Assembly: GCA_002269645.1 (NCBI GenBank)
Contig: NIVC01001321.1
Coordinates: 250,525-314,524 of the forward strand
Length of the DNA: 64,000 bases
Source: Macrostomum lignano
Lineage: Eukaryota
Reading direction: 5' to 3'
Position numbers and translations under genes: made by a program. Of this stretch, positions 1-64,000 are shown piece after piece (positions within the stretch are counted from its first letter, which is position 1; each line of letters opens with the position of its first letter). Under the pieces are notes generated by a model. The model saw only the letters and a list, made by a program, of their open reading frames with translations, made no database searches and was not told the origin of the DNA.

Positions 1-139
1 AGTAAACTAGCAATCTTCGCCCCCCGTTGGGGGACATCTGGATAGAATCTCTGCTCTCTACAGGTAACAAAAAGCCTTCTCAAAGACAACAGACAAACTG
101 CTCAAATAAAGTGCAATGCAAAAAGAAATCATCCCAAGA

Positions 140-770
140 CAGCAAGCATCCCCCAGATAGCAAGCATCCCCCAAATAGCAAGCATCCCCAAGATAGCAAG
201 CATCTTCCAGATAGAAAGCATTCACTAGATAGCAAGCATCCCCCAAATAGCAAGCATCCCCCAGATAGAAAGCATCCCCCAAATAGCAAGCATCCCCCAG
301 ATAGCAAGCATCCCCCAGATAGCAAGCATCCCCCAGATAGCACAGATAGCAAGCATCCCCCAGATAGCAAGCATCCCCAAAATAGCAAGCATCCCCCAGA
401 TAGCAAGCATCCCCCAGATAGCACAGATAGCAAGCATCCCCCAGATAGCAAGCATCCCCAGATAGCAAGCATCCCCAAATAGCAAGCATCCCCAGATAGC
501 AAGCATCCCCCAAATAGCAAGCATCCCTCAGATAGCAAGCATCCCCCAGATAGCAAGCATCCCCCAGATAGCAAGCCTCCCCCAGATAGCAAGCATCCCC
601 CCTCCCGGATAACAAGCATCCCCCAAATAGCAAGCATCCCTCAGATAGCAAGCATCCCCCAGATAGCAAGCATCCCCCAGATAGCAAGCATCCCCCCTCC
701 CAGATAGCAAGCATCCCCCAGATAGCAAGCATCCCCCAGATAGCAAGCATCCCCAAATAGTAAGCATCCA
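140..770. repeat. ~18-bp minisatellite GATAGCAAGCATCCCCCA (also ~3570-4250, ~16400-16960, ~21420-22015)
   Basis: Tandem unit read directly; it explains the SKHPPD, GDACYL and GGCLLS pseudo-ORFs. Confidence 0.95.
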
Positions 771-869
771 CCAGACAATAAGTAGCTAGTGCAACAATTT
801 CCTTAGCTCTATAGTGGCTCCTTTAAAATTGGCATGACGCTTACTTTTAAGTTTGGAATTGTGTATCTT

Positions 870-2860
870 TTATGTTCGACAGGGTGGCTCTTTTATGTTT
901 GGCATGGTGGCTCTTTTATGTTTGACATGGTGGCTCTTTAATGTTCGAAATGGTGGCTCTTTAATATTTGACATGGTGGCTCTTTAATGTTTGACATGGT
1001 GGCTCTTTAATGTTTGACATGGTGTCTCTTTAATGTTCGACAGGGTGACTCTTTAATGTTCGAAATGGTGGCTGTTTAATATTTGACATGGTGGCTCTTT
1101 AATGTTTGACATGGTGGCTCTTTAATGTTTGACATGGTGACTCTTTTATGTTCTACATGGTGTCTCTTTAATGTTTGACATGGTGGCTCTTTTATTTTTG
1201 GAATGGTGTCTCTTTAATGTTTGACATGGTGGCTCTTTTACGTTTGACATGGTGGCTCTTCTATGTTTGACATGGTGGTTCTTTGATGTTTGACATGGTG
1301 ACTCTTTTATGTTCTACATGGTGGCTCTTTAATGTTTGATTCGGGGTTTTTTTAATGTCTGACATGGTGTCTCTTTAATGTTTGACATGGTGGCTCTTTT
1401 ATGTTTGACATGGTGGCTCTTTAGTGTTTGAAATAGTGACTCTTTAATGTTCGACATGGTGGCTCTTTAATGTTCTTCATGGTAGCTCTTTTATGTTTTA
1501 CATGGTGGCTTTTTAATGTTTGACATGGTGACTCTTTTATGTTCTACATGGTGGCTCTTTTATGTTCGACATGGTGGCTCTTTTATGTTTGACATGGTGG
1601 CTCTTTTATGTTTGACATGGTGGCTCTTGTATGTTCGACATGGTGGCTCTTTTAGGTTTGAAATAGTGGCTCTTTAATGTTCGACATGTTGGCTCTTTAA
1701 TGTTTGACATTGTGGCTCTTTAATGTTTTACATGGTGGCTCTTTTATGTTCGATATGGTGGTTCTTTTATGTTTGACATGGTGGCTCTTTAATGTTCGAC
1801 ACGGTGGCTCTTTAATGTTCGACATAGTGGCTCTTTTATGTTTGATTCGGGGTTTTTTTAACGTCTGACATGGTGTCTCTTTAATGTTCGACATGGTGGC
1901 TCTTTAAAGTTTGACATGGTGGTTCTTTACTGTTTGACATGGAGTCACATATATGTTTGACTTGGTGGCTCTTTTATGTTTAACATGGTGGCTCTTTAAT
2001 GTTGGACATGGTGGCTCCTTAATTTTTGACATGGTGGCTCTTTAATGTTTGACATGGTGGCTATTTTATGCTTGACATGGTGGCTTTTTACTGTTTGACG
2101 TGGAGTCACATATATGTGTGACATGGTGGCTCTTTAATGTTTGACATGATGGCTCTTTTATGTTTGACATGGTGGCTTTTTTATGTTTGACATGGTGGCT
2201 TTTTAATGTTCGACATGGTGGCTCTTTTAGGTTTGACATGGTGGCTCTTGTATGTTCTACATGGTGGCTCTTTAATGTTTGACATGGTGGCTCTTTTATG
2301 TTCAACATGGTGGCTCTTTTATGCTTGACATGGTGGCTCTTTACTGTTTGACATGGAGTCACATATATGTTTGACATGGTGGCTCTTTTATGTTTGACAT
2401 GGTGGCTCTTTAATGTTTGACATGACTCTTTAATGTTCCACAATGTGGCTCTTTAATGTTTGATAAGGTGGCTCTTTTAGGTTTTAAATGGTGGCTATTT
2501 AATGTTTGACAAGGTGGCTCTTGTATGTTGGACATGGTGGCTCTTTAATGTTTGACATGGTGGCTCTTTAATGTTCGATATGGTGGCTCTTTAATGTTAG
2601 ACATGGTGGCTCTTTAATGTTAGACATGATGGCTCTTTAATGTTCGACATGGTGGCTCTTTAATGTTAGACATGGTGGCTCTTTAATGTTAGACATGGTG
2701 GCTCTTTAATGTTAGACATGATGGCTCTTTAATGTTAGACATGATGGCTCTTTAATGTTAGACATGATGGCTCTTTAATGTTAGACATGATGGCTCTTTA
2801 ATGTTCGACATGGAGTCACATATATGTTCGACATGGTGGCTCTTTAATATTTGACATTGT
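870..2860. repeat. 23-bp satellite TGTTTGACATGGTGGCTCTTTAA (also ~4480-5965, ~17050-20690, ~22090-23840)
   Basis: Unit length counted from the sequence; the 23-aa period of the pseudo-ORFs equals three units. Confidence 0.95.
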
Positions 2861-2919
2861 GCTTTTTTGTGTTTAGCATTTTGTGTTTTTAAGGTGTTTA
2901 ATAAAAAAATCTTTTTGCA

Positions 2920-2985
2920 CTACTAAGATTCGAACCCAGGTCGCTGCATTAGCAGTCCAGTCTGTTCGCATCTATGCTATTTCTT
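2920..2985 (-). ncRNA. tRNA-derived Pol III head embedded in each Helitron unit (copies at ~6030-6095, 8053-8120, 11345-11410, 15315-15380, 20750-20815, 23905-23970)
   Basis: The minus strand reads TAGCATAGATGCGAACAGACTGGA-CTGCTAA-TGCAGCGACCTGGGTTCGAATCT: an A-box-like TAGC motif, a 7-nt anticodon-type loop, a short variable loop and B box GGTTCGAATC, followed by a T-run. The acceptor stem does not pair, so it is not a functional tRNA. Confidence 0.6.
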
Positions 2986-3443
2986 GTCAATTGGAGAACA
3001 TGAATTGTGGCCCTTATAATTAAATTCTTATAGCAAATCGGTTAGAGTAAAAAGTTATGACATAATCAATTTCTCAGTCAGCCAGTATCAGTGTCAATTT
3101 AAGTTAGCAATATGATTACGCAATTTCAATCAAGTTGTGTGTGCATTTCTTCGGCACTGTTTTCAACTTGTTGTGATGCAATCTTTATCAGAATTGAAAT
3201 TCAGTCAGTCAGTTTTTTCTCTAGCATTCTTACAATGCATTCCAGGTCGAAAGAGCTGCTTGACCTTTGCAAAAAAAGCATGTTTTTCGAATATTTAATC
3301 CCTTTAATACTGAGCAATTTCTTAGCCAAGATGCATGTACCGTCCCAGGAAAATTTCTGATCGAATGGTGCAAGTTTGAAGAAAATCGGTTGAGCCGTTT
3401 TTTCTGAAATGTATCTCACACATACATACACACAGACATTTCA

Positions 3444-6400
3444 CTAGCAATCTTTGCCCCCCGATGGGGGACATCTGGATAGAATCCTTGTTCTTTACAA
3501 ATAACAAATAGACAGCAAAAAAAGCCTTCATAAAAAACAACAGACATTCCCTCTTAAAAACAAAACATCCCAAGACAGCAAGCATCCTCAGACAGCATTC
3601 AAACATCGATCCCCAAATAGCAAGCATCCCCCAGACTGCAAGCATCCCCCAGACTGCAAGCATCCCCCAGACTGCAAGCATCCCCCAGACTGCAAGCATC
3701 CCCCAGATAGCAAGCATCCCCCCGATAGAAAGCAACCCCAGATAGCAAGCATCCCCCCGATAGAAAGCAACCCCAGATAGCAAGCATCCCCCCGATAGAA
3801 AGCAACCCCAGATAGCAAGCATCCCCCCGATAGAAAGCAACCCCAGATAGCAAGCATCCCCCCGATAGAAAGCAACCCCAGATAGCAAGCATCCCCCAGA
3901 TAGCAAGCATTCCCCCAGACCCCAGATAGTAAGCATCCCCCAGATAGCAAGCATCCCCCAGATAGCAAGCATTCCCCCAGACCCCAGATAGTAAGCATCC
4001 CCCAGATAGCAAGCATCCCCCAGATAGCAAGCATCCCCCAGATAGCAAGCATCCCCCAGATAGCAAGCATTCCCCCAGACCCCAGATAGTAAGCATCCCC
4101 AGATAGCAAGCATCCCCCAGATAGCAAGCATCCCCAGATAGCAAGCATCCCCCAGATAGCAAGCATCCCCCAGATAGCAAGCATCCCCCAGATAGCAAGC
4201 ATCCCCCAGATCGCAAGAATCCCCAGACAGCAAGCAAACCCTGATAGCAAGCATAACCTGGATACAAAGAGACCTTATAGATATCTAGCAACCCCCTCTC
4301 AGATAGCAAGTACTCTCCACCCCCAAGAGCAAGCATCCCCCTGATAGCAAGTATCCATCCTTAAATAGCAAGCATCCACCAGAGAACAAGTAGCTAGTGC
4401 AGCAATTTCCTTAGCTTTATAATGGTTCCATTTTGTTTGGCATGACACTTCTTTTATGTTTGAAATGGTGTCTCTTTTTTTAAAAAGGTGGCTCTTTAAT
4501 GTTTGACATGGTGGCTCTTCTATGTTTGACATGGTAGCTCTTTTGTGTTTGACATGGTGGCTCTTTAATGTTTGACATGGTGGCTCTTCTATGTTTGACA
4601 TGGTAGCTCTTTTGTGTTTGACATGGTGGCTCTTCTATATTTGACATGGTGTCTTCTATATTTGACGTGGTGGCTCTTTTGTGTTTGACATGATAGCTCT
4701 TTAATGTTTGACATGGTGGCTCTTCTTGTTTGACATGGTAGCTCTTTATTGTTTGACATGGTGGCTCCCTTATGTGTGACATGGTGTCTTTTTTATGTTT
4801 AAGGTTTGACATGGAGTCATATATGTTTGACATGGTGGCTCTTTTATGTGTTTTATCTCTTTTATGAGTAAACAAACAAGCTTTTTAATGTTTGACATGG
4901 TGGCTCAATAATGTTTTGACATGGTGGCTCAATAATGTTTTGACATGGTCTCTCTTTTATGTTCAATGTTTGACATGGAGTCACATATATGTTTGACATA
5001 GTGGCTCTTTTATGTTTGAGAGGGTGGCTCTTTAATTTTCACCATGATGGCGCTTTAATGTTTGACATAGAGACACGTATAGTATATGTTTGACATGGTG
5101 GCTCTTTTATGTTCGAAATGGTGGCTCTTTTATGTTCGACATGGTGGCTCTTTTTTGTTTGGCATGGTGGCTCTTTTATGTTTGACATGGTGGCTCTTTT
5201 ATGTTTGACATGGTGGCTCTTTTATGTTCGACATGGTGGCTCTTTTATGTTTGACATGGTGGCTCCTTTTTGTTGATATGATGGCTCTTTTATGTTCTAC
5301 ATGGTAACTCTTTTATGTTTGATACGGTGGCTTTTCAATGTCTGACATGGGGGCTCTTTAATGTTTGACATGGTGGCTCTTTAATGTTTGACATGGGGGC
5401 TCTTTAATGTTTGACATGGTGGCTCTTTAATGTTAGACAAAGTGGCTCTTAAATGTTTGACATGATGGCTCTTTTATGTTTGACATGGTGGCTCTCTAAT
5501 GTTTGACATGGTGGCTCTTTAATGTTAGACAAAGTGGCTCTTAAATGTTTGACATGATGGCTCTTTTATGTTTGACATGGTGGCTCTTTAATGTTCGAAA
5601 TGGTGGCTCTTTAATGTTCGAAATGGTGGCTCTTTTATGTTTGACATGGTGGCTCTTAAATGTTAGACATGGTGGCTCAATGTTCGACATGATGGCTCTT
5701 TAATGTTTGAAATGGTGGCTTTGTAATGTTAGACATGGTGGCTTTGTAATGTTAGACATGGTGGCTCTTTAATTTTCGACATGGTGGCTCTTTAATGTTA
5801 GACATGGTGGCTCTTTAATGTTCGACATGGTGGCTCTTTAATGTTTGACATGGTGGCTCTTTAATGTTTGACATGGTGGCTCTTTAATGTTCGACATGGT
5901 GGCTCTTTAATGGTCGACATGGTGGCTCTTTACTGGTCGACATGGTGGCTCTTTAATGTTTGACATTGTGCTTTTTTGTGTTTAGCATTTTGTGTTTTTA
6001 AGGTTTTTGAATAAAAAAATCTTTTTGCACTACTAAGATTCGAACCCAGATCGCTGCATTAGCAGTCCAGTCTGTTCGCATCTATGCTATCTCTTTTCAA
6101 TTGGAGATCATGAATTGTGGCCCTTATAATTAAATTCTTATAGCAAATCGGTTAGAGTAAAAAGTTATGACATAATCAATTTCTTAGTCAGCCAGTATCA
6201 GTGTCAATTCAAGTTAGCAATATTGTTACGCAATTTAAATCAAGTTTTGTGTGCATTTGTTCGGCACTGTTTTCAACTGGTTGTGATGTAATCTTTATCA
6301 CAATTGGAATTCAGTCAGTCAGTTTTTTCTCTAGCATTCTTACAATGCATTTCAGGTCGAAAGAGCTGCTTGACCTTTGCAAAAAAGCATGTTTTTCGAA

Positions 6401-6606
6401 TATTTAATCCCTTTAATATTGAGCAATTTCTTAGCCAGGATGCATGTACCGTGCCAGGAAAATTTCTGATCAAATGGTGCAAGTTTGAAGAAAATCGGTT
6501 AAACCAATTTTTCTGAAATCTATCGCATACCGACAGACAACTCATTTTCAGTATATTGGATTTTTAGTATATAAAGGAGAAGATAGGAAGATTTAGTATA
6601 TGTAGA
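3444..6606 (-). mobile_element. Helitron-like unit 2 (subfamily A)
   Basis: Same order of parts as unit 1; ends TTTAGTATATGTAGA directly before the CTAG of unit 3. Confidence 0.8.
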
Positions 6607-8610
6607 CTAGCAATCAGCGCCCCCCGTTGGGGAGCCAAAAAAATGCAGTACAAGTTTTTTTTAATAAACTACATGTAAGCGTCTCTTTGCATTATAGTTT
6701 GTAAGCCTTGACATGTCAGAAAATCCCCCCACAAGCCTTAGCATATCAACCCCCTTGACATCTTAGCAATGCCCCATAAGCCTTGAAATCTTAAAAAATC
6801 TGTCAACCTTTTAACCCTAACCCTAACCCTAACCCTAAAGCATTGACATTTCAGTAATTCTCTCCAACAGTCATTATAGCACTACAGCATTATAGCGATT
6901 CCCTGCAAGCCTCGACATCGTAGGGATTCCCAAATGAATCTCTTAACTTCGACATGAAGCTTCTTTTATTTTTTACATTACGCTTTTTCTATCAGCGATC
7001 CCTCCCGTGAGCCAACAAATAATGAAAAAAAGTTTTCAATATACTACATGTAGCTTGACTTTAGCCTTGACATCTCATTTATTCCCCCATGAGCCTTGAC
7101 ATCTCAGCTATCCCCCCGTAAGCCTTGACATGTCAGCTATGGCCCCCATAAACCTTGAAATCTAAAAAATCCCCTGTTAACCTTGAAACCCGCTAAAATA
7201 TAACCCTCAACCCAAACCTGACCTAAACCTAACTTTAACCCAACCTAAAGCCTTGAAATCTCAGCAATTCTTCTCCCCTAAGCCTTGACATTTTAGTGAT
7301 TCCTTCTTCAAGAATCACAGCACTATAACGATTCCCTCCAAGCCTTGACATCGTAGCAATTCCCAAATGAATCTTTTAACTTCGACATGACTCTTCTTTT
7401 ATGTATACATAGTGCTTCTTTTCTTTTTTACATGACTCTTCTTCTATCAGCGCCCCCCGTGGCGAGCCAACAAAGAATGTAATAAAAAAATTGAGTAAAG
7501 TACATGTACTTTGAAGTAGTTTCTGACTTTTGCTTTGACAGCTCAAACCCCCCCGTAATCTCAGTTTTTCTCCGTAAGCCTTGACATCTCAGTAAGTCTC
7601 CCCAGCACAGCACAATAGCTTCATTTAATTTTTACATGACACTTCTTTCAGGTCTGACATGACGCTTCGTTTGATTTTTACATGACGCTTCTTTTATTCT
7701 TCCATGACGCTTCTATGATATCTCAAATGACACTTCCATTAGTTTTTATATAAGGCTTTTTTAAAATGACGCTTCTATGATTGTTTACATGACGCTTCTA
7801 TGATTGTTTATATGACGCTTCTATGATTGTTTATGTGACGCTTTTATGATTTTTTACATGACGCTTCTATGATTTTTTTCATGACGCTTCTATGATTGTT
7901 TATATGACGCTTCTATGATTGTTTACATGACGCTTCGATGATTGTTTACATGACGCTTCTATGATTTTTTACATGACGCTTCTATGCCTTTTTAAATGAC
8001 GCCTTTTGTCCTTTATTTGTCCTTTAATAAAAGCTTTTAATAAAAAACTTTTCACTACTAAGATTCGAACCCAGGTCGCTGCATTTGCAGTCCAGTCTGT
8101 TCACATCTAGGCTAGCTTTTATCGAATTTATAAATGAAATTGTAGCACTTATATAATTTAGCACTCACTCACGAAGCAGTTATGACATAATCAATTTCCC
8201 AGGCAAGTCAGTATCAGTCTCAATTTAAGTTGACAATATGGTTACGCAATCTAAATCACGTCTGGTGCTACGCTTCCACACTGCATTTTCAATACTGTGA
8301 CGCAATTCAAGTTGGAGTTACAATTCAGTTATGATGCAATCTATTTCAGAATCAGAATTCAACCAGTCAGTTTTTTTCTAGCATTCTTACAATGCATTTC
8401 AAGTCGAAAAGTTTGCTTGACCTTTGCAAAAAAGCATGTTTTTCGAGTATTTAATGCCTTTAGCATCAAGCAATTTCTTAGCCAAGACACATGTACCGTC
8501 ACGGGAAAATTTCTGATCGAACAGTGCAAGTCTCATGAAAATCGGTTAAGCCATTTTTTCTCTAATCGATTACAAGCAAGCAAGCAAGATTTTCATTTTT
8601 AGTATATGGA
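6607..8610 (-). mobile_element. Helitron-like unit 3 (subfamily B)
   Basis: CTAG plus CGCCCCCCGTTGGGGAG hairpin; AAGCCTTGACATCTCAG repeats, (TAACCC)4, a CATGACGCTTCTATGATTGTTTA 23-bp array (~7770-7990), tRNA-like head and TTTTAGTATATGGA terminus. Confidence 0.75.
6812..6838. repeat. Interstitial telomere-type repeat (TAACCC)4
   Basis: TAACCCTAACCCTAACCCTAACCCTAA, the complement of TTAGGG; a degenerate version lies at ~7201-7248. Confidence 0.85.
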
Positions 8611-11600
8611 CTAGCCAATTCCAACCCCCGTTGGGGCTTTCCGTTCAAACTCCAATCACAGTTTTCCCCATTCACAAAATCCCGATGCAAAAAATCTCAC
8701 ATGCAAAGAATCCCCTATCCAAAGAACCCCCAATCGATAGAATCACCGATCCGAGGAATTCCCCTTTCAAGGAATCCTCCCATCTGAAGAACTCCCCATC
8801 CAATGAATCCCCTACTCAAGAAATCCCCATCCACAGAATCCCCATCCAAAGAATCCTCCATCCATCCATATCCAAAGAATCCCCCAAATAATTCATATCA
8901 TAATCCCCATCCACAAAATCCCCATCCAAAGAATCCAAAGAATCTCCCATCCAAATAATCCCCCCCCCCCTATTAATAGAATTATTGATCAAAGAATTTC
9001 CTCATCTAAAGAACCCCGTCCATTCTAAAGAACTCTTTAGAAATTATTTCTTTTTAAAGAATTCTTTCCATTCTAAAGAACCCCCGTCCAAATATCCCCC
9101 ATCAAAATAATCCTTTATTTAAAGAATCCCCGATTCAAAAAATCCTCCATCGAAACAATGCCCCATCGAAGGAATTCCTCAATGAATCAAAGATATACAT
9201 TAAAAGCATCCCTCATCCAAAGAATCATCAATCCATAGAATTTCCCCCAAGACTTACAATCTCAGTCATTCCGCCAAGCCTCAACACCTCAGAAATTTCC
9301 CCCAAGCATTGACATCTCAGCAATCCCGCCCCAAGCCTTGACATCTCAGAAATTCCCCAAGCCTTGACATCTGAACAAGTCCCTCTTAAGCCTTGGCATC
9401 TCAGCAATTCCTCGACGGCGACAAGATTAGACATCTCAGCAATTTACCCCCCCCCCCTAAGACTTGACATCTCAGCAATTCTCCTCACAAGCCTTGGCAT
9501 CTCAGCAAGTCTCTCTTTAGGTAAGATTTTATATACATGTATCTTAATAATTCCCCTGTAAATCTTGACATCTTAGAATTCTCTTCCGAGCAAGCATCCC
9601 CCAAGAGCAAGCGTCCTTCTGATAGCAAGCATCCCTTGATAGAAAGTACCCCCAGCAAGATTAGTGAAACAATTTCCTCAGCTAGCCAATTCCAACCCCC
9701 GTTGGGGCTTTTCGTCCAAACTCCAACCACAGTTTTCCTACACAATAAAATTACACCCAACTGAATCTCCCATATAAAGAATCTCCCATCCAAAGAATCC
9801 AACACCCATAAAATCCACGATACAAAGAATCTCACATGCAAAGAATCCGCCATCCAAAAACCTCCCATCGATAGAATCCCCTATCCGAAGACTCATCTAA
9901 AGAATCCCCGTCCAAACAATCCCATATCCAAAAGGATCCCTTTATCGAATGAATCCTTCATCTAAAGAATCCCCCATTCAAAGAACCCTCCATTGAAAGA
10001 ATCCCCCATCGAAGGAATTTCCCAATGAATCACCTATCCAAAGATATCCATTAGAAGCAGCCCTTGTGGAAAGAATCTCCAATCCATAGAATTCCCCCCA
10101 AGAATTGACATCTCAACAATTCCCCCCAAGCCTTGACACCTTAGTAATTCTCTCTTAAGCTTTATTATCTCAGAAATTCGCTCTCAAGATCTGAAATTTC
10201 AGGAATTCCCCCCTCCCAAGACTTGACGTCTCAGCAGTGCTCCAAGTAAGCCTTTGTATCTCAGTGATTCTCCCAGTAAGTTTTTACATCTTAGCAATTT
10301 CTCCCCGTCCAAAGCCTTGCTATCTCAGCAGTTCCCCCTTAATCTTTGAAATCTCAGCAATTCCCCTCCCTCAAGACTTGACATTTTAGAAATTCCCCCA
10401 TGCCAGCAGTTCCCCCATTAAGCCTTTATATCTCAGAAATCCCCCCCAAGCCTTAACATCTCAGTGATTCCCCCAGTAAGTCTTCGCATCTTAGCAATTT
10501 CTCCTCGTCCAAAGCCCTGACATCTCAGCGATTCCCCCCCCACAACTTGACACCTCAGAAATTCCCCCACGGCTTGAAATCTCAGCAATTTCCTCTTAAG
10601 CCTTGACATCTCAAAAATTCCCCTAGTAAGCCTGCATATCTGAATAATTCCCCAGTATGTCTTGACATCTTAGCAATCTCCCCCGAGCAAGCATCCCTCC
10701 CCTAAGAGCAAGCGTCCTTCCGATAGCAAGCATCCGCTGATAGAAAGTACCCCAAGCGAGATAGTAAAACAATTTCCTCAGCTAGTACAATAATTAATGT
10801 CTTATCTATTTTTTATTAGAGGCAGGGGGGTTGTGTGCACCCTGGCGCAATTTAAGCGTCAATATTGGCACACAACCGGCAAGAGGCATTACTGCCCATT
10901 CCGCCGACTCCCCTGAGCAGGCACACAAGCGCGCGGATACGTTACGCAGGCACACACTCACACAGGAGTGTACAGCGGCCCTAACTTTATCAATTGTTAG
11001 GCATGTACACTTCACTGCGCCTTGGGGGGGGGGTTGGCTCTCAAGGCCGTTAATTGCACAAGCGAGCCAAGCCAAGATTCCAATCCAGCCCCAAATTAAT
11101 GTGGCTGCACTTGGAATCGAGCCTGGGTCGCGGCACACCAGAGCAGCTGCGCTACCGCTGGGCTACGGCCCCCTAATGTCTTACCTAGTGCAATAATCCT
11201 TTTTAAAATTGAAAGTTTAATAAAAATTTTTGAATATACTACATGAACGCTCGTAGCTTCTTCTCTTTTACTTGATTTACTTGACGTTTTTTTAAGTTTC
11301 CTTTAACTGTCTTGAAATTTAAATTTTTAATAAAAAACTTTTACAATCTAAAAATTCGAACCCACGTCGCTGCATTAGCAGTTCAGTCTGTTCACCTCTA
11401 GGCTAGCTCTCATTGCTTTCATAACATGAATTTTAGCACTTATAATATATAATTCAACACTGAAAACTCCAAGCATAGGATAGAAATCACTCGAAACAGT
11501 CAGTTTCAATTATTAAAGTCAACAATTAATTAAAGTCAACAATATGGTTACGCAATCTAAATCTAAATCAAATGGCGCTGGCTTGAATTGTGGAGTTGCG

Positions 11601-12298
11601 ATAAAGTAGGGTTTGCGATATGGGAGAGTGTACAATGAGTATATAAAGTAAAAAGCATAGAAATCTTCTTTTCAATGCTGTGATTTTAATTTTTCGAATT
11701 TCAGCAAACAAATTATGTTCCCGAACTCAGCGTTTCTAGCTCTTTCCAGTAATACAAGGCTCTCTTCTGAAAGTAAAAAACTCGAAGCACAAACAACGGT
11801 TGAACATTCCTGCTTTAAAGTATTCAAATTCAAAAGGTGTACATTCAGCGCCAGCTACAGTGAGAGGCCTGCAAGTTGATGCATTGAAATTAACAACCAA
11901 GCCAATGCCCAGGACTAATTGAATAACGACACCCGCCCCTCAATTTCAATAACTTAAAGGTGTTGTGCAACCTTTCAACGCTTGTAGCTCTCCACGCGAG
12001 TGTAGAGAACCAATGCTATAGTTGGCACTGAGTTATGATGCAATACAATTCCATCGGCAGTCAGACTGCTTCTCAATCGGAAAGAACTGTTTGAACTTAA
12101 AAAACTTGGCGAAAAATCGAGTTTTTCGAATATTTAAGCCCGAAAAAATGAAGCAATTTCTTAGAAAAATTTTATGTACCTGCGCACCATCAATACGCAT
12201 CGAATGCAGAAGACCCCAGGAAATTCCGACCACGCAAAGTCAAGTTAAACGACGGTTCCTATAGATAGGTACATAGTTTTGATTTTTAGTATATTGGA
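8611..12298 (-). mobile_element. Helitron-like unit 4 (subfamily C, with nested SINE)
   Basis: CTAGCCAATTCCAACCCCCGTTGGGG end, repeated internally at 9682; AAAGAATCCCCATCC and AAGCCTTGACATCTCAGCAATTCC repeats; tRNA-like head; terminus TTTTTAGTATATTGGA. Confidence 0.75.
10809..11173 (-). mobile_element. Full-length tRNA-derived SINE with target-site duplication
   Basis: Minus-strand head GGGGCCGTAGCCCAGCGG (A box) ... GGCTCGATTCC (B box), with an A-rich tail. Flanking direct repeats TAATGTCTTA(T/C)CTA at 10795-10808 and 11174-11187. Confidence 0.8.
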
Positions 12299-15200
12299 CT
12301 AGCCAATTCCAACCCCCGTTGGGGCTTTCCGTCAGAACTCCTACCAAAGTTTTCTCACGCAAAAGAAATTCACCCAACTGAACCCCCCCCCCCCATCCAA
12401 AGAATCTCTAATCCATAAAGTCCCTGATGCAAATAATCTCACGTGCAAAAAACCCTCATCCAAAGAATCCCATACAAAGAACCCCCCATCGACAGAATCC
12501 CCGATCCGAAGAATTCCCCATTCAAGGAATCCTCTATCTGTAGAATTCCCTATTTAATGAATCGCCCATCCATAGAATCTCACATGCAAAGAATACCAAT
12601 CCTTCCCGTCCCATCCCCATCCCATCCCATTGATAGAATCCCCGATCCGAAGAATTCCCCATTCAAGGAATCCTCCCATCTGAAGAATTCCCCGTCCAAT
12701 AAATCCCTTATTCAAGAAATCCCTCATCCACAGAAACCCTCTATCCAAAGAATCCCCCCACCCATCCCTATCCAAAGAATCGCCCATCCATCCCTATCTA
12801 AACAATCCCCCATCCATCCCTATCCCAAGAATCCTCCTATTCATCCCTATCCAAATAATTTCCCCATCCATTCCTATCTAAATAATCACCTTAACCATCC
12901 ATATCCAAAAAATTCCTTCTCCAAAAAATCCCCCTCTAAATAATTCACATCCTTAAATAATCCCCCATCAAAAGCATAATTGGCCAAAGAATCCAGAATC
13001 CCCTCATCTAAAGAACCCCCGTTCAAATAACACCCATCTAAAGAATCATTCATCTAAAGAATCCCCCATTCAAAAAACCCTCAATCGAAACAATGCCCCA
13101 CCGAAGAAATTGCCCAATGAATCACCTATTCAAATTTATCCATTAGAAGCATCCCTCATCCAAAGAATCATCAATCCATAGAATTCCCCCAAGACTTAAC
13201 ATCTCAGCAATTTCCCCAAGCCTCGACACCTCAGAAATTTTCCCCAAGCATTGACATCTAAGCAATTCCGGCGCAAGCCTTGACATGTTACCAATTTCTC
13301 CCCGTCCAAAGCCTTGACATCTCAGTAATTCCCCTCCCCAAGCCTTGATATCTCAGTAATTCTCCCAGTAAGCCTTCATATCTCAGTAATTCCTCCAGTA
13401 AGTCTTGACATCTTAGCGATTCCCCTCCCCGAGACTTAAGACCTCAGCAATTCCTTTTTAAGCCTTCACACCTCAGCAATTCCCCCCACAAGCCTTGGCA
13501 TCTCAGCAAGTCCCACTTAAGCCTTCACATGTCATTAATTTCCCAAGGTAAGATTTTATACATGTATCTCAATAATTCCCCTTGTAAATCTTGACATCTT
13601 AAAATTCTCTTCCGAGCAAGCATACCCCAAGAGCAAGCGTCCTTCCGATAGCAAGCAACCCCTGATAGAAAGTACCCCCAGCAAGATTAATGAAGCAATT
13701 TCCTCAGCTAGCCAATTCCAACTCCCGTTGAGGCTTTCCGTCCAAACTCCAGCCACAGTTTTCCCACGCAATAAAATTTCACCCAACTGAATCTCCCATA
13801 CAAAGAATCCCTCATCCAAAGAATACACCACCCATAAAATCCACGATGCAAAGAATCTCACATGCAAAGAATCCGCCATCCAAAAAACCTCCCATCGATA
13901 GAATCACCGATCCGAAGAATTCCCCATTCAAGGAGTTCTCCTATCTGAAGAATTGCCCATCCTTAGAATCTTACATGCAGAGAATCCCCATCCAAAGAAC
14001 CCCCATCGATAGAATCCCCGATCCGAAGAATCCCCCTATCCATCCCTATCCAAAAAATCCTCGACCTCCATCCATATCAAAAAATCTCCCATCCAAAGAA
14101 CCCCTATCAATAGAATCCCGGATCCAAAGAATTCCCCATTCAAGGAATTCTCCTATCTGAAGAATTTCCCATCCAATGCATTGCCCATCCATAACATCTC
14201 ACATGCAAAGAATCCCCTTCAAAAGAATCCCTATTAAAAGAGTCCCTCATTCACAGAGTCCCCATCGAAAGAATCCCCCACCCATCCATATCCAAAGAAT
14301 CCCCCACCCATCCATATCCAAAGAATCTCCCACCCATCCATATCCAAAGAATCCCCCACCCATCCATATCCAAAGAATCCCCCACCCATCCATATCCAAA
14401 GAATCCCCACCCATCCAAATCCAAAGAATCCCCCACCCATCCATATCCAAAGAATCCCCCACCCATCCATATCCAAAGAATCCCCCCCACCCATCTATAT
14501 CCAAAGAATCCCCCTCCCATCCATATCCAAAGAAACCCCCCACCCATCCATATCCAAAGAATCCCCCATCCATCCCTATCGAAAAAATTCCCCTATTTAT
14601 CCCTATCCAAAGAATCCTCCTATCCATCCCCATCCATTCCTAACTAAAGAATCTCCCTCCAAAAAATCCCCATGCAAATAATCCACGTCCAAATAATCCC
14701 CATCCACAGAATCTCCATCCACATTATCCATTGATTCTCCCATCAAAAGAATAATTGGCCAAATAATACCCTCATCTAAAAAAACCCGTTCAAAAAACTT
14801 TACGTCCAAATAATCCCCATCAACAGAATCCCCCATTCAAGGAATCCAAAGAAACTCCCATCCAAATAATCCGCCCATGAATAGAATTCTTGGCCAAAGA
14901 ATCCCCTCATCTCCTCGAGATATCCATTAGAAGCATCTCTCGTTCAAAGATTCCCCGATCCATAGAATTCCTCCCCAAGACTTAACATCTCAGCAATTCC
15001 CACCAAGCCCTGACACCTCAGAAATTCCCTCCAAGCCTTGACATCTCAGCAATTCACTCTTAAGCCTTGGCATCTCAGTAATTCTCTCAGCAAGCCCTTA
15101 TATCTCAGTAATTCCCCCAGTAAGTCTTGACATCTCAGCAATTCCCCTCACGTCTTGATATCTCAGCAATTCCCTCTTAGCCTTGGCATCTCAGTTTAAT

Positions 15201-16256
15201 ATTTTTTTTGAATATAATACTCGTAGCTTCTCTTCTACCTGATTTACCTGACGTTTTTTTAGTTTTCTTTAGCTAAAAAGTTTAAAATTAATTTTTTTAA
15301 TAAAATACTTCTACAATTTAAAAATTCGAACCCACGTCGCTGCATTAGCAGGTCAGTCTGTTTACCTCTAGGCTATCTCTCAATGCTTTGATAACATAAA
15401 TTGTAGCACTTACATAATTCAACACTTTCAAAACTCCACGCACAGAGTAAATCACACGAAGCAGTTATGACATAATTTCTCAGCCAGTCTGTATCAGTTT
15501 CAAATAAAGTCACCAATATGGTTACGCAATCTAAATCTAAATTCAATGGCGCTGGCTTGAATTGTGGAGTTGCGATAAAGTAGGGGTTTGCGATATGGGA
15601 GAGTGTACAATGAGTATATAAAGTAAAATTCAAAGGAATCTTCTTTTTAATGCTGTGCTTTTAATTTTTCGAATCTAAGCAAAGAAATTATTCCCAAACT
15701 CAGCGTTTCAAGCTCTTTCTAGCAATACAAGGCTCTCTTCTGAAAGTAAAAAACTCGAAGCACAAACAATGATTGAACATTCCTGCTTTAAAGCATTCAA
15801 ATTCATAAGGCGTACATTCAGCGCCAGCTACAGTGAGAGGCCTGCAAGTTGATGCATTGAAATTAACAACCAAGCCAGCCCATGAATAATTGAATAGCGA
15901 CACCCGCCCCTCAATTAAAATGTGTTGCGCAACCTTTCAACGCTTGTAGCTCTCCACGCGAGTGTGGAGAACCAATGCTATAGTTGGCACTGAGTTATGA
16001 TGCAATACAATTCCATCGGCCGGCAGACTGCTTCTCAATCGGAAAGAACTGTTTGAACTTAAAAAACTTGGCGAAAAATCGAGTTTTTCGAATATTTAAG
16101 CCCGAAAAAATGAAGCAATTTCTTAGAAAAATTTTGTGTACCTGCGCACCATCAATACGCATCGAATGCAGAAAACCCCACGAAATTCCGACCATGTAGA
16201 GTCAAGTTAAGCGAAGGTTCGTATAGGTACATAGTTTTGATTTTTAGTATATTGGA
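12299..16256 (-). mobile_element. Helitron-like unit 5 (subfamily C)
   Basis: Paralogous to unit 4, including an internal CTAG-hairpin at 13708 and a near-identical ~900-bp 5' segment (15320-16256 versus 11350-12298). Confidence 0.75.
14270..14570. repeat. 26-bp minisatellite ATCCAAAGAATCCCCCACCCATCCAT inside Helitron unit 5
   Basis: Tandem copies read directly; an expansion of the looser AAAGAATCCCCATCC repeats of subfamily C. Confidence 0.9.
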
Positions 16257-19200
16257 CTAGCAATCTTCGCCCCCCGATGGGGGACATCTGGATAGAATCT
16301 CTGTTCTCTACAAGTAACAAAAAGACAGCCAAAAAATCCTTCACAAAGACAACAGACAAACTGCTCAAATGAAGTGAATTGCAATAAGAAATCATCCCAA
16401 GACCACAAGCATCCCCCAGATAGCAAGCATCCTCCAGATAGCAAGCATTCCCCCAGATAGCAAGCATTCCCCAGATAGCAAGCATCCCTCAAATAGCAAG
16501 CATCCTCCAGATAGCAAGCATCCCCCAGATAGCAAACATCCCCAGATAGCAAGCATCCTCCAGATAGCAAGCATTCCCCCAGATAGCAAGCATTCCCCAG
16601 ATAGCAAGAATCCCTCAAATAGCAAGCATCCTCCAGATAGCAAGCATCCCCCAGATAGCAAACATCCCCCAGATAGCAAGCATCCTCCAGATAGCAAGCA
16701 TCCCCCAGATAGCAAGCATCCTCCAGATAGCAAGCATCCTCCAGATAGCAAGCATCCCCCAGATAGCAAACATCCCCCAGATAGCAAACATCCCCCAGAT
16801 AGCAAGCATCCTCCAGATAGCAAGCATCCCCCAGATAGCAAGCATCCTCCAGATTGCAAGCATCCCCCAGATAGCAAGCATCCCCCAGATTGCAAGCATC
16901 CTCCAGATAGCAAGCATCCCCCAGATAGATAGCATCCCCAAATAGCAAGCATCCACCAGACAATAAGTAGCTAGTGCGACAATTTTCTTAGCTTTATAGT
17001 AGCTCCTTTAAATTGGCATGGCGCTTTATACCTTTACATTTGAAATTGTATATCTTGAATGTTTGACATGGTGGCTCTTTATGTTTGACGTAGTGGCTCT
17101 TTAATGTTTGACATGGTAACTCTTTTATGTTTGATATGGTGGCTCTTTTATGTTCGACATGGTGGCTCTTTAATGTTCGACATAGTAGCTCTTTAATTTT
17201 TGACATGGTAGCTCTTTAATTTTCGAATGGTGGCTGTTTTATGTTTGACATGGTGGCTTTTTAATGTTCGACATGGTGGCTCTTTTAGGTTTGAAACGGT
17301 GGCTCTTTAATGTTTGACATGGTGGCTCTTTTAGGTTTGAAATGGAGGCTCTTTAATGCTTGACAAGGTGGCTCTTTAATGTTTGACATGGTGGCTCTTT
17401 AATGTTTGACATGGTGGCTCTTTAATGTTTGACATGGTGGCTCCTTTAGGTTTGAAATGGTGGCTCTTTAATTTTCGAAATGGTGGCTCTTTAATGTTCG
17501 ACATGGTGTCTGTTTTATGTTTGACATGGTGGCTCTTTAATGTTCGACATGGTGGCTCTTTAATGTTCGACATGGTCTGTTTTATGTTTGACATGGTGGC
17601 TCTTTAATGTTTGACATGGTGGCTCTTTAATTATTAACATGGAAACTCTTTTATGTTTGATATGGTGCATACATGCGCAACTTTGGGAATCACCCGGCCG
17701 TTTCTATTGGCAACACACACATGTAAGTCGCTATTGGCTGAGAGCAGTCACGTGACTACTACTCCGTCCAATAGCGACTTACATGTGTGTGTTGCCAATA
17801 GAAACGGCCGAGTGAATCCCCAGGTTGCGCCCATGCATGATATGGTGGCTCTTTTATGTTCGACATGGTGGCTCCTTTAGGTTTGAAATGGTGGCTCTTT
17901 AATGTTTGACATGGTGGCTCTTTTAGGTTTGACATGGTGGCTCTTTAATGTTCGACATGGTGGCTCCTTTAGGTTTGAAATGGTGGCTCTTTAATGTTTG
18001 ACATTGTGGCTCTTTAATGTTTGACATTGTGGCTCTTTAATGTTTGACATGGTGGCTTTTTAATGTTCGACATGGTGGCTCTTTTAGGTTTGAAACGGTG
18101 GCTCTTTAATGTTTGACATGGTGGCTCTTTTAGGTTTGAAATGGTGGCTCTTTAATGCTTGACAAGGTGGCTCTTTAATGTTTGACATGGTGGCTCTTCA
18201 ATGTTCGACATGGTGGCTCTTTAATGTTTGACATGGTAACTCTTTTATGTTTGATATGGTGGATTTTTAATGTTCGACATGGTGGCTCTTTAATGTTTGA
18301 CATGGTGACTCTTTAATGTTTCACATGGTGGCTTTTTAATGTTCGAGATGGTGGCTCTTTAATGTTCGACATGGTGGCTCCTTTAGGTTTGAAATGGTGG
18401 CTCTTTAATGTTTGACATTGTGGCTCTGTAATGTTTGACATGGTGGCTCTTTAATGCTTGACAAGGTGGCTCTTTAATGTTTGACATTGTGGCTCTTTAA
18501 TGTTTGACATGGTGGCTCTTTAATGTTCGACATGGTGGCTCTTTAATGTTTGACATGGTAACTCTTTTATGTTTGATATGGTGGCTTTTTAATGTTCGAC
18601 ATGGTGGCTCTTTAATGTTTTACATGGTGGCTTTTTAATGTTCGACATGGTGGCTCTTTTAGGTTTGAAACGGTGGATCTTTAATGTTTGACATGGTGGC
18701 TCTTTAATGTTTGACATGGTGGCTTTTCTATGTTTGACATGGTGGCTCTTTAATGTTTGACATGGTGGCTCTTTAATGTTCGACATGGTGGCTCTTTAAT
18801 GTTTGACATGGTGGCTCTTTAATGTTTGACATGGTGGCTCTATAATGTTTAACATGGTGGCTCTTTAATGTTTGACATGGTTGCTTTTCTATGTTCGACA
18901 TGGTGGCTCTTTAATGTTCTTAATGGTGTGTGTTTTATGTTTGACATGGTGGCTTTTTAATGTTCCACATGGTGGCTCTTTAATGTTTGACATGGTGGCT
19001 CTTTAATGTTTGACATGGTGGCTTTTTAATGTTTGAAATGGTGGCTTTTCTATGTTTGACATGGTGGCTCTTATATGATTGACATGGTGGCTTTTTAATG
19101 TTCGACATGGTGGCTCTTTAATGTTCGACATGGTGGCTCTTTAATGTTTGACATGGTAACTCTTTTATGTTTGATATGGTGGCTTTTTAATGTTCGACAT

Positions 19201-21297
19201 GGTGGCTCTATAATGTTTAACATGGTGGCTCTTTAATGTTTGACATGGTTGCTTTTCTATGTTCGACATGGTGGCTCTTTAATGTTCTTAATAGTGTGTG
19301 TTTTATGTTTGACATGGTGGCTTTTTAATGTTCCACATGGTGGCTCTTTAATGTTTGACATGGTGGCTCTTTAATGTTTGACATGGTGGCTTTTCTATGT
19401 TTGACATGGTGGCTCTTTAATGTGTGACATGGTGGCTTTTTAATGTTCGACATGGTGGCTCTTTAATGTTTGACATGGTGGCTCTTTAATGTTTGACATG
19501 GTGGCTCTATAATGTTTAACATGGTGGCTCTTTAATGTTTGACATGGTTGCTTTTCTATGTTCGACATGGTGGCTCTTTAATGTTCTTAATGGTGTGTGT
19601 TCTATGTTCGACATGGTGGCTCTTTAATGTTCTTAATGGTGTGTGTTTTATGTTTGACATGGTGGCTTTTTAATGTTTGAAATGGTGGCTTTTCTACGTT
19701 TGACATGGTGGCTCTTTTATGTTTGACATGGTGGCTTTTTAATGTTCGACATGGTGGCTCTTTAATGTTTGACATGGTAACTCTTTTATGTTTGATATGG
19801 TGGCTTTTTAATGTTCGACATGGTGGCTCTTTAATGTTCGACATAGTGGCTCTTTTAGGTTTGAAATGGTGGCTCTTTAATGTTTGACATGGTGGCTCTT
19901 TAATGTTTGACATGGTGGCTTTTCTATGTTTGACATGGTGGCTCTTTAATGTGTGACATGGTGGCTTTTTAATGTTCGACATGGTGGCTCTTTAATGTTT
20001 GACATGTTGGCTCTTTTATGTTTGACATGGTGGCTCTATAATGTTTGACATGGTGGCTCTTTAATGTTTGACATGGTTGCTTTTCTATGTTCGACATGGT
20101 GGCTCTTTAATGTTTGACATGGTTGTTTTTCTATGTTTGACATGGTGGCTCTTTTATGTTTGACATGGTAGCTTTTTAATGTTCGAGATGGTGGCTCCTT
20201 TAGGTTTGAAATGGTGGCTCTTTAATGTTTGACATGGTGGCTCTTTAATGTTTGACATGGTGGCTCTTTAATGTTTGACATGGTGGCTTTTTTACGTTTG
20301 ACATGGTGGCTCTTTTATGTTTGACATGGTGGCTTTTTAATGTTCGACATGGTGGCTCTTTAATGTTTGACATGGTGGCTCTTTAATGTTCGAGATGGTG
20401 GCTCTTTTAGGTTTGAAATGGTGGCTCTTTAATGTTCGAGATGGTGGCTCCTTTAGGTTTGACATGGTGACTCTTTAATGTTTGACATGGTGGCTCTTTA
20501 ATGTTCGAGATGGTGGCTCTTTTAGGTTTGAAATGGTGGCTCTTTAATGTTTGACATGGTGGCTCTTTAATGTTCGACATGGTGGCTCTTTAATGTTTGA
20601 CATGGTGGCTCTTTAATGTTTCACATGGTGGCTTTTCTATGTTTGACGTGGTGGCTCTCTTATGTTTGACATGGTGGCTCTTTTATTGCGCTTCTTTTAT
20701 GTTTAGCAGTTTTTTGTTTTTAAGGTGTTTTAATAAAAAAATTATTTTGCGCTACTAAGATTCGAACCCTTGTCGCTACATTAGCAGTCCAGTCTGTTCG
20801 CATCTAGGCTATCTCTTTTTAATTGGAGAATATGAATTGTGGCCCTTATAATTCAATTCTTACAGCAAGTCAATTGGAGTAAAAAGTTATGACATAATCA
20901 ATTTCTCAGTCAGCCAGTATCAGTCTCAATTTAAGTTAGCAATATGGTTACGCAATTTTAATCAAGTATTGTGTGCGTTTCTGTGGCACTGTTTTCAACT
21001 TGTTGTGATGCAATCTTTATCACAATCGGAATTCAGTCAGTCAGTTTTTTTCTAGCATTCTTACAATGTATTTCAAGTCGAAAATTTGGCTTGACCTTTG
21101 CAAAAAAGCATGTTTTTCGAATATTTAATCCCTTTAACATTGAGCAATTTCTTAGCCAAGATGCATGTACCGTCCCAGGAAAATTTCTGATCGAATGGTG
21201 CAAGTTTGAAGAAAATCGGTTAAACCAATTTTTCTGAAATCTATCGCATACCCACATACCCACATACCCACAGACAACTCATTTTTAGTATATAGGA
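16257..21297 (-). mobile_element. Helitron-like unit 6 (subfamily A, with nested hAT MITE)
   Basis: CTAG plus hairpin, 18-bp array, ~3.6-kb 23-bp array, tRNA-like head and TTTTTAGTATATAGGA terminus. Confidence 0.8.
17668..17839. mobile_element. hAT-type palindromic MITE (172 bp)
   Basis: Perfect 8-bp TSD ATATGGTG (17660-17667 and 17840-17847); ~70-bp inverted arms starting CAT(A/G)CATG..GCGCAAC; central AGTCACGTGACT palindrome. Confidence 0.85.
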
Positions 21298-24200
21298 AGC
21301 AATCTTCGCCCCCCGATGGGGGACATCTAAATAGAATATCTGTTCTCTAAAAGTAACAAAAAGACAGCGAAATAAAGCTTTCACAAAGACAACAGACATT
21401 CCATCTGTAAAGAAAACATCCCCAGACAGCATGCAAGCATCTCCCAGATAGCATGCAAGCATCTCCCAGATAGCAAGCATCCCCCAAATAGCAAGAATCC
21501 CCCAGATAGCAAGCATCCCCAGACAGCATGCAAGCATCTTCCAGATAGCAAGCATCCCCCAGATAGCAAGCATCCCCAGATAGCACGAATCCCCCAGATA
21601 TAGCAAGCATCCCCAGACAGCACTCAAGCATCCCCCAGATAGCAAGAATCCCCCAGATAGCAAGCATCCCCAGACAGCATGCAAGCATCCCCCAGATAGC
21701 AAGCATCTCCCAGATAGCAAGAATCGCCCAGATAGCAAGCATCCCCAGACAGCATGCAAGCATCCCCAGACAGCATGCAACCATCCCCCAGATAGCAAGC
21801 ATCCCTGGATACAAAGAATCCTTATAGATAGCTAGCAACCCCCTCTCAGATAGCAAGTACCCTCCACTCCCCAAGAGCAAGCATCCCCCAATAGCAAGTT
21901 ACCCCAGATAGCAAGCATTCTTCCGATAGCAAGCATCCCTCCCCCCAATAGCAAGCATCACTCAGATAGCAAGCATCCCCCTGATAGCAAGTATCCATCC
22001 TTAAATAGCAAGCATCCACCAGACATCAAGTAGCTAGTGCAATAATTTCCTTAGCTTTATAGTGGCTCCATTTTGTTTGGCATGACACTTCTTTTTATGT
22101 TTGACATGGTGGCTCTTCTATGTTTGACATGAACACATGGTGTCTCTTCTATGTTTGACATGGTGGCTCTTCTATGTTTGACATGGTAGCTCTTTAATGT
22201 TTGACATGGAGTCACGTATATGTTTGACATAGTGGCTCTTTAATGATTGACATCGTGGTTCTTTAATGTTTGACATGGTGGCTCTTTAATGTTTGACATG
22301 GTGTCTCTGTTATGTTTGACATGATGGCTCAGTTGTTCGACATGGTGTCTCTTCTATGTTTGACATGGTGGCTCTTTTGTGTTTGACATTGTGGCTCTTT
22401 AATGTTTGACATGGTGGCTCTTCTATGTTTGACATGGTAGCACTTTAATCTTCGACATGGTGGCTCTTTATTTTTGACATTGTGGCTCTTTAATGTTTGA
22501 TATGGAGTAATGTATATGCTTGACGTGGTGGTTCTTTTATGGTTGACATGGTGGCTTTTTTATGTTTGACACGGCGGCTCTTTTATGTTTGGCATGGTGG
22601 CTCTTTTATGTTCGACATGGTGGCTCAATAATGTTCGACATGGTGGCTCTTTTATGTTTGACATGGTGGCTCTTTTATGTTCGACATGGTGGCTCTTTTA
22701 TGTTTGACATGCTGGCTCTTTTATGTTTGGCATGGTGGCTCTTTAATGTTTGGCATGGTGGCTCTTTAATGTTTGACATTGTAGTTCTTTTATGTTTGAT
22801 ATGGTGGCTCTTTTATGTTCGACATGGTGGCTCTTTAATGTTCGACATGGTGGCTCTTTTAGGTTTGAAATGGTGGCTCTTTTGTGTTTGACATTGTGGC
22901 TCTTTAATGTTTCACATGGTGGCTCTTCTATATTTGACATGGTAGCACTTTAATCTTCGACATGGTGGCTCTTTAATTTTTGACATTGTGGCTCTTTAAT
23001 GTTTCACATAGTGGCTCTTTAATTTTTGACATTGTGGCTCTTTAATGTTTGACATGGTGGCTCTTTTATGTTTGACATTGTGGCTCTTTAATGTCTGACA
23101 TGGTGGCTCAATAATGTTTGACATGCTGGCTCTTTAATGTTTTACATGATGGCTCTTTAATATTTGACATGGAGGCCCTTTTATGTTCGACATGGTGGCT
23201 CTTCAATGTTTGACATGGTACCTCTTTTATGTTCGACATAGTGGCTCTTTAATGTTTGACATGGTGACTCTTTTATGTTCTACATGGTGGCTCTTTAATG
23301 TTTGATAAGGTGGCTCTTTAATGTTCTTAATGGTGTCTGTTTTATGTTTGACATGGTGGCTCTTTAATGTTTGATAAGGTGGCTCTTTAATGTTCTTAAT
23401 GGTGTCTGTTTTATGTTTGACATGGTGGCTCTTTTATGTTTGACATGGTGGCTCTTTAATGTTTTACATGGTGGCTCTTTTATGTTCTACATGGTAGATC
23501 TTTTATGTTCGACATGGTGGCTCTTTAATGTTTGATAAGGTGGCTCTTTAATGTTCGACATGGTGGCTCTTTTAGGTTTGAAATGGTGGCTCTTTTATGT
23601 TTGACATGGTGGCTTTTTAATGTTCGACATGTTGGCTCTTTAATGTTCTTTATGGTGTCTGTTTTATGTTTGACATGGTGGCTCTTTAATGTTTTGACAT
23701 GGTGGCTCTTTTATGTTCTTGATGGTGTCTGTTTTATGTTTGACATGGTGGCTTTTTAATGTTCGACATGGTGGCTCTTTAATGTTCTTAATGGTAACTC
23801 TTTTTTTTGTTCGAAATAGTGGCTCTTTTATGTTTGACATTGCGCTTCTTTTATGTTTAGCAGTTTTTTGTTTTTAAGGTGTTTTAATAAAAAAATCATT
23901 TTGCGCTACTAAGATTGGAACCCAGGTCGCTACATTAGTAGTCCAGTCTGTTCACATCTAGGCTATCTTTTTTCAATTGGAGCACATGAATTGTGGCCCT
24001 TATAATTCAATTCTTACAGCAAGTCGGTTAGAGTAAAAATTTATGACATAATCAATTTCTCAGTCAGCCAGTATCAGTCTTAATTTAAGTTAGCAATATT
24101 GTTGCGCAATTTTAATCAAGTCTTGTGTGCGTTTCTGTGGCACTGTTTTCACCTTGTTGTGATGCAATCTTTATCAGAATTGAAATTCAGCCAGTCAGTT

Positions 24201-24520
24201 TTTTCTCTAGCATTCTTACAATGCATTTCAAGTCGAAAATTTTGCTTGACCTTTGCAAAAAAGCATGTTTTTCGAATATTTAATCCCTTTAACATTGAGC
24301 AATTTCTTAGCCAAGATGCATGTACCGTCCCAGGAAAATTTCTGATCGAATGGTGCAAGTTTGAAAAAAATCGGTTGAGCCAATTTTTCTGAAATCAATC
24401 GCATACCCATATACATACATACTTTGAATCTTTTGGCGAAAACGCGATGAAAATCGGTGAAGAATTGCAATCTGTAGAGCGTTATGGACATACAAATATT
24501 AGAGATTTAGTATATTTAGA
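21298..24520 (-). mobile_element. Helitron-like unit 7 (subfamily A)
   Basis: The 3' CTAG is reduced to AG but the hairpin is intact; same internal parts; ends TTAGTATATTTAGA|T. Confidence 0.8.
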
Positions 24521-24700
24521 TTATTAATCATGACACACTTATTTTTTGCTTTATCATAGAAATCATAGAAAATTCTATTAAAAGCTCCTCTAGATATTAT
24601 TTTCCGAATGCTGAAGCTTAGCTGAAACAGAATGCGATTTAGTTTGAATTAATTTGATTCAGAATTCGGCTGCCCTCAACCATTCCCACTCTTTTGCCAG

Positions 24701-26585
24701 GCGTCTGGTGTGAAAATTCTCGACGAAGTGCTGCAGGCCTTCAATGAGGTGAAGACACGGCACACGAGCCGCTACCTGCTGCTCGGCCTGATGAACAGCG
24801 ACCGCGAGATTGGCGTTCTGAAGAAGGCGCCGTTGACGGCACCATATGAGGAGTTCCTGGCGGATTTGAAGGCCTATCAAGACCAGGGCCGGGGAGTGTA
24901 CGGAGTGTACGATATCGAGTACGAGCTGGAGTCGAAACAGAAGCGAAACAAGCTGGTCTTTGTGAGCTGGTGAGTAAATGAAATGCGTTGTGTACTGCAG
25001 TCACTCAGGTGTGTTACTACAGTCACTCAGGTGTGTTACAACAGTCACTCAGGTGTGCTACTACAGTCACTCAGGTGTGTTACAACAGTCACTCAGGTGT
25101 GTTACTACAGTCACTCAGGTGTGTTATTACAGTCACTCAGGTCGGTTACTACAGTCACTCAGGTGTGTTTCAACAGTCACTCAGGTGTGTTACTACAGTC
25201 ACTCAGGTGTGTTACTACAGTCACTCAGGTGTGTTACTACAGTCACTCAGGTGTGTTACTACAGTCACTCAGGTGTGTTACTACAGTCACTCAGGTGTGT
25301 TACTACAGTCACTCAGGTGTGTTACAACAGTCACTCAGGTGTGTTACTACAGTCACTCAGGTGTGTTACTACAGTCACTCAGGTGTGTTACTACAGTCAC
25401 TCAGGTGTGTTACAATAGTCACTCAGGTGTGTTACAACAGTCACTCAGATGTGTTACTACAGTCACTCAGGTGTGTTACTACAGTCACTCAGGTGTGTTA
25501 CTACAGTCACTCAGGTGTGTTACTACAGTCACTCAGGTGTGTTACTACAGTCACTCAGGTGTGTTATTACAGTCACTCAGGTCGGTTACTACAGTCACTC
25601 AGGTGTGTTATTACAGTCACTCAGGTCGGTTACTACAGTCACTCAGGTGTGTTTCAACAGTCACTCAGGTGTGTTACTACAGTCACTCAGGTGTGTTACT
25701 ACAGTCACTCAGGTGTGTTACTACAGTCACTCAGGTGTGTTACTACAGTCACTCAGGTGTGTTACTACAGTCACTCAGGTGTGTTACTACAGCCACCAAG
25801 GTATTTAAACAACTCGACTTATGGTTGTAAAGTTCCACATAAATACATATCTGCTGTACTAACGGCACTGAGGGTGTGTACACAGGTACAAGTATATGTA
25901 CTTCAGTTGCTTATTTGGGTATATAAGTATTTTTTACTTCCGGGTACTAAAACATTTGTGCATTTGCTACTCAGATGTGCACTTGTGCAAAGATCTAGCC
26001 TATAAAACTATAAATATCTGTGCATAACGAGTGAAGAAGTCGAACCTACCGTACAGTGGAACCACAGCTAGCATTAGTACTGAGCTAAAGGAATCACAGG
26101 GGCAGAGCAACTTAGCCGCGTTTATTTTGGGTCCGTGAGCACGAAAATTGGCCGGCGGGTTGTTGTGCGTTTCACACCTATGCCTAGCAACAAAGAAGTC
26201 AGGGCAGCTGTGCACCCTTTTCATTAGAGGCAGGGGGCTGTGTGCACCCTGGTGCACTTTAAGCGACATTGTCACACAACCGTCGAGAGGCATTACCGCC
26301 CATTCCGCCCACTCCCCTGAGCGCACTTGCTCAGGAGTCAGCGGTTGTGGGGCGATGTTTAAAAAGCTTTTGAACAGGAATTTCATAAGTTCCACACCCG
26401 ACCGGCATTACAGGGGCCCGGACAACCTGCCCATCCGGCAGCGGATGCTCATCGCCTCCTCCAAGAACGACCTGCGTCGCAAGCTGCAGGGAGTTCACAA
26501 GGAGATGCAGGCCAGCGAGCTAGGCGAGATCACCGAGGACTGCATGATCGAGGTGTGCAGGCAGGGCGACCTGGGCTCCAACTGA
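24701..26585 (+). CDS. ADF/cofilin family actin-depolymerizing protein; exons 24701-24969 and 26414-26585; initiator ATG not found in the window
   Basis: Acceptor TTTTGCCAG followed by ASGVKILDEVLQAFNEVK; KRNKLVFVSW|GPDNLPIRQRMLIASSKNDLRRKLQGVHKEMQASE matches the ADF-H consensus. The GT-AG intron is phase 2 and the phases join. Confidence 0.9.
24995..25792. repeat. 22-bp intronic minisatellite CTACAGTCACTCAGGTGTGTTA
   Basis: Tandem unit read directly, inside the cofilin intron. Confidence 0.95.
26218..26325 (-). mobile_element. 3' fragment of the same SINE family as 10809-11173 (a central fragment lies at ~28487-28550)
   Basis: Shares ATTAGAGGCAGGGGG..TGTGCACCCTGG..TTAAGCG..CACACAACC..AGAGGCATTAC.GCCCATTCCGCC.ACTCCCCTGAGC with 10814-10920. 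Confidence 0.75.
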
Positions 26586-27601
26586 CCTTGGAGAGCTTGG
26601 ACTTTGTAGCTAAGCGGCTCTCGGATTGAACTGGCGAGATAGAAAGTTTCCTGCTCAATTTCCTGGTCCTTGCATTTGAAATTGAGGCTGTAGGCAAAAA
26701 AAAGTGACAGTAAAATACAAAACGGATTATCTACAGGTAGTTCGAAAAGCACAGAAAAGTTCCTATCTCGCCGAGTTTTGACTTCCTAAATTGAGAAGGG
26801 ATGACTCCTTTTAAATTAAATACGCCCTTGAGATCCCTTGTTAATGATTTCTATACTTTCGTGAGCATGGCGTTTCAGCAAACTGCTCTAGTGTCACGTG
26901 ATGCTGTTTGAAACTATCGATAAAGGTTGCATTGATCACGCGACCAACGCGTGCGCTTGCCGTTCAAGGTCGAACAAACTTACAATAGCTAGCCATATAG
27001 AGAGTAAAAGTCACGCATGTACTTTTTCAATTTTGCTGTGTGCTTCGCTTTGAAAAGTTTCTGATAATAACCACTGTGGCCTTGCAATTCGCATCCGATG
27101 TCAGTTTTATGAGCTACAATTTTTACTGTCAATCGATTACTTATCTAGCGGTGGCCAAGATTTTTTTGCGGCCTAATCTATTTACCCTCAAGCTCTGTTC
27201 AGTATTATCTGTATGCACCGACTCTGCCTTTGATAGTAGTCTGTTTGGACTGATTTTCATTTTCATTTATCCTCAAAGTTTTTTTTTTCACTGCAGCATG
27301 TTTTGTTTTTGTTTTTGTTCTACTCATAGTAGACTGCTGACAGCTTACTAATTAGCTTAATTAATATACACCAGTCAATCAACTTTTAGACACGTTTTGA
27401 AGTCACAAATCAAGTCTAATTAAATCTGCTTGGAATTTGTTTTCAACGTATTTGCAATTTTGAGTTGTGAAATTGTTTAAGTTTATTCTATGTATTTGTT
27501 AATTTTTACTCTTTAGCACATTTCGGGTTTCACACTTTAGGATGTAAGTAGATATTCATCAGAAGTCATCTGCTCTGTTTGTCAAGTAGACTCCGGAGCC
27601 A

Positions 27602-30600
27602 TCAGATGATTGGCAATTTGCGTGTCGGTATGTCCAGGACTACATCCATGTCCGGGGTGCACCTGGGTAAGGTGTGTGAGAACTGCTGTATAATGTAGGC
27701 TCAGACCTGAGAATCTGTTGAACTGGGTTTGTGCTGACTCCGTCACCAACATCACTCCATCATCAACCTCACTCCGTCACCAACCTCACTCCGTCACCAA
27801 CCTCACTCCGTCACCAACCTCACTCCGTCACCAACCTCACTCCGTCACCAACCTCACTCCGTCACCAACCTCACTCCGTCACCAACCTCACTCCGTCACC
27901 AACCTCACTCCGTCACCAACCTCACTCCGTCACCAACCTCACTCCGTCACCAACCTCACTCCGTCACCAACCTCACTCCGTCACCAACCTCACTCCGTCA
28001 CCAACCTCACTCCGTCACCAACCTCACTCCGTCACCAACCTCACTCCGTCACCAACCTCACTCCGTCACCAACCTTACTCCGTCACCAACCTCACTCCGT
28101 CACTAACGTCACTCCGTCACCATGTTCGAGCCACACACTGTTCCATGCCTTCAGCCCGCCCAGCAACCCCAGGTGGCTGGAGTGACTCACTTCTCCTGCT
28201 TCCTGAAAATGTGCGGGAACATGCTGCTGGGCACGGCCGCCTCGGGGTCCCGTCTCAACGCATCGTTGGCCGCTTCCAGGGAGCGAATCTCGGCGCGAAG
28301 GCGGCAGTTGAGGTCGCGATGGAACTCGATGTCTTGAGCAAGTTTCTTGCTCTCATCGGCCATGCCGACAATGGAGGGGTGCAGCTCCGAGAGAGCTTTC
28401 TGTGGAGTATCGGGGCCGTTATGACTGGGTGGTGAACCAGGGCGACAGGCGGCCAAGGACCCAGAGAAGAGGCAAGCAGTCAAACACACGCTCACACAGG
28501 GTGTACAGCGGCCCTGACCCTTTAACTGTTAGAAGATGTACACTCTGAGCCTCCGGGTTGCCCTCATGCGCAAAAATTGAACAAGGTCCCGCCCCCTTTA
28601 ACATGTTGCTAGGTTTCAAATGAATTGAATTCGAGTACTGCCACAACCCCAGTCTCTGTCCACCTCAATCCTCTGTCCACCTTACTCCTCTGTTCACCTC
28701 ACTCCTCTGCCCACCTCACTCCTCTACCCACCTCACTACTCTACCCACCTCACTCCTCTGCCCACCTCACTACTCTACCCACCTCACTCCTCTGCCCACC
28801 TCACTCCTCTACCCACCTCACTACTCTACCCACCTCACTACTCTACCCACCTCACTACTCTACCCCCCTCACTCCTCTGCCCACCTCACTCCTCTACCCA
28901 CCTCACTACTCTACCCACCTCACTACTCTACCCACCTCACTACTCTACCCCCTCACTCCTCTGCCCACCTCACTCCTCTACCCACCTCACTACTCTACCC
29001 ACCTCACTACTCTACCCCCCTCACTCCTCTGCCCACCTCACTCCTCTACCCACCTCACTACTCTACCCCCCTCACTCCTCTGCCCACCTCACTCCTCTAC
29101 CCACCTCACTACTCTACCCACCTCACTACTCTACCCCCCTCAATCCTCGATATGTCCACTTCAATCCCCTGTCCACCTCACTCCCTTGTCCACCTCACTC
29201 CCCTGTCCACCTCACTCCTCTGCCCACCTCACTCCCTTGTCCACCTCACTCCCCTGTCCACCTCACTCCTCTGTCCACCTCACTCCTCTGCCCACCTCAC
29301 TCCTCTGCCCACCTCACTCCTCTGCCCGCCTCACTCCTCTGTCCACCTCACTCCTCTGCCCACCTCACTCCTCGATATGTCCACTTCACTCCACTGTCCA
29401 CCTCACTCCCTTGTCCACCTCACTCCCCTGTCCACCTCACTCCTCTGCCCGCCTCACTCCTCTGTCCACCTCACTCCTCTACCCACCTCACTACTCTACC
29501 CCCCTCACTCCTCTGTCCACCTCACTCCTCTGCCCACCTCACTCCTCGATATGTCCACTTCACTCCCCTGTCCACCTCACTCCCCTGTCCACCTCACTCC
29601 CCTGTCCACCTCACTCCCCTGTCCACCTCACTCCTCTGTCCACCTTACTCCTCTGTCCACCTCAATCTTTTACCCACCTCACTCCTCACTCACTCCCCTG
29701 TCCATCTCACTCCTCGATATGTCCACTTCACTCCGCTGTCCACTTCACTCCTCTGTCTACCTCACTCCCCTGTCTACCTCACTCCTCAGTCCACTTCACT
29801 TCTCTGTCCACTTCACTCCTCTGTCCACCTCACTCCTCTGCCCACCTCACTCCTCTGCCCACCTCACTCCTCTGTCCACCTCACTCCTTTGTCCACCTCA
29901 CTCCTCTGTCCACCTCACTCCTCTGTCCACCTCACTCCTCTGTCCACCTCACTCCTCTGTCCACCTCACTCCTCTGCCCACCTCACTCCTCGATATGTCC
30001 ACTTCACTCCACTGTCCACCTCACTCCTCTTCCACCTCACTCCTCTGTCCACCTCACTCCTCTGTCCACCTCAATCTTCTACCCACCTCACTCCTCACTC
30101 ACTCCCCTGTCCACCTCACTCCTCGATTTGTCCACTTCACTCCACTGTCCACTTCACTCCACTGTCCACTTCACTCCACTGTCCACTTCACTCCACTGTC
30201 CACTTCACTTCACTGTCCATTTCACTCCACTGTCCACTTCACTCCACTGTCCACTTCCACGCTGTCCACTTCACTCCACTGTCCACTTCCACGCTGTCCG
30301 CTGTCCGCTGTCCACCTCACTCCTCTACCCATCTCACTTATCCACCACCTCCCTCCCTCTACGAGCTCTTAGTTCCCCAAGGTCCTTCCCATTCACATCC
30401 TGAATGTGACCAATGCCAACTTGTGAATAAAGGTTTGCGCACAGCACCCGCCCGGACACACCTTGGCCACGCCAGCCCTCATGGCCTCCAAAGACTGCGA
30501 GTCCTGCCCCATCAGCTTCCTCTGCTCGGCCTGAATCACCTCGAGCAGCTGTTCCTCCTCTTCCTGTGGGATAAATTTATTAAATTACAAGTTAATTGTA

Positions 30601-33600
30601 TGATATAGCGACATGAAGTTGAGATGTTGCAAATCATGAAACATAAGTAAATAAATAGTTTAGACGCAAAGTGACAGACTTGCAAAGTGTACAATATCGT
30701 AAAGATTTTTGTGATTTTATTGCAGGGTTGCGATAGTAAATAAACATTTAATATTCGAGCTTTCATGCTGCAACCATGCTGGATACGATTGGTTGCGTCA
30801 TGTCAGTTACAGTTGGTCAGAAACAATTTTGAATGTCGGTGAGAAGCCAGTGATTAACTGAAACGTCCATGCACTGGCAAGAACACATGAATATCTACTT
30901 CAGTGCAATAAAACACAATAAACACAGCTAAACACACTCCCTCATCACAAATAAACACACTCCCTCATCACAAATAAACACACTCCCTCATCACAAATAA
31001 ACACACTTCCTCATCACAAATAAACTCACTCCCTCATCACAAATAAACACACTCCCTCATCACAAATAAACTCACTCCCTCATCACAAATAAACACACTC
31101 CCTCATCACAAATAAACTCACTCCCTCACCACAAGTAAACACACTCCCTCATCACAAATAAACACACTCCCTCATCACAAATAAACACACTCCCTCATCA
31201 CAAATAAACACACTCCCTCACCACAAATAAACACACTCCCTCATCACAAATAAGCACACTCCCTCATCAAAAATAAAACACTCCCTCACCACAAATAAAC
31301 ACACTCCCTCATCACAAATAAACACACTCCCTCATCAAAAATAAACACACTCCCTCGTCACAAAAAAACACACTCCCTCATCAAAAATAAACACACTCCC
31401 TCACCACAAGTAAACACACTCCCTCATCACAAAAAAACACACTCCCTCATCACAAATAAACACACTCCCTCACCACAAGTAAACACACTCCCTCATCACA
31501 AATAAACACACTCCCTCACCACAAGTAAACACACTCCCTCATCAAAAATAAACACACTCCCTCGTCACAAATAAACACACTCCCTCACCACAAGTAAACA
31601 CACTCCCTCATCACAAATAAACACACTCCCTCACCACAAGTAAACACACTCCCTCATCAAAAATAAACACACTCCCTCGTCACAGATATGTATCATCGAT
31701 ACTACCGTTACTAAACCCTACTTTATATGCACTTTGTTAACGCACTCCAACGATCAAATATCCTTCAGCCATAAGCATTGTGAAAATTGTGAACAAAATA
31801 ACGAATTGTTTAACTAACGAATCATAGGTTCCGAGCTGAAATGGTGGAAAGGCTCAATTAAATTTTGTTCATACTACTGCCAAATTCGTTTCCAGTAGGC
31901 ATAGCCGGCTGTTCAATCCGAAAATTCAAACAAAATCGATAGAGAAAAAATCTTATTTGCTGATAGAAGCACACTTAGAAATGAAAAGAATTTTGCTAAC
32001 TCAGTTGGTGCAGACTCGGGGCATTCAAGTTGTGCTGAAAGTATAGTTTGATATATTCTGGGGTAACTATCATAAGTGCAAATGGTTACTCCAAAACTGC
32101 GAAGACGCAGAACGCCCTGATTGAGCAGAACGTTTTCTGAGAAAAGCTGCTCAAATATCTAAAATTTCAGCAATGAAAGGGATGATTTTCGAGCTCTGGA
32201 TGCTAAATAAGCATTTTTTTACAGTTTTACAGCACAACAGGCACATACAGGCGCTACTGACCAAGTAGTAAGTTTCTATCAACAATATTGAAATATACAA
32301 TACTCGTACTATGTTCGCAGTTTACTACTCAAACACAAGTAGTTCGAGACAGTTTTTAAACAGTTTTCATAGGTACATATAGATGTTCATGTTTATCTTG
32401 GAGGCAAGTTTCCTTTGGGCAAACAGGTAATTCAACCTGTCTAACAGGTAACTCAACCTGTCTAACAGGTAACTTGGCCTGTCTAACAGGTAACTCAACC
32501 TGTCTAACAGGTAACTCAACCTGTCTAACAGGTAACTCAACCTGTCTAACAGGTAACTTGGCCTGTCTAACAGGTAACTCAACCTGTCTAACAGGTAACT
32601 CAACCTGTCTAACAGGTAACTTGGCCTGTCTAACAGGTAACTCAACCTGTCTAACAGGTAACTCAACCTGTCTAACAGGTAACTTGGCCTGTCTAACAGG
32701 TAACTCAACCTGTCTAACAGGTAACTCAACCTGTCTAACAGGTAACTCAACCTGTCTAACAGGTAACTCAACCTGTCTAACAGGTAACTCAACCTGTCTA
32801 ACATGTAACTCAACCTGTCTAACAGATGACTGACTTGTTGAACAATGAGAGGATTTGCATAAATCTGCACGCACCTCGTTATCCAGCTGAGCGGATGCCA
32901 GCTGCTGCTTGAGCTGGTGAATTAGCACCAGGCGTTCCGGATAAATTTTATCTTTGTAGTTGTTGAGCAGAGCCAGCTCGGCGTAGATCTCGTTTACTTC
33001 GTCAACTACGGCCTGCAGCTGGACTGCAGTTCTGTGACGGGTTTGTTTAACAGGCAGGTGTGGGTAATTGTGTAATTAAGAGTGTAATTTCTACTTAATG
33101 ACTGACTGATATTACTAAAAGGTAAAATCGATAATTACTCTGCGTTGAAGCGCCGAGTCGCTGTTTGAGTTCGTCCAGCTCAGCCTGCAGCTCCTGTCTC
33201 TGGCGATCGAATCGCTGCCTCATCACATGAATTCCGTCCTGAACAGTTTTAAACGTGAAGAATACCATTTAGCGTCATATTTATTATCACTGCCTAGTCC
33301 ATGTCTCACCCTCGATTTTTGATAGCGCCTCAGGCAGTCGTCCGCCGATTTCAAATTTACTCGCTCATCATTTTCGATTAGATGAAACATGTCGAGATTG
33401 CTTTTGATGCTGTTGAGCAAATATAAAATTAAGTAAAACGACCGTCGAAGTTTATATTGATTGAAAAATAATCAAATAAAAATCAATAGTTTGTATCTTA
33501 CAGCTCAGTTTGTCGTTTTTTAATGTCATGCAAAGTCTTCTCATGAAGTCTAATCTTGACCTGAAAAATAGTTTGGCTGAATTATAGCAACTCGTACATG

Positions 33601-34076
33601 CATATTAAAACTTTTAGTTCCAAAAATCTAACCAATGCAATAATCATACTTATAGTTCAATTTGCATTTTAATCTTCAAATTCAATCTTCGAGTATTTAA
33701 AGTATGACTTACTTTAATTTCTTTCATTCTTGCTTTCTTTTTTTCTTCTTCCAGTCGGGCAGCCTCTCGAGCTCGGAAATTGTTCCATGGATGGTTGCAC
33801 TTTGACAGACTGCATGCCGATCCAACACGGCTAGGGCTTTCGGAAATTGAAAACGCACCCCAAGTAAATGCTAAAATGGTAATAGAAAAACTCTTCGATA
33901 AAATAGTTCAGAAGCTGTCCTGCAATGGAATTCTACAACTTACGAACTTTGGTTCGGAGTAAAGTGAAAGATCGTTTTAACTTACATTCAGTGTCCAACG
34001 GTTTAGTCACTTGCTGCTTAGGTTCCCTTGGAGAGGGAAATCGGTTTCTTTCCCACTGAGTATAGTCTACGGACAT
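27602..34076 (-). CDS. C20orf96: C20orf96/DUF4618-like coiled-coil protein, 342 aa; exons 34076-33986, 33870-33713, 33560-33502, 33409-33310, 33238-33139, 33023-32875, 30563-30462, 28399-28191, 27662-27602
   Basis: All introns are GT-AG with compatible phases and the exons sum to 1029 nt. N-terminal VDYTQW, central LALLNNYKDKIYPERLVLIHQLKQQL and C-terminal KCTPDMDVVLDIP match my recollection of vertebrate C20orf96 (KCTPDMDVILNIP). Confidence 0.8.
27736..28122. repeat. 17-bp intronic minisatellite CCGTCACCAACCTCACT
   Basis: Near-perfect tandem copies in the last intron of the C20orf96-like gene. Confidence 0.95.
28655..30330. repeat. ~17-bp C-rich intronic minisatellite CCACCTCACTCCTCTG(T/C)
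   Basis: Degenerate tandem array; source of the 592-aa and 406-aa P/H/S/T/L pseudo-ORFs. Confidence 0.95.
30935..31685. repeat. 23-bp intronic minisatellite AACACACTCCCTCATCACAAATA
   Basis: Tandem unit read directly. Confidence 0.95.
32427..32825. repeat. 21-bp intronic minisatellite AACAGGTAACTCAACCTGTCT
   Basis: Tandem unit read directly, with a periodic TTGG variant unit. Confidence 0.95.
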
Positions 34077-34323
34077 TATTATGCCAGAGTTTTCCGTTGA
34101 GAAAATGTGACTGAATTGATGAAGACAATCCAAGACAATTATTTAATTGCAACTCAGTTATAAAATGTAAGAACTGAGTGCAGTTGAAAATCTAAGAGAC
34201 TCTAACATTTTAAAGCTATTTCAATAATAAAACAATCAGAAGCACTTTAATATTTTTATTACAGTCAAAGAATACAGGTAATATTTTGTGATTTTGTAAA
34301 CCAAAAAAAGTGTAAGTATTACT

Positions 34324-34337
34324 TTTGTTATAGCAAC
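34324..34337. promoter_or_regulatory. RFX X-box-like motif in the C20orf96/OXCT1 divergent promoter
   Basis: TTTGTTATAGCAAC matches 13/14 positions of GTHNYY-AT-RRNAAC and lies ~250 bp upstream of the C20orf96-like ATG. Confidence 0.45.
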
Positions 34338-34551
34338 CACTTAATTAAACCGGGATGATCATCATCTAAAAAGTACCCACTGTACATATCGACGTTAACC
34401 ACACCCCCATCCACCACATCCCACACGTATCACGTGGACGCTGGAGCCAGTTGTCCAAAGTTGGACTTATAAATATTAGCCCTACATTGATTATATAATT
34501 ATATTTAAATAAATTATCAAGGTTCTTTCGAAAGGCCTTCATCAAAAAATA

Positions 34552-37500
34552 ATGTTTAAGTTTACTGCACCTGCACGCACTTCTTTGCTCTTCTTACAAT
34601 GGGTAAGTAAAGTTTATTAAATAATATGGGCCTGCAACTTCAAGATTCTAAGACAGACCCTAACCCATAGTAGGCCTGAATAATGAATGCTATGATTTGC
34701 TAGGCCTATGCCATGCCATCTGTTGTAGTTTTGTGGCAGTTCAATGAAGTCATGGTCTCACCATCTCAGCTGGGTACAGGATTTGCCATGTGTATTTTTT
34801 TGTTTTTTAGACTTAATGTAATGATTTTTTAAATTATGATATTACTTTTTAAATGGTATAGTATTGTCTAAAGTATTTTTCTAGATTTGCACCTACCTTT
34901 AAATATTATAGGCTTTAACTTTTTAAAATCATTTCTGACAAGTCAAATTAGTCAATAAGGAATAACAATGTTGTTAATATTTGTAATATAAATTTCAACA
35001 CATTTCTCAAAACCTCAATTTTACAATTTTAAACAAATTAATTTGGTTAGTCATTATCATTATTAAGAGTCCCAAAAGTTCACAGAATGTTTGATGAAGC
35101 TCATCAATAGGCTAGGCCTACCTTAACCCTATAGTCAGGATCATGTCATAGTATACACTGGAATAAAAAGTCCCCTAAAAAAATCTACGCCACTTCATAC
35201 TGAAACGTACGCCAAGGTCCTAGGAACTTACGCTAGGTTTTCTAGGCTTTGCAACAATAAATGACCTTTTTTGCGTGTTACACATTTTTTAACAATAAAA
35301 ATTTAACAAATTGTGGTATTCGTTTAAAGTAAATTGGCTTATAGATAATGCCAACAAAAATCAAATTTTTGTTTAAGTTTTTTATAGAAAATTAACACAA
35401 TTAGTTTGCATGGAATTTAAAATTTTTATAAATCACAAATAGTTATGAACTTTCATCTTACAAGTTTTATGATTTTTATGATTTTATAATAAGATTCTGA
35501 GGTTACGGCATTATGCCAACAATTGTTAATATTAACTTTGGCATGAAGGTTGGAGTTGGCATACGCTGCTTGGCGTATTTATGCCATGGCGTCATGCCAT
35601 AAGGTATGCCAAATATATTTTGCCTCATTTTTTATGCCAATTGTACACCGGAAATTTCCGGCGTAATGTACATCATCCTGACTATGGCCTTAACCTTACC
35701 AATTTTGATATTTTAGCCTGTCATATATGTCAAACTAAAGATAAATTTTCAACTAAAAAGCTTGTTTTTTAATTTTCTTTTTATCTAGTTCTAGTTAAGA
35801 GTTATAAAAAAAAAATTAAAAGAAGGTTAGTACCAACTAATGTTATATAACCATAACCTTAAGTGTCTCAAATTTAGAAATCTTTGAGAGATTTAAATCA
35901 GTGGTACTAATTTGGTAGAGTTGACTTGGAAATGGTCAATTAAACAGATAGCTCTTAAATTGTCAGATGAGCATCCAAGTCCAACAGAGCTATGACCTAT
36001 TAACATGATATCTTATCACCTAATATGCAAACTTAGATGCTAGATAGTGGCTGGTCATTCACTAAAATAGCTGGTCATTCATAATAAATTGGCTATCTTT
36101 GAGCCATTGGATCAATTCATTAATAGCTATGCAGTTTTGGTTCTAATCTATCCTATAGACTATATGGCAAAAACTTGACTTCATTGACTCTAGGACAAGG
36201 TATGGAAAGAGCTCATCTTAAAATTTTATTTGAAAAAGAAACATTTGGTATGGAATAAACAAGCATTGAGAGCATTACATAGGGTCAATCTGTTTCTCCA
36301 ATATGTTATCAACATACATATGCAACACTTGGCTAAGTAGGCCAGTCCCTAGCTGGCTAGCGAATGGCTCAGCCAAAGTAAGTTGCAAAATTGCCCCTAC
36401 CGAAAATATAGATATAGTACTAATTAGATGGTATTTAGCCTTAAATATAAAGTCATAGTTACGCCTGCTGTTTATCTAAAATCATATGAATTTTTGTTTG
36501 CATTTAATTTATAGATAATTTGCATTTTTTGGTCAAAAAGTAAATTGCACAGCAGTTGTAAAATAAGTGGGTTGCATAATTCATACATGCACAATCTTGG
36601 GAATCACCTAGCCATTTCTATTGGCAACACACATGTAAATTGCTAAATGAACTGAATAGTAGTCACGTGACTGCTCTCAGCCAATAGCCACTTACATGTG
36701 TATGTTGCCAGTAGAAATGGCTGGGTGAATCCCTAGGTTGTGCCTAAGCATGTTGCACATGAGTGTGGCTAAAAGATCTAAAAAGTCAAAGATAAAAAAA
36801 TTATATTGTGCCTAAACTTCAATAAAGCCTCTATAATACTACTACTAAAGACTCTGTGTAGATATATCAATCCCCATGAGAAATCTCCCTACCCTAAAAC
36901 CACCTATTTGCCATGCCCCAGTGGTCTGTTGTAAGCTGCATGTATTTGGGCTGAAGCAAAATGGAAATGAAGCTTAACTTTGGAATCAAAAACCTCCATA
37001 GAAACGAAATGCATCTGACAGTAGTGAAATCCCTATACTTTTGTCTGATCTTGTCCACCCTGACATTGTACAGAACGAGTTGAATCAGATCATATCATGA
37101 CTGACTGGTTTAACCACTGCATTCACTGCAGAGTCCCAGCCAGTTCACCAGCTCAGCTGTCCTCAGCCGTCGCTGGCTCGGCCTCAGCGCCGCCCTGCGC
37201 TCCCCGAAGCTGTTCACCGACCCGCTGGAGGCCGTCAAGGACATCCCGGACGGCTCTCGCATCCTTGTTGGCGGCTTCGGACTCTGCGGCATCCCTGAGA
37301 ATCTCATCGACGGCCTGCACCGGCACGGCGCCAAGGACCTGACGGTGATCAGCAACAATGCCGGCGTTGACGACTTCGGGCTGGGCCGGCTGCTGCGGTC
37401 CAGACAGATCCGCAGGATGGTGTCCTCCTATGTGGGAGAGAATGCCGAGTTCGCCAGGCAGTACCTCAGCGGCGAGCTGGAGGTAAGGCTGCTTGTGTGC

Positions 37501-40500
37501 CTGTCTGCTTCTGTGCCTGTCTGCTGTGTCTGTTTGCTTCTGTGTCTGTCTGCTTCTGTGCCTGTCTGCTTCTGTGTCTGTCTGCTTCTGTGCCTGTCTG
37601 CTTCTGTGTCTGTCTGCTTCTGTGTCTGTCTGCTTCTGTGCCTGTCTGCTTCTGTGTCTGTTTGCTTCTGTGTCTGTTTGCTTCTGTGCCTGTTTGCTTC
37701 TGTGTCTGTTTGCTTCTGTGTCTGTCTGCTTCTGTGCCTGTCTGCTTCTGTGTCTGTCTGCTTCTGTGCCTGTTTGCTTCTGTGTCTGTCTGCTACTGCT
37801 TCTGTGCCTGTTTGCTTCTGTGTCTGTCTGCTTCTGTGCCTGTCTGCTTCTGTGCCTGTCTGCTGTGTCTGCTTCTGTGCCTGTCTGCTTCTGTGTCTGT
37901 CTGCTTCTGTGCCTGTCTGCTTCTGTGTCTGTTTGCTTCTGTGTCTGTTTGCTTCTGTGCCTGTCTGCTTCTGTGTCTGTCTGCTTCTGTGTCTGTCTGC
38001 TTCTGTGCCTGTCTGCTTCTGTGTCTGTCTGCTTCTGTGTCTGTTTGCTTCTGTGTCTGTTTGCTTCTGTGCCTGTCTGCTTCTGTGTCTGTCTGCTTCT
38101 GTGCCTGTCTGCTTCTGTGTCTGTCTGCTTCTGTGTCTGTCTGCTTCTGTGCCTGTCTGCTTCTGTGTCTGTTTGCTTCTGTGTCTGTTTGCTTCTGTGC
38201 CTGTTTGCTTCTGTGTCTGTTTGCTTCTGTGTCTGTCTGCTTCTGTGCCTGTCTGCTTCTGTGTCTGTCTGCTTCTGTGCCTGTCTGCTTCTGTGCCTGT
38301 TTGCTTCTGTGTCTGTCTGCTTCTGTGCCTGTCTGCTTCTGTGCCCGTCTGCTGTGTCTGCTTCTGTGCCTGTCTGCTTCTGTCTGCAAGTCTGCTTATC
38401 GTATGCCCAAAAGTGGGATTCGAACATGGCCGAGACTTCACTCCCCCCCCCGCCGCCAGGTGGAGCTCACCCCGCAGGGCACCCTGGCCGAGCGGATCCG
38501 GGCGGGAGGCGCCGGCATCCCCGCATTCTACACGCCCACCGGCTACGGCACGCTGATCCACGAGGGCGGCGCGCCCATCAAGTACGGCGAGTCCGGCAAG
38601 TCCGTGTTGATCGCCAGCGACCAGCGCGAGGACCGCCAATTCGATGGCCTGAACTACGTGCTGGAGCGGGCCATCACAGGCGACTTCGCGTTGGTGAAGG
38701 CCTGGCGCGCCGACAAAGCGGGCAACCTGGTGTTCAGGAAGACCGCCAACAACTTCAATGCGCCCATGTGCACCGCGGCAAAGGTGACTCAACTGTGACC
38801 TGACTCACTGGGTATTTGACTTGTGCTAACCCACCTCCTCATGGCTATCTGTGGGTATAGGCGCAACTTTTAAAATCGACCGCCCGTTTCTACTGGCAAC
38901 ACATGTCACGTGACAGGGCAGTCACGTGACAACTGGTTTGTCCAATAGCGACTTGCGTGTGTGTTGCAAGTTGAAACGGCCGGGCGAAATCGGAAACTTG
39001 CATATCTATGGGTATCCGTCTCTTCTCATGGGTATCCGTCTCTTCTCATGGGTATTTGTCTCTTCTCATGGGTATCTGTCTCTTCTCATGGGTATTTGTC
39101 TCTTCTCATGGGTATTTGTCTCTTCTCATGGGTATCTGTCTCTTTTCTCATGGGTATCTGTCTCTTCTCATTGGTATCTGTCTCTTCTCATGGGTATCTG
39201 TCTCTTTTCTCATGGGTATCTGTCTCTTCTCATTGGTATCTGTCTCTTTTCTCATGGGTATCTGTCTATTCTCTCATGGGTATCTGTCTCTTCTCATGGG
39301 TATCTGTCTCTTCTCATGGCTATCTGTCTTTCCTCATGGGTATCTGTCTCTTTCCTCATGGGTATCTCCATCTCAGACATCGGGCACTTAACCCATTAAC
39401 CCCATAGCAGAATTGCATTCAACGCCCCTTCCCTTTCAACGCAGGTTACCATCGCAGAGGTTGAGGAGATCGTTGAGACAGGCGAGATCCCACCTGAGCA
39501 GGTGCACATCCCCGGCATTTACGTCAAACGGCTGCTGCGAGGCGCCGCCTACGAGAAGCCAATTGAGCGGCGAACTCTGCGCAAAGCCTCGGGGCCCGCC
39601 GGGGGCGGTGAGTGTGGGGAGAATCTTTCTGTATGCTTTTTTCGTATACCTTCCGCTTCAGCAATCATGAGCATTGCCATTCAGTAATCCTAAAATCATC
39701 CGTCACCAAATCCTATCATTAAGATCCCCAAATCCCACCATTAAGATCCCCAAATCCCAACCATTGAGATTCCCAAATCCCACCATTAAGATCCCCAAAT
39801 CCCAACCATTGAGATTCCCAAATCCCACCATTAAGATCCCCAAATCCCAACCATTGAGATTCCCAAATCCCACCATTAAGATCCCCAAAATCCCAAAATC
39901 CCACCATTATAAATCCCAAGAGCCCTCGCTATAAAAAATCCTTCCAGAGGTCGGCGAGTCGTCGCGCGAGCGCATCATTCGCCGCCTGGCGCTGGAGTTC
40001 AAGGACGGCATGTACGTGAACCTGGGTATCGGGATGCCGATGCTGGCCGCCAGCTTCATCCCCGCTGGCATGAAGGTGCATCTGCAGTCGGAGAACGGCT
40101 TCCTCGGCCTAGGCCCGTATCCCACAGCCGAGCAGGTGGACCCGGACCTAATCAATGCTGGCAAGGAGACGGTGACGGCACTGCCAGGAGCTGCCTACTT
40201 CGACTCGGCGTCCAGCTTCGCCATGATCCGCGGCGGCCACATCGACCTGACGGTGCTTGGCGCGATGCAGGTGTCAAAGACTGGCGACCTGGCCAACTGG
40301 ATGATTCCTGGAAAGCTGGTCAAAGGCATGGGCGGCGCAATGGACCTGGTGGGGGCGCCGGGGACCAAAGTGGTGGTCACTATGGAGCACTGCGCCAAGG
40401 TGAGGCTGCGCCGCTCGATCGCTTCAGGCTTCAGCGGGTGCAGGAGGTGGAGTTGCAGAAGTCCAACTTAGGGCGGTGCTGCAGCTTCGAGGTTACAGGG

Positions 40501-41329
40501 TGGCAATCAGAAGGGCAACGTGCACTTTCACTGTTTGATGAATGAGGCTAGAGGCCTCGATCCTTAAGGGTGCCCCACAGACCCGGGTTACTGATCCTGG
40601 CTACGGTCGATTCCACCGAACCGCGTACGTTCGACGCTTCAACGACGCAGATTCGAGTGGGGACTGGGCGGATCGACGCTTCAACTCCCTCTAGGGTGCC
40701 TAACCCTAACAAAGGACAAACACCAAGTCGAAGGCTTACCAGTTGGAGGTGCGGCACGAATCAGCACAGCGCAGGCAAAAACAACTATGAAAAGGGGGGG
40801 TTTGGGGGTAGCACTGCTAGCGAACGAGAATAGGCCAGTGTAAAGCTAAGCGTGGGCTAGACAAAATGACAAAAGTATGGGGGCATAGGTGACGAGACTA
40901 AAGGCTTAGCCAATTAGCGCGGCGCATGGAAACAGTGGGAAAGGTGCAACTAGGGTGGGGGTCGCTAAAGCAGTAAGTTTAGAGTAAGAAAATGGAGAGG
41001 GGGTAAGCTCTGGGCGCTGATTGCATGCACATTCACTACTGCTGTATAGGATGAAGGAACAATGGCATTGTGCAGGAACCTCATGAATTACCCTGTCCCT
41101 GGTCCCGCAGGACGGTAAAGCGAAGATCCTGGACAGGTGCAGCCTGCCCCTCACCGGCAAGGCCTGCGTCGACATGCTGATCACCGAGAAGGCCGTGTTC
41201 ACCGTGGACCCGGAGCAGGGTCTGGTGCTCACCGAGATTGCTGAAGGTATTTCAGTTCAGGACCTGGTGGAGTGCACGGAGGCGCAGTTCCAGGTGTCTG
41301 AGCAGCTGACCATGATGGGGCAGATCTGA
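34552..41329 (+). CDS. OXCT1: Succinyl-CoA:3-ketoacid CoA transferase (SCOT), mitochondrial, 519 aa; exons 34552-34602, 37132-37482, 38460-38783, 39445-39607, 39948-40399, 41111-41329
   Basis: Motifs [62 protein letters not shown], catalytic LQSENG and [10 protein letters not shown]. All introns are GT-AG and in phase. Exon 1 ([17 protein letters not shown], donor GTAAGT) completes an Arg/Ser-rich presequence and is less certain than the other exons. Confidence 0.93.
36582..36752. mobile_element. hAT-type palindromic MITE, second copy (inverted relative to 17668-17839), in OXCT1 intron 1
   Basis: Same arms (CATACATGCACAATCTTGGGAATCACC ... GGTGAATCCCTAGGTTGTGCCTAAGCATG) and central AGTCACGTGACT; TSD not clean. 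Confidence 0.75.
37495..38385. repeat. 16-bp intronic minisatellite GTCTGCTTCTGTG(C/T)CT
   Basis: Fills almost all of OXCT1 intron 2; source of the five >400-aa pseudo-ORFs. Confidence 0.95.
38856..39010. mobile_element. Related hAT-type MITE (CATAGGCGCAAC-type ends) in OXCT1 intron 3
   Basis: TATAGGCGCAAC...GTTTCTACTGGCAACACATG, two TCACGTGAC cores, and CCAATAGCGACTTGCGTGTGTGTTGC...AACGGCCGG...ACTTGCATATCTATG. Confidence 0.6.
39011..39365. repeat. ~20-bp intronic minisatellite TCTTCTCATGGGTATCTGTC
   Basis: Tandem unit read directly. Confidence 0.9.
39715..39910. repeat. 45-bp higher-order repeat (22+23 bp) in OXCT1 intron 4
   Basis: Alternating AAGATCCCCAAATCCCAACCATT and GAGATTCCCAAATCCCACCATT units. 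Confidence 0.9.
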
Positions 41330-41499
41330 GTGCGCTGCCGACTGATCGGCTCTCGCTTTGACCGCCTTGGGTCTTGCTGCTTGCCACTCCATTTTGATGA
41401 CTTTTTTGGAGGTTTCCGTTTAATAGCTTCAATTTGGTACATTTGAAGGTCAAGTTGAATGCATTTGCGCCTCTATCGAAAGTCGAGTTTTCACAACCA

Positions 41500-42272
41500 C
41501 CGCGATGTACACTCATTCCCTACCCGCTCAACCACCCCAATGTACACTCATTCCCTACCCACTCAACCACCCCAATGTACACTCATTCCCTACCCACTCA
41601 ACCACCCAAATGTACACTCATTCCCTACCCGCTCAACCACCCAAATGTACACTCATTCCCTACCCGCTCAACCACCCCAATGTACACTCATTCCCTACCC
41701 GCTCAACCACCCAAATGTACACTCATTCCCTACCCGCTCAACCACCCAAATGTACACTCATTCCCTACCCGCTCAACCACCCCAATGTACACTCATTCCC
41801 TACCCACTCAACCACCCAAATGTACACTCATTCCCTACCCGCTCAACCACCCAAATGTACACTCATTCCCTACCCGCTCAACCACCCAAATGTACACTCA
41901 TTCCCTACCCGCTCAACCACCCCAATGTACACTCATTCCCTACCCGCTCAACAACCAAAATTTACACTCATTCCCTACCCGCTCAACCACCAAAATTTAC
42001 ACTCATTCCCTACCCGCTCAACCACCCAAATGTACACTCATTCCCTACCCGCTCAACCACCCAAATGTACACTCATTCCCTACCCGCTCAACCACCCAAA
42101 TGTACACTCATTCCCTACCCGCTCAACCACCCCAATGTACACTCATTCCCTACCCGCTCAACAACCAAAATTTACACTCATTCCCTACCCGCTCAACCAC
42201 CCAAATGTACACTCATTCCCTACCCGCTCAACCACCCGAATGTACACTCATTCCCTACCCGCTCAACCACCC
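41500..42272. repeat. 35-bp minisatellite AATGTACACTCATTCCCTACCCGCTCAACCACCCA downstream of OXCT1
   Basis: About 22 tandem copies with no spacers. Confidence 0.95.
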
Positions 42273-42750
42273 CTAGATACAAAATATCGGAAGAAATTTT
42301 TTTTGCATGGTGCTAAGTTGAATTCCCGTTGATATTTGAGCATAAATATTTCTCTTCACGTGGGGTTATGAAATAGCAATTCACAGGGTGAGTCATTTAC
42401 ATTGAGCAACTTTCCTTCTGTAGTGGTTAATTATGGATTCTTAGCAATTAATTTGCTACCAATCTGCCAGTCCACTACAAAATATAAACGCTAACACTTC
42501 ATTGTAAAATGCGATGTATATTGAAAAGGCTGCGCCACATATTTATTATTTGGCTTATATTAATGAGAGTTATTAATATATAATTAGCTACATTTCTAAT
42601 GCGAGTGTTACTGTAATCCTGCTGTAGATTGTTATGTCTAATCATGCATTATTCAAACATCCTTGTTGTCAAAATAGACTAAAGATTTTCCAGTACTAAT
42701 AATTATTATAATTATGCATTATTATAATCGGATGATCGGTTTTCACTTTC

Positions 42751-42875
42751 TCATCGTCCATGCTTTTGCCGCCTGCTCCGCAGCTGCGCAGCTGGCATGG
42801 GGGCCGCGTCGCCGGGGTCCAGGTGCCTCAGGGCCAACTCTGCCGCTGCCGCCTTCGCCAGCCAGCCGAACAGTG
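42751..42875 (-). CDS. Putative terminal coding exon of an unidentified minus-strand gene (..LFGWLAKAAAAELALRHLDPGDAAPMPAAQLRSRRQKHGR*)
   Basis: GC-rich, host-like codon usage after a strong acceptor (TTCATTCCTCCTGCCCTTCCAG). No upstream exon with matching phase was identified. Confidence 0.35.
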
Positions 42876-43517
42876 CTGGAAGGGCAGGAGGAATGAACTC
42901 GTTTGGATCGCATTTTAGCCGTCAGACCCGTCTCCCATGGTAATCTGCGAATCCCTCTCTGGCAAATCTCTTTTCGGTCTCCCTGATCTGGGAATCTCCC
43001 GGTCTACCTAATCTGGGAATCTTTCCTTCCCTGGTCTCCCCATGAGAACCTGGGAATCTCTCTCCGGTCTACCCAATCTGGGGAATCTTCCTTTTCAGTC
43101 AGCTCATGAGAATCTGAGAATCTCCCCACCCCGGTCTACTGGAAACTCAAATCAAGTTTTGAGCAGTTTGAACACACTTTAATACCAAATTTATATCAGG
43201 GAATGCTCTGACAGACAGTAGTAATTAAGATAGGAAATTATACTTCCGTCACTGGCCCTCCTTCGTACCTTCCTAGCACAACGTGCACAATGTTAGTATC
43301 CGTAGCAACAGGAGCTTCAGTATCGGCAGCAGAAGCATTGACAGCTTCAACAACTTCAGTGTACCACAGCCAGGGCACTAACTACCAGTAGAAGTTCTTT
43401 TGCCTAATAAGCGTGCAGTGCTTCTTCTGGGACATCATTTTGAAGCACTTGAAATGTGTTTTGCTTTCTTTGTATCTTGTCAGTCATCCTCAGGAATCGG
43501 CGTTCCTAGAACTCAAC

Positions 43518-43619
43518 TTCAAGACAGATGGAACGTACCCAGTTGCAGCACCTGTCGCACTGCAGCCCATGCTGAAGCTGACGCACAGTTGCTCGACAAA
43601 TTTTGCAGTTGTCTGCCAT
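43518..43619 (-). pseudogene. Degenerate PHD-finger coding remnant (probably TE-derived)
   Basis: MADNCKICRATVRQLQHGLQCDRCCNWVRSICLEVEF*: a C-x2-C...QCDxC..W pattern with the His replaced by Arg and an early stop. Confidence 0.5.
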
Positions 43620-44133
43620 AATCGTACTTAGTGTATCAGGCTAGCTAGCTGCAGAGTAAGTCTTTGACAGCTATATTGTGGCGTAGGATTTGACTCGCTG
43701 CTGGGCTGCTGGGAATCCAAGGATGCCATATTCAAAACAAATAAAGTCGTACGGGGAGCTAAAGGTATAATTATTTAGTTAAATTAATTAACTAAATTTA
43801 TTCATCAGCCAATAGTTTCCAAATTCCAAGGTTCAGAATCAGATGAGCAATCCATGTTATTCATTTATCCATGTTGCAAGCATTTTGATACTATGTACAC
43901 ATAGATGCACGCAACGCGCTACCAGTAGCTCATTGCGTACACGCAATGTACAGTACGCAAAGAATGCATCTGGGCAGATGTGAACTAAAGCAGCACTTCA
44001 GTTCTAAAAATAGACAAGCGGAAATTTTCGTCGAGTATAACACACTACGCAAATTTCTGTTGATTCTGTACATTTTTATTTACTATATTTTTCTTTCTAT
44101 GATCCGAAACACAACCTATAACCGAAACGTCCA

Positions 44134-44147
44134 GTTGCCATAGAAAC
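44134..44147. promoter_or_regulatory. Canonical RFX X-box GTTGCCATAGAAAC
   Basis: 14/14 match to GTHNYY-AT-RRNAAC in unique sequence. Confidence 0.5.
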
Positions 44148-44888
44148 AAAAAGGGATCGCTGTACACGTGGAAAACGTGATTCGTAGGGATTCGTAATAG
44201 ATTTTTGCACAACTGTCAAAAAAATTGTCTGCAGACTGATGTTAGCCCCCTACACTATCACGAAGACGTTAGAGCAAAGTGAATCAATGTTAGACCTATC
44301 AATATTAAGCATATAACATTATTTTCAGATAAATTAGCAACGTGCTTTCTAAAAGTAGTTGCTAACTTTACTTCAGTTATTCAGTAAAGACAAAGTCTAT
44401 CACAAAGTTCACACTTACACAGTTACACAACTTACACAGTTACACTATAGGCCGCTAGTCAAATTTAAGCATCGGCCTAGTCTAAACAATTCTTTGAAAT
44501 AGCTCATATAATGTTTAAATTTACCACACACACTTCACTCTGCATACAAATGGTAAGAAAAAGTAAATAAAGATGCAGGATACCATGACCTGTAGTTTGT
44601 TGTTCAATAACAAGAAATTTTTAGACAGATTTTTTCTAATAAAATGTTTAAAATTAAGATAAGATAATTTGCATTTTTAATGTTTTATAGTCATTTCTCT
44701 AGAGTCAATTAATTTTTTCTATCTTTAAGTTTTATATTATTTTTATAAAATGATATTTAAAATTAAAATTTTAATTTATAGTAGAAGTTATTATAAAATA
44801 TAAAATAAATATTCTATTTCTTAGCCAACCTTAAGAACCTAGTGTAGGCTAGGCTAGGCCTAGTCATTATGTATAAACAAGCCCTGGC

Positions 44889-45078
44889 CAGGGGAGAGGG
44901 AGGGGGGATAGGGGATGTATCCCCCTCGAAGAGCCTAACCAAAACTTTTTTATTGCCCTTTGTTGCTATACATGCTATTATGTGACTCTTTCATAGCACT
45001 TTTACTTTGGTGTATCCCCCCATAGAAAATTCGCCTTGGTGTATCCCTTCCTATAGGAAATTCCTGGCTACACCCCTG
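44889..45078. mobile_element. hAT-type MITE (190 bp)
   Basis: Ends CAGGGG...CCTGGCTACACCCCTG; 8-bp TSD GCCCTGGC/GCCTTGGC (7/8 match). Confidence 0.65.
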
Positions 45079-45214
45079 GCCTTGGCCCTAGGGCCTAACC
45101 TTTGTGACTAGCTAGTATACTATATAGTCTTTAAAGATCAAGAATTATCTCCCTCACTTAATGACTAATGTGCGCATCGATAAGCCACTGGCATCGCAAA
45201 GTTGACACATGCAG

Positions 45215-46040
45215 TCTGCACTATGGCTCCGAATCCCTCCGATGGGAAGGGCCATGGGTGCACTGGCACCTTGGGTGTATCAGTCTACTTGAACTGGCAG
45301 GTTTCACTTGATAGAGTTCTTTCGAGTTCCCCACATCCTTGTCCAGACCAGGCCACCACACACAGCAGTGTACAAGCACTCTCACGCGGCTAGCACCAGG
45401 ATGAGCTTGATGCAGCTTTCCAAGGACGTTTGGGCAGATTGCGGACAGAACAACGACCCGGGATCCCCACAGCAATCAGCCCTGTTTTTATTGAGAGCTT
45501 GTGCCATTGGCCAGAGAAAGCTTTGTCTGCTGGGATCCGACAGCCAGACTGTAGACACGACAGCACCCTGCCAAGCAGCACGTCAGTCCGCGTCTTTTGT
45601 GCGATGACCTTGGCAGTCAAAGCCAAGCCTTGCCACCGCACCCCTGCTCCTGCTGATAGCTGCAACCGTCCCTGAAGTTATTGGCACGATTTTGCTAGCG
45701 TAGCGCTTTCGGATGCATAGTGATCCTGCAGGATTTTCTTGAGGTCTTCATAAGACTTGTCAGCCTCCTATTCTGGCTGGAAAAGGTTTTGTACGAGTAG
45801 TACTGTTTAGGCTTCTTTGGTGCTCAATGTGGCCACCTTGATAGTCTTCTCTGTGATCTTAGCGCATACGAAGTACTGCTCCAGACTGTCCACGTAGACT
45901 TTGAAGTCGGAGTCCTTGGACAGTTTCGGAATGCGGCTAAAAGTTGAACCCATCGCCATTGTGATGACTTGTAAACGAAGTCTTCGATTGCACTTGGAAG
46001 GGGCTCCCGATTGGCAGACAAAGAGACGTTGTCCATACCA
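45215..46040 (-). pseudogene. Internally deleted, decayed Ty3/Gypsy remnant
   Basis: Gag N-terminus from 45959 (SDFKVYVDSLEQYFV ... KSYEDLKKILQDHY) is joined almost directly to an integrase Zn-binding region (LHQAHPGAS..VWWPGLDKDV), with stops and frameshifts. A PBS-like TGGTATGG lies at 46040. Confidence 0.75.
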
Positions 46041-47094
46041 GCAGACCTATAAGCATAACTAGACTGCGCACCTTTGCACAAAAAGGAGACCAGCAAGAAG
46101 GCAAAGACTACTTCAAAATGCGATAGTCAACCCGTACGTAAGCGTGCCCCTTTCGGAGTGACGTTTATGGTGGTTAATGACTGGTCGGGCACCAACTTGT
46201 TTGCGCTCTCTCCCTTGCTCTGTCCACTTTGTGCGCCTAGTGTAGTGTACTTTCTCTCCCTCCGTCGCGCCCCTCCCTCTTCGTCTCTGCCCAATGCGCA
46301 CCCACCTCCCCCAATCTGGTTTTCGCCTTGTTTGTTTGCGCAGAGTCAAATTGAGTCGCACAAGCTGCATCTGATTCGAGTCATGGCCATGATTTTCATA
46401 AAGATCAAAATAAAAAACTAGCTAAAAATCTTTCACGCACAGGAAGGAGACCAGGAAAAAGGCAAAGACTACTTTGAACTGCGATATTTCTTAATCTGTA
46501 GTCTATTCGGAACTAGGTAAGCTATTCATTTATTCCTTTATTATTGCTAGTAATATTCTTTTTGCTATTTTCTTCTACTTTATTCTATCTACAACAAAAA
46601 GGTCTCATTTAGTCTGCAAGCGTTACATGTACGTTTTTTAAAATTTGTCATCAATACAAAATAAATCAGAATAGTAATAAATAGTAAAGCTGTTTAATTG
46701 CACATAGAGTTGGTTAAATGGTTAGCCATCTCTGTCCCACCACCACCAGTCAAAAGGCAACAATGCAGCGCAGGCCCTATGACTTGAGTAGGAAGGGGAA
46801 GCCCTTGCTATTGATCGTGAGGTGGTGGAGCTGGGGTGCCATTTTTGCTACTTGGAAAAGAGGCACACAATTTTGCCCCAGATGCGCAGTTTAGTTATAC
46901 TTATTGGTCTGTGACACTGTGGTGGCCGTGGGCTCCTGGCCACAACTTAGCCACGCACGTACAGATGGTGCATATATGGCATAGGGGTCCGAGTGTTCAG
47001 GGGGTGGGGGTGACTCGAGTGAGGAGAACGCAGCATTATCATTATATTGCTAACATGATCTGGTCTCAATCCTTTCCTTATAAAAAATAAGGAA

Positions 47095-47332
47095 TGTGTT
47101 GTGAATTGAACTCCGGCTGAAGTATTTAACTCATGAGCTTAAGATTCTTTATATTTCTTATTTGGAAGAGATCAAGAAGGTGAGCTATAGCAACTTTGGG
47201 CTGGGTTAATTACCATATAGAAGAAACTGTAGCGATAGAATGCTTAGAGGAGATTAGTGCAAACAAACGGCGTTGAATAACGAACTTGAACTTATATAAA
47301 CTATAGTGCATCTCAGTGTGCGATACACCACA
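47095..47332 (-). repeat. 3' LTR (238 bp) of the Gypsy element
   Basis: The minus strand starts TGTGGTGT and ends ACAACACA (inverted termini), directly after polypurine tract AGGGAGGGGCA (47343-47333). Confidence 0.8.
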
Positions 47333-47432
47333 TGCCCCTCCCTATATTCAGAAGATGTCAATTGGAACAGTGAAGTCGTTTTATGTCGTTTCATTAATTT
47401 CGCGTTTTTCTCAACCCTCCTCGGATACCAGT

Positions 47433-50400
47433 TTAAGGCACAAAGCGCTCAGGAGCGGATCGGTTTCTGAGGCTCCTTCTCAGCTGAACGGCTTCTTCAG
47501 GCACGGGTGTCTGAATCCCTGCGACTGGCTCGTTTCCGGTTTCTGGCACGCTGTTAGTCTCATCTTCGTCCTCCATCTCGAATTCCGATGGCCGGGGGGC
47601 CAGTGGGGCAAGGTGATTCGTGCTTGCAAGGCGAAGCCCATCGTCAGCGAGGATCCACGCCGTGTTTTGACCTGCCGTCATCACGAACTTTGCCGGGTTG
47701 CCGACTGAGGAGCTGCTGGGCGCATAGATCACGCTGTCACACTGTTCGAAGTTGGTCACCACCGGGACTCTGAGTCGCCGTCCAAAAAGAATTTCGGCTG
47801 GGCAGCAGCCCCGCGAAGAGGCTGAGTTTCTGTGGTGCAGGAGGACCTTTTGCAAGAAGCGGCTAAACTCCACGTGCGTAATTTTTTCAGACCAGGCCCT
47901 TAGTGCGGACTTGACGGTCTGAACGGCCCTTTCTGCGGCTCCATTCGCCTGCGGGTAATAGGTAGGTGACTCGAGCTTCTTGGCACCATTGGCGCGGAGC
48001 CACGATGTGAGCACTTCAGTGGTGAACTCTGGGGCGTTGTCCGAAACCACCAGCTCGGGGACGCCGAACCGTGTGAATACGGTACGCAGGCACTGAATGA
48101 CTGAATCAGCTGTGCGATCGCGGCAAGGAAATGCTTCTATCCAGCCGGAAAAGGAATCCACGATGACCAGGATGTTTCCAGCGCCTTTTACGTATGCCCA
48201 GTCCATGTGTACGCGCTGGAACGGATACGTTGATGGAGGCCAGCGATCCCTGTCGTGGCCGAGTTGAGGCCGAAGCCTGCAGCAGTCTGGACAGCGTCGA
48301 ACAAACTGGGCAACGTCCTGTTGCATTCCGGGCCACCAGCAGCTGGTAGACATTAGACTGTGCGCTGCATGCATGCCCGTGTGCGTGTCGTGAATGGCAT
48401 CGAACGCGGCCTTGCGCAGTCTTGGTGGAATGAAGACTCTTCTTTGCATGTAGAGTAGTCCATTTTCTAGCGTTAGTTTGTTTGAGACTTTTTTGAACTG
48501 CGCTTCTGCCTGGCTGCAGTTTCGCCAATCGCCTTGGCGGACGCGATTGAGAATTCTGTGGGTGAGTGCGTCTAACTCCATCTCCGCTGTGATTCGTTTA
48601 GCGTCGATCACAGGTGATTCAAATTCGATTGAATTAATCGTCTCGAATGTGGCCTTGTCGTCTGATGAGCTGTCATCGAATCTGAGTCTGGATAAGGCAT
48701 CTACGTGTGGAATGCTACTGCCACGTGCATACTGAATTCGGTAATCAAACTGCATCAGGTACAAGGCCCAGCGTCCGATTCGGGCTGAGGCATCCACTGG
48801 GACGCCGGATCCGGAGCCAAAAAGTCGGATGAGCGGTTGATGGTCTGTGCGTATTGTGAATGGTCGGCCATGGCAGTAGTGCTTCAAGCGTGCGATGGCC
48901 CAAACAATAGCCAAGGCCCCCCGCTCGATGTTAGAATAATTGGATTCAGCGGAGGACAGGCTACGTGACACGTATATCACGGGATGGCCATCTTGTGTTG
49001 CCACGGCGGCGAGGGCTCCTTTGGAAGCATCAGTGGTCAGCGTCAGTTCCTTTGTCAAGCTGTAGGGCTGGACCACAGGCGCTGAAGCGATTTCCAGCTT
49101 TAGGCTCTCGAACGCTTTGGAACACTCCTCCGACCACACGAACGGAACGCTTGCTTGTCGTAGTCTATTAAGCGGTGCAGTTTTGCCTGCAAAGTTTGGG
49201 ATGAGGCGGCCGAAGAAGTTTACCAAGCCAAGAAAGTGAGCGAGCTCTGATTTATTTGCTGGCGGGCACACATGGCGAATTTTCTCCACTAGGCGATCAT
49301 CGGGCTGAATACCAGCCGCGGATATTCGGAAGCCCAAGAACGAAACCGAATCGCAATAGCTGATGCTTTTCGCTTCGTTGATAGTCACGCGCTTCTCAGA
49401 TAGACGCGTTCGCACAGCAGCGAGGCGCTTCTCCAGCGTGGGTTTGTCTGGCGCGTGAATGAGAATGTCGTCTTGGTAGATAAGCAGTCCTTTGATGTCT
49501 CCTAGAATGGATTCCATGGTGCGTTGGAAGATGAAGGAGGCGTTCTTCATCCCCATTTGCAGCCGATTGACACGATAGAGCCCGCGGGACGTGTTTATTA
49601 CCGATAGGTCTCTCGCGGCTTCATCAAGCTCGATCTGCCAGTACGCCGAACGTAGATCGACTGTGGCGAAAGTTTTGGCGTTCTTTAGCTTGGAGAACAT
49701 GGTCTCGATGTGTGGAATGGGATATGAGTCTGATTTGATCTTCGAATTGACGTGCACGCTGTAGTCCGCGCACATGCGGAGAGTTCCATCCTTCTTCTTT
49801 ACCCACACTACGGGTGAAGCGTTACTAACCGGACCCTCTGTTGGCTCGATGACACCAAGTTGGTGGAGGCGATCCAGTTCTGCGCTGATTTGGCTTTCTA
49901 GGGCGAGTGGCACAGCACGAGCGCGGCAAAATTGTGGTTTAGCACCGTCCACCAGTTCCATTCGGGCCTTAACGCCTCGGATACAGGGCAGAGGTTCGAC
50001 GGCAGTTTTTTCTGCTTGAACATCGCTGGCATGGAAGACACCGTCAGACTCGAGGAGGTCGCGGCCAAGCAACCCGTACGTCTTTTCCGAAGAGACTACA
50101 ATCAGTTCCACTGGTTGAAGGCGTCCTCGTAGCTCCACAGTTGCAGTCACTTTACCAAGCGATTTCATGACGTGCCCGTCGAAGGCCTCCAAGCGCCGAT
50201 TGGAACGCATTAGTGGTGGCTTACCCAGCAGAGCCCATTGCGCACTGGAGAGCACGGAGACTGATGCTCCCGTGTCGATCTGCATTTTGAAGGGCTTATC
50301 GTTGATGCGCACAGTCTCCGTAGATACTTCAATCGAATTGAGCGCATCGATGAGATGCAGTACGTCTGTTTTTTGTTGGGCGGAATCTGAATCCTCCTCA

Positions 50401-50754
50401 CCAGTAGTCGTGTAGTGCATGGATCGAGACTTACAAACAGTACTGAAGTGGTTTTTCTTTCCACACTTGGAGCAGCTTTTTCCGAAAGCGGGGCATCTGC
50501 CTTCGGGGTGTGACTTGCCACAGTACCGACAGGCGCTGATTGTGCGATGAGAGCTTGCATGCTGCGATGTCTCAGGCCGACCGGATTGAGCGTAATGAAG
50601 GGTGGCTTCGTAGGTGCATGGTGATTTAGATTGGCCGGTTGCCTTGTCCATCTGCCTGGCGACGAAGCCATCGACTTGCTCTAGGTTGCGCATGAAGTCC
50701 GTGATTTCTGAGACGGACATCAGTTTCAGCTGCATTGCTTCGAGTACCCCTTCT
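47433..50754 (-). CDS. Ty3/Gypsy gag-pol polyprotein, 5'-truncated (Zn knuckles, protease, RT, RNase H, integrase)
   Basis: CRYCGKSHPEGRC and CSKCGKKNHFSTVC; IDTGAS; LRMCADY, VDLRSAYWQI, YQDD; TDAS..TDH..DALSR; HHCC plus D-D-E (HMDW, SDNAPEF, AERAV). The frame stays open to the Polinton junction. The RNase H EKE motif reads ERG. Confidence 0.95.
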
Positions 50755-50952
50755 AGTAGTAGGGGAAATGTGGACTCTGCCGCAGGAATTTCCGTGGGAA
50801 AATCACGGGCCTATGTGTGTAAACATAGCGCCTATGTAAATGCATTGGTGGACTCTGCCGCAGGGAAAGCCATGGAAATTCCATGGGGCCTTAGTGAGAG
50901 AACATAGGCCTATGTTTTTCTATTGCTGTATGTCTGCTGCAGTGGTTTAGTC

Positions 50953-50960
50953 TATATAAG
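50953..50960 (+). promoter_or_regulatory. Canonical TATA box upstream of the first Polinton ORF
   Basis: TATATAAG, 86 nt upstream of ATG 51039. Confidence 0.5.
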
Positions 50961-51038
50961 GACCAAAAAATCTCTTTGATTCATGAAAAATCGAATTTTT
51001 TTTTCAACGAGATTTTTTTTTCTGTTAGAGTTTAAGTC

Positions 51039-51803
51039 ATGGACATCGGCGAAGGATATAAACTCCAAATACAGGAGTATGAAGGAGTTATGTTCATTGC
51101 TATCAGAAAATTTTACCGACATGGCAGCACTGCGAGTTTGAAACCTGGAGTCCCCGGCTTCAATTTGAACATCCGTCAGTGGGAGAAGCTCAAGGAGTTG
51201 AAGCGATCACTTGTCAAGGCGGCCTTGGACAAACAGCCAAAGGTTGTCAAACTCGGCTTCGATAAGTTCATCGAAGTGAAAAACGGCATTATCTGGTTAA
51301 AGCGATTGCCGGAGGACTGCTGCGACGAGTTTCTTAAGCGGAACACCGTGCCGCTGACACCGCCGCTGTGGCGAAAGCTGTGGCAGTACGCGGATTGGAT
51401 CGACGAGCAGCTATCGGCTCCACGTGAGATTTCCGATGCATACGAGCTGGAGTCGGGATCTTCCTCCGACAGCATCGAAAATGAAGACGATGCTGGCGAA
51501 AACGCGGAAGAGACCAAGCCGGTAGTGAAGGCGGAGGACGATGCTGCTGCTGCTGCTGGCGAGGCTGGCATGCCATCCAATCTGCAAATCGACACAGCGT
51601 TTGCCACTTCAACGCCTCTGCAACTGACCAAGCCAGCAGCTGGAGCGATTCCTCGGCAGGACACTGATCTGCAAGAGGACCCAGTCTGGTACCAGTTCCG
51701 AGCTCAAGCAGCCGCCGCTGAGAACGCCAGGAAACGCAAGCAGCCGCCATTCGCTCTGCGCAGATTGGATGCCATGAAGCTGCCCAGGCCGTGCTTCGAC
51801 TGA
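51039..51803 (+). CDS. PC4/Sub1-like ssDNA-binding protein with acidic low-complexity tail
   Basis: IGEGYKLQIQEYEGVMFIAIRKFY..LKPGVPGFNLNIRQWEKLKE aligns by eye to the PC4 core (IG..RYVSV..FKG...IDIREYW...KPG.KGISL...QW..LKE). A weaker second repeat follows. Confidence 0.8.
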   Translation: MDIGEGYKLQIQEYEGVMFIAIRKFYRHGSTASLKPGVPGFNLNIRQWEKLKELKRSLVKAALDKQPKVVKLGFDKFIEVKNGIIWLKRLPEDCCDEFLKRNTVPLTPPLWRKLWQYADWIDEQLSAPREISDAYELESGSSSDSIENEDDAGENAEETKPVVKAEDDAAAAAGEAGMPSNLQIDTAFATSTPLQLTKPAAGAIPRQDTDLQEDPVWYQFRAQAAAAENARKRKQPPFALRRLDAMKLPRPCFD

Positions 51804-51970
51804 TTGCAGACCCTCTGACATTGAGACAAACTCTGTGCTACGAGCTATTTATCCAGACCTGCTTTCCATCTCTTTGTTTGAAAAAATATATATGCTTGCT
51901 TTCACATGCGCTATGCATTTTCAATGTCTTAAGAAAACCTAAAAATAAAAATGTTTCTTTGTTTCCGAAA

Positions 51971-53038
51971 ATGGAAAAAATTTATTTCAACCCAAATCAG
52001 CCTGCGAGCTATTGCAGTTCTTCAAAACTGCAACCTGAACTGCGAAAAAGAGGCGAGCATATTGGAGTCAAGAGCATTGAGCAGTGGCTAAGTCAGCAGC
52101 CAGTACACACTCTGCATAAGCCAGCTAGAGTACGATTTCCAAGGGCGCCAATAATAGTGAGAGCCATTGATGATCAGTGGGAGATGGATCTGGTGGAAAT
52201 GATTCCATTTGCAAAGTATAATCGCGGGCATAAATACATTCTCACCTGCATTGATGTTTTGTCTAAATTTGCAATGGCCAGAGCACTGAAGTCTAAGAGC
52301 GCGGCAGAAGTGAAATCTGCGTTTGAGAGCATGCTGAAGAGCTCAAAGCGGCAGCCGCGCACTGTCCGCACAGATCAGGGAAAGGAGTTTGTCAACGCAA
52401 TTTTTCGCCAGTTCTGCATAGACCGGGGGATTCTGGCGTTTCCAACTAGCAGTGTGCACAAAGCAGCCATAATTGAAAGATGGAATCGAACTTTAAAAAG
52501 CAAGATGTGGCGTTACTTTACTCACAACAGCACTCTACAATGGCTTGATGTGCTGCCTAAACTGGTCAAGTCCTATAACAATACTTTCCACAGAAGCATC
52601 AAGACTACACCAATGAATGTCAGCAAAGCAAACGAGACTGAAGTGTGGATGAACCTTTATGATGGGAAAGCGATTGAGACAGTTGAGAAACTGAGAAAAC
52701 CGAAGTTCTGTGAAAACCAATCAGTGCGGATTTCCAATGCACCCAGACTCTTCAGGAAGGGATACAAGGCGAACTGGAGCGAAGAGGTGTACACCATAGT
52801 GTCTAGGGCACCAAAGCATTATCCCTACATGTACAGGATTCGAGACATGAAGGGGGAAGACATAAGAGGCCTCTTCCACGAGCATGAGCTGCAAGCTGTT
52901 CCGGACTCGCAGCGGCTGTATGTAATCGAGAAGGTTCTGAAGACTGAGAAGCGGAAGGGTAAGATCCGATATCTCGTCAAGTGGGCCGGCTACAAGTCCA
53001 CTGACTGGGTGGATGAGAAGGACTTAAGAAAAGTGTAA
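51971..53038 (+). CDS. Retroviral-type (rve) integrase with C-terminal chromodomain
   Basis: WEMDLVEM / RTDQGKEF / IIERWNRTLK DDE triad; chromodomain YVIEKVLK..RYLVKWAGY...WV. The true start is inferred at MEKIYFNP. Confidence 0.92.
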   Translation: MEKIYFNPNQPASYCSSSKLQPELRKRGEHIGVKSIEQWLSQQPVHTLHKPARVRFPRAPIIVRAIDDQWEMDLVEMIPFAKYNRGHKYILTCIDVLSKFAMARALKSKSAAEVKSAFESMLKSSKRQPRTVRTDQGKEFVNAIFRQFCIDRGILAFPTSSVHKAAIIERWNRTLKSKMWRYFTHNSTLQWLDVLPKLVKSYNNTFHRSIKTTPMNVSKANETEVWMNLYDGKAIETVEKLRKPKFCENQSVRISNAPRLFRKGYKANWSEEVYTIVSRAPKHYPYMYRIRDMKGEDIRGLFHEHELQAVPDSQRLYVIEKVLKTEKRKGKIRYLVKWAGYKSTDWVDEKDLRKV

Positions 53039-53068
53039 GATACCGACATTGTGCAGCCATTCCCAACT

Positions 53069-53878
53069 ATGAGAAGCATCATCATTTGTAGCGAAAATGC
53101 TGAAGGTACTCCTAGTGACTTTCATTTTCACCTGCCTTCATCTATTTACTTGGATCGAAATGTGGACTATGAGGCAGGTCTGGCTGAAATCCATCTGCCT
53201 GCTGCATGGTTCAATGTTGACGAGCCTTACTGCTTCACTGTCTCAGATGGAAGAGAGCATGAGGCCCTGGTTCTTCAACCCGGACGCTTTGCTAGAGTGG
53301 AGGAACTGGTGGAACGCCTGAATGAGCTGCTGGCCAACTCTGAGTCACTGTTCTTCGATGCAATGAGCGAAAGGGAGTCTGAAATGGAAGCTGATGAGTC
53401 CGGTTTAATGGGGCGGAGCAGCGCTAGAGATATTGGCATAAAGTTTGAAATCCAAGAGTTGAGAACAGTAGTGCTCAACAACACGGCTCGAGCAGAATTG
53501 TTCCTTCCATCAAGTAAAATTCTGCAGTGGCTGGGATTCGGAAACCAGCCTGTGAAGATCCCACCCGGACGGCAAGTGTCACTCTGCTGCATCGGTTGTC
53601 CGCCCACCAACCTGATCAACTTGCACTGCAGCATTGTGGAGCGAACAAACTGTAACTGGAACTCCGTGCTGCGAACTGTGAGCATGTCATCCGATGTCGA
53701 ATGGGGCAGCTACATGAGCAAAGTGTTTAAGAAAGCAATTTTCTTCCCGATTCAGAAAGCTAATTTTCTACATGGCATTAGATTTCAACTGCGTGACATC
53801 TTTGGCTACTCACTGACTGCTCGGAGCAGCAGCCCTGTTCTGCTCACAGTTCATATTCGGGAAAGGCTAATACAATGA
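53069..53878 (+). CDS. Minor capsid (penton-like, PX) protein
   Basis: TPSDFHFHLPSSIYL...YEAGLAEIHLP N-terminal signature and C-terminal IRFQLRDIFG..LLTVHIR. Confidence 0.8.
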   Translation: MRSIIICSENAEGTPSDFHFHLPSSIYLDRNVDYEAGLAEIHLPAAWFNVDEPYCFTVSDGREHEALVLQPGRFARVEELVERLNELLANSESLFFDAMSERESEMEADESGLMGRSSARDIGIKFEIQELRTVVLNNTARAELFLPSSKILQWLGFGNQPVKIPPGRQVSLCCIGCPPTNLINLHCSIVERTNCNWNSVLRTVSMSSDVEWGSYMSKVFKKAIFFPIQKANFLHGIRFQLRDIFGYSLTARSSSPVLLTVHIRERLIQ

Positions 53879-54285
53879 ACTACCAACAGCTGATTCGTCA
53901 GTATTCAGGGACTCTGGCAGGAAGCCAAAAGCCGGCGCTCTATGGCTGTGGGAGTTTTCCAGGAATCATGACTTACCAGCCTCCTCCAGAAGCTTCCACA
54001 AAGTCAATATCGCTATCAAAGCCAGCCCATACCACCGCCAGCGGTAGCAGCAGCAACAGCAGAAGCAATAGAAACAGACCAAAGCAGCGACTAGTCAAAC
54101 AGGGCAGTAAGAAGCAGACAAAAAAGAAGAAAAAGAGTAAGACGGAGAAATCACCGAAAAGAAGCCAGTCAGGGCGAAATAAACCTAAGAAAGGGAGGTC
54201 TAAAACTCAAAGCAAGAAAACAGGCAAAGGAAAGCAAAAAGTGAGCAAAAAGACTGTGAAACGTGTTCTGGACTCGCTCTCATAG
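53875..54285 (+). CDS. Small Lys/Arg/Ser-rich putative core (DNA-condensing) protein
   Basis: 136 aa with a highly basic C-terminal half, located between the two capsid genes; LYGCG motif; ATGA overlap with the penton stop. Confidence 0.6.
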   Translation: MNYQQLIRQYSGTLAGSQKPALYGCGSFPGIMTYQPPPEASTKSISLSKPAHTTASGSSSNSRSNRNRPKQRLVKQGSKKQTKKKKKSKTEKSPKRSQSGRNKPKKGRSKTQSKKTGKGKQKVSKKTVKRVLDSLS

Positions 54286-54287
54286 CA

Positions 54288-55570
54288 ATGGCTTACGGAT
54301 TCAACCCGAGACTCGATTTGTTCAAGTCCCCCATGCTGCAGACTGCCATTGAAAAATCCACATATGTTGATATTCACCCCGTGAACTCTATTGCTACTAA
54401 CTCACCTATTGAATTCGACTGTCATCCATCGGCTGATGAGTACACTGATCTGCTGAGCTCATTCCTGTATATTCGCTGTCGCCTAGTCCGGCTTGGCGGG
54501 GCTTTGATGAGGGAGGAGGTTCGAAATGCCGATGGAGTTGTCACTGAGCGCAGAGACAGTGGGGTGCACCCAGAAAACTTTGTCCTGTCTACGGCATTCT
54601 CAGATGTAATCGTGAGCATCAACCAGCGCATTGTCTCAGGCGGAGACCAGCTCTACCCCTACCATGCCTACCTAAAAGCTCTCATGGCTCATCCGATGCT
54701 CAGCAGTTAAAGTTCTACCCCGCCGGATTCCTGGAACCCGAAACTGCTGCTGAGGGGCATGCCGAGAGACACAGGGAGTCCCGCTGGGTGGAGTATGCGG
54801 GACCGCTGCTCAGCGACATCTTCCAGTGTCCTGTTCTGCTGCTGAACAATTTACACCTGCACATCAAGCTGATGCCCAGTGATGCTGCATTCGCCATTCG
54901 AACCCCAGATGATAACAACACAGCCTACCGAATGGAAATCTCCCACTGCATTCTGAACCTGCGCCGAGTCAAAGTGGCGCCTCACATCAGCCTGGCGCAT
55001 GAACAGGGACTGACCAATCAGAACGCACTCTACCCCATCGAGCGAACCGAAATGCAAAACTTTATTCTACCCCAGGGAATTCAGTCAAAAAACATTGAAG
55101 GATTCACCCATGGCAAACTGCCGAAGTTCGTTATGCTGGTCTTCGTGAACCACCGAGCCTTCAATGGCCATCACCATTCCAGCCCTTTCGAGTTCCAGAG
55201 CTTCAACCTCAGCCAGCTAGCACTAAAGAAAGGTGGTGAAGCCATGTGCCACGCTGCATTTGCACCTGAGAATAATTCATTCGTGAGAGAGTACTTGCAC
55301 TACCTGAAAAGCTGTCAGTCAGCCAGCCCTACCAACTCGGTTCCGTGGGTCCCCTACCAGTTGTTCTCCAACGGCAACACAGCTTTCGCATTCGATCTCA
55401 CGCCTGAGGGAGCGGCCCTGTGGTACGGACAGAAGGAGGGCAATTTGCGGCTGGAGATTCGCTTCCGACAGGCCCTGGAGGAGCCTGTATCTCTGATTGT
55501 TATGTGCCTGTATGACTCACTGATTGAGGTCACCAAGCACAGGGAGATTCTGCTAGATTTTCCATCCTAG
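54288..55570 (+). pseudogene. Major capsid (double jelly-roll, PY/hexon-like) protein with one frameshift near 54688
   Basis: LDLFKSPMLQTAIEKSTYVDIHP..SPIEF and YPYHAYL continue in another frame as SSDAQQL..AGF..GPLLSDIF..LLLNNLHLHIKL..GKLPKFVMLVFV..FDLTP..GNLRLEIRF. One missing base restores a ~427-aa protein. Confidence 0.88.
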
Positions 55571-55593
55571 GAGTACGCTGGCGCAACGCTAAT

Positions 55594-56112
55594 ATGGATG
55601 CTTTTCAACTGCTTAAACTGGCTAAAAGCTTTTTGCCACAAAATAACTGTTTAATTATTGTCTTGAATTCAATAAATAAAACATCTTATGCTTTAAACTT
55701 TATTCAGCGAGCAACTCTCAAAAGAAATTTATCTCGATGTAAGTTTATTTTCTTTCTGCTTCAGTACAGCTCATCCTTCGGTCACTGGGTGGTTTGTTAT
55801 GCTGATAAGGAGAATTCCATAGAACTCTTTAACTCTCTGGGCTGGGACTCCAGCACTTTAGAGATCATTCACAGAGCACTGAAATCCTTTTGGTATTCTC
55901 CATTCTACTTACGTAGCAATGTGAATCGAATTCAGAGCTGTGACTCTGCTAAATGCGGTTTGTTCTGTCTCTTGTTTGCCTATCAAAAGTTTCGTTTCAA
56001 GCGCTCGTTTGAGTGGGTTCTGCGGCACCTCCATGCAAATCAGCAGAGCCACTTGAATGAGAGAATGCTGCAAAGGTTTGAGAGTTGCTTAAGAAAAAAG
56101 AAATTTAATTAG
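55594..56112 (+). CDS. Adenain-like cysteine protease
   Basis: GHWV (His), FNSLG (Asn at the usual Asp position), IQS (Gln) and KCGLFC (Cys). Confidence 0.88.
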   Translation: MDAFQLLKLAKSFLPQNNCLIIVLNSINKTSYALNFIQRATLKRNLSRCKFIFFLLQYSSSFGHWVVCYADKENSIELFNSLGWDSSTLEIIHRALKSFWYSPFYLRSNVNRIQSCDSAKCGLFCLLFAYQKFRFKRSFEWVLRHLHANQQSHLNERMLQRFESCLRKKKFN

Positions 56113-56145
56113 ACTTTCAAAATTAGGGATTTAGCTCAACAGGCG

Positions 56146-56799
56146 ATGGAAACACGTGAGCGGATAAACTGTTATGATGTGCGCCTGCGACAGGGAAGCT
56201 GCATGATTGTCAGCGGGCCTACAAATGCAGGAAAGACAACCTTCGTGAAACATCTGATACAATACAAGGATGTCCTGTTTGATGTGAAGCCTGGGAGAGT
56301 TCTGTGGTACTACGGGATTTCACAAGCAGCACACTCTGAGCTCAGCAGTCTCGGCGTGCACCTGCAGCAGGGATTTCCCAGCAGTATCGAGACCGCACTG
56401 AGACCCAATGACCTGGTTGTATTTGATGACCTGATTGAAGAAACTTCCAATTCTGCTGCAATGCGAAATGTTTTCACTGGAATTGCCCATCATTTGCCCT
56501 GCTTTCTGGTTATGCTCACCCAAAATGTATTTTTTAAAGGGAAGGAGTTGCGAACAATGAGTCTGAATGCGATGTACTTTGTGATCATGAAGAACCCCAG
56601 AGACCAGCTGCAGATTGCAGCGCTGGGCAGGCAGTGCTTTGCTGAGAAGCCCGGATTTCTGCTGTCAGTGTTCAAGCACGTGACATCGCACGGCAGGGGA
56701 GCCTACCTGCTCCTGGATTTTCACCCTTCCACCCCTGATGAGCTGCGGGTCCGGGCTCGAATCCTGCCCAATCAGCGACCCCACCTGGTTTACACTTAA
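56146..56799 (+). CDS. A32/FtsK-HerA-type DNA packaging ATPase
   Basis: Walker A GPTNAGKT, Walker B LVVFDD, LTQN and KNPRD motifs. Confidence 0.92.
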   Translation: METRERINCYDVRLRQGSCMIVSGPTNAGKTTFVKHLIQYKDVLFDVKPGRVLWYYGISQAAHSELSSLGVHLQQGFPSSIETALRPNDLVVFDDLIEETSNSAAMRNVFTGIAHHLPCFLVMLTQNVFFKGKELRTMSLNAMYFVIMKNPRDQLQIAALGRQCFAEKPGFLLSVFKHVTSHGRGAYLLLDFHPSTPDELRVRARILPNQRPHLVYT

Positions 56800-56846
56800 G
56801 AATAACAGCCGAGATTTTGCCATTTGTTCTATATTCTGCAACACTA

Positions 56847-57164
56847 ATGATAATGGAAACCTTTGACTCACATGAAAGTTTGTTTGATGTTCTCGCGTCA
56901 CCGAAATATTCCATCAGCTTTAAACGTCTGTTGATCAGAGCGGGTCCAAAAGCCGTACGTGAATTTCTCATTGAGGCCTGCTACAACCTATTGCAAAACA
57001 CTCTGTCGTTCTCACTCACTCAAAAGGCAGCGCTGGTGAAGCAAAAGCAAATAATCCGCAAAATTTCTACACATAGAAGAACTGCGGATCTGCTAAATAC
57101 GGGTTTTATCAAAATTCTCTACATTCTAATAAAGCTAGTGAAGAAAAAGAAGCAAAATGAATAA
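56847..57164 (+). CDS. Small Polinton-type hypothetical protein
   Basis: EACYNLLQNTLSFSLTQKAALVKQKQIIRKI resembles the short helical ORF usually found after the Polinton ATPase (recollection only). Confidence 0.55.
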   Translation: MIMETFDSHESLFDVLASPKYSISFKRLLIRAGPKAVREFLIEACYNLLQNTLSFSLTQKAALVKQKQIIRKISTHRRTADLLNTGFIKILYILIKLVKKKKQNE

Positions 57165-57878
57165 GTTCTCAGAAATGGTTCTGATCCCCAAGTCAGAGTA
57201 CGACATGCTCACACAGAATTTGAAGCCAGTCGAGTCTGAAATGGACACTGCTGTGAGATATGCGCAGAGGAAATGCAATGATATTTTGCTTGCCGAGGAT
57301 TGCCCAGACGATGTGAAAGCTGCCATGTACCATGATGCGATGAAGAGTTTGCTGGCCAAGCGCAAGCGGACTGGAAAGGATGGTGCGGTACCTGCGAGTG
57401 ATGCAAAGATGCTGAAAACAGATATTGCACCAAGCAGCTGGGGGGAAAAGATCACCCAATCCGTGCCGCAGAAGTTTAAAGCGAGAGCCCGCAGTCTATG
57501 GGCCATCCTATCTGGCAATCCTCTCTGATTCGGGTGTCCGAAAATGGCGAGGCGCAAATTTCTGGGAAGACAATACCCTCCTCAAACATCCTGGATTTGT
57601 TTCACAGTGCGGTGAGGGATTCGAAATGTGCCAGCGAGCCGGTAGGCTGGAGTGAGTTTGTCTCATTGCTTCAAGACAAAAAGCTTAACATCCCAGCTTC
57701 GGCTATAGGAAAGTCAGTAAGGCAGCTAATTTCTAAACCGGCTGTTTCTCCAGAGGCCACCCCTGCACATCATACAGTTAAGGGATTCGGGAGTGGGAGA
57801 GCCTGGCTACACCTGAGCAGGAAAAAAAACTATTTAAGAAGGGGAACTGAGTCGGCTTCCCGACATCTTGCGTCTTGA
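57157..57878 (+). pseudogene. PZ-like Polinton protein split by a 2-nt (CT) insertion near 57524
   Basis: MVLIPKSEY..SVPQKFKARARSLW in one frame, then NGEAQISGKTIPSSNILDL..PVGWSEF..IPASAIG in the next. Removing CT from CCTCTCTG joins them. Confidence 0.7.
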
Positions 57879-57890
57879 AACCATCCGATC

Positions 57891-58736
57891 ATGAACTATA
57901 TTGACTTCCAAGGCTTCCCACGCGAGAGATCGAGCAGAGATTTCGTTGTGAAGGAGCTGGCCATTGCCCAAGTCCGGGCTGGCAGTTACCATATCACTCA
58001 TCACGTGTACGCCTCTCCGTTCTCATGGGACAGAATCTCACCTGAGATGCAAGTACATTACAGAAAGCTCTCAAAGAATTTGCATCATTTCAAGTGGACA
58101 GATGGATCCCGACCGTACATGCATTTGGCTAATGACATTCTAAACATTGCTTACGGTCCCACCTGGACAAGCGGGGTGAAAAAGTCCATCTTTCTGACTG
58201 AGCTGCTTGGCAGACAGGTGTACAACCTAGAGGATCTGGGATCACCTTTGATTCAAGCATCTGATACTGGTTGTGCAGTGAAAAATGTATTACTGTACTA
58301 CAACTGGCTGAAACCGAAGTTCTGTATCAACTTAAGAAGCGAGGTGTGCCCGCACCACTCAAAAGCTCGCAAAGACAGCACCACTGACAGAAAGGACTCT
58401 CTAAATGAGTACACCTGCGACAGCCCTGCGAGTGACCAATCTGGTCGGCGGCGTGGATCTGAGACTTGCTGGAGACAGGGGTGCCCAGTTGCCTCTGCGG
58501 GAACTGGCTCTCAGCATGGCTCATGTCATCTATCGCCCCGTCTGGCCCCGAGTGCTTATCAAGAGGATGCGGAGTCCCAGAGTGACTCTATTGCTCTATC
58601 CGACTGGACAACTGAGTATCTGTGGCGCCCGGAGCTACTCGGCCTCAGTCAGGGCCGCTCGTCGCTTCGTGGCTATGCTGCATCGCAGAGTGCCTGCTCA
58701 ACTGCTGCCTCATCAAACTGTGCATGTGCGGATTAA
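57891..58736 (+). CDS. DnaQ/DEDD-like exonuclease-family Polinton protein (conserved part ~aa 1-141) with a tail overlapping the TBP gene
   Basis: IDFQGF..FVVKELA..HHFKWTDG..YNLEDLGSP..CAVKNV..YNWL pattern recognised from Polinton accessory proteins. Confidence 0.55.
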   Translation: MNYIDFQGFPRERSSRDFVVKELAIAQVRAGSYHITHHVYASPFSWDRISPEMQVHYRKLSKNLHHFKWTDGSRPYMHLANDILNIAYGPTWTSGVKKSIFLTELLGRQVYNLEDLGSPLIQASDTGCAVKNVLLYYNWLKPKFCINLRSEVCPHHSKARKDSTTDRKDSLNEYTCDSPASDQSGRRRGSETCWRQGCPVASAGTGSQHGSCHLSPRLAPSAYQEDAESQSDSIALSDWTTEYLWRPELLGLSQGRSSLRGYAASQSACSTAASSNCACAD

Positions 58737-58968
58737 AACTATTACTGCGCATGGGAAAATTGACTTGTGCAGAGCACTTCCCCTCGCTAATCTTGTGAAC
58801 ACTTTACCAAGTGCTCAATATGAGCCAGAATCATTTTCTGCTTTGATCTGCAAACTAAGCTTCTGCAAATGCCTGCTTTTTCACAATGGCTCATTCGTTC
58901 TCAGTGGTGCAAAAACAATGAGCATGCTAATTTCCGACTTTTCCTTGCTTGTCCGTTTTCTGTGCTAA
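58405..58968 (+). CDS. TATA-binding protein (TBP)-like protein, core domain only, 187 aa
   Basis: Two TBP repeats: VTNLVG..L.ELA..IYRP.WPRVLIKRMRSPRVTLLLYPTGQLSICGARS...RAARRF and IKTIT..LPLANL..AQYEPESFSALICKL...LLFHNGSFVLSGAK. Compare canonical QNIV..[36 protein letters not shown]..AARKY and YEPELFPGLIYRM..LLIFVSGKVVLTGAK. Confidence 0.9.
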   Translation: MSTPATALRVTNLVGGVDLRLAGDRGAQLPLRELALSMAHVIYRPVWPRVLIKRMRSPRVTLLLYPTGQLSICGARSYSASVRAARRFVAMLHRRVPAQLLPHQTVHVRIKTITAHGKIDLCRALPLANLVNTLPSAQYEPESFSALICKLSFCKCLLFHNGSFVLSGAKTMSMLISDFSLLVRFLC

Positions 58969-59683
58969 TAATAACCATATGTTTCAACAATTAAATAAAA
59001 AGACGACAGCTGAACAAAAATATAATAATCTTGCATGCATATACCACGTATTAAGATGCGTGCATTTTAATCAATATACCTGAAAATCAGACTTCGATCG
59101 ACTTTTTCTTTATTTTCATAACTGAAATCGCAATATTAGTTTGAGTATAGAAAATTTAATCAGACCACAACCAACTCAAGAAAAAAAGCACACCCATCAC
59201 TCAGATTATGCACTGCTAAGACAAATAAAAACGAACAAGAACTAGCAGAAATGAAAAAGGAAGCAATATTTTTCAGATAATCATTGGATAATGGTTACAA
59301 AAAATATGAGTAGCAAAGCTAGCAAAGATAAAAAAGGACAGTAACTCAGTTCATTCAATTGTGCAAAAATTCAAGGATAATAAAAAAGGGAAAGCCAGAC
59401 CAATATGCCGCAAATTATTCCAACATGGCTTTCACAAGTTCGTATTGAAATAAATCTGGAACAACTCAACTCGAAAATGTTACGCTCAGTTAGTTGCTTA
59501 GAGACTACAAATATGTAACTAACTGAATTGGCTCTATTCGTTCCAGCATTGTCATTATCATCATCATCCATCATTATCATCATCATCATCATTCAGATTA
59601 ATTAAACCACTGAAACAATTCATGGAGTACATAAGTAAAAGTCAATAAATTTCAACGCCAAGGTTACACAGATGTGCAAAGCA

Positions 59684-62600
59684 TCACTCTAAGCAGTCCG
59701 CTGTCCTTTTCGGACTACCCCTGATTAACAGCTGAAAGTGGCCGAACGGAAGACTTGAATTCGAGCCAGTCCACGCTCGCTTGTCCTCCCAGATACTGAG
59801 AGCGAGCTTACGTTGCTCAATGGTGAAAACGCGATGTTTCTCACTTCCAATTCGACGAACAGTGAGCGACAGCTTTGAAGCCCCCTTGAAAATCTTGACG
59901 TAGTCGTCGTGGGAGACTTCATTCTTCAGCACGCTTCGTTGGATGCCTTTTGCTTTTGCTTTGCATGCCGCCGAGCTTTCAGCGAGGAAAGAATAGAGCT
60001 TGGGCCTTAGCAGCACCCACTCAATCTGTTGCAGTCCACCAGCTTCATCTTTAATGCAGCCTAGCTTGGCCTTTAGCCGATTCGAGAAGAGAGGATGATT
60101 AGTGAAAAAATTGGAGGTGTCCAAGAGGCCTTCGGCATGCAGGATTGGCAGCACTTCTCTCTGCAAACTAAGGTTCTCTAAGCTCAAAAACAACGAGTCT
60201 GTATCGCCACCGCAAACTCGAACTCTTGCTCCATCACGGAATTCTAGCATGGGTTTTATTTTGTCATAGTAAAGTCGATACATGATGATCTTGGAGCGAT
60301 CTAGAACACACTGCCCCATGAAAATTGGCGATCAAGAGTTACTTCGCGCTTTTGAAGCTCAAAGATGCTGAGTGACGGCGTAATGATTGTGAATGATGCG
60401 ACATTTGGTTGAGAAGAAACAGTCTTGGCTTTTTTCTTGTCACTGCACACTCTGATGTCCCGCCGCTTGCGCACGTTCTCCATTGTTTTGCCAAACAGGG
60501 AGTTATTTTTCAGTTTATAGAAATCCTTCTCGAAATCATTTTTCGCCATAGAGCGCTTCTCGCTATTCATCTTAATGTAGTCCGCGAAGACAGGTTCTTG
60601 CCTGAATTCGATCATCCTGTGGAGCCCATGCAACTTCATTCCGTGCGATAGATAGAATCGGAGAGCAGACGAGTGCAGTACATAGGAAAACTTGTTGTGG
60701 CATGTGAGCATTAATTTTTGTACTCCACGGTAGCGCGCAACGGTAGGATTCTCAGTCGTGTTCGCGTCGGGCTGCTGCTGCTGATGATGCTGAGAATGAT
60801 CATTGTCATGTTGAAGCAGTACCCATAATTCTCGCATGTACTGCGGAAATTCTTCAAAATTCGGACACCTTTTCTCTGGGGCGAATGGAAGATCCTCCGT
60901 TGCCGTGTGGATTTCGGCTGGGTAGAGCAAATCCGCTTCGACAAGGTAGCCGATTGGAGCGTCATCATCCAGGGAAAGAAAGCGGCACTCGGACCATGAG
61001 CAGAGCTCCTCTTGACTGAGCCAGCGAAAGCCACCAACAGGTAGGGGCATTGTGAGCGCATGACCGTAAAGATTATTAGCATCAACAGCCAGTAAACTCC
61101 TACCTGCTGGTTCATTATCATCATCGCTACTTTCGCTCTGGACATGATGTACATTGACAAAAGACATTCCACCCCGAATTCCTTTTTCAAACATTTTATA
61201 CATCTCGAGGTCAGTTAGCAGTTCGATCTTGACTTGAGAAGACTTTAGTGCAGAAGCGAATGATAGGCCTGGAGTTGACACAAAATGCACCGGATCTAGC
61301 TTGTCTTCCTGCAAACTCAGCCTTCGAAACCCTCAAAGATATCTGCTAGTTGCCTGATGTCCAGCTCCAAGTAGCAGAGCATGTAATCGCGCAATGTTGT
61401 AGATTCGAATTCAGTCCAGGCCTTCTGCGCATGCCGATACTCCGCCTCGGTACAGTGGCTGTTGGTGAGTCGGTTAAAAAAGCTTTCTACTTTTGGTAGT
61501 TGGCGATCATCAAGCACATTCAAATTCGAGAGATAATCATAAGGGAAAACTCCCTTACTAAACAGTACATCGCTTGAAAGATTTGGATACTTTGATCGCA
61601 TCGTCATGTCAAGCGTTGAGTCTGTGAAGATTGCAGGGGCTTCTGTCGACCGTCAGGGCAAATTGCATAAATAGCAGTTGTGGCAGAAAGCACTGCATTG
61701 CATAAATAGCACTGTGTGTCATCACTGTTTCTGTCAGCAATCTGATGACTAAACTCGGTATTCCAACCATAAACTTCACGAGCAAGACGTTCGAGTGAGG
61801 CCAAAAACTGTTTCACGACAGAATTCGGATTGGGTCCGCTGCAGAGGAAAACATCCTCACTCGGCCTCAGAATTTTGCTGCTCATACCCTCTCTTGGAAT
61901 AACAATGTAGCCAGCAGCTACAGGTACATGCTCAGTTAACTTGGTGACAGTAACTTCTCTTTCAGGCTCACTGGTTCACGTGGGGTGTTCAGAGCTTCAA
62001 AATCTGCGTAGACAACAAATGGGGGACTGATTGTCTTTTCCCAAGCCATGAACTGCATTGTGTTGCTACTTGCATCAGGCATGCGCTCCATGATGGCTGG
62101 TTTCAGTTGAGGATTGCAGCTGTCTCGATGCTGCTCCAACTCTTCCTGGATCGAAACGGAGAAATGCACTTCTCACACCATTTGCGATTCCTCAGACCTT
62201 TTTTGCTGTTCAGGAGCCGGTCCAGGTTCGAAACTGCACACCAGTGTCCAGTCCCACAATTCTCATCACCACCATCATCATCATCAGCATCATCGGAGCT
62301 GGAGTTGCGAAGCAAGAGTAGAGGAATAACCTTGCGAGAGGCACAAATCCCAGGAAGAGGCTGGCGAATGACATAGGCCTCATCATCTTCCCAGCTAAAA
62401 ACTGTGAAACAGATTTCGGAATTCTTTTCCTCTATAACGTCTAAATCGGAAATTGCGACTGGTAGTGCGTGCCGCTCAGATCGATTTCATCCAACCATCT
62501 GCTGTAAGTTGTTAGTCGATGGCAAGACTTCATCACACCAGGATCTCTGTGTGCAGGTAAGCGAGACAGGCAAACAGAAAGCAATTGTTTCCATCGCTCG

Positions 62601-63111
62601 GTGGGTTGATTATGGCCTTCTTAACGGCCAGCTGATTGGGCAAAGAAAAATTCGCGCATCGTCCACGATAGTAGCGAATGCGATCAGTGAGGGCAGAGCA
62701 CAGATCAAAATAGTTGATTTGCTCAACTATCCAACCGCTCCCATTTGAATTGTAGGCATCAATCTTGCGTTCCAGCTCAGAAAACTGCTGCAACCACCAC
62801 AATTCAAAATCTCTTAGATCAGAGAGAAGCTCAAGACCGCATGCGATCCACTTATCTTCTGCATTGATTACCGCAGCTTCCTTGATTCTCACCATTCTGA
62901 TGTTGAACTTGAGCTGCGCTCGAATAGAATTATTCTCGGATGAATCGAATCTCATCTCAACAGCCTGTAGCACTGCAAACTTCGTTGATGATAAAAAATG
63001 AAATGGCTCGAGACCTCTTGATGCTGGAGTGAAGCGTCTGACCTGCAGCGTGTCATCATGCGCACTAGCGTGAATAGCCGAGCTGAATTGAATGCCTGCA
63101 TGAATTAGCAT
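59684..63111 (-). pseudogene. Protein-primed family B DNA polymerase (pPolB), multiply frameshifted
   Basis: Segments carry NGSGW..KKAIIN..NNCFLFA, GHWCAV, VYADFEAL, KGVFPYDY, YLELDIRQLADIFE, GIRGG, DANNLYG, YKLKNNSLFGK, GDTDS, LRPKLYS and KAKGI across at least seven ORF fragments. Confidence 0.93.
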
Positions 63112-63184
63112 GTTGTTGGGTGTACGCGTTTCACTCGACAGTTAAAATTTATAAATCATAATCCTAATTCCACCTCATTATGTG

Positions 63185-63375
63185 CGGGAATCGGTTAATC
63201 AGGAATCAGTGAATCGGGAATCGGCGAATCGGGAATCGGTGAATCAGGAATCGGCGAATCGGGAATCGGTGAATCGGAATCGAATCGGGAATCGGTGAAT
63301 CGAGAATCGGAATCGGGAATCGGTGAATCGAGAATCGGTAATCGGGAATCGGTGAATCGAGAATCGGTGAATCGG
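63185..63375. repeat. GAATCGG(G/T)-type short tandem repeat upstream of pPolB
   Basis: Iterated GAATC(G/A)G units; they give the PIPDS tail of ORF 63195-63614. Confidence 0.9.
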
Positions 63376-64000
63376 ATTTTATGACTACTTTTGCTGTATT
63401 TACAGAGGGAAGAGTTTACTTTACTGGCTTTACTAATCACATTGATTGACTCACTAGTTGGTTCGATTTCGATAGCAAAATTGGTAGACTCAAGCGGCCG
63501 ATCACTTGCTGATGATGATGAAGTGTCTCTTGAAGAAGGCATCTCGGTTTGGTTGATGACACTGCTTAGAGCATTTTCGATGAGAATTAGATGAGGAAAT
63601 TTGCTGAAATACATATTTGTGAAATTATTTTTTCTTGCAAAAGTAAATTCAAATCCCTAATTTGTGGATATACGCTCGTATTAAGTGTACATATTTTCGA
63701 AAGTTGTACTTCGGGTCTTGTCGTTACGTGCCAAATTTCGGGGTCTAATAAAGGGTCGAATAAAAAGGTCCTATAAAACGAATTCTAAAAATAATTCAAA
63801 ATAACTCAAAGCTGCAAACTTTTTCAAAATTCAGCGCTTCATTGCGCTTTAAAATTTATATTATAAAAATTCAATGATACGCTACATTATTAGAAGCACA
63901 AGTTAAAGAAGGAGATTACAAACCCAACCAGAATCAAACCCATTCTGCATTCACACCCAAGCACAGCCTGATCAACGCGCACTGCCTGCATAAATATGAA

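Follow-up and report, generated by a model that had tools for sequence, protein, structure and literature searches.

Late genes of beta- and gammaherpesviruses are transcribed from TATTWAA promoters by means of a viral TBP mimic, ORF24 in KSHV (PMC12529657, in part). Virus-encoded diverged TBPs that serve staged transcription also occur in large DNA viruses, including poxvirus VITF-3 (PMC7221094; PMC12917281; each in part), where the TBP is usually paired with a viral TFIIB and a viral RNA polymerase. A repeated motif is found upstream of small Polinton-like virus genes in the Gezel/PgVV-14T virophage/PLV system (10.1101/2022.07.28.501842, in part); there the motif comes from the giant helper virus, whose own machinery reads it. 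Polintons, Mavericks and adintoviruses share terminal inverted repeats (TIRs), protein-primed DNA polymerase B (pPolB), integrase, ATPase, adenain and a double jelly-roll major capsid protein (MCP) (Starrett et al., 2021), and the retrieved portion of that paper (PMC8502044) contains neither the word 'promoter' nor a box or a model of its reader. No Polinton TBP with a promoter box was found in the literature searched; the terms sought are absent from PMC4457894, PMC11296320 and 10.64898/2026.10.13.758929, and the term Polinton is absent from the four text files of the PMC7221094 supplements. The element described here shares the Polinton gene set and, like the large viruses, encodes a diverged TBP, with neither of those partners detected; unlike the virophages and PLVs, it brings its own candidate reader of a repeated upstream motif.

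The element lies on contig NIVC01001321.1 of Macrostomum lignano, in a stretch of 64 kb that was analysed as a whole (the window), and is a Polinton/Maverick with pPolB, a retroviral-type integrase, a double jelly-roll MCP, adenain, an ATPase and TIRs (Table 1). Its left TIR matches, in inverted orientation and at 97%, the right end of the sister copy L086; the right end of the focal copy lies beyond the contig end. Two genes are split in the focal copy and intact elsewhere: the MCP, two ORFs here and a single ORF of 427 aa in sister copies, and the PZ-like gene, one ORF of 240 aa in L032. The modelled MCP of L036 (pLDDT 57) matched the PBCV-1 Vp54, Sputnik and mavirus MCPs (E 1.8e-13). The frame of the exonuclease-like ORF continues over the first half of the TBP gene, and polyadenylation signals comparable to the one 3' of TBP follow it in L036, L045, L065 and L071. 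No RNA polymerase gene is present in the element, and no TFIIB was detected at element loci (PF00382 gave 15 matches on 7 contigs; a very diverged TFIIB could escape).

Table 1. Features of the focal Polinton and its upstream boxes (positions in the window; distances are to the ATG)
Feature	Position	Strand	Sequence or match	Remarks
Left terminal inverted repeat	50755..50888		starts AGTAGTAG	length is a lower bound
Canonical TATA box	50953..50960	+	TATATAAG	86 nt before PC4-like (first) gene
PC4-like gene (coactivator or ssDNA-binding protein)	51039..51803	+	PF02229, E 3.6e-6	unboxed
Box	51928..51935	+	CTTAAGAA	intergenic, 43 nt before integrase
Integrase with chromodomain	51971..53038	+	PF00665, E 2.5e-16; PF00385	
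Box	53023..53030	+	CTTAAGAA	within the 3' end of integrase; 46 nt before penton-like gene
Putative penton	53069..53878	+	no Pfam match	label from first-pass annotation and gene order
Box	53726..53733	+	TTTAAGAA	149 nt before basic core-protein gene
Putative core protein	53875..54285	+		basic, Lys/Arg-rich; assigned from composition only
Box variant	54184..54191	+	CCTAAGAA	104 nt before MCP
MCP, double jelly-roll	54288..55570	+		
Adenain-type protease	55594..56112	+	PF00770, E 9.4e-5	unboxed
Box	56088..56095	+	CTTAAGAA	58 nt before packaging ATPase
P-loop ATPase, putative packaging ATPase	56146..56799	+	Walker A; weak AAA matches	type from P-loop and context
Box	56795..56802	+	CTTAAGAA	spans ATPase stop codon, 52 nt before 105-aa ORF
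105-aa ORF (small ORF)	56847..57164	+	no Pfam match	
PZ-like gene	57157..57878	+		label from first-pass annotation; unboxed
Box	57833..57840	+	TTTAAGAA	58 nt before exonuclease-like gene
Exonuclease-like ORF (putative label)	57891..58736	+	no Pfam match	
Box	58331..58338	+	CTTAAGAA	74 nt before TBP gene
Element-encoded two-repeat TBP	58405..58968	+	PF00352, E 2.4e-21	altered DNA-binding face
Likely polyadenylation signal of plus-strand block	58990..58999	+	ATTAAA/AATAAA	directly 3' of TBP
pPolB	59684..63111	-	PF03175, E 8.9e-9	several pieces in focal copy

The first-pass annotation had reported a TTAAGAA motif before most genes downstream of the first. The heptamer occurs on the plus strand at 51929, 53024, 53727, 56089, 56796, 57834 and 58332 and nowhere else in 51804-58968, at the distances originally given (Table 1, preceding base included), and the first gene has the canonical TATA box ascribed to it. 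The MCP had been said to have no close copy, which was wrong: it is preceded by CCTAAGAA, homologous to CTTAAGAA in family B, so that 8 of the 10 downstream genes are boxed. The protease and PZ genes do lack a box, in all 35 copies each. Over the whole 64-kb window TTAAGAA was not enriched (18 against 13.4 expected, 13/100 shuffles), and 7 of the 18 belong to a single minus-strand tandem repeat of the host. Within the element, 5000 synonymous-codon shuffles gave a mean of 0.88 and a maximum of 5 against the seven observed; six genes had the motif 35-80 nt upstream, a distance window picked after the data had been seen, against a mean of 0.07 and a maximum of 2 (0/5000 shuffles). The box is thus real and non-random.

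Conservation in sister elements, which the earlier reading called for, was found at all eight sites, each retained in 88-100% of anchored copies of families A and B: integrase 21/24, penton 25/25, core protein 27/27, MCP 30/30 (11 CCT-, 18 CTT- and 1 TTT-), ATPase 30/34, 105-aa ORF 29/31, exonuclease 32/32 (13 TTT-, 18 TAT- and 1 CAT-) and TBP 38/38. The flanks of the integrase box are unalignable between subfamilies, and across five unalignable intergenic regions the box tracked the ATG (39-62 nt) and not the upstream stop (125-323 nt). At the 105-aa ORF the non-coding GAA is retained though its flanks diverge. Upstream of the PC4-like gene, TATAWAW was present in 21/21 sister copies and the box in none of them. 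The sequence (C/T)(T/A/C)TAAGAA is a conserved, family-specific element before most downstream Polinton genes.

At least eight Polinton families (A-H) reside in the M. lignano genome, and all contain a diverged TBP-like gene. A first tblastn impression that families D-H were TBP-less was ruled out by profile and Pfam searches, which gave a TBP-like ORF in each (PF00352 in E, G and H, weakly in F; by alignment in D); no TBP-less family was found among the eight examined. Families D-H are distant (ATPase 34-39% identical to that of C) and carry TATAAG(C/T)A before orthologous genes, with TATAAGC the top heptamer found de novo in each, although only one of their five ATPase genes is boxed. TATAAG(C/T) occurs 5-10 times after the polymerase and is absent from the TBP-holding TIR-to-polymerase block in 6/6 copies. 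The boxes are mutually exclusive between the clades in the same host and switched jointly at 5-8 promoters: TTAAGAA occurs 0-1 times in D-H, and TATAAG(C/T) not at all in A, B or C. TAAG is the sole core common to all eight families. Positions 3-7 are invariant within a clade, position 7 being A in 27/27 boxes of A-C versus C or T in 30/30 of D-H. Family C is intermediate. Its enrichment is weak when taken alone (TAAGAR 8 against 4.0, 11/400 shuffles), and canonical TATA, TATAAAAG, stands at the site homologous to the TBP box; TATAAGAA occupies homologous sites before the exonuclease in family B and at the core-protein site in family C. These substitutions at homologous sites tie the box to TATA. 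No related locus was found in viral contigs or metagenomes; L130, considered as an other-host relative, was a chance match with an in-frame stop.

The family-A TBP is a stand-alone protein of 187 aa, whose model (pLDDT 84; TM 0.72-0.79 to TBPs) has the two-repeat saddle fold. Its DNA-binding face is altered, as first proposed: Phe99 is lost, Phe116 is Tyr, Asn159 Thr, Thr124 Cys, Thr215 Ser and Pro191 Ser, with Phe190, Phe207 and Asn69 retained (yeast numbering). It departs from the canonical cellular signature of four intercalating Phe, two Asn, two Thr and Pro191. DNA binding is not assured, because the first intercalating Phe is lost and the second is Tyr. The host TBP, common to both clades, is canonical at 19/19 positions checked. 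Other TBP relatives (P0002-P0004, P0009 and P0010) are present in sequence assemblies.

The box switch is matched by changes on the base-reading face of the TBP. Pro191, which has been described as limiting position 1 to T (PMC1636458, in part), is kept in D-H, where position 1 is T in 29/30 boxes, and lost in A-C, where it is C in 15/20 and 3/7. Leu114 persists where the boxes invariably have A at position 7, and Gln takes its place where that position is always C or T, a likely second match. Leu114 presumably contacts position 7, and Val122 position 6, by TBP symmetry. Since the D-H TBPs form one clade (100/100), one or two evolutionary changes underlie this covariation, which does not come from independent contrasts. 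A Val122-to-Ser/Thr change as the explanation of G at position 6 was weakened, because wild-type TBP accepts that G.

Probably, the element's TBP recognises the box as a TATA variant and works with host Pol II. Of the two-stage programme first proposed, the promoter-like, element-specific box and the two promoter classes (TATA before PC4, box downstream) stand; that the TBP reads the box we infer, as we do promoter function, start position and timing. Host TBP would fire the canonical TATA boxes adjoining the terminal repeats (PC4-like gene and polymerase). Because the TBP gene of A and B is itself boxed, start-up needs read-through or leaky host recognition, and the initial element TBP might come from read-through of the co-directional block or leaky recognition of the TBP box. 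It would then bind the boxes and, by way of the acidic stirrup that it retains, bring in host TFIIB and Pol II; Glu186 and Glu188, a TFIIB contact (PMC7221094, in part), are kept in A-C. Transcripts would begin about 30 nt downstream of the box, yielding a staggered series of mRNAs that encode the integrase, the capsid, core and packaging proteins and, in a positive feedback, TBP, with protease and PZ carried on the MCP and small-ORF transcripts. The shortest box-to-ATG distance and the pattern of out-of-frame ATGs, both given below, lend such a start position indirect support; against it, no initiator-like peak was seen at +25 to +35. None of the datasets listed as containing the sequence is registered as RNA. 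Contigs of four presumed-RNA runs cover 27-30 of 30 bins in 50700-59700 and show no joints and no start peaks, nor any leader-like loose end among 24 of the 88, although contigs cannot reveal starts. The case for the box is strengthened beyond the first-pass annotation by the switch between clades.

In an unlikely alternative, host TBP/TFIID reads the box as a weak TATA variant, perhaps helped by an activator that the element encodes, while the element TBP does another job such as sequestering host factors. TTAAGA may take the place of TATA at the adenovirus E2 early promoter, and host reading would account for how the boxed TBP gene is first switched on. Wild-type TBP accommodates G at position 6, or T at position 2, as a lone change: it tolerates that G (PMC1636458, in part), and there are crystal structures of it with the single-substitution variants G(-26) and T(-30) (1qn5 and 1qna, in part), so that the host could read both TATAAGCA, the D-H box, and copies of the form TATAAGAA. 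However, relative to TATAWAWR, TATAAGAA has one change, TTTAAGAA two and CTTAAGAA three, including the Pro191-disfavoured C at position 1; one host TBP leaves the clade-specific invariance of position 7 unexplained, and the TRF2-like protein of the host has no intercalating phenylalanines.

That another sequence-specific protein (a host activator or repressor, or an element protein) binds the box in place of TBP is very improbable. For some boxes the distance to the ATG is 100-240 nt, and several element ORFs are of no known function, but a core promoter accords with the strict orientation (no antisense TTAAGAA within the element), the distance floor and the replacement of the box by canonical TATA where sites are homologous. 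The floor is 35 nt among 57 curated pairs, from which two short-distance family C sites were excluded (CTTAAGAA just 12 nt before the penton ATG, with a second site at -95, and TATAAAAA 11 nt before PZ).

Baculovirus late transcription starts within the TAAG of an (A/G/T)TAAG initiator by the viral polymerase. The first-pass annotation had allowed for such an initiator, and a TAAG core serving late transcripts of a helper virus RNA polymerase (baculovirus or nudivirus type) commands little credence. All eight families share TAAG and the genes behind it include structural, presumably late ones, and promoter motifs in common with the helper are known from virophages and some PLVs (10.1101/2022.07.28.501842, in part). 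Against this, plain (A/T)TAAG was unenriched in 9/9 elements tested, and the bases on either side are invariant in what is, unlike the baculovirus motif, an 8-bp box of TATA geometry; the homologous site can be TATAAAAG, without TAAG. Directly after the box and as far as +36, out-of-frame ATGs are about as frequent as in the background (17 in 1095 versus 65 in 3681); farther downstream they are depleted (11 in 1643), and ATG distances begin only at the floor. The D-H TBP frames open at splice-acceptor-like sites, which point to nuclear Pol II. A search for LEF-8 gave no match, and its control likewise gave none.

An RNA-processing signal (a trans-splice acceptor at AG, or a 3'-end signal) that splits a long transcript into single-gene mRNAs seems remote. 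Flatworms use spliced-leader trans-splicing, the genes are co-directional and tightly packed, and the box is on the sense strand only; yet it has no upstream pyrimidine tract, its bases after AG are invariant, unlike the acceptor-like D-H TBP sites, out-of-frame ATGs follow straight after AG, the box is not tied to upstream stops, and AG is missing at that position in the TATAAAAG homologue. A coding artefact, with the heptamer arising where gene ends encode Leu-Arg-Lys or Phe-Lys-Lys or hold a stop codon, for which speak the overlap of 6/7 TTAAGAA sites with coding sequence, a penton site that is Phe-Lys-Lys in a conserved stretch and an integrase-end site that persists in family C so near the next ATG, is largely refuted, single sites possibly excepted, by the codon shuffles, the three reading contexts plus non-coding copies, and the status of TTA as the rarest Leu codon (12/176). 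In family B, 3/3 box-forming Leu-Arg pairs are kept as TTA-AGA, and 1/9 other TTA codons remains TTA.

Only tentatively, at somewhat short of an even chance, may the promoter reading with the element TBP be extended to a picture in which co-resident Polinton clades all use host Pol II but run transcription systems orthogonal to one another, each TBP face having co-evolved with its own dialect (YTTAAGAA versus TATAAGCA) and each clade firing its own late genes only, invisible to host TBP and to the other clade. If true, these 15-kb elements would hold a natural set of altered-specificity TBP/box pairs, and two dialects with two TBP types in one animal would show natural re-tuning of TBP specificity. 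A self-encoded promoter reader would give animal Polintons, which lack RNA polymerase, an early-to-late switch without a helper, which bears on whether they are autonomous viruses or helper-dependent and on the timing of capsid genes.

The nearest parallel would be that of the herpesviruses, reached in a separate lineage with one small protein. On this reading, both are nuclear DNA viruses without an RNA polymerase of their own, with canonical host-type early promoters, TATA-variant late boxes and a virus-encoded TBP fold of more polar DNA-binding face. ORF24, however, is a large protein that contacts Pol II itself and depends on five further viral factors (PMC12529657, in part), and no such partners were present among the annotated element ORFs; the Polinton protein has 187 aa and keeps the TFIIB-binding glutamates, its box has G at position 6, its lineage is unrelated and two dialects occur in one host. 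With a TAAG-type box and so small a TBP, the Polinton system would work like the herpesvirus TATT/viral-TBP late system while standing outside it.

The window element is a Polinton, in a host that the names of the closest database proteins give as Macrostomum lignano. Its integrase, adenain, pPolB, PC4 and TBP were identified by Pfam and its capsid protein, in a sister copy, as a double jelly-roll by fold, and the penton, core, PZ and exonuclease labels come from the first-pass annotation or from gene order. The capsid, PZ and polymerase genes are each split in the window copy; some sister copies carry an uninterrupted ORF for capsid and for PZ. A Gypsy-like protease/RT/integrase ORF, likely a nested insertion, begins 20 nt away from the Polinton left end.

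Features located in the window and in one family D locus
Feature	Position	Strand	Remark
Polinton terminal repeat	from 50755		
Gypsy-like ORF, 1100 aa	47433-50735	minus	labelled by motifs
Long ORFs of tandem repeats	41459-42332		host satellite-like
Long ORFs of tandem repeats	63195-63614		short repeat array upstream of polymerase
Host tandem repeat	18917-19636 and 23324-23791	minus (matches)	seven TTAAGAA matches, unrelated to Polinton
Box variant CCTAAGAA	54184		104 nt upstream of capsid gene
Exonuclease-like frame	57891-58736		
Tandem duplication, family D locus L092	8937-9108		four of ten TATAAG(C/T); before basic ORF

The TTAAGAA box in this element is real. All seven sites reported in the first-pass annotation, with their distances to ATGs, were re-located in the window sequence; its suggestion that the capsid gene had no close copy did not hold, as a variant precedes that gene. 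Over the whole window TTAAGAA occurs at chance level (18 vs 13.4 expected). Within the plus-strand block the 7 sites compare with a mean of 0.88 and a maximum of 5 in 5000 shuffles preserving every protein and codon usage, so that the enrichment survived codon-aware shuffling. Six genes had TTAAGAA 35-80 nt upstream, a distance window picked post hoc, against a mean of 0.07, a count reached in 0/5000 shuffles. CTTAAGA and TTAAGAA ranked second and third among all heptamers of the block; in sister elements belonging to families A and B they took first or second place.

A TBP search of the genome gave at least 152 matches, from which 39 loci were taken across the ranking, 38 from families A and B and one from family C. 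With the box scored as Y(A/C/T)TAAGAA 30-170 nt upstream in A/B copies with an anchorable gene start, conservation was seen at eight genes: integrase (21/24), penton (25/25), core (27/27), capsid (30/30), ATPase (30/34), small ORF (29/31), exonuclease (32/32) and TBP (38/38). Protease and PZ, already described as unboxed, had none (0/35 each), and PC4, the first gene, had a canonical TATA in 21/21 copies and a box in 0/21, again as first proposed. Synonymous sites of A and B are just 47-69% identical; three TTA-AGA pairs forming boxes were kept between them, vs 1/9 other TTA codons. The integrase box recurs in five intergenic sequences that cannot be aligned; it lies 39-62 nt before the ATG but 125-323 nt from the upstream stop. 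One family-B polymerase has TATATAAG and TATAAATA in front of its first ORF, at 115 and 66 nt respectively.

In families A, B and C, whose TBPs are 35% identical, the exonuclease-like frame (also in loci L045, L054 and L071) runs without a stop for 106-128 codons through the first TBP repeat, and the remaining frame is full of stops; a conserved overlap is possible.

Among 16 further family C loci, homologous sites read CATAAGAA, TATAAGAA or CATAAGAG, and TATAAAAG precedes TBP; enrichment in this family by itself is modest. Here (L070-L085) the PC4-like gene lies at the far end on the opposite strand, preceded by a TATATAA of its own; the polymerase is upstream and co-directional. Gene order differs, yet the per-gene box assignment is maintained. 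Two copies were fetched of each of five more families, D-H, in which TTAAGAA is absent as a box. The top heptamer, without prior input, was TATAAGC in each (one copy per family). In 6/6 copies counted, the 5-10 occurrences of TATAAG(C/T) all lie beyond the polymerase, with none in the repeat-to-polymerase block, and the motif is found upstream of penton, mu-like, core and capsid orthologues. That block contains a TBP-like ORF of much greater divergence (Pfam match in E, G and H, weak in F, by alignment in D). In D, E, G and H (L102 at ~1342, L095, L090, L108) its frame opens without ATG at TTTCAG/TTTTAG, after a pyrimidine tract in E, G and H, and an intron is likely; one family E copy has TBP and kinase in a single frame. 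Deoxynucleoside kinase and dUTPase genes are present in D-H (L090-L109), a phospholipase A2-like gene in F, G and H, and an adenovirus mu-like core peptide in D, G and H.

Both clades, A-C and D-H, thus have a TBP plus a box in the same host, and the boxes are mutually exclusive. In a curated set of related sequences, position 7 is A in 27/27 A-C boxes and C or T in 30/30 D-H boxes, and position 1 is C in 18/27 and T in 29/30, respectively. Such a simultaneous switch at many promoters suggests a dedicated reader, altered along with them.

The element TBP is the candidate. Its window model has the full two-repeat TBP fold (pLDDT 84; TM 0.72-0.79). In what we take to be yeast numbering, it keeps Asn69, Val71, Leu114, Phe190, Leu205, Phe207, Val213 and the stirrup glutamates, and is changed at Phe99 (in a loosely aligned region), Phe116, Val122, Thr124, Asn159, Val161, Pro191, Val203 and Thr215; host TBP matches canonical TBP at 19/19 positions checked. 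D-H TBPs retain Pro191 and A-C TBPs do not, in agreement with the position-1 bases. Residue 114, predicted to face position 7 as the counterpart of Leu205 by symmetry, is Leu in A-C and Gln in D-H. According to the available text of PMC1636458, Pro191 disfavours non-T bases at position 1 and residues 203/205 face position 2. D-H and A-C TBPs each form one clade (100/100 and 91/97), and the residue/box match therefore counts as one or two events rather than as a statistical correlation. That another TBP, the host's, reads the box as a weak TATA is unlikely but carries some weight: wild-type TBP tolerates a G at position 6 (PMC1636458, available text) and is known from structures with single G(-26) and T(-30) variants, both counting against the reader match. 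It is improbable that some other factor is the reader.

In 57 curated pairs the shortest box-to-start distance is 35 nt; the set omits two sites, one in family C at -12 and a TATA-like one at -11, and for two core genes it takes the homologous ATG farther downstream. Up to +36, ATGs out of frame occur at the background rate (17 in 1095 positions, against 65 in 3681 for the control). Farther from the box they are rarer (11 in 1643), with Fisher p values of 0.03 and 0.002 that are optimistic, since the pairs are related to one another and the boundary was a post hoc choice. This floor and pattern fit a predicted transcription start near +30, not within TAAG; no initiator peak was seen downstream of the boxes in these pairs. 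A helper-virus initiator, which the TAAG core would recall, is slightly more improbable still, as bare (A/T)TAAG is unenriched in 9/9 elements and the ATG pattern fits a start elsewhere. An RNA processing signal is very improbable, and a coding artefact hardly credible beside the shuffles.

We consider it probable, from sequence comparison, that the box is a private promoter element read by the element TBP with host TFIIB and Pol II. Host TBP would fire the two repeat-proximal genes; in A/B read-through or leak would supply the element TBP, in C and D-H an unboxed early gene position would, and the protein, bound to the box, would bring in host TFIIB and Pol II to transcribe the integrase, capsid and packaging genes. 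No element-encoded TFIIB was found in the element loci searched, and use of host TFIIB via the retained glutamates fits (PMC7221094, available text).

No description of a Polinton TBP together with its box was found in a literature search covering mostly open-access texts. Starrett et al. (PMC8502044, also preprint) name TBP-like genes of related small viruses in a figure legend, and the available text contains no promoter analysis. The Polinton box and TBP would work like the herpesvirus ORF24/TATTWAA system (PMC12529657, available text), but lack the features that define membership of it; what this locus newly adds is a within-genome contrast, two box dialects with matching TBP changes.

Follow-up and report, generated by a model that had tools for sequence, protein, structure and literature searches.

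The Polinton-type element present in the 64,000-nucleotide stretch of Macrostomum lignano DNA that we analysed (the window) carries the gene of a divergent TATA-binding protein (TBP), and sequence comparisons indicate that the Polinton lineage maintains this gene stably: it exists in many copies, it is under purifying selection, and a TBP-like gene is found in two further lineages. The element TBP is probably a late-promoter factor, predicted to read the word YTTAAGAA and to act via host TFIIB and RNA polymerase II.

The Polinton element and its TBP gene

The element begins with a left terminal inverted repeat of about 135 bp (50755-50888, forward strand) that starts with AGTAGT, and its right terminus lies beyond the end of the contig. 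Both termini, together with 6-bp target duplications, are found in two sister copies, the longest being of about 16.5 kb; a third sister has both termini and no clean target duplication. All the genes but one lie on the forward strand. The repeat is followed by the gene of a PC4-like protein (transcription coactivator p15; 51039-51803, 254 aa; Pfam PF02229, E 3.6e-6, above the cut-off) and by that of a retroviral-type integrase with a C-terminal chromodomain (51971-53038, 355 aa; Pfam rve E 2.5e-16, Chromo E 1.1e-4). The next three genes are a 269-aa ORF (53069-53878), likely a minor capsid protein from its position and size, a Lys/Arg-rich 136-aa ORF without Pfam match (53875-54285), possibly a core protein, and the likely major capsid gene (54288-55570), which is broken here, encodes 427 aa in sisters and is assigned from its position, size and conservation. 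Profile searches gave no library match for either capsid candidate, and the capsid candidate structure model has a pLDDT of 35. Further downstream are an adenain-type cysteine protease (55594-56112, 172 aa; Pfam Peptidase_C5 E 9.4e-5, above the cut-off), a P-loop ATPase, likely the packaging ATPase (56146-56799, 217 aa; Walker A motif recognised by sequence, weak P-loop matches), a 105-aa ORF and a 230-240-aa gene, here split into frames of 123 and 126 aa, both conserved in sisters (56847-57878), and a 281-aa ORF (57891-58736) whose final 110 codons are shared, in a different frame, with the TBP gene. A protein-primed-type family B DNA polymerase (pPolB) gene, in several pieces here, occupies the reverse strand (59684-63111; Pfam DNA_pol_B_2 E 8.9e-9). 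The pPolB, the retroviral-type integrase, the terminal repeats starting with AG, the 6-bp duplication, the adenain protease and the P-loop ATPase identify the element as a Polinton/Maverick. The first-pass annotation had placed the TBP ORF inside a virus-like block, and the Polinton genes around it, with the terminal inverted repeats and target duplications of the sisters, confirm this placement.

Some observations concern the surroundings and the copies of the element. A gypsy-type gag-pol ORF of 1100 aa (47433-50735, reverse strand) begins 20 nt from the left end, and the Polinton probably inserted into a retrotransposon. A host CoA-transferase exon is present at 40010-40471 of the window (Pfam E 5.8e-36). 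Contigs of four sequencing runs (RNA or DNA) covered 27 to 30 of the 30 bins of the element, intergenic ones included, with no splice-type joint. Two copies of the window element's lineage (L033/L034 and L035/L036) have a large internal pPolB deletion in common, and this shared deletion, the presence of both termini and the different target duplications suggest a non-autonomous derivative mobilised in trans.

The TBP gene itself (58405-58968, forward strand) is an intact ORF encoding a two-lobed protein of 187 aa. The Pfam TBP family (PF00352) matches two stretches of it (E 2.4e-21), and the 35 distinct PDB sequences matched by phmmer each contain a TBP. The AlphaFold2 model, built from a 15-sequence alignment, has a pLDDT of 92.3 and superposes on solved cellular TBPs with a TM of about 0.8, a Z of 20 and an rmsd of 1.8 Å over 173 residues, that is, better than on predicted viral TBPs (TM up to 0.73); a search of the ESM Atlas returned generic TBP clusters only. 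The two repeats and the saddle fold make the protein a member of the TBP family, and the intact two-repeat core recognised in the earlier reading thus withstands both profile search and structure prediction.

At least 152 matches to the element TBP were found in the genome, and 94 of the 150 matches listed are free of stops over at least 170 residues (manual count); the host TBP and the TRF2-like gene are each present at three loci, and these counts may therefore be about threefold too high. In the lineage of the window element (family A), the TBP gene occupies the same position in an identical Polinton gene order at all nine loci examined. A second TBP-bearing lineage, family C, accounts for 40 of 149 rows; its TBP, at about 35% identity, sits behind the same upstream gene as in family A, a PC4-like gene is present as well (PF02229 E 5.6e-5, below the cut-off), the capsid candidate is about 41% identical, and pPolB is placed differently. 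The third lineage, family D (91 matches), has a TBP-like frame in 7/7 capsid-anchored loci; this frame is of 159 aa with a TTG start, and its Pfam TBP match (E 1.2e-4) falls just below the cut-off. The survey of sister elements called for by the annotation thus places a TBP, or a TBP-like gene, beside Polinton genes in all three families. The family D ORF (L139:4638-5117) starts with TTG in each of the two subfamilies and is missing the greater part of helix 2, and the family D Polintons also carry a Fic-domain gene (L139:2265-3044; Pfam E 8e-14).

Relatives of the element TBP are present in other data sets (P0002-P0004, P0009, P0020, P0156, P0157, P0170 and P0171). The closest named proteins are those of Macrostomum lignano. 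Database entries that fuse the element TBP to other sequences (P0006-P0008) were not accepted as genuine proteins: they resemble gene-model artefacts of broken copies. Eight TBP-like proteins of 170-190 aa encoded on short contigs (P0022, P0030, P0083, P0093, P0107, P0111, P0116 and P0131) also have a Thr at the second strand-1 Asn position, and may originate in other mobile elements. No relative was found among viral contigs with the family alignment, two sister-group TBP-like proteins, a family C relative, the 281-aa ORF or the capsid alignment. A metagenome scan yielded 26 loci at 23-34% identity, beside which tblastn detected no Polinton genes; the seven loci inspected are prokaryotic or large-virus-like in look.

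Selection on the TBP gene and its origin

The TBP gene has a dN/dS of 0.12-0.26 in 24 pairwise comparisons of family-A variants (72-90% identity), which have one common reference and are not independent. The element TBP is under purifying selection, and the check across copies proposed in the first reading excludes neutrality. The minor capsid candidate has a similar ratio (about 0.21), those of the integrase, the major capsid candidate and the ATPase are lower (0.06-0.14), and that of the family D TBP-like gene is about 0.07. Over 8.2 kb, the copy in the window shares 99.7% identity with one of its sisters; selection acted during the replication of the element, not after its insertion in the window. 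The earlier argument that the TBP ORF had stayed intact while pPolB decayed has to be abandoned as a sign of selection, because the breaks are specific to this copy: they affect pPolB, the major capsid candidate and the 230-aa gene, six genes besides TBP are intact (integrase, minor capsid candidate, protease, ATPase, 105-aa gene and PC4), pPolB is over six times longer than TBP, and in three of the nine family-A sisters it is uninterrupted, with an ORF of 1066-1200 aa.

Two features of the gene deserve mention beside these ratios. In some subfamilies (L020-L030 compared with the window TBP), the first half of the gene is nearly identical and the second half is saturated at synonymous positions, which suggests recombination between subfamilies inside the gene. 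Furthermore, the frame of the 281-aa ORF is open across 110 TBP codons. Of the 16 sites at which a T in third position would introduce a stop codon into this frame, none has a T, as compared with 29/93 other sites, and the figures for the overlap in family C are 0/15 and 21/85. The amino acids of the 281-aa ORF in the overlap are not conserved (apparent dN/dS 2-4), and the overlap looks maintained for its openness, perhaps for translational coupling.

The element TBP is 27% identical to the host TBP and 25% identical to the host TRF2-like protein. In a tree built from 51 of the about 170 rows available, families A and C group together in a single starred clade (97/94), separate from host TBP and TRF2, and the family D protein is a long branch of unsure placement. 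The residue pattern also differs from that of TRF2/TBPL1, and a tree in which the element protein is joined to host TBP can be rejected (AU p 0.0085). The protein could be viewed as a recently captured retrocopy of the host TBP, drifting as neutral cargo, since the element gene is intronless and the host TBP core likewise lies within one exon. The identity of 27%, the rejection of the joined tree, a dN/dS well below 1 and the presence of TBP in three lineages rule out this origin and leave it with practically no credit; the claim of a divergent TBP that is not nested among host retrocopies stands.

Protein surfaces and the upstream word

The four DNA-intercalating positions had been read as W, Y, F and F. 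The last three are correct (Y65, F144 and F159), but the first Phe aligns without gap to Pro48 in phmmer, MAFFT and hhalign, Trp47 facing the preceding Arg. In these alignments the four positions thus read P, Y, F and F, and the reading of Trp at the first is rejected; Trp47 might still fill the Phe pocket in three dimensions. The strand-1 Asn positions are N12 (TNLV) and T112 (KTIT), as had been said. The element TBP thus departs from the four Phe and two Asn of canonical TATA binding. Sixteen family A/C sequences were compared with 140 other TBPs, the residue numbers being those of yeast TBP, obtained through an offset. N69, V71, E186, E188, F190 and F207 are invariant in the 16 sequences, all of which carry F116>Y, T124>C and N159>T and lack F99, and V161>T and K120>Q are found in 15 of the 16. 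The first stirrup and the basic residues of helix 2 are partly changed. The altered DNA face previously noted is therefore family-wide; its changes are fixed and not scattered, and as such would fit a changed specificity more than a decay of the protein.

The second stirrup, E140-P141-E142, is kept, and its TFIIB-contacting pair, E140 and E142, is present in 16/16 family sequences. In Ravarani 2020 (PMC7221094), these two glutamates are described as TFIIB/Brf contacts, including Brf1/Brf2. No element-encoded TFIIB was detected by Pfam among the window ORFs, and the TFIIB family gave 13 matches in the genome, a search that a very divergent TFIIB could escape, as against more than 150 for the element TBP; translation of six of these loci shows host TFIIB/Brf1-like genes. 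Co-folding of the element TBP and the part of host TFIIB encoded by a single exon, with neither alignment nor DNA, gave a score of 0.01, which speaks neither for nor against a contact.

The word YTTAAGAA occurs seven times on the coding strand of the element and once on the other strand. In six of the seven coding-strand cases it lies 43-74 nt before an ATG: CTTAAGAA precedes the integrase by 43 nt (51928-51935), the 269-aa minor capsid candidate by 46 nt (53023-53030, in the last integrase codons), the ATPase by 58 nt (56088-56095), the 105-aa ORF by 52 nt (56795-56802) and TBP by 74 nt (58331-58338, inside the 281-aa ORF), where it is the candidate promoter of the TBP gene, and TTTAAGAA precedes the 281-aa ORF by 58 nt (57833-57840). 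The seventh word, also TTTAAGAA (53726-53733), stands 149 nt before the basic 136-aa ORF. The PC4-like gene is preceded at 86 nt by a canonical TATATAAG box (50953-50960), a candidate early promoter; all these sites are on the forward strand. YTTAAGAA was picked after inspection of the gene starts, and the signal resides in position and strand, the count over the whole window being at chance (9 observed, 7.6 expected). In an unbiased count, the word is the top 7-mer, present in 6/11 upstream windows, a figure reached by none of 5000 random window sets. The exact word is missing in the window copy before the major capsid candidate, the protease and the 230-aa gene. None is found 3' of the TBP stop, so that the word tracks gene starts and not gene ends, and none in the terminal repeat.

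The codons that harbour the word are conserved where synonymous divergence is near 1. The rare TTA-AGA codons before TBP are kept in 22/22 rows of family-A variants, as compared with 87 of 230 cases of identity for the other Leu codons of the 281-aa ORF; TTA represents 13 of the 202 Leu codons across the element genes. The word codons before the 269-aa gene are the same in 6/6 diverged rows, family C included, and those before the ATPase in 4/4 rows, three of them at about 51% protein identity. Each lineage has its own word, almost entirely on the coding strand: YTTAAGAA in family A (7-8 per block), CTATAAGAA in family C (3, with one CTTAAGAA) and TAYAAATA in family D (8-9), the lineage with the most divergent TBP, where it often overlaps a stop codon and AATAAA and where CTATAAATA is a form that fits the canonical TATA consensus. 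No Polinton devoid of TBP was found in the genome, the intended control, family D, having its TBP-like gene in 7/7 loci, and word and TBP could therefore not be uncoupled. Of the two roles offered in the first-pass annotation, the driving of element promoters gains indirect support from a positional and strand-specific upstream word.

A model for element transcription and its relation to known systems

The model we propose combines a protein that keeps its TFIIB stirrup and a word placed before the genes. The host TBP would first fire the early genes that have a canonical TATA box, the PC4-like gene among them. The element TBP, predicted to favour CTTAAGAA over TATAAAAG, would then bind its private word YTTAAGAA and recruit host TFIIB and RNA polymerase II, and the recruited machinery would drive the integrase, virion and packaging genes as well as the TBP gene itself. 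Since the private word precedes the TBP gene, a positive feedback would result. We infer from the sequence patterns that the word is a core promoter and that the element TBP, not a host factor, is its reader; the early/late timing, the binding and the TFIIB partner would follow by analogy with herpesvirus late promoters. In its general form, in which every Polinton lineage would have a re-faced TBP matched to a TATA-variant word of its own and would plug into host TFIIB and Pol II, the model is a possibility to which we give slightly less than an even chance. The family D word could be explained by host TBP or by poly(A) signalling, because it is canonical and overlaps a stop codon and AATAAA, and a protein that has lost its first Phe and several basic residues could also bind DNA weakly or not at all.

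These same points feed the most serious of the alternatives, which we regard as unlikely: the word would be a promoter or start-site signal for host factors (TBP, the TRF2-like paralog or an initiator-type mechanism), and the element TBP would mainly be a decoy titrating host TFIIB or TBP inhibitors and so tilting transcription in favour of the element. An invariant TFIIB stirrup on a protein whose DNA face is deprived of one Phe and several basic residues would suit such a decoy, as would the canonical TATA box of family D, and the host TRF2-like gene could serve non-TATA promoters. But the DNA-face changes are fixed, with no drift, across lineages at about 35% identity, N12, V14, F144 and F159 never vary, and from lineage to lineage the upstream word changes together with TBP, all of which speaks against a decoy. 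A repurposing of the TBP fold for work outside transcription, such as the bending of DNA at the termini in replication, integration or packaging, the word being unrelated, is again improbable. PC4-like and TBP genes need not form a transcription module, and a PC4-like protein could be a single-strand DNA-binding protein in replication; the retention of the TFIIB-contacting glutamates in all 16 sequences and the terminal repeat without the word both argue against this repurposing.

It is still harder to believe that the element TBP recruits Brf1/Brf2 and Pol III or uses the transcription machinery of a helper virus. Virophages use the promoter words of their giant viruses, which provides a precedent for the latter, but we know of no helper virus here. 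As for Pol III, E140 and E142 fit it as well, since the same glutamates contact Brf1/Brf2 (Ravarani 2020, PMC7221094), but the long protein-coding ORFs contain internal T-runs and AATAAA follows the TBP stop. The late-promoter model that acts through host TFIIB and Pol II remains the reading we prefer.

With the Polinton, Maverick and adintovirus elements of Starrett 2021 (PMC8502044), the element shares pPolB, integrase, ATPase, protease, capsid candidates, terminal repeats and 6-bp duplications. In the accessible text of that paper, the discussion of adintovirus genes does not include TBP, whose name occurs solely as a label in the Figure 5 legend, for related elements; the eight vertebrate Maverick core genes listed in the available part of Barreat 2021 do not name it, and the portions obtained of 10.64898/2026.06.19.733378, PMC11161782, PMC10748475, PMC8097293 and PMC12220804 mention neither TBP nor TATA box. 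The earlier doubt as to whether TBP-bearing Polintons had already been reported is thus partly justified: a label exists, and in the full texts we found no paper describing TBP as an animal Polinton gene, which figures, supplements or Repbase may annotate. What is new here is the invariance of the TFIIB glutamates with no element TFIIB found, the PC4-like gene, and YTTAAGAA 43-74 nt before six gene starts. A conserved TBP and a candidate promoter word make it possible to test how Polintons express their capsid and integration genes and whether, in animals, they go through a genuine viral cycle. TBP variants that occur in nature, in a laboratory flatworm, and that combine an altered DNA face with an intact TFIIB stirrup are also useful for the study of TATA specificity.

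Compared with cellular TBP, TRF2 and TBPL1, the element protein has the same saddle fold, N12, V14, F144, F159 and both TFIIB glutamates; unlike cellular TBP, it has no N-terminal extension, its first Phe is lost, the second is a Tyr and the second Asn a Thr. The host TRF2-like protein shows another pattern of loss, with Arg and His at two of the Phe positions. Large dsDNA viruses also encode a two-lobed TBP proposed to serve their own genes, and structural matches are found in BFVD. According to Ravarani 2020 (PMC7221094), however, the TFIIB glutamates are mostly gone from their TBPs (about 40% conservation), and almost all of these viruses bring a TFIIB of their own, whereas the 16-kb integrating element keeps both glutamates and has no TFIIB among the window ORFs with which to form an orthogonal TBP-TFIIB pair. 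The late genes of beta- and gammaherpesviruses, as described in PMC12529657, rely on the TBP mimic ORF24 and a TATT word, and the logic is alike: host-like TATA boxes early, a private TATA variant with a viral TBP-fold reader late. ORF24, in the same source, is large, makes direct contact with Pol II together with five further viral factors and, as modelled, is not compatible with TFIIB, whereas the element protein is a bare TBP core and a predicted user of TFIIB. If the model is true, it would provide direct evidence of a virus-like early/late cascade in Polintons, and the element would possess a minimal orthogonal promoter switch, unlike the TBP and TFIIB pairs of giant viruses or the six-protein complex of herpesviruses.
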